A program made the translations under genes and the position numbers. DNA of 27,608 bases from Paramicrosporidium saccamoebae KSL3 (Eukaryota; Fungi; Cryptomycota): NCBI GenBank assembly GCA_002794465.1, contig MTSL01000073.1, positions 15,946-43,553 on the forward strand. The letters run 5' to 3'. Of the stretch, positions 1-27,608 are shown one piece after another (position 1 is the stretch's first letter; each line of letters starts with the position of its first letter). The notes below the pieces were generated by a model. That model had not been told where the DNA came from, ran no database searches, and was given only the letters and a program-made list of their open reading frames with translations.

Positions 1-42
1 AGACAAGAGTGGAGTGATTGTAAAAAAGTAATGACATTAAAC

Positions 43-90
43 GCAATCACAATCACAATCGCAATCACAATCACCATCGCAGTCGCAACA
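43..90. repeat. Degenerate hexamer microsatellite (CAATCA/CAATCG)n
   Basis: gcaatcacaatcacaatcgcaatcacaatcaccatcgcagtcgcaac read directly; lies 3' of the 181..1485 gene. Confidence 0.8.
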
Positions 91-180
91 TCAATGTAAA
101 TCCCACTCGCAATGGCGATATCAATATATTCATTTATATGGATCAAGGGCCCCCAATCATCATTATAAGCTTTACAATAT

Positions 181-1485
181 TTACTCAAAGTCAAGAATGT
201 CTGCCGAGTTGTCTAGTGCTTCTTGTGCTTGCCAATAGTTCCATTTCTTACTGTAAACAATAAACCTCTCATATGAAGTAAGCTCAGGATTCAGACGAAA
301 CGTGCCAAGTGGCGGCGCAATTTCAGAAATCAGGGTCGCAATGGCAGTCCATGTGTTACATGCAAACAGCCTTAATGTCGGCTGGCGAGCTTTGGCGATC
401 GCAATAGCTTCCCATTGAGCAATCCGGCCAACCACCATTATCACGACATTTGAACATGGGAGCTGACATAGTGAATTCGAATCGCAATAACTTGTAGAGG
501 TCACAATCACAATGCAACACTGGGCTGAGACGAGAATTATTGGGATCGACTCTGAGAATTCTCTCTCAATCATGGGAACGCTCATGGAATCCAAAATTCC
601 CAATAGTTGGGTGTATTTCAAGGCATTGCGATTAAGCAAAATTTGAAAGTCTTTCTTCGGAGGTGGCGTTTCCTGCACAGGTGCGACAATTGTTGACTGT
701 TCCAAAGGCATGTCTAGTTTGGCTTCACTGCAAAAACCCTCTGGAGCTGCCTTGGGATATCGAGGGCGCCCGATGGTCTTTGGAAATTTAGGCACTGCAT
801 AGTGTACATATCGAAACTTTGACTTTTTCAAACGGCAGCAAAGCATCTCGGGACTCGGCAACAGCGGGCATTTGGCATATTTCGGAAATGACGGAACAGG
901 ATTTTGCAGCCGCAGATATTGCAGCGAGGAAAAGTCGCTCACAGAATGGCAAAGTACCAGCTCAAGAATAAGTGCTGTATGTTGAGGTCGAGAACAAGGG
1001 CGAGAGGGAGAACGAGAATGAAAACGAGAATGAGAATAGGAAATTTCATCATCCATACCCAACATGTGACAAATATTGGGAAACTCTACATTGTAGCTGG
1101 AAACCTTTTCAAAACTGACCCGATGAATTGGAACACAGGAAACAAGCAACTGTTCCAGCATTTGGCTTTGTTTGCGGAGAACAAATCCAGGACATTTCTG
1201 CTTTGGATGGCTTTGCCTTGGACACTTCTGCTTCGGAAACCTAAGCGTCGTTCGGATTCTGCACTTTGTGGAAACTAGTCTTTTCCTCATTGTTTCAAAA
1301 GTCAATATTGGCTGTTCCAAGGGACCAGTGCAGTGTCTATATGTCGTCGGGCCGTCAGATAAACAATAGTGCAACTGCTGAAAAGTAAACCTCGCTTCAG
1401 TCCTCTCAAATAAAGCTGACTCATTTTTAGGCTCAGAGGGGGATTTGGCAAACTGGGCCTTCCAGTATTCCCAATCCTCCTCCAT
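181..1485 (-). CDS. Probable Zip2/SHOC1-like meiotic crossover protein (C-terminal XPF/ERCC4-like domain)
   Basis: 434 aa ORF. The C-terminal ~155 aa (ILLNRN..MIEREF..IILVSAQCCIVIV..LRLFACNTWTAIATLISEIA..LNPELTSYERFIVYSKKWNYWQAQEAL) follow the motif order I recall for SHOC1/Zip2 (LVER; VKLIIAPGVEATALIIRQIA; SEEEMYLL..INPLVAQLML). N-terminus is low-complexity; start codon uncertain. Family call is from memory, not a search. Confidence 0.55.
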   Translation of the reverse strand: MEEDWEYWKAQFAKSPSEPKNESALFERTEARFTFQQLHYCLSDGPTTYRHCTGPLEQPILTFETMRKRLVSTKCRIRTTLRFPKQKCPRQSHPKQKCPGFVLRKQSQMLEQLLVSCVPIHRVSFEKVSSYNVEFPNICHMLGMDDEISYSHSRFHSRSPSRPCSRPQHTALILELVLCHSVSDFSSLQYLRLQNPVPSFPKYAKCPLLPSPEMLCCRLKKSKFRYVHYAVPKFPKTIGRPRYPKAAPEGFCSEAKLDMPLEQSTIVAPVQETPPPKKDFQILLNRNALKYTQLLGILDSMSVPMIEREFSESIPIILVSAQCCIVIVTSTSYCDSNSLCQLPCSNVVIMVVGRIAQWEAIAIAKARQPTLRLFACNTWTAIATLISEIAPPLGTFRLNPELTSYERFIVYSKKWNYWQAQEALDNSADILDFE

Positions 1486-1684
1486 TCATGCTTGTGGCTG
1501 CTGGCATGAATTTCAAAAGACAAGGCCAATGACCGACAGCCAGGGATAAGTGGACTTTTGCTTCTCTGATTGGCCAAGTCGTTTGCTGAGGATTCCCTGT
1601 TGCCGTACCGACGTTCATTATTAGTACGGACTGGAATAGCGTTGTAAACATTGGTATAGCCGCAAGATCGACAGCTTTTGGTTG

Positions 1685-1756
1685 CATATCACTAGTGGAA
1701 AGTATATCAACGGTAGGAAACATATCAACAGTAGGAAACATACCAATAGTGGGAAA
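1685..1756. repeat. Four-copy 18-bp tandem repeat (CATATCAACAGTAGGAAA-like)
   Basis: Units at 1685-1702, 1703-1720, 1721-1738, 1739-1756, in the divergent intergenic region; the last base is the A of the 1756 ATG. Confidence 0.85.
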
Positions 1757-2958
1757 TGTCTACACTGGACACGGGGGCACAGACAAAGGGAATTATAAAG
1801 CTGCGGTTGAACCTCGCCACTTCTGAAGAGAGCAAAGGCAACGAGGGTGGGGGTGTTAAAAGAAGCCCAGCCAAGCGCAGACATGGTGGCGAGAAGGAAA
1901 GAGTGACCGAGGCCATTGATGATGAAAATAGAAATGGGGAGAATAGACCGGTTCACGACAGTAGGCCTGGTAGCGTCAACAGGCCTGTTAGCGACAATAA
2001 GCTTGTTAACGACGGCAGACTTGCTAACGATAAGCCTGTAAAGCTAACTGTACGATTAAAGGCTCCCGAGGAGAAGCGCAAAATTGTGCTTTCTGTCAAG
2101 AGCAGGACAGAGGAAAAGTCTGAAAGTATAGACATAGAATCAGTGGATAGGCCAGCAAAAAGGCTAAAGACGACAACTGCACCCAAAGTTAAAAGAGTTC
2201 ATGATGTGGAAGTGGCGGGCCCTAAACAGACGCGGACACGACGGACAACAGTAGCATCCAAGGAAAAAAATGGAGCAACCCCACATCCCTTCTCAACTGT
2301 CCCCTCGGCGCCTAAAACGGCACCGACAGCAGCAGCCAAGATGCCCATTCCAAACTTTCGGCCATCCAACATGACGCGTGTCCCCATTGCAGCACTATCG
2401 AGTCTGACAACGATGACACCGGGAGAGAGAGAAGAGGAACGCATTTTGAGACAGTCAATATCAGAAACATTTGGGACACTGTGGCCGATGGTAACAAGAC
2501 CGGACGCCTCCAAGACGTTCACGTCCTGGGAAGACGTTCCGGAAAAGCTCGTCCCATATTGGCTCATGTTGAGTCCCATTGATTCTGCCCTCCACGCCCC
2601 GACACTGAAATCGCAAACCTTGGAAGTCGAGCAGTCCGATAGATCCACACGACTGGTGGAGGAGGTTACCAAGCTGCGGTCGAGATACGAGCAGGTTACA
2701 ATCAAGGAACGGAACAAGGAGATTGCGACTGAATTGCTGGTATTGGAGCAGAGGCTGTGTCTGGAGGAGGAAAAGTTTTTGTATGCCAAACTGAAGAGCG
2801 AATATAACAAAAAGGTGGGCGAACTGGTAGCCAGGAAACGGCAGCACGCTGAAGCCACAAACTCTGCCCTCCACCCCCATCAACGAATCCTACCAAAAGC
2901 CTGGACATCGGGCTCCGGGATCCAGATTCTCCGTGGGAGCTCTTCAGAGAATCCATAG
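1756..2958 (+). CDS. Hypothetical protein: basic disordered N-terminus with NLS-like clusters, C-terminal coiled coil
   Basis: 400 aa uninterrupted ORF; KRSPAKRR and RPAKRLK basic clusters; heptad-like region RLVEEVTKL..VARKRQH. No family recognised. Confidence 0.75.
   Translation: MSTLDTGAQTKGIIKLRLNLATSEESKGNEGGGVKRSPAKRRHGGEKERVTEAIDDENRNGENRPVHDSRPGSVNRPVSDNKLVNDGRLANDKPVKLTVRLKAPEEKRKIVLSVKSRTEEKSESIDIESVDRPAKRLKTTTAPKVKRVHDVEVAGPKQTRTRRTTVASKEKNGATPHPFSTVPSAPKTAPTAAAKMPIPNFRPSNMTRVPIAALSSLTTMTPGEREEERILRQSISETFGTLWPMVTRPDASKTFTSWEDVPEKLVPYWLMLSPIDSALHAPTLKSQTLEVEQSDRSTRLVEEVTKLRSRYEQVTIKERNKEIATELLVLEQRLCLEEEKFLYAKLKSEYNKKVGELVARKRQHAEATNSALHPHQRILPKAWTSGSGIQILRGSSSENP
1942..2040 (+). 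repeat. Coding 18-bp degenerate repeat (five units plus a partial)
   Basis: Encodes NRPVHD-SRPGSV-NRPVSD-NKLVND-GRLAND-KPV inside the 1756..2958 ORF. Confidence 0.7.
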
Positions 2959-3214
2959 TTTCTTTTTTAATACACAAGTTTGCTTTGGATTGCCCGCCAT
3001 ATATATGTAGGAAGTTCGCTTCAAGAACGTGTTGCTCGCTATATGTGCGTAGGGAGGAACTCGTGTTTAACGATGGATCGCTATTGTACAATAGACCCTA
3101 CCACATAAAATATCACAGTTCTCCACAAAGTAAATCATATTAATATTTCCATTAAAGGCAATGTTTGGACAAACGGCGCGGTTCTAAATTTGGAACGACG
3201 ATTGTGCGTCGAGA

Positions 3215-5796
3215 ATGCCGGTCGCCGTGACTGAGAAGCGAGAATCGCGGACAGTCAGTCAGGTGCCATCGAGGACCATGAGCAACGCTCCTTCACTGAG
3301 CAAGTTGAATGACGACGCGGACTATGGCTTTGATAAGAAGGATGTCAAGCTCGAGCAAGGCAAACAGCGTGGACTGTTTTCATTCCTCACTGAGGGAGAC
3401 AAGCAATGGTTGGTCTATGTCACAGTTATTTCATTCATTGTGCGTCTTGCCTTTCTCAGTCATCCCTCGGTTGTCATCTTTGATGAGGTGCATTTTGGCG
3501 GGTTTGCACAAAAGTATCTCAAGAGAGAGTTCTTTCAAGACTTGCACCCTCCTCTGGCACGTCTGCTGGTGACGCTTAGCGCTTGGGTTGGCCGATTTGA
3601 TGCCAACTTTTCATTCTACAACATTGGGGCTGACTACATCAAAGCGGGAGTGCCGTATGTGACAATGCGCGCCTTTACGGCCGTGTCGGGAGCAGTCGTT
3701 CCTTCCATAGCGTTCGTGACGACTCGAGCAATGAATCTGAGCTTTTTCACTTCCTTGGCCATTGCGACCATGCTGATATTCGACAATGGCTTTGCTACAC
3801 AATCGCGTTTAATCCTGCTCGATTCCTACTTGGTGTTGTTTACCACGTTGGTGGCATTTTTTTGGGTACTATTCCAAAGACAGCGTGAAAGGTAATAATC
3901 AAGTTTGGATGCTAACCATTATTTAGACCATTTACTCGAGAATGGAAGACGTGTCTTCTTGGAATAGGGGTCAGTATTGCTCTTGCCGCCAGCTGCAAAT
4001 GGGTGGGACTCTTTACTGTGGTGGCAATTGGCATTTACACTATTGTGGATCTTTGGAACATTCTCGGAGATGTAAACAACTCTATGAAGACTGTTGGCCG
4101 CCATTTCATGTCGAGGGCGCTCTCTCTGATAGTAGTCCCATTGACCATTTACGCCGCCACTTTTTGGGTGCATTTTGCGCTCCTTCGTGACTTTTCGCCG
4201 GCAGCCTCTTCCTTGTCCATTGAATTTCAGCAAACTCTGCGTGGCGGTGAACTCTCACCGACCATGGCCAATGTGTATTTTGGATCGCAGATTCGCATCC
4301 GTCAGTACAGGTCCGAGGGAGCCTTCTTGCACTCTCATGCCTCAGTGTACCCCGCTGGCAGCAAGCAGCAGCAGGTGACTGGATACCACCATCGTGACCA
4401 GAACAATCTGTGGATTGTCCGACGCGCTTTTGATGTCAACCGGACTTATGTGGAGGAGGAGACTGATGAGCGAGAAGAGCTAGTTCAGCTTAGACATTTG
4501 GACGAGCTTCGTCTTGAACATGTGCCCACTGGCCGTTTCCTCCACAGTCACGTCGTCGATCCTCCCATTTCTAACAAGGAAAAGCAAAAGGAGGTCTCTT
4601 GTTATGGACACAATCCCTCAAAGTTTTCCGACTATAATGACAACTGGAGGATTGAGATTGTGGATAGCGTGGGCAACTCGATCACTGAAGAGGATGAAGA
4701 TGCTGACATGAACGACGGTAAGGAAAAGAAGAGAAAACCGTTTGTTTTTGCGATTGGGACAAAGTTCAGGCTAGCACATCGCATGATTGGTTGTAAATTG
4801 CATTCTCGGAATAAGGCGCTTCCAGAGTGGGGCTTTAAGCAATCCGAGGTGACCTGTGGATACGAAACGCTTCGCAGCAACCAGATTTGGATAGTTGAAT
4901 CGAATGAACATCCGCTGGCTGATCCTAATACCTCTCTCAAATCATCATTCCCCAAAAAGAGCTTCCTAGGCAAGTTTATCGAGTTGAACAAGAAAATGTG
5001 GGACACTAACGCTGGATTGTCCGCCCACCATCCATTTGGATCCCGTCCTGATGCCTGGCCTCTGCTCGCCAGAGGAATCGGCTTCTGGAATGGCAATCAC
5101 GTGCCCAAGACTGAAAAACAGCACAAGGAGGAAAAGAACAAGAAGGCTGGCAAGAAGAATGCCTCGGGAGAGGAACAGCCAGAGGAAGATCCTGAAGACA
5201 AGCTAGAACAAGCACAGCTGGCTCAGGAGTATGTCAAGTTCAAGGGACAGCAAATGTACTTGTTGGGAAATCCTGTCGTGTGGTGGTCATCAGCTGCAGC
5301 AATTGGAATCTATGTGCTGACCTTGCTCACATTCCGTATTTGCAAGAGACGAAACTTTTCGATTGCTGCCAAGATTGAGCGTTCGTCGTTTGGAAGCCAG
5401 CTCCACTTTTTCTCCCTCTCTGGGTTCATGTTTATTCAATGGTTGTGGCACTATATTCCATTCTTTGGCATGCGTCGACAGCTTTTCCTGCATCATTACC
5501 TCCCTGCCCTATACTTTGCCGTCTTGTTATTTGCAATCCTGCTGGAGGCCGTCCTTGCTGGCGTGTCATCAGCAGTCAAGCTGAATGATCAAAATAGTCG
5601 TCGACTAAAGATTGCCGTTCTCTCCTTATACGTAGCGGCTACAATTGTCGTGTTCTGGAAGCTGGCGCCACTTGGCTATGGTCTGCGAATGAGCAAAACC
5701 CAATGCGAGTCGTTAAAATGGCTTAAGAGATGGGATTTTGACTGTAGCAGTCTTGTGGACCCCGTCTCCAATGCCATTGTGACCAGTGCTAACTAG
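3215..5796 (+). CDS. PMT1: Dolichyl-phosphate-mannose:protein O-mannosyltransferase, PMT1-like; exons 3215-3891, 3927-5796
   Basis: DEVHFGGFA..DLHPPLA loop-1 motif, MIR domains (LHSH..YPAGSKQQQVTGY), C-terminal MRRQLFLHHYLPALYF. A 35-nt intron 3892-3926 (GTAATA..GCTAAC..TTTAG) restores RERPFTREWKTCLLGIGVSIALAASCKWVGLFT. PMT1 versus PMT2 subfamily is by recalled motif only. Confidence 0.93.
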
Positions 5797-5882
5797 CAAT
5801 AATAAAGCGTGGTATGGGATTTAACGGTGGGTCGGGGTGACGTGGTCAAGTCGTTGTGTGGTGACATGATATAGTCCTCATG

Positions 5883-6095
5883 CTGTCGCGTAGTGGGGAT
5901 AAATAGTATGGACTGTCAGGCGGGAAGAGACGGGAAGAGACGAGAAGAGACGAGAAGAGACGAGATGGGACGAGAATAGAATTTATTCAGTCAATCCAAC
6001 GACCCATTTATAGTCTCACAAATAACATTATCCTTCATCGATTGTTCTGATTATCCCTTCTCCAAACTAGGGAACTATCCTCAAATACCCAACTA
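5883..6095 (+). repeat. Dispersed non-coding element, copy A, with internal 10-bp unit expansion
   Basis: Core AGAATTTATTCAGTCAATCCAACGACCCATTTATAGTCTCACAA (5978-6021) matches the reverse complement of ~20540-20583 with about 3 mismatches; 5' end CTGTCGCGTAGTGG is the exact reverse complement of 19084-19097; tail CCTCAAATACCCAACTA matches the reverse complement of 20510-20526. Confidence 0.88.
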
Positions 6096-6284
6096 ATCAG
6101 TCTTCTACGTCACAATGCGATGACATGGTAAAGGTATCATGTGGTGACATGAAAAAGTTATCATATGGTTTTAGTCCCATAGTTTGGTGGACTTTTCGGT
6201 GGTACAGCGGCTTAAACCCGCAATTTTATAGTCTCCTTGTATAATCTCTTGTACGCACAGAAATTTATTACTCTAATATCTACG

Positions 6285-8093
6285 CTAGGCCGCAGAGGCC
6301 TTTTTCTGTTTCAACATTTGGGCAATCTCTTTGGCACGAATCATACATTCCTTCTTTGATCGTCCCACTACTTTGGAAATGTTCTCCCAACGGCTCGGGT
6401 CATCAGCCTTGTACATTCTCAAGCCTTCTTGGAGACTCTTTTGTTCCTCAGCGGTCCATACCGCAGGAGCTTCAGGGACGGGCTCCGTTGTACCAGGAGC
6501 GTCAAAGACAGTGGTCGGCTCTGCTTGATCAATGCGCGGGTCACGTTTCTTTTGCATGGCCTTGTAGTCAGTTTGCACTTCGGTGGAGAGTACGGTCTGG
6601 CCCTCGTCGGTAGTCTGTTTAATCTCATTTGAGCGTTTGATAATCTCATCAGTGGTACGCTGGGGAAGGGTCTTGTCCATGTGGGAGATGGTGCGATTGT
6701 ACCATTCGGTGATACGGGCCCAACGCTCGCGCATTCCTCCCGGATGCGTTTTGATGGCATTGATTAGAGTGTCCACTTCGGGAAGGGACCATGGGGCTTC
6801 AGCCTTTACATTGGTTGGTTTATCCACTGGCCGTACAATTGGGGATCCCAAAGATTCAGCCTCAGAGTGCTTTGCAGCATATTCTTCTTCAAGCCAAAAG
6901 TAGATTCCCTCCGTCTCACCGGCATCAAATAGGCCTTGGGCTGTTGCCAGAGACCTCTCCAGATCAGTCTCTCTCAGCAGGTACTTTTCGAGCAGCAATG
7001 AACGCTCATTCATTTGGGCCACATTCGTCTTGTTGGAGACAAAATAGAGGTGATCGATAAATATCTTTTTAAAAGTCTTTTTGACTTTTCGGGCAGCAGC
7101 CTCGGCCGCTTCTTTGGACTTTTTGGCTTCCAGTTGAGCCTGTGCGACGCGTTCCTTCTCAAGACGCTCCTCTTCTCCCTTCTTTAATTTTTCCTGCTCC
7201 TTTTCCTGTGCCAACTTGAGAGCTGCCATTTCCTTCTCCATCTTGAGGGCATCTTTTCGCAGCTTGTCATCTTCCCTGAAGCGTACCATTCTGGGGTCTA
7301 GCTTGTAGGCTTGCTCAAAGAGCCGTCGGAGACGCGCGTTATCTTCATTCTTGCGTTTAGTCCTGTTTGCCTTGTTCTTCTTGTCCATCCAGCGCTTGTC
7401 TGCTCGGTTCTCGGGGTTGTCGTTTTCATCCTCGTCAAGATATTCAAAGGTGCGCCATGACTCGAATGCTGACCAAAACCCATAGAACGCCTCGACATCT
7501 TCCCTTGGAGAGTAGGCGTGACCAACATCAGGGACGGGCTGTTTCCTACTGAAGCGGGCATTTATAATGAACACTGGACGGTAAATATTCAAAAAGTCCT
7601 CTACGTCTCCAGACTTGAAAGCTTCCTCTCCGGGAATAGAGTCGTCAAAGGCGTTGGCGTCGACGGAATCGTACAGTTTGCGCTTGTCCTGGTCGGACAG
7701 CACTTGGTAGGCTTGGAAGATGCACTTGAAAATATTGTCCTCGACAGAATCCTCCACCGACGAAGACTGCTGTAGCTTGTCGGGATGGTACTGTAGCACT
7801 CTTTGGCGGTACGCAGTCTTGATTTCCGAAGGGGTAGCCAAATGGCGCTTCTCGTGTAATCCCAATAAAAGATAGTGGTCCTGTTTCTTCCAGTTGCGGG
7901 CATCAAGGTTCAACAGACGCAAGTCTACCGCCCCAGCAGTGGGCTTTGCGGATGAGGGGCGGGGAAGGGGCACCGGAGGGGGAAAGTTGGTGGGTTCTGG
8001 CACAAATTGTGGCAGATGCTTTGACAAGAAGCAGTGATAGCTATGGCGGTACTCGATGAGCTCGCGACAGGCGGCTTTGCGGTTTCTGCTCAT
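6285..8093 (-). CDS. ZUO1: Zuotin/MPP11 (DNAJC2) ribosome-associated J-protein with two C-terminal SANT/Myb domains
   Basis: DARNWKKQDHYLLLGL, J-domain HPD (QYHPDK), zuotin domain FYGFWSAFESWRTFEYLDE..RWMDKKN, and two SANT repeats (WSLPEVDTLINAI..RWARI; WTAEEQKSLQEGL..RWENI). Confidence 0.96.
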   Translation of the reverse strand: MSRNRKAACRELIEYRHSYHCFLSKHLPQFVPEPTNFPPPVPLPRPSSAKPTAGAVDLRLLNLDARNWKKQDHYLLLGLHEKRHLATPSEIKTAYRQRVLQYHPDKLQQSSSVEDSVEDNIFKCIFQAYQVLSDQDKRKLYDSVDANAFDDSIPGEEAFKSGDVEDFLNIYRPVFIINARFSRKQPVPDVGHAYSPREDVEAFYGFWSAFESWRTFEYLDEDENDNPENRADKRWMDKKNKANRTKRKNEDNARLRRLFEQAYKLDPRMVRFREDDKLRKDALKMEKEMAALKLAQEKEQEKLKKGEEERLEKERVAQAQLEAKKSKEAAEAAARKVKKTFKKIFIDHLYFVSNKTNVAQMNERSLLLEKYLLRETDLERSLATAQGLFDAGETEGIYFWLEEEYAAKHSEAESLGSPIVRPVDKPTNVKAEAPWSLPEVDTLINAIKTHPGGMRERWARITEWYNRTISHMDKTLPQRTTDEIIKRSNEIKQTTDEGQTVLSTEVQTDYKAMQKKRDPRIDQAEPTTVFDAPGTTEPVPEAPAVWTAEEQKSLQEGLRMYKADDPSRWENISKVVGRSKKECMIRAKEIAQMLKQKKASAA

Positions 8094-8348
8094 TTCTCGG
8101 CAACCCCCGGTAAGCGCGATCGTTGGTGGATTTTGGATGCTGACTACTGTAGGCCAAATGCATGACTCGAAGAAACATGCACAATTTGAAGAATATTCCC
8201 AAATTGGAGAATACGCATGGCTTGAGGAAAATATTTTTTAATCCCCGCGGCGCGTGATGTAGCAGATGACTTTTGGCAGCATAGGATTCAGAGTCAGGGC
8301 CCCGGCTCGTGGACCGCGGACCGTGGTATACTAACTACGTCCGGGTCA

Positions 8349-9796
8349 ATGCCGCAAGCCTCCAACGCTGCCTCCCTAGTGGCATCTGATTACGACCCTC
8401 GGAAGATTGGTTATCTTGTAAAGGATGAGGACCGCCCTGAAATTGAAGCATTCCTAGCACAGAATCCCGCCCTCGTTACTGACTATATTCCAGTGGCCAT
8501 CATTGGTGAAGGTAATGCATCGGACTTGCTTATTAGGCCGAATAGGCACCTTTAGCACTGTATACAAGGCAATCGATGTGAAGCATTACTCGCGAGACAA
8601 TTCGTCCTGGATTGCTGGTTCGCGACAGGACATTTACGATGTGGCCCGTCTCTTGGCCCTCTATACTGCCCTGACCCACAGTGTGCCCACCCGGGCTCGA
8701 AAACGGGTTGTAAATTCACGTCTAAATAACTGCATCCGAGAATATGTCGAGGCACAATATACTGGTGGCATGAATGGTGACAATTTTGAGCCGGCACAGC
8801 TGCAGAGAAATTTGGAGGCCCGTCCGCCCGTGTTTGTGGCAATCAAGAGGATCAATGCTACTTCGGGACCAAAGAGAATAGCCGAAGAGCTCATGTTTCT
8901 GAGAGACTTGAAGGGTCTCCATCATGTCGTGCCGATTACGACCGCCTCGCGCTGGGAAGATCAGGTCATTGTAGTCTCACCATACTTTTCCGGCATTGAT
9001 TTCAGGGTACCCACCTTGCTGACTCTAAAATGCATAGGATTTATTGGCTTCGTTGACAATTGCAGATGTCGCTGGATATATGAGACTTTTGTTAGAGTCT
9101 TTGGCACACGTACATTCCAATGGGATCATGCATCGAGATATCAAGCCCAGTAATTTCATGTTTGCGCGCGATTCTGATGGACATTATCGCGGTTTGCTGG
9201 TTGATTTTGGTTTGGCTCAGTATGAGGAGCAGGACATGTCAAAGAGGGCAAAGACGGCTGGACGTAAGACTGACGGTGCTTGCCCGGATCACTTGCGAGG
9301 CGTGTCCCTGTTTGAAAAGATTAAGGATTTGCCTCCAGGCTATATCCAGAATGATCCAAGAGCGCAAATGAAGGCGTCTCGAGCTGGCACAAGGGGGTTT
9401 CGCGCTCCCGAAGTGTTATTCAAGGTTGCCCACCAGACTGTTGCCATTGATGTTTGGTCTGTTGGAGTGATCCTCCTTACCCTCCTGGCGAGGAGATATC
9501 CGTTCTTCCAAAGCACTGATGACTGTGACGCTCTGGTGGAGCTTGCGTCGATATTTGGAAGGGAGGAAATGTCGGCGGCAGCTTTATCGTACGATCGTGT
9601 ATGGCATTGCAAGGTCCCCACTGTCCCTGTGCATCGTCTCTCCTGGAGACATCTCTGTAAACAATTGAATCCAAACTGGCGTGAGACGGTACCTGACGAA
9701 GCATTTGACTTTTTGGACCGTCTTCTCGACTTGGATTATCGCAAGAGGATCACGGCGCTGGAAGCACTGGATCATCCTTTTCTAGTAAACTTTTAA
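8349..9796 (+). CDS. CDC7: Cdc7/Hsk1 (DDK catalytic subunit) kinase; exons 8349-8511, 8546-9006, 9038-9796
   Basis: Introns 8512-8545 (34 nt) and 9007-9037 (31 nt) restore IGEGTFSTVYKA and DFRDLLASL; HRDIKPSNF, LVDFGLAQ and the Cdc7 signature RAGTRGFRAPEVL..IDVWSVGVILLTLL.RRYPFFQS.DD.DALVEL. Confidence 0.95.
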
Positions 9797-10036
9797 ACAT
9801 ATTTGATTGGTCCTCTCCGTTACAGGTTGCCTGCGCCAGCTAGTTTCATTTGGGATGCAAAGCTTCGTCAGGGACTCTGCTTGAACTCTTTGAATTTCAT
9901 TCTCGACTGTTGACTTTTTGTTCTTGGGTCGCATTGCGGCACTGAGCCACTTTGTTATAGTAAACTTTAAGTATATTTGATTGGCTCTCCCCGTTACAAG
10001 TCGCCTGTGCCAACTGGTTTCACTTGAGATGCAAAG
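9783..10036 (+). repeat. ~80-bp direct duplication (9783-9862 and 9958-10036)
   Basis: By-eye alignment gives 12 mismatches and 1 gap. Each copy contains TTGATTGG and ends in GATGCAAAG; copy 1 overlaps the CDC7 stop, copy 2 contains the ATG at 10029. Confidence 0.9.
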
Positions 10037-10503
10037 AGGAACCACGACTCCTTTACTACGGGCTCGTCGTACTGGAGACACTATGGAGCTTGGTCGACAG
10101 GCGGGACGAAATCGTCTTGCCGTTACAATTGTAATTCTCTTGGGAGCTTTGTTGCTGGGGCTGGTCGTTTATCGTGTGCACGGACTAATGACTGAACCCA
10201 CCCAATTCCTCGTCAAAGAAGATTACAGTTCCGAAAAGCTTTCGCCAGAAAAGCTGCAGGAACTTGTAGGAATGTTTTATGCCAAGGACACTACTAAGAA
10301 TTCCGAGTTGGAGGCTCTGTATAAACAGGGAGTCAAGGTACAATTGCTACTTGCCTAACTCTTAGATTATCACTCGTGAACAGTTGCCCAAGAACACTAG
10401 AGTAATCCCTCCTGGTGGAATGGTGACTATGGATTTCGTCGAGGACCGTCTGAATGTTCACCTCGATGGCAACTCGTGCATAAAGAAGGCCAAATATGGC
10501 TAA
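10029..10503 (+). CDS. Membrane-anchored peptidase inhibitor, I78/potato inhibitor I (I13) fold; exons 10029-10337, 10366-10503 (alternative start 10083)
   Basis: A 28-nt intron 10338-10365 (GTACAA..CCTAAC..CTTAG) joins in frame to IITREQLPKNTRVIPPGGMVTMDFVEDRLNVHLDGNSCIKKAKYG*, the typical RVI.PG.MVTMD...DRLNVH family motif. N-terminal hydrophobic helix LAVTIVILLGALLLGLVVY. The ORF track start at 9981 is not an ATG. Confidence 0.85.
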
Positions 10504-10543
10504 CTATAATAACCAGCGGAGTTGTGAAGTAAATGTAACATGT

Positions 10544-10720
10544 GTTGAATATTGTGAGTAATGCGAGTAGCGTGAGTGGTGTGGGTGGGTTGAATAGTGT
10601 GAGTAATGCGAGTAGTGTGAGTGGGTTGAATAGTGTGAGTAATGCGAGTGCTGTGAGGAATGTAAATAATGTAAGCAACATGAATAGTGTGAGTAATGCG
10701 TGGATGGGTTGAATAGTATG
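10544..10720. repeat. GT-rich minisatellite built from 9-bp subunits; core TGAATAGTGTGAGTAATGCG x4 plus a partial
   Basis: Cores at 10546, 10591, 10627, 10681 (spacings 45, 36, 54, all multiples of 9); partial at 10710. Confidence 0.88.
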
Positions 10721-10813
10721 ATCCAGTTCAATCGTGTGGTGCTCACACTCACAAGCGTGATAGGATTCTTTTCATTAAATTCATCATTCTACTGACAATT
10801 CTCTCAACGTCGG

Positions 10814-10860
10814 CCAATTAGTCTACAAAGCAATATGTTCAGAATAGGGAATCTATAAAT
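10814..10860 (+). promoter_or_regulatory. CCAAT (10814-10818) and TATA-like TATAAAT (10854-10860) upstream of the carboxypeptidase
   Basis: Motifs read directly; TATA-like box ends 27 nt before ATG 10887. Function inferred. Confidence 0.45.
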
Positions 10861-10886
10861 GTCAACACAGAGTCCAAACAAAAACG

Positions 10887-12136
10887 ATGCGTCTCTGGTC
10901 AAGCTCTGCTGTCGTCTTCTGGACTTTGGCAGACACGGCATATTCTAGTTTTATCGGGGAGAGATACTTGGTGGAGTGTCAGGTTCAAACAGATGAGCAG
11001 ACGGAATTTGTAAAGCACCAGGTCGACTGGAACGCGTTAGATTTGTGGGGGAGTACTGATCATGTTGGGACATTAAAGATACTTGCAAATGACAATCAGT
11101 TAAGATTGCTGCAGGCAGCTTTGACTTGCAATCCACCTACAAACATTCGGAGCATTGAGGCAGAGATTGAGAAAAATTCTGAAAAGCGGCACCTTTTCAA
11201 CTCGGGTTTCTTTGATATCTACCAAAATTATACTAGCATCCAAGCGAGACTTGCCGGTATAAAGTCGACGACAGGGTTGATAGTCCAGCAGGATCTTGTG
11301 GGAAAGTCACACGAAGATAGGAGCATTACCGTCGTCCATATAAAGTCGGCAAGAACGATGCCGCAGAAAAAGATTTGGGTCAGCTGCGGCCAGCATGCAC
11401 GAGAATGGATTGCACCTGCCTCTTGCTTGTACTTGATTGACAGACTAATGTCTGGATATGGCGAGAATAACCGGATAACAACACTGTTAGACAACTTTGA
11501 GGTCTATGTGGCTCCACTCATCAATCCTGATGGGTACGAGTTTTCGCGATCCTCTGACAGATACTGGAGGAAGAATCGCAGACCTAATGGCAAGGGAGTG
11601 TATGGAGTTGATTTGAACCGCAACTGGGATGTAAACTGGGGACTTGTAGGTACAATGATATATTTTTGAATCAATTATTAGGCACATCAACGTCTCCAAC
11701 ATCGCATTTATACAGGGGACCCTCGGCCGAGAGTGAACCTGAAGTAGCCAGCACCGCAAAATTTGTGAGGTCGCTACAGAATGTTGTTGCTGGAATTGAT
11801 GTACACTCCTATGGCCAGTTGATTCTGCGCAACTATGGGTGGACTACCCAGCCTTGTCCCGACGAGGCGGCATTCAAGACCATTGGTGATCGAATTGCAA
11901 GGCAAATGAACAAGATTAATGGCGAAAAGTATATTTCTCAACGATCTGGGGACCTTTACCCTGCTTCAGGTGCCATGGACGACTGGATTTACTATGCGAC
12001 AAAATCACTCGGGATGACTTTTGAGTTGCGTGATCGAGGATACTATGGATTCCTGCTGCCGCCAAACTTTATTGTACCTACTGGAAAAGAGCTTGTTGAA
12101 GGGATCATTACCCTTGGCGAAAGTTTGAACAAGTAA
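10887..12136 (+). CDS. Secreted zinc carboxypeptidase A/B, family M14A, with propeptide; exons 10887-11649, 11682-12136
   Basis: Signal peptide, prodomain, GQHAREW (Zn His/Glu), WRKNRR, GVDLNRNW, IDVHSYG (third Zn ligand), SGAMDDW, FELRD (catalytic Glu). 32-nt intron 11650-11681. Confidence 0.94.
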
Positions 12137-12284
12137 TGAATTTGATCGCATTTGTGTGTTTAAAAATTGGCAATGAACAAGTTTGTAGTGTCCTACGCGG
12201 CAATGGCCTGATATGTTTGGGTCTCGCATGAATTTTTGGCCATGGTAAAACTGACCAATAACATTTGTACAAGTCAGCATTGGC

Positions 12285-13055
12285 ATGGAGGGTGAAGACG
12301 GACCATTCCGCCGCAGACCAAAGGAAAGCTACGACTACAATGATGGATCATTCTCCACTGCGACCAACTTGACACAACTCTCCCGAGAAACCCAACGCCA
12401 TCTTCAGCGTGTGTACGGCAACCTTACTGTTACGACCTTGTTCGCTGCTGCCGCAACATATTTGTTTAATCAAGGCATTATTCCAGAACCTGGAATCATT
12501 GCAATCGCATTATTGTTTGCATGCCTCTTTGGAACCATGTTCTCTGCCAACACGGCAAGAAATTCTCTTGCCAGACATGGTGGTTTGTACGGATTTGGCT
12601 TTGCTCAGGGTTGGCTGGCCGGACCACTGGTGCGTCATGTGGCCATGGTCAGTCCTGAAACGGTCATGATGACTGTCATTGCCACAGTTCTAATCTTTGG
12701 CTCTTTTACCATGAGTGCCTTTTACTCTCCGCGTCGTCAGTACATGTACTTGGGCGGAATACTGGGGAGCGCCATGTCGATCATGATGCTCGCGGGATTG
12801 GCCAACATATTCCTCCGATCAAGCATGTTCGCAAGCGCCGAGTTGTATCTTGGGTTATTCATCTTTTCCTTTTACGTGCTCTATGACACTCAGGTGATTG
12901 TAGAACGATCCGAAGGCGGTTCCCGTGATCCAGTACTTCATGCCATCACTCTATTCACCGACTTTGCCGCCATTTTCGTTCGACTCTTGATCTTGCTCTC
13001 CAAAAACCGCAACGACACCGACGGGCCTCCACGCAAGCGTGATCGCAAAAAATAA
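12285..13055 (+). CDS. BI-1: Bax inhibitor-1 (TMBIM6-type) ER membrane protein
   Basis: RHLQRVYGNL, six to seven hydrophobic helices, YVLYDTQVIVE, HAITLFTDFAAIFVRLLILL and a basic C-terminus (RKRDRKK). Confidence 0.92.
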   Translation: MEGEDGPFRRRPKESYDYNDGSFSTATNLTQLSRETQRHLQRVYGNLTVTTLFAAAATYLFNQGIIPEPGIIAIALLFACLFGTMFSANTARNSLARHGGLYGFGFAQGWLAGPLVRHVAMVSPETVMMTVIATVLIFGSFTMSAFYSPRRQYMYLGGILGSAMSIMMLAGLANIFLRSSMFASAELYLGLFIFSFYVLYDTQVIVERSEGGSRDPVLHAITLFTDFAAIFVRLLILLSKNRNDTDGPPRKRDRKK

Positions 13056-13302
13056 TACTGCATTGTGAAGTTGATTAAAAGCGCATTGTGATTATAACAG
13101 GGGCGGATGAGATTGTGGTTGGGAGGTCTGTATAAGGGTTGTAAATGTGTTGTACTTTCTCACATTATAGTCTTTTATCAACATAGATACTCTCTCGTAA
13201 CACGGCCTCCAGTCCCCATAGTATTGTTCTAAATAAAAGATTTTTTGTTTATATAACCCGGCTGACCCGACGAACTGGGCTGACTGACTGTCATAATATC
13301 AA

Positions 13303-15400
13303 ATGCGCCGGGACATTCGGCTTTTGGTGCTTGGGGATGGTAGCGTGGCTTTGGTAATAATGAGTTGTAGAACAGGTGGGTAAGACGACCATAATTACAT
13401 CGCTTCTGACAGAGGCTTTTGCCGAGGACGTGCCGCCACATTGCGTCATTGTTTATCTTGTAGGTTCCTCATGTGCTGCCCGAGATATCTATTCCTCCAA
13501 GCATTACTCCTGACAACGTCAGCACAGTGCTAGTGGACTCTTCGGGTATGCACTGCTTATAATGTCTTGTCTCGTAGCCCGCCCAGAAGACCGCTCAGCA
13601 TTGGAGGCGGAAATTCGCCAAGCTCAGGTCATTTGTCTAGTATACGCTGCTGACGAGACAAAATCCTTTACTAGGATTGCCTCGCACTGGCTGCCGTATA
13701 TCAGGTCACTGGGAGTAAATGTCCCAGTGGTCTTGGTTGGGAACAAGATTGACATACGCGGAGCTGACATTACAAATGAGTCACTTGAAGACGAAATCCT
13801 CCCCATCATGAACGACTTTAAAGAGGTGGAGACGTGTGTAGAATGTTCAGCCAAGACGCTCGTCAATATTGCAGAAGTCTTTTACTTTGCGCAGAAGAGT
13901 GTGCTCCATCCGACGGCTCCGCTGTACGATTCTCGAGAACAAAATTTGAAGCCAATGTGTGTCAACGCCTTGAGGAGGATTTTCAAAATTTGCGACATTA
14001 ATAAGGATGCCATTCTGGATGATGAGGAGCTCAACGAATTTCAAGTATGGCTGAGGAGAGGAAATGCTCATGTTGTAGATTAAGTGTTTTGGCACCCCTT
14101 TGCAGCAATTGGAGCTCGAGGGAATTAAGGACCTCGTCAGGGATTCGGATCCTTTTGGTGTGTCCCACAATGGACTTACTGAAGAAGGATTCTTGTTCCT
14201 GCATAAACTTTTTATTCAAAGGGGTCGGCTAGAGACAACTTGGACGGTGCTTCGCAGATTCGGCTACGACGACGATCTGTCCTTGCGAGAAGACTTTTTG
14301 CATCCGGCCTTGTCCCTCACTGTGGATTCTACAGTGGAGCTCAGCCCAGTTGGTTACCAGTTTTTTGCAGAATTGTTTGCAAAATTTGACAAGGACAAGG
14401 ACGGAGCTCTTTCGTGGGACGAGCTTGAGGAGCTCTTTGCAACTGCACCCGAAAATCCTTGGCTTAAATATGGATTCCCCGAGACGACACTGACCAACGA
14501 GGCGGGCTTTGTGACTCTGCAAGGCTTCCTTGCCCAGTGGAGCATGACGACGCTTTTGGATTACATGACTACTCTCGAATATTTGGCCCACCTTGGTTTC
14601 TCAGGGGACACTCGCACTGCTTTGAGAGTGATGCGAGGCAAGCGATTTGACCGACCAAAGGACCGTGCCAAGAGAGACGTGTTCCTGTGTCTGGTTGTGG
14701 GTGCTGTTGGCTCTGGAAAGGTTTGCGAGTTTCCATGGTGTTTATCTCGGTTTAGACTTCCCTGCTTCGTTCGCTAATCAACCGCCCCTATTCAACCGGA
14801 TATGTTCCAACATCACAATGTAATTATACCGTAAACAGTGTGGAAACTGAGGGATCTGAAAAGTTTCTCGTTGTACTTTTTTGATCCATGTGTTGACATT
14901 TAGATGATGGAGATTAGCCAACACCAGGCTCTCGACCAAAAGATTCTTTCTGATCCTAATCAGGTTGCTAATGTTGATCTTGTGTGCTACGTGTATGACT
15001 CTTCCGACCCTAACTCGTTCGGATACATTACCAACCTGAGGGTAAAGGGAACATTAGTATTTATTTGTAGCAAAAATACGAGATTCTGTCTCACATTCCA
15101 AGTTTGATTGTGGCTAGTAAGAGCGACTTGGACCGAGTGTCACAGCGACACGAAGTTCAGCCCGATGTTTACTGTCGACAACTACGTCTGCCGTCTCCGA
15201 TTTTTGTATCAGCAAAAGATGCCGTTCTTGCAGACCTATTCCAGACTGTCATCAAAGTTGCAATGACTCCGTCGCTTGCCATGCCGAGGGTGTCTGCTGG
15301 TAAGCATCGACGCCGAGTTGTCACTGGAGCAACGATTGTTGGCATTTCTGCCGCTCTCCTAACGGCCACATTTTTGTTTTTCCGGTTTACTCGTAAATAG
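13303..15400 (+). CDS. GEM1: Mitochondrial Rho GTPase Miro/Gem1; exons 13303-13339, 13371-13429, 13464-13545, 13578-14044, 14079-14720, 14756-14872, 14904-15041, 15071-15400
   Basis: Spliced product MRRDIRLLVLGDEQVGKTTII..VDSSARPEDR..LVGNKID..ECSAK, EF-hands (DINKDAILDDEELNEFQ; DKDKDGALSWDEL), second GTPase domain (VVGAVGSGKTSLL..VASKSDLD) and a tail-anchor helix. Seven 29-35 nt GT..TAG introns give a continuous frame. Confidence 0.93.
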
Positions 15401-15458
15401 TTGATTCATAAAACGACCCGTGATTTTAATAAGGGGCCCTTTGGTGGGGGGGGGGTTT

Positions 15459-15570
15459 GATGACGAGTAAAGATTCTTTGATTATGAGTAAAAATTCTTT
15501 GATGAGTAATGATTCTTTGGTGATGAGCAATACTTTTTTAGCGGCGAGTGATGACTCTTTGATAGGTAAT
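15459..15570. repeat. Degenerate 18-22 bp tandem repeat (GATGAGTAA..ATTCTTT), about 5 units, after a G10 tract (15446-15455)
   Basis: Units GATGACGAGTAAAGATTCTTT, GATTATGAGTAAAAATTCTTT, GATGAGTAATGATTCTTT, GGTGATGAGCAATACTTTTT, ..CGAGTGATGACTCTTT, between the Miro stop and LeuRS start. Confidence 0.8.
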
Positions 15571-15607
15571 AATCACCGCTCAGCGGACGACAATCACGCT
15601 TGTACAG

Positions 15608-15630
15608 TGAGTCATTGGAGGGTTGAGTCA
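15608..15630. promoter_or_regulatory. Two AP-1/Gcn4-type TGAGTCA sites upstream of LeuRS
   Basis: TGAGTCAT at 15608 and 15624, within 95 nt of ATG 15703. TGA(C/G)TCA is the established Gcn4 site and aminoacyl-tRNA synthetases are known Gcn4/ATF4 targets. Confidence 0.55.
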
Positions 15631-15702
15631 TAGGTCATGTTGACCAGGGTTTAACAATAACCAGTTAAATAGCGGTAACAGGAGCGGTACACTGCAACAG
15701 AA

Positions 15703-18700
15703 ATGGATAAGAACGAAAGCAAAGGAACATTTAAACGCGATTTTCTGAGAAATATTGAGCAAGAGGTACAGGAACAATGGAAGGCTAGCCATGTCTTTGA
15801 GATGGATGCACCGGGCAAAGACGAAGAGGTCCCGCCGAAATTTATGGCTACATTTCCGTATCCCTACATGAATGGTAAGCTCCATCTGGGACACGGCTTT
15901 ACTGCCAGCAAGGCCGAGTTTGCTGTAGCATTTGAAAGGATGCAGGGCAAGCGAGCCATCTTTCCATTCGGCTTCCACTGTACCGGAATGCCCATCAAGG
16001 CGTCGGCAGACAAGATCAAGAAGGAAATGGCGCTGTATGGCTGTCCTCCGGTTGTGCCCGCTTCTCAGGAAGAGTCCAACACAGCAACTGCCAAGCATAG
16101 CAAGGTAGCAGCCAAGACTGGAAATGCAAAGCTTCAGTGGGATATTTTGATGCAAATTGGGATTCCCGAGGATGAGATTCCCAAATTTGCCGAAACTGGT
16201 CATTGGATGGAGTACTTTCCCCCACTGGCCCAAAAAGATCTCGCAGGACTTGGATTTCAGATTGATTGGCGCCGCAGCTTCATAACGACGGATCAGAATC
16301 CATTTTATGACTCATTCATCCGCTGGCAATTTAACAAGCTTCGGGCTCAGGAAAAGATCAAGTTTGGTAAGAGGCATACCATCTTTTCCCCGCTGGATGG
16401 ACAGCCCTGTCTAGACCACGATCGCCAGAGTGGTGAGGGAGTGGGAGCAAAGGAATACACTGTAGTCAAGTTGCTCGTAGCAGAATTCCCGGCTGATGAT
16501 TCTCGATTCGACAATGTTCGTGGCAGCAAAGTGTTTCTGGGAGCCGCAACTCTGCGTCCCGAAACCATGTATGGCCAGACGAATTGCTGGGTGGGCCCCG
16601 ATATTGAGTATGGTGCATACCGGACCAATATTGACGGCGAGTTGATTGTCTGCACGAGACGGGCCGCAATTAATATGGCATATCAAGATTTGACGCATGC
16701 GGACGGTCAGGTGGAGTGTGTAGCCAGCTTTAAGGGATCAGACCTCATTGGATTGCCTCTAAAGGCACCAAATGCCATTTACCCGATCATCTACGTACTG
16801 CCAATGTTCTCAGTGTCTGCTAACATGGGAACTGGCGTGGTAACGTCAGTGCCATCGAATGCGCCGGCCGATTATGTCGCGTTGAGGGAAATTAAAGACA
16901 AGGAGGCTCTTCGTCAAAAGTTTAATGTGGACGCTTCAAAGGTGCTTCCTTTCGATCCAGTCCCAATCATCAATACACCCACCTATGGAAATTGCAGTGC
17001 CGAAGTTGTCGTGAAGCAGCTCAATATCAAGAGTCAGAATGACGCCGTCAATTTGGAAAAGGCCAAGGACTTGGTATACAAGGACGACTTTTATGCCGGC
17101 GTCATGAGTGTTGGACCCCATTCGGGAAAGACTGTGCAGGAAGCCAAAACCATTATCCGTGACGAGCTGATTGCCGAAAAGGCTGCATTTGTCTACTTTG
17201 AGCCTGAAAAGCTAGTCATTTCACGCTCTGGCGATGAGTGTGTGGTTGCATTGACTGATCAGTGGTACATTGACTATGGCGAGGCGTCCTGGAGGAAGCA
17301 GGCTGAGCTCTGCTTAGAACGGATGAACGTCTTTTCCGACGAGGTCCGTCATCAGTTTTCCAGCACTCTCGATTGGATGCGTCAGTGGGCCTGCTCTCGC
17401 TCATTTGGTCTAGGAACCCGTCTGCCTTGGGACCCAACCTATCTGATTGAATCGCTCTCTGACTCTACCATCTACATGGCATACTATTCGGTGGCCCATA
17501 TTCTTCATCAAGGAAGCTTGGATGGATCGGTGCGTCCAAATGGTATTAATCCTGAGCAAATGTCAGATGATGTGTGGGAATGGATCTTTGGGGAGGACTG
17601 CTCTGAAGATGCTGACGGCTCAAAGATTGCTGAAAAGTCGGGAATTTCGGTCGACCTGATCCAGCGGATGCGACGCGAGTTCCGATACTGGTATCCTATG
17701 GATCTCCGTGTAAGTGGAAAGGATCTTGTTCCGAACCATCTGACCTTTTCCATCTATGTGCATGTGGCCCTCTTTCCCGAGCGTTTCTGGCCCCGCGGAA
17801 TGCGTGCCAATGGCCATCTCTTGTTGAACTCTGAAAAGATGAGCAAGTCTACTGGCAACTTCATGACTCTTGAGGAGGCGTTGCAGGAATTCGGTGCCGA
17901 TGCTACCCGATTCGCTCTGGCGGATGCCGGTGATAGTGTTGAGGACGCAAACTTTTTGAAGGACACTGCAAACACGTTTATCCTTCGTCTCTACAACCAA
18001 ATTGAGTTTTGCCAGGAAATGATGAGCGGATCTGGCAGTTTGAGACAGGATGACGGCACTGAACATTTCCACGACCGTGCATTCGGAGCAGAGATTAACC
18101 GCGCCATTGATCTGACTGGAACTGCCTACAAGGCGACCAATTATCGTGACGCCGTCAAGTATGGGTTCTTTGAGTTGCAAAATGCCCGCGATCGGTATCG
18201 TGATGCCACCAACGGGAATATTGGCATGAATTGGGGTCTCATCAAAAGGTTTATTCATGTCCAGGCTCTTTTGCTGACTCCCATTGCACCACACTTTTGT
18301 GAACATATTTGGAAGAATATTCTGGGTAACAAAGGGTTTGCCATCAATGAGCCGTTCCCAACGGCTGGTGAGGTTGACGAAGGACTCTTGTCTGCCGCCA
18401 ACTACCTCCAGGATGTTGCACATAATCTGCGCACCGCTCTTCAGGCCGAGACAAGACCCAAGAAAGGAGCTGCAAAGACTGTGACCGCCGCAGAGATTTA
18501 CGTCGCTGTCAAGTACCCCAAATGGCAGGAGGATGCCATTGCAATCCTCAAGTCTTGCTACGATGGATCCAAGTTTGTGGCCGATGACGCAGTTGTTGCA
18601 GCTCTGAAGCCCCTTATGAAGGAGCGTCCCAACAAGAAACTCATTCCCTTTGTGATGGAGCTCAAGAGCCGCGTCAGCACTGACGGGCCTGCTGCATTTG

Positions 18701-18915
18701 AACGCCGCCTCCCATTTGATGAGATGGGCGTCATTTCCGACAATATTGATTTCCTGACACGATCCCTGGGCCTTGTGCAGATTTCAGTCACACCAATCGA
18801 CCCCGCACACGTTGTTCTGAAGAATGATGATGCTACTGAAGCCGTCGAAATCAAGCGCCGCCAGGAAACTTCTATTCCAGGAACACCCACGGCGTATTTT
18901 TATCATCAAAATTAA
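15703..18915 (+). CDS. CDC60: Cytosolic leucyl-tRNA synthetase
   Basis: 1070 aa; ATFPYPYMNGKLHLGH (HIGH), KMSKS, CP1 editing domain (ATLRPET; GTGVVTSVPS), DLRVSGKDL, ALADAGD; eukaryotic cytosolic type; no intron required. Confidence 0.98.
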   Translation: MDKNESKGTFKRDFLRNIEQEVQEQWKASHVFEMDAPGKDEEVPPKFMATFPYPYMNGKLHLGHGFTASKAEFAVAFERMQGKRAIFPFGFHCTGMPIKASADKIKKEMALYGCPPVVPASQEESNTATAKHSKVAAKTGNAKLQWDILMQIGIPEDEIPKFAETGHWMEYFPPLAQKDLAGLGFQIDWRRSFITTDQNPFYDSFIRWQFNKLRAQEKIKFGKRHTIFSPLDGQPCLDHDRQSGEGVGAKEYTVVKLLVAEFPADDSRFDNVRGSKVFLGAATLRPETMYGQTNCWVGPDIEYGAYRTNIDGELIVCTRRAAINMAYQDLTHADGQVECVASFKGSDLIGLPLKAPNAIYPIIYVLPMFSVSANMGTGVVTSVPSNAPADYVALREIKDKEALRQKFNVDASKVLPFDPVPIINTPTYGNCSAEVVVKQLNIKSQNDAVNLEKAKDLVYKDDFYAGVMSVGPHSGKTVQEAKTIIRDELIAEKAAFVYFEPEKLVISRSGDECVVALTDQWYIDYGEASWRKQAELCLERMNVFSDEVRHQFSSTLDWMRQWACSRSFGLGTRLPWDPTYLIESLSDSTIYMAYYSVAHILHQGSLDGSVRPNGINPEQMSDDVWEWIFGEDCSEDADGSKIAEKSGISVDLIQRMRREFRYWYPMDLRVSGKDLVPNHLTFSIYVHVALFPERFWPRGMRANGHLLLNSEKMSKSTGNFMTLEEALQEFGADATRFALADAGDSVEDANFLKDTANTFILRLYNQIEFCQEMMSGSGSLRQDDGTEHFHDRAFGAEINRAIDLTGTAYKATNYRDAVKYGFFELQNARDRYRDATNGNIGMNWGLIKRFIHVQALLLTPIAPHFCEHIWKNILGNKGFAINEPFPTAGEVDEGLLSAANYLQDVAHNLRTALQAETRPKKGAAKTVTAAEIYVAVKYPKWQEDAIAILKSCYDGSKFVADDAVVAALKPLMKERPNKKLIPFVMELKSRVSTDGPAAFERRLPFDEMGVISDNIDFLTRSLGLVQISVTPIDPAHVVLKNDDATEAVEIKRRQETSIPGTPTAYFYHQN

Positions 18916-18983
18916 CCACCAACTATCTAGTTATAAAGGTGATTTTTATTCGTGTCGTGGTGAGGAGATGTGATGATTTACAG

Positions 18984-19097
18984 TAGCTGGGTATTTTATG
19001 ATTGTTATGTCATTTGTGAGACTAGAAGTAGGTTCTTGGATTGACAGTGGACGGCATTGAATGTATCCTCTTCTCGTTTCTTTCCACTACGCGACAG
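18984..19097 (-). repeat. Dispersed non-coding element, copy D (shortest)
   Basis: TAGCTGGGTATTTTA..TTTGTGAGACTAGAAGTAGGTTCTTGGATTGAC..CTTCTCGTTTCT..CCACTACGCGACAG is collinear with copy B and the reverse complement of copies A and C. Confidence 0.8.
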
Positions 19098-19207
19098 ATT
19101 ATGGTCAACACTAACAAATCGACACATGCCAGTTTAGCTTGTAAGAAAGGTCCACACATACGGCGGTCGTTATGGTTGCTATTGTTTATAGCACGACAAT
19201 TAGTTTC

Positions 19208-19242
19208 TATAAATATCTCGGCCCCCAGCTCTTGGTGAGTCA
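19208..19242 (+). promoter_or_regulatory. TATAAATA (19208-19215) and TGAGTCA (19236-19242) before ATG 19252
   Basis: Motifs read directly; function inferred. Confidence 0.4.
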
Positions 19243-19251
19243 ACACTCAGC

Positions 19252-20441
19252 ATGGAGACTGTCACGATCGTCGTTGCCGTAGTGTGTACAATTCTTGCTG
19301 GACTGATAGCCTGTTTAACGAGTGCAGAAGAGTTTCTGGGAGATCGTCGATGGTTCTCTGGTGTCAAGTTCCTCGCGTGCCTTGTTGTGCTCTTCGGCGG
19401 GCCGGTGGTAGCGGCAAATGCTGCCGCTTGGTCTTTTGCGGTTGGAGGAGCGTTACCCTGTGCCGCCATAGGAGTCCTAGTTGGGCGTCGGATGTACACG
19501 AATCGTCAGCAAGCACAACTTGTTGGGCGCCTGACCGAGTTGTGCCCTGACGCCACAATATGGGAAGCATCGATGGGCTTTTATCCGGCGTTATCGGTTT
19601 CTTATGGTGTACCTGTGTTTATCTATAGATTGCTGTGAGCCGCTATCAAGGGATTGGCCCCGAGATCATCCCAGAATTGCCAATTCAAATATTGGAAAGG
19701 GTCTTCACAGACCGATTAATGGAGTGCCAGCAGCTGTCTTTTGAGGACTTTAAGGCTGAATGTCTCCGCGGCATGTCATTTTACACTATGGATGACTTTG
19801 GGAGGAATGCTGCGCTGTTGCTTTTTGTAGAGACATCCCAACTCAAGGAATGCCGTGAATGGCTTATTGAGGCTGCAGTCTTATGGGAGGTGTGCAGCAA
19901 AATAGAAGATGAAGACGAGCTTATTTGTGCCATACGGTATATTTGGCACCATGATGTTTTTAGCCAAGACATCCGATCGAGCTTTACTTTTCACGCAGTA
20001 CGCAAAATGACCCCCGAGTCCAAAGAAGGCCTCTGTCAAGCTCTCCGTGCCAATCACAAAGGTGATGCATGGATTGCCATTCATTTCCCCGAGCCTTCAA
20101 ATATTAACAATGACACTGAGGCACCAAGCACAGACGACACCCCTTATAAGCCGTCAAATGTGGATAGCGCCCCCACTGACCCTGAGGCTTCTGTGCTGCC
20201 AAACGAGGAAAAAAATGCTCGAGCTGCAGGGGGGCCCATTGGAGGTATCAGGCTGGAGCGTTGGTCTTCCATGGGAAAGTACATGGAATGTCGATTTTGT
20301 AGATATCGACCCCCCAAGAGCCGGTGTATACCATCTGTTATCTACAAGGCCATGAAGCACATGTATCCATGGGCTCTGCGTTGTGGCAAGTGTGGATGTG
20401 GTGCTATGAGGTTTGGGCGGGTGAGTGATGTAGAAGGCTGA
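19252..20441 (+). CDS. Orphan ~385 aa protein: N-terminal TM helices, helical middle, C-terminal CxxC..CxxC; exons 19252-19596, 19629-20441
   Basis: A 32-nt GTTTCT..TATAG intron (19597-19628) joins the 128 aa and 268 aa ORFs in frame (FYPALS|IAVSRYQG); the second ORF begins with GTG and has no nearby ATG. C-terminus CRFC..CGKC. Confidence 0.7.
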
Positions 20442-20509
20442 TCAGCTGGATATTAAGGGATCATCATCTAGTTTGAATAAGACATGCTTGTGTGATAAAG
20501 TAGATCAAT

Positions 20510-20648
20510 TAGTTGGGTATTTTAGGATTACTACGTTGCTTGCGAGACCATAAATGGGTCGTTGGATTGACTGGATAAATTCTCTCCTTGTCCCATCTCG
20601 TCTCTTCCCGCCTAGCAAAGTCCGTGGTATCACTTACACTACACGACA
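20510..20648 (-). repeat. Dispersed non-coding element, copy B
   Basis: Reverse complement aligns to 5884-6025 (GGCGGGAAGAGACGAGATGGGAC..AGAATTTATCCAGTCAATCCAACGACCCATTTATGGTCTCGCAA) and to 6079-6095. Confidence 0.88.
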
Positions 20649-20734
20649 TTTGCGAACGAAACGATGAAGAATGGCACCACCACGAGTAGCAGCGGAGATG
20701 TAGATAATCTAAGATGACTAAAAGATGTAAGTTA

Positions 20735-20840
20735 CAATGAGAAACGAGAAGGGATGAAGAGAAGCGAGGAAAAAACTCATTTACTGCTAATCCAACGCCC
20801 CATTTATAGTTTCACAAATGACGCACTAAACCCTAAAATA
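20735..20840 (+). repeat. Dispersed non-coding element, copy C (diverged, inverted relative to copy B)
   Basis: AGAAACGAGAAG..AATCCAACGCCCCATTTATAGTTTCACAAATGAC..CCTAAAATA matches the family core and tail. Confidence 0.8.
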
Positions 20841-21030
20841 TTATAGATATCAATCTTCCACAATATCACATAAGTATGGTACTGATACAGTCTGTGCTTA
20901 CCGGTTGGTATAGCAGAACTGACAGTGGACTGAGTGAATTGCCATCAACCTCCCTAACACACTGTTCGACTATCATATATTTGTGTTTATTTAATAACCC
21001 AACAGTTGCCAGGCAAGTGCCCATGGTATA

Positions 21031-21846
21031 TTAAAACTCCGAAACGATTAGGATGGGACCTGTTATTGGACGACAACACGTACACCATAGTGCCAGAGTT
21101 TCATTGAGCCAGGGGGATTTTCCGTAGTGGTGAAACAGTAGCATTGCGTAATGTATCAAGAACAGCTCACCCTCGGGTCCTTCCATAATACCCATTGTAA
21201 TTCCGACAAATTTCCGAGTACACAACTTTCTGTCCAAGAACACCTTGTCTTGCCACAAATCAGCATCATCAAGACGGAGGGAGGCTGTGTGCAATAGCCC
21301 AATAAACACCGAGCCCATAAGAAAGAACAAGAGGGAGAGAGTACCGAGGAAATAGCCAGCGCAAAGCAATACTGCCAACAGTGCAAAAGGGATGGCATCA
21401 GTGAACAGGACGATAAGCCAGCCCAGCCATTTCTTGTATACCAACCTTCTACCAATACGGACATACCGCCTTCTCAAACAGAATACACTATCGGATTTAC
21501 CATAATAGCCGAGGGTCAAAGAATCGGGTGTATCCCAAACTGAGAACAGAAACCCGAAATGTTTCAAGTCGTGAAGACCATCGGACTGAAGCTTATCGCC
21601 AGGGCGAAATTTGGCGAGTGTTAAAGAACGTATACTGAAGCGTGAGAAGAGCCAGATATAAAAGAAGTATGGAATAAAGCCGGCCCAAATGGACGAATAG
21701 ATGATCCAGCCCCAGAAGGGATAGCACATGTTGACGGCGGTCCATATCATGAGCAACAACAAGAGCACATCGGTGATAATACAGAAGCATTTTACCAGTC
21801 TGGGGGCAATCGTGCTTCCCTTGGCAGGTCTAAATGTGAGATACAT
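21031..21846 (-). CDS. Orphan ~4-TM membrane protein (271 aa)
   Basis: ATG-initiated ORF with two pairs of hydrophobic helices separated by a basic loop; TATAAATA on the minus strand at 21927-21934; AATAAA downstream near 20987. Confidence 0.75.
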   Translation of the reverse strand: MYLTFRPAKGSTIAPRLVKCFCIITDVLLLLLMIWTAVNMCYPFWGWIIYSSIWAGFIPYFFYIWLFSRFSIRSLTLAKFRPGDKLQSDGLHDLKHFGFLFSVWDTPDSLTLGYYGKSDSVFCLRRRYVRIGRRLVYKKWLGWLIVLFTDAIPFALLAVLLCAGYFLGTLSLLFFLMGSVFIGLLHTASLRLDDADLWQDKVFLDRKLCTRKFVGITMGIMEGPEGELFLIHYAMLLFHHYGKSPWLNETLALWCTCCRPITGPILIVSEF

Positions 21847-22630
21847 TGTCGAACGGTGAGGCCGGGCCAGTTTTGTATGTATTATCGTCCAATAGGAGTG
21901 ACTCCTGAACGGTAATGTGGGATGGCTATTTATAAGTAGCGTGGCGATTGGATGGCGGCGTCGTTAACATGGCCACTTTATTGGTGGCCTTTGTTGAGAA
22001 TAAACCAATCGTGGTTGCGAGATAGTATAAAGGGTCTATTGAAGAGCGGATTTTCTATTGGAATATGTGATATATAGGCAGCCACTCTCAACACACCAAA
22101 TTGTGGGGCCGCATAAATATCTGGATCGGGGCCACCGATGACAAGCGGATGTTGTTTAACAGGGTTGCGTCATTAATTTCGCAGCGGTAAATTAACCTGA
22201 ATACATATTAGTTCAAGCCGATAAACTGGTACTAAACGAATTGGCGGGTGTCACTAGACGCCAAGGCCTTTGCTGACTCGCGGTGAACCAATTAGCAGAG
22301 TCAACACGTATTGATTATGGTCAGCAATCGCTGGCATTCAAGACTCTTCGTCTTGCTCCTGATGAGTCAACACTCGGTGTGGAGACTCTTACTATCACTG
22401 CTGCTATTATGTACAGTTCTTGCCGGACCGGTATCCTACTTCACAAGCGCAAAGACGATGTCCGAATCAACGACCATTTTCCCAAGCCTTCAAATGTTAG
22501 CAATGGCGAGTCTTGCCCCATAAAGGAAGGCGATACTTGATAAAAGGGGCTCGCTTGAAGTGTCACGATAAGGAGTTCCTGTATATAGGCTGTTGTATCA
22601 CCACGGGACACTGATGATGAACAAACCTTT

Positions 22631-22715
22631 CCCAGTCCAGTCCAGCCCAGTCCAGCCCAGTCCAGTCCAGTCCAGTCCAGCCCAGTCCAGTCCAGCCCAG
22701 TCCAGTCCAGTTCAG
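22631..22715. repeat. Pentamer microsatellite (YCCAG)16 plus TTCAG
   Basis: Sixteen TCCAG/CCCAG units at 22631-22710; explains the spurious PVQSS and WTGLG ORFs. Confidence 0.97.
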
Positions 22716-22790
22716 CCTAGTACAAATAACAATGCATTGATTCATGATGATTCAACTCTTTTACATCAAAATTTATTAGCTTCATGGTTC

Positions 22791-24809
22791 CTATTGTCGA
22801 CACATATCTGCCGCCCATCTTTCGGTATCTTTGCACTTGAACTTGGTTGGTCTTGTTCCACAAACCTTCCACATCCAATAAAAGGCATCATATCTCCATA
22901 TGTCCAACTTTCTTGTTATCCTATTAGCGACTTTTACAGTACATACCATTGACCGATCTTTTTCGTATATAACCTTTAAAATTCCAGCCCTACCTTCGGA
23001 GGCAGCCAGCTTTGCAATGTCTGGAGTTATAGGCAGGCCTTGTTCAAGTAGCCACAGGAACACCTTTACGTGGCCTAACTTGGCAGCACGTTGCATCATT
23101 TCTGGCTCAACCTTGTCGATATTGTACTTTGATGCAATTTGCTTGAGAGCTCGTAACATTGTCTCATCAGACACATTGTCGCACAGCGAATAAACCTTGC
23201 TCAGAAGTGGTCGTGTGCGTCCAATAAAGTTCTGAGATATCCACTCGATATCCTCCAGCTTATTATGTATGATGGCATAGGTAAAGCACTTTAATGCACT
23301 AATACACGGGCATTCAAGCGAAAACGCTATTTTGGCAATGTCGACTTTGGCAATCAACCGCAAAGCATAAAAATGGCCCGCTTTGCAGGCTTCTCTTATG
23401 TAATGATCATGCGGGATAGTTTGGAAACCTTTGTGAGCCAAATCGAGAATCTCATTATATCCACCCACTGCTGCAGCATTTGCTACATCTTGCCATGGAA
23501 AATCGACTGCTGATTCAGCATGCGCAGATTGCAACCCTTTCAAATTACCTTCTGCTGCCAACAACACAATGTGTTCCCAACGTGACAACGGAACATTGGT
23601 AACATCTCGAATATGCTTGATAGTTTCTTGAGAGCCAATATCCTTATAAGAGGCACGAATAACATGAGCCCAATTAGGCCGATCTCCAAAATTGGCGAAT
23701 ATCCATTTGATGATCTTTAAATGTCCTAGCCGACAGGCCTTGACCACCGACCCCAAAAAGAGGCTTGGTATTTTCTCCTTTTCGTGTAGCCACTCTAAAA
23801 TATCAGGATTGTCTCCTTCGATAGCAGCGTCACAGAGATTGTAATAGTTATAGGTGGAACAAAAAGCCTCTTGGGGTATTTCTTGCAAGAGTGCCAAGCA
23901 GTTATGCTTGGCGAGCCAGTGTGAGCATTCAATGTTGACTGTTGGAATGCCATTATTTAATATCAAACAGAGCCTTGGGATACGACTATAATCGATGCTG
24001 AAGAGATAGTGGAGCACTATGGCAGACTTGACTGCGTGAGGGGCAATATGGGTGGTGTCGGGATGAAAGTCTTTAACAAGGCCAGTGATCTGATCCATGA
24101 TACGGGCTGGCATATGTTTAACCATCAGGTCGACATTCATTGCTACATCTCGGACCATGTCTGGGTAGAGGCGATTAAGGATATTGACTGCATCAAATTC
24201 GATAATAGCACTGCGCAACTCTTCATTGGAAATGGTCTTGAAATACGATTCACAAGTGATTGTCTCAAAGAGTCCAGCGCTATCGGCTTTGACTATCATT
24301 CTCCAGAATTTGCCCCATTCAAATCTTTGCAAGTCCCACAGGGTCTGATCAAAAGCCGGAGTCTCCCAAATCATGGCCCAGAACCAATGCATCAATTCCT
24401 GATCATTTAGAATTAGGAAGCGTGGAATGCACTGCAGGATCTCATAGTGGCCGTTGTTGAGTGTCTGCTGCACTGCCTCTTTGGCATTCTCACCAGTGCT
24501 GTACCAGTTTGACACAACCACAACCGAGCGAAGCAACCCTTCTAATCGAGAAGGATCCTTGTTTACTCGAATGACACTATCCAGCAGTGCTGCTTGAAAC
24601 GCGAGAAGATCCAAGCTGCGAGTAGCGACATTCGTGTTCCCTGGTAAGTCAAAGTGTAGCGCCTCTATGCGAGTGGCTACTGATTCCAAGCCTAAATTCG
24701 GTGTGTCGCCCCAATCAGAGCCTTCCGAGCCCATTCCTCGGCTCAGGAATAGCACCAGTGGGATTGCTATAGTCCATATAATACGATGGACTACGTCAAA
24801 GAGCTTCAT
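22791..24809 (-). CDS. Signal-peptide protein with degenerate ankyrin-like repeats, paralogue A (672 aa)
   Basis: The track start at 24854 is TTG; first ATG is 24809 (MKLFDVVHRIIWTIAIPLVLFLSRGMG). Repeats of the A...G....L.WL type (AAIEGDNPDILEWLHEK; ACRLGHLKIIKWIF; AAKLGHVKVFLWLLEQG). Collinear with paralogue B; intronless. Confidence 0.85.
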   Translation of the reverse strand: MKLFDVVHRIIWTIAIPLVLFLSRGMGSEGSDWGDTPNLGLESVATRIEALHFDLPGNTNVATRSLDLLAFQAALLDSVIRVNKDPSRLEGLLRSVVVVSNWYSTGENAKEAVQQTLNNGHYEILQCIPRFLILNDQELMHWFWAMIWETPAFDQTLWDLQRFEWGKFWRMIVKADSAGLFETITCESYFKTISNEELRSAIIEFDAVNILNRLYPDMVRDVAMNVDLMVKHMPARIMDQITGLVKDFHPDTTHIAPHAVKSAIVLHYLFSIDYSRIPRLCLILNNGIPTVNIECSHWLAKHNCLALLQEIPQEAFCSTYNYYNLCDAAIEGDNPDILEWLHEKEKIPSLFLGSVVKACRLGHLKIIKWIFANFGDRPNWAHVIRASYKDIGSQETIKHIRDVTNVPLSRWEHIVLLAAEGNLKGLQSAHAESAVDFPWQDVANAAAVGGYNEILDLAHKGFQTIPHDHYIREACKAGHFYALRLIAKVDIAKIAFSLECPCISALKCFTYAIIHNKLEDIEWISQNFIGRTRPLLSKVYSLCDNVSDETMLRALKQIASKYNIDKVEPEMMQRAAKLGHVKVFLWLLEQGLPITPDIAKLAASEGRAGILKVIYEKDRSMVCTVKVANRITRKLDIWRYDAFYWMWKVCGTRPTKFKCKDTERWAADMCRQ

Positions 24810-25039
24810 TGCACGGCTGCGCCACTTTTTGCAAGCTGCCCATCTACTTGACAATTTGCATCTGATGAGCTGGCGATTTTAATTGGGCCGGTGAATCGAT
24901 CCGTCAGCGTAACACGGTGAGATGGAGAGAAAGATAAAGGCATACAATCGAACGCATACTGCTCCAATTTAACCCAAGTATGATTGCATTTTCACCTGGC
25001 TCAATTCTTTTAGAACAAACTTTATTCATGCAATGGCTC

Positions 25040-27109
25040 CTATTGTTTGCACATGTTCTCCACCCAAACTTTGGTGTCCTCGCAAATAAACTTGTTTGGT
25101 CTTATCCCATACGTCTTCCACATCCAATACAAAATGTCATATCCCCATAGATCCCGAGAACTTGCTGCCTCATTGGCGACCTCTATAGTGGACACTATAG
25201 ATGGATCGATTGTGTGTATTACCTTTAGAATTCCAATCTTTCCAGCCTTTGCGGCCTGTATTCCAATTTCTGGAGCTATGGCCAATCCTTGCTCAAGTAG
25301 CCACATAAAGACCTGAACATGCCCCAACTTTGCAGCATCTATCATCATTGTCGAGTCAGCCTTGGCCGCACCGTTTGCGTGTAATGTAATCTGTTTGAGG
25401 GCTTGTAGTGTTGCCTCATCGGACAGATTGCTACATGCTGAATAAACATTGCTCAGACTTGGGAGCGCATCCTTAAGGAGATTTTTCAATATCCACTCCA
25501 TATCATCTTGCTCTTTGTGCGTGGCGGCGTGGATAAAGTACTTTAATGCATCAGTGCCGGCAAGGCTGTCCGTAGGCACAATCATGGTGCGTTCAATTTT
25601 GTAAATCGAGCGCAGAAGTGAAAACTTGCCCATCTTACAGCCTCGTTCCAGAAAAGTACCCCACGGGAGATATTGGGACTTTTTGTAGACCCAATCGCAG
25701 ATTTTAGTGTGTCCGCCCATTGCTGCGACATTTGCTACTGCCTGCCACGGAAAATTTTCTTTCAAGTCAGCACGCGCAGTCTGCAGTGCTTTCAGGCTAC
25801 CCTCCGCTGCCAACAACTCTAAGTCTACCTTGCGTGACAGAGTAATACCGCACGTGTCTCGAAGAGATCTGATAATTCTACAAGAGTCATTGTTCTTGCA
25901 GGAATAACCAATCACTCTATCCCAGTCGATCTGATCTTTAAACTTGGTAAATGCCCATTCGACAGTGTTCGAATGGCCTAAATCGACTGCATCCGCCACT
26001 AAGCTTAGTGAAGGAACATCCATTTCCTTCATTTCGTTCAGCCATGCCAATACGTCAAGACTGCCGCTTGCGATAGCACGTGTACAGAGTAGGTTATGAG
26101 AACATTCGTAATTGGGGTTTTCCTGAAACATTTCTTGCAATAGCGACAAGCAGTTATGTTCGGTGAGCCAGACGTCACATCTGGTGTCAATTGTTGGTGC
26201 ACCATTTGTCAATCTCAGACAGAGCTTTGGGATGCGAGTATAGCCAATGCGAATGAGATAGTAGAGCACCTCGGCAGTTTTGACAGCGTGAGGGGCAATG
26301 TGGGTGGTGTCGGGGAGCAAATCTTTATCAGAAATAACGATTTGCTTCATGATGCGGGCAGGCATATGTTCGACCATCAAGCTGACATTTTTTTCAATCC
26401 CTTTGGCCATGTCGGGATAGTAACTGTTGAGAATATTGACCGCATCAGACATGATAATGCATTTGCGGATATCATGGTCGGAAATGTCCTTTAGAGACAA
26501 TTCGTTAATCACCATCATGTAAAAGTTAGGATTGTCGACCTTGAAGACTGTCTGCCAAAAGTTTTTCCACATAAATTGCTGCTTCTCCCACATGCCTAAA
26601 TCAAAGGCCCGAGTTCTATAGATTTTGGCCCAGAACCAATGTTTTTGTGCCTCATCCCCCCAATTAGTGCGCTGGGTAAAACATTTCAGGACTTTGTAGC
26701 AGCGAGTGTCGAGTGCTTGTTGCACTGCCTCTTCAAAGTTGCGGAGCGCGGGGCAGGCGGTCATTAAGACTAATGCTTCACGATAATGCTCTGCGATGAG
26801 CAGAGAATCGTCGCCTGCATCTTCACGACTCTTGTGAAGATATGAATCGAGGGATTTGAGATTCATTCTGCTTCCCATCTCCATCAACTCTTTGACATTG
26901 GTCACACTCGATGGGTCAATGTACAGCGACCCTATGCTAGTGGTCAGTCCGACCAGGCTCAGGTTCTCGTCATTTCCATCCGTGCCGGCCACGTGTGAGC
27001 CCATTCCTTGGCTCAGGAATAGCACCAGTGGAATTACTGCTGGCCATAGTATACGATGCACCATGCGAGGGAGCCTCATCGTATAATTACGCCACTCTCT
27101 GCCAGTCAT
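25040..27109 (-). CDS. Signal-peptide protein with degenerate ankyrin-like repeats, paralogue B (689 aa; start homologous to A is 27079)
   Basis: MRLPRMVHRILWPAVIPLVLFLSQGMG aligns without gaps to the paralogue A N-terminus; shared blocks HMPARIM, PDTTHIAPHAVK, HNCL.LLQE, LAAEG.LK.LQ, AAKLGHV.VF.WLLEQGL, YWMWK; intronless. Confidence 0.88.
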   Translation of the reverse strand: MTGREWRNYTMRLPRMVHRILWPAVIPLVLFLSQGMGSHVAGTDGNDENLSLVGLTTSIGSLYIDPSSVTNVKELMEMGSRMNLKSLDSYLHKSREDAGDDSLLIAEHYREALVLMTACPALRNFEEAVQQALDTRCYKVLKCFTQRTNWGDEAQKHWFWAKIYRTRAFDLGMWEKQQFMWKNFWQTVFKVDNPNFYMMVINELSLKDISDHDIRKCIIMSDAVNILNSYYPDMAKGIEKNVSLMVEHMPARIMKQIVISDKDLLPDTTHIAPHAVKTAEVLYYLIRIGYTRIPKLCLRLTNGAPTIDTRCDVWLTEHNCLSLLQEMFQENPNYECSHNLLCTRAIASGSLDVLAWLNEMKEMDVPSLSLVADAVDLGHSNTVEWAFTKFKDQIDWDRVIGYSCKNNDSCRIIRSLRDTCGITLSRKVDLELLAAEGSLKALQTARADLKENFPWQAVANVAAMGGHTKICDWVYKKSQYLPWGTFLERGCKMGKFSLLRSIYKIERTMIVPTDSLAGTDALKYFIHAATHKEQDDMEWILKNLLKDALPSLSNVYSACSNLSDEATLQALKQITLHANGAAKADSTMMIDAAKLGHVQVFMWLLEQGLAIAPEIGIQAAKAGKIGILKVIHTIDPSIVSTIEVANEAASSRDLWGYDILYWMWKTYGIRPNKFICEDTKVWVENMCKQ

Positions 27110-27295
27110 TTATCCAGACGGTAAATTGCAACTAATGGTTTGTCCGTTTTAATTGGGTGAATTGATCAGTTAATCTTGGCATAGCGGTCAAGTAGCAGAA
27201 TGATTGGCCGACTTTGCCGAACGAGGACACGTTCATTAGCAGCTTGGTTAGTATGTTCTGTATAGAGTCTTCACTACGAGAATCTCATAATATAT

Positions 27296-27607
27296 TCAGT
27301 CTGCATACGTTAACTTGTCTAGAGATGAGACGGCTTGTCCGTAAATCTCCATCTTTGGAAGGCTCTGATGAACAGGCTCGTTCACTGGTGCATTTTTTAC
27401 CATACTCCAAATTTGGTTGAACGGGTCATTTGGCTCTGCAAGTCCCCATTTCATGGGTTGACTCTCTGCACTCTCCTCGATGAGTTGTTGTGCTGCTACC
27501 ACAGGCTGCCCATAAACTGCGGTGATGATATATTCATACTCACCTGATCCAAACTCCCCGTGTCCACGATTATTGACTGGCTGGAATACCTTTAATGGCG
27601 CGATTAC
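27296..27607 (-). CDS. 3' end of an unidentified gene running off the window
   Basis: The minus frame is open from the window edge to the stop at 27296 (VIAPLKVFQPVNNRGHGEFGSGEYEYIITAVYGQPVVAAQQLIEES..LTYAD*). No family recognised. Confidence 0.45.
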   Translation of the reverse strand, partial: VIAPLKVFQPVNNRGHGEFGSGEYEYIITAVYGQPVVAAQQLIEESAESQPMKWGLAEPNDPFNQIWSMVKNAPVNEPVHQSLPKMEIYGQAVSSLDKLTYAD

Positions 27608-27608
27608 C

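Follow-up and report, generated by a model that had tools for sequence, protein, structure and literature searches.

The window analyzed here comprises 27,608 nucleotides of contig MTSL01000073.1 of Paramicrosporidium saccamoebae KSL3 (Rozellomycota), an amoeba parasite with a compact 7.3-Mb genome, about 76% of which is coding. Its genes include PMT, zuotin, kinase, M14, BI-1, Miro, and LeuRS, followed by an orphan gene, PSACC_00971, and an unannotated 271-aa open reading frame (ORF; 21031-21846, minus strand). As an earlier note had proposed from the sequence, four homologous noncoding copies of one repeat lie between these genes (copies A to D, Table 1). The core pattern GAGACNANAANTNGGNNNTTGGATT was matched four times, against 0.02 matches expected by chance. 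Allowing at most one mismatch, CACTACRCGACA was also matched four times (0.14 expected); the true sites are those in copies A, B, and C, and the fourth was a one-mismatch chance hit at 5274. The block TAGYTGGGTATTT is exact in the same three copies. The ends of the element are 5'-TGTGAYGTAG...CACTACRCGACA-3', and the copies reach further 5' than first described, through a 38-nt module, TGTGAYGTAGAAGRYTGATTAGTTGGGTATTTTAGGAT, of which B and D carry one and A and C two. The extents originally assigned were too short, and it is the fourth copy (20735-20840 in that description), rather than the third, that lacks the first and last blocks. Since copy D lacks the CACTACRCGACA block, its 3' limit is uncertain.

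Table 1. Repeat copies and associated features in the window
Feature	Position	Strand	Length or period	Remarks
24-nt tandem array, units 1-2	5838-5883	+	24-nt units	TGACRTG...; unit 2 broken by copy A
Left target-site duplication of copy A	5880-5883		4 bp	ATGC
Copy A	5884-6114	-	231 nt	Longest copy; nhmmer E = 3.6e-41
10-nt microsatellite inside copy A	5924-5980	-	10-nt unit	CTCGTCTCTT on element strand; TRF unit GAAGAGACGA, 5.7 copies
Right target-site duplication of copy A	6115-6118		4 bp	ATGC
24-nt tandem array, end of unit 2 and units 3-4	6119-6168	+	24-nt units	TRF period 24, 2.0 copies
Copy B	18969-19096	+	128 nt	One 5' module
Copy C	20424-20648	+	225 nt	Colinear with A
Copy D	20726-20870	-	~145 nt	One 5' module

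The earlier note had suggested searching for further copies. A search with a profile of the copies recovered the four on their own contig and two more, E and F, on MTSL01000146.1 (E-values of 1e-19 to 1e-41), giving six copies in the ~63 kb scanned (two contigs). At 13086-13115, where a weak fifth copy had been suspected, no nhmmer match was obtained at E ≤ 10. The family is thus spread over at least two contigs, and each of the three kinds of intergenic region holds at least one copy. Copies are 128-231 bp long and AT-rich, contain no ORF in any frame, and are 72-83% identical overall, from which we judge them to be old. Sequences flanking different copies are unrelated to one another. Copy E was found in a divergent promoter region, 104 nt ahead of the ATG of the SAM-synthetase gene; its core is deleted, but both termini are kept, the outcome predicted if function resides in the ends. 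Copy F lies within a convergent gene pair, antisense to the nearest gene.

We examined the ends of the copies for signs of insertion. The termini are TGT...ACA in A, B, D, and E and AGT...ACA in C, and the terminal inverted repeat matches at 8 of 10 positions in A, 6 of 10 in E, and 4 of 10 in B. When the 4-mers flanking copies A to E were compared, 12 of the 20 pooled positions matched (binomial P = 0.002), with 4/4 in A, 3/4 in E, 2/4 in B (GAGA/GATT), 2/4 in C, and 1/4 in D. A perfect target duplication was present in copy A only. This copy lies between the convergent genes PMT (stop at 5796) and zuotin (stop at 6285), has the termini TGTGACGTAG...CTACGCGACA with the inverted repeat TGTCGCGTAG/TGTGACGTAG, and carries two 5' modules, the second of which is degenerate. 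Its internal microsatellite unit is represented by only one or two units in other copies. The duplication is 4 bp; the 8-mers flanking copy A are not alike. The two parts of the tandem array beside copy A form its empty site, with the second part on the far side; joined, they make a perfect array of 96 nt, or 4 × 24 nt in register. By hand arithmetic, the joint chance of an ATGC match and an in-register array is ~1/256 × 1/24. The ATGC flanks and the restoration of four 24-nt units on removal of copy A plus one ATGC show that A was inserted into a pre-existing array.

Copy B, the most diverged copy, begins 53 nt after the LeuRS stop codon and ends 155 nt before the ATG (19252) of PSACC_00971; the LeuRS C-terminus upstream of it ends at the same place as its orthologs. 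The 5' modules of copy C occupy 20424-20481 and 20491-20528. ORF 19635-20441 takes its five final codons and its TGA stop codon (20439-20441) from the first 18 nt of copy C, and the homology of this ORF to the contig of a relative ends at ~20422-20429, the 5' boundary of the copy. Because copy C supplies the stop codon of PSACC_00971, the family matters for annotation. The stop codon of the unannotated ORF precedes copy D by 160 nt; copies C and D face each other tail to tail, 77 nt apart.

Loci from four uncultured relatives that keep the gene order from PMT to LeuRS were compared with the window. No copy of the element was found in ~41 kb of these syntenic loci, and the PMT-zuotin spacer, 488 nt long in P. 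saccamoebae, measured 212 and 123 nt in relatives. Together with copy A's target-site duplication and empty site and with the finding of copies on another contig, this absence bears out the broader idea of the earlier note, a nonautonomous mobile element. These results indicate that the copies are very probably decayed noncoding relics of a single family of transposable elements of some kind. Local segmental duplication or gene conversion, without transposition, would account for three of the four window copies lying within 1.9 kb, in a lineage-specific region past the end of conserved synteny that also holds gene duplicates. However, copy A is 13 kb away with a clean target-site duplication and empty site, E and F are on another contig, and the flanks are mutually unrelated. 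The duplication at A and the second-contig copies argue strongly against this explanation, which we consider very unlikely.

The earlier note had emphasized position relative to genes, describing an element always downstream of a stop codon in the sense orientation of the gene. This rule is broken by copy E, upstream of an ATG, and by A and F, each antisense to its nearest gene; for A and F, which lie in convergent pairs, the rule holds by construction for one gene of the pair. The stop-codon distances given there (69, 69, 190, and 191 nt) are correct for the block starts then used, but the coincidence of "exactly 69 nt" vanishes because the corrected limits give 170, 53, -18, and 160 nt for A to D. 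A functional cis-element, original or exapted from a transposon and serving as a termination, polyadenylation, or insulator module in a compact genome, is nonetheless consistent with several observations. Five of the six copies lie 0-170 nt after a stop codon, and four are distributed over three of some six intergenic regions between convergent genes (tallied from the gene table; rough binomial p ~0.02). In addition, AATAAA or AGTAAA occurs in A, D, and F, and copy C supplies a stop codon. By contrast, the four relatives have no copy at the orthologous sites despite the same gene order, one copy is in a divergent promoter region, and distances to stop codons vary from -18 to 170 nt. Moreover, B, C, and E have lost the motif pair described below, A and F are nearer to the gene to which they are antisense, and purifying selection acting on neutral insertions would give the same enrichment in convergent regions. 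A cis-element is therefore improbable, and the conserved terminator or insulator proposed earlier is not sustained. We also think it quite unlikely that the relics were exapted, with the TATAAAT/AATAAA core serving as a movable cassette for termination and polyadenylation (or as an antisense promoter) that separates packed, mostly convergent genes; if true, this would account for the persistence of copies mainly in 3'-3' spacers.

We also considered transcription-based origins. If the copies were tRNA-derived SINEs, RNA polymerase III would transcribe them from the CTGTCGCGTAGTGG end, where TCGCGTAGTGG differs from the A-box consensus at one position and, in copy B, GTCAATCC follows ~40 nt downstream. 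However, ARAGORN found no tRNA, and in small regions no tRNA or SINE match to Rfam was obtained at E ≤ 10. The spacing of the boxes varies (~104 nt in A against ~40 nt in B), the string resembling a B-box has become GCTAATCC in D and E, and neither end carries an A-rich or simple-repeat tail. Furthermore, a 4-bp duplication with a terminal inverted repeat is not a signature of retroposition, since LINE machinery makes long, variable duplications. The SINE interpretation put forward earlier is already largely refuted, and we regard it as very improbable. As for the insertion hallmarks mentioned there, a 4-bp duplication was detected at copy A, but an A-rich tail was not, nor was a partner transposase in the 63 kb. 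A family of structured noncoding RNA genes, likewise raised in the earlier note, could explain the conservation of the core across copies, and a GAGAC/GTCTC pairing seems, by eye in the alignment, to be changed to GAAAC/GTTTC in D. Against this, Rfam gave no match, the RNAalifold consensus was -4.6 kcal/mol with 0 compensatory pairs, fold z-scores were -0.85 to +0.97 on both strands, and copy E retains its termini without the core. We therefore hold the RNA-gene reading to be extremely improbable.

Concerning the kind of transposable element, the internal motifs of the copies were compared. On the minus strand of copy A, TATAAAT (6012-6006) is followed by the conserved GGGTCGTTGGATTGAC and then AATAAA (5987-5982), spanning 5982-6012; this assignment is by motif. 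Copies D (TATAAAT/AGTAAA) and F (TATAAAT/AATAAA) carry this pair at equal spacing; in C (CATAAAT/GATAAA) and B it has degenerated, and E has lost it by deletion. In sequence of 35-43% G+C, chance alone can produce TATA and AATAAA motifs. The TG...CA termini, the short terminal inverted repeat, the 4-bp target duplications, and a TATAAAT with AATAAA downstream of it lead us to favor solo long terminal repeats (LTRs) as the most likely specific identity, with about even confidence. Recombination between the two LTRs of a small LTR retrotransposon would have left such copies behind. The 4-bp duplication would reflect a staggered cut by an integrase of the retroviral/LTR type, and the internal TATAAAT-N18-AATAAA may represent the former LTR promoter and poly(A) signal of a U3-R-U5 organization. 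Survival mainly between convergent genes could be due to insertions there sparing promoters in so gene-dense a genome. The copy lengths are at the short end of the LTR range. In the 63 kb scanned, neither a full-length element nor a gag/pol remnant, primer-binding site (PBS), polypurine tract (PPT), or reverse transcriptase or integrase domain was found. Copies B and C, directly oriented on either side of a 1.3-kb orphan gene, were rejected as the LTR pair of one element because they are only ~75% alike, whereas A and C share 89-91% identity in the core.

The main rival to solo LTRs is a MITE-like nonautonomous DNA transposon, whose DDE transposase would recognize TGTSRCGTAG terminal inverted repeats and make a 4-bp duplication; we consider it possible but distinctly less likely. 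The small size, AT-richness, and lack of coding capacity of the copies, the 8/10 inverted repeat and 4-bp duplication of copy A, the gene-proximal intergenic sites with variable internal structure, and the failure to find internal LTR-retrotransposon sequence in 63 kb are all consistent with it. On the other hand, the inverted repeat is short and weak outside A, and the nonspecific 4-bp duplication (ATGC at A) is unlike those of the usual MITE parents, which are TA for Tc1/mariner, TWA for PIF, 8 bp for hAT, and 9-11 bp for Mutator. MITEs usually form stable hairpins, but A to D folded no better than shuffled sequence on either strand. Nor was a transposase found in the 63 kb scanned.

The repeat family is undescribed so far and otherwise ordinary in kind, and it leaves the current understanding of transposons unchanged. 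In the P. saccamoebae genome paper, repeats amount to 0.53% of the genome, mostly simple, and transposons are not discussed (PMC5701793). Short, diverged repeats such as these escaped the masking in that analysis. A family of transposable-element relics would mean that this reduced Rozellomycota lineage had active mobile elements after its split from the nearest sampled relatives. If the density of 6 copies per 63 kb holds genome-wide, tens to hundreds of copies are possible, and individual copies could serve as presence/absence markers between strains.

Among known systems, tRNA-derived SINEs resemble the P. saccamoebae copies in being short, nonautonomous, and interspersed and in having a string like an A-box close to one end. 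Unlike SINEs, the copies have no tRNA-like fold, Rfam match, or 3' tail, their box spacing is variable, and their insertion signature (4-bp duplication, inverted termini) is of the integrase/transposase type. MITEs (Stowaway/Tourist-type and other miniature DNA transposons) are similar in size, AT-richness, absence of coding capacity, terminal inverted repeats with a target-site duplication, and preference for gene-proximal noncoding DNA. The copies differ from them in an inverted repeat of only ~10 bp, which is imperfect, a nonspecific 4-bp duplication, the lack of hairpin stability, and the absence of a known related transposase. Compared with the solo LTRs of fungal LTR retrotransposons, such as the delta, sigma, and tau elements of Saccharomyces Ty1-Ty4, the copies are shorter (128-231 against about 250-370 bp) and old (72-83% alike overall), no full-length parent, PBS, or PPT was found for them in 63 kb, and they show no association with tRNA genes, none of which occurs in the 63 kb. 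Nevertheless, both are short, noncoding, and dispersed, both have a short terminal inverted repeat and TG...CA ends, and both are flanked by a 4-6-bp target duplication without consensus. The TATAAAT and AATAAA motifs of the copies may likewise correspond to the TATA box and poly(A) signal that lie in a single orientation inside such LTRs. In both, length varies through internal tandem duplication, and copies appear to far outnumber full-length elements in a compact genome.

The four homologous copies reported in the earlier note were confirmed: all four could be aligned, and the core pattern gave four matches in the window against 0.02 expected. The 3' block CACTACRCGACA was identical in three copies. 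In a search with a profile HMM of the copies, they received E-values of 1e-32 to 1e-41, and nothing else in the window matched, including 13086-13115 after BI-1, where a fifth copy had been suggested. Pairwise local alignments showed that the copies had been placed roughly correctly but that their 5' limit had been drawn too narrowly; a 38-nt module, TGTGAYGTAGAAGRYTGATTAGTTGGGTATTTTAGGAT, is located upstream of the core, twice in copies A and C and once in copies B and D. Under the revised limits, the previously noted start of two copies exactly 69 nt after a stop codon disappeared. Copy B lies at 53 nt and copy C at -18 nt, the latter because ORF 19635-20441 of the orphan gene PSACC_00971 takes its final five codons and its TGA (20439-20441) from the first 18 nt of the copy. 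A GTGGTGA-like motif beside all copies was dropped as marginal (p 0.01-0.05 each over 20 tests).

Repeat copies and surrounding genes (window coordinates, except for L029, which is part of P. saccamoebae contig MTSL01000146.1)
Feature	Position	Strand	Remark
Copy A	5884-6114	-	exact limits
Copy B	18969-19096	+	exact limits
Copy C	20424-20648	+	exact limits
Copy D	20726-20870	-	3' limit approximate
Copy E	L029 6544-6687	-	both termini present; flanks AGGC/AGAC; core deleted
Copy F	L029 about 4822-4955	-	degenerate; retains TATAAATGGGCTGTTGAATTGGCAATAAA
PMT	stop at 5796	+	Pfam
Zuotin	stop at 6285	-	Pfam
Protein kinase, M14 carboxypeptidase, BI-1, Miro	listed between zuotin and LeuRS		Pfam
LeuRS	stop at 18915	+	Pfam
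Orphan PSACC_00971	ORFs 19252-19638 and 19635-20441	+	
271-aa ORF	21031-21846	-	absent from NCBI annotation
Two ankyrin-like paralogues, in tandem, PSACC_00972	22791-27109		

The ends of copy A, TGTCGCGTAG...CTACGTCACA, form a terminal inverted repeat that matches at 8/10 positions and has TGT...ACA at its extremities, and ATGC adjoins the copy on either side. The copy interrupts a tandem array of four 24-nt units (TGACATGRNAAAGKTATCATRTGG) in the spacer that separates PMT from zuotin, which are convergent. This array, detected by TRF, supplies the 44-nt direct repeats that abut copy A; the possibility that these were a giant target-site duplication (TSD) or part of the element was rejected, as they are the halves of the 4 x 24-nt array split by the insertion. 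When copy A and one ATGC were deleted, 5838-5883 joined 6119-6168 to give exactly four in-register 24-nt units. The identical flanking 4-mers and the restored array phase are independent facts, and they indicate that copy A is an insertion with a 4-bp TSD. Among the 4-mers flanking copies A-E, 12 of 20 positions matched (P=0.002), as would be expected of old insertions with decayed duplications.

Gene identities around the copies were taken from Pfam matches. An exact match of the zuotin ORF set window position 1 at record position 15946 of MTSL01000073.1 (assembly GCA_002794465.1), and the protein names PSACC_00971 and PSACC_00972 came from homologue searches; the genome paper (PMC5701793) gives MTSL00000000 as the P. 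saccamoebae genome accession and does not mention transposons. A literature search for transposons in Paramicrosporidium found nothing specific. The NCBI annotation merges Miro and LeuRS into a single 1624-aa product (13562-18915), M14 carboxypeptidase and BI-1 into a 657-aa product (10887-13055), and both ankyrin-like paralogues into one 517-aa product. Because LeuRS is joined to Miro, the LeuRS ORF alone has no exact database record. When an ankyrin-like paralogue was used as a homologue-search query, only the query itself was returned, giving no route to other contigs. The 271-aa ORF, apparently of membrane type, is probably a real lineage-specific gene, because a colinear ORF of equal length (~70% nucleotide identity) is present in the metagenome contig L030.

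No additional copy was detected in the remainder of MTSL01000073.1 (record 2736-15945). PSACC_02139, the one full paralogue of PSACC_00971, lies near the end of MTSL01000146.1 and gave access to that contig, in the last 22 kb of which copies E and F were identified. The total was therefore six copies on two contigs in the ~63 kb of P. saccamoebae examined. Copy E lies in the stretch that separates the ATG of SAM synthetase (-) from that of isocitrate dehydrogenase (+), 104 nt upstream of the former, and therefore the proposed rule that the element always lies downstream of a stop codon does not hold. Copies A and F occupy convergent-gene spacers, where a sense, downstream position is automatically true for one neighbor; both are antisense to their nearer gene (A 87 nt from the PMT stop, F ~9 nt from a kinase stop). 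By our gene-table tally, four of the six copies lie in 3 of ~6 convergent spacers, among ~29 intergenic regions. The bias toward convergent spacers is a real tendency, and selection against promoter disruption in a compact genome would give the same bias.

The idea of a non-autonomous mobile element, raised in the earlier note, proved correct in general, but its specific versions did not. A tRNA-derived SINE had been proposed on the basis of A-box-like and B-box-like strings; these are present, but their separation varies from ~40 to 104 nt, the copies lack a 3' tail, and the TSD measures 4 bp. ARAGORN found no tRNA in the ~63 kb of P. saccamoebae sequence, Rfam gave no match at E<=1 across the whole window, and at E<=10 in small regions it returned only weak sub-threshold miRNA/lncRNA hits (E 0.79-8.8, far below gathering scores), with neither a tRNA nor a SINE family among them. 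No copy contains an open reading frame. For a structured ncRNA, RNAalifold of the copies gave -4.6 kcal/mol with zero compensatory pairs, and no single copy, on either strand, folded better than its shuffled versions did (z between -0.85 and +0.97). Each of three readings, the SINE, the structured ncRNA, and a terminator at a fixed position, conflicts with the observations in one or more of its defining features, and none is supported.

A LeuRS search identified uncultured relatives (70-75% amino-acid identity), "Perkinsus sp. BL_2016" (56%), and Rozella (50%). The PMT-to-LeuRS gene order is kept in four contigs of uncultured relatives, and the element is absent from all four. The PMT-zuotin spacer is 212 and 123 nt in relatives versus 488 nt in P. 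saccamoebae, an excess of approximately the size of copy A. Both orphan ORFs flanking copies C and D have homologues in L030. For the first ORF, the similarity extends only as far as window 20422-20429, where the 5' end of copy C lies, and the L030 spacer resembles neither C nor D, although coding identity there is only ~69%, so that absence at this site cannot be proved. When the metagenome collection was scanned with the core pattern, 19 matches were obtained, none extending beyond the 25-nt pattern; these were rejected as relatives, being about the chance number for 18 specified bases by our estimate from the collection size.

Without copy C, the PSACC_00971 frame would stay open for a further 22 codons until a TGA near 20714, and the insertion probably replaced the original C-terminus. 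A degenerate PSACC_00971 fragment is also present at 22355-22505 (22355-22455 versus 19228-19331 at 74%; 22478-22505 versus 20084-20112).

In one uncultured relative (LeuRS 72% identical; contig L024, 13168-13630; also L025 and L026), (TTAGGG)n starts ~200 nt after LeuRS and runs to the contig end, and LeuRS is thus the last gene before a telomere. Conserved synteny also stops at LeuRS in P. saccamoebae (18915 onward), followed by orphan genes, the pseudogene fragment, and tandem paralogues, and this region resembles a subtelomere, whether a former or a rearranged one. Repeats outside the family comprise a duplication after the kinase gene (9764-10036; period ~174 nt, 83% identity), an 18/36-nt tandem array upstream of the carboxypeptidase gene (10574-10700), and a (CCAGT)17 microsatellite (22632-22715).

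Copies B and C are in direct orientation around PSACC_00971. A single LTR element or composite transposon spanning B-PSACC_00971-C was rejected: B and C are ~75% alike versus 89-91% for A and C in the core, no copies flank either the paralogue of the orphan (L029) or its homologue (L030), and neither PBS nor PPT is visible. The form of C and D (arms ~77% alike) would allow a single fold-back element, but two tail-to-tail insertions are the simpler reading because each arm has the same defined ends as A, B, and E, which are single copies.

The repeat is an undescribed but ordinary transposon-relic family in a compact fungal-relative genome. A MITE-like DNA element, the main rival, would fit the size and the inverted termini, but the inverted repeat is weak, the TSD is atypical, and there is no fold-back stability. 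No gag/pol or transposase domain of a full-length parent was found in the 63 kb examined. The copies are most likely solo LTRs, judging by their resemblance to what is established for LTR retrotransposons: TG...CA termini that form a short inverted repeat, a 4-bp target duplication without sequence specificity, defined ends kept in copy E after loss of the interior, TATAAAT followed 18 nt on by A(A/G)TAAA in one orientation only (copies A, D, and F), internal tandem duplications with a 10-nt microsatellite of variable length, and dispersal across contigs.
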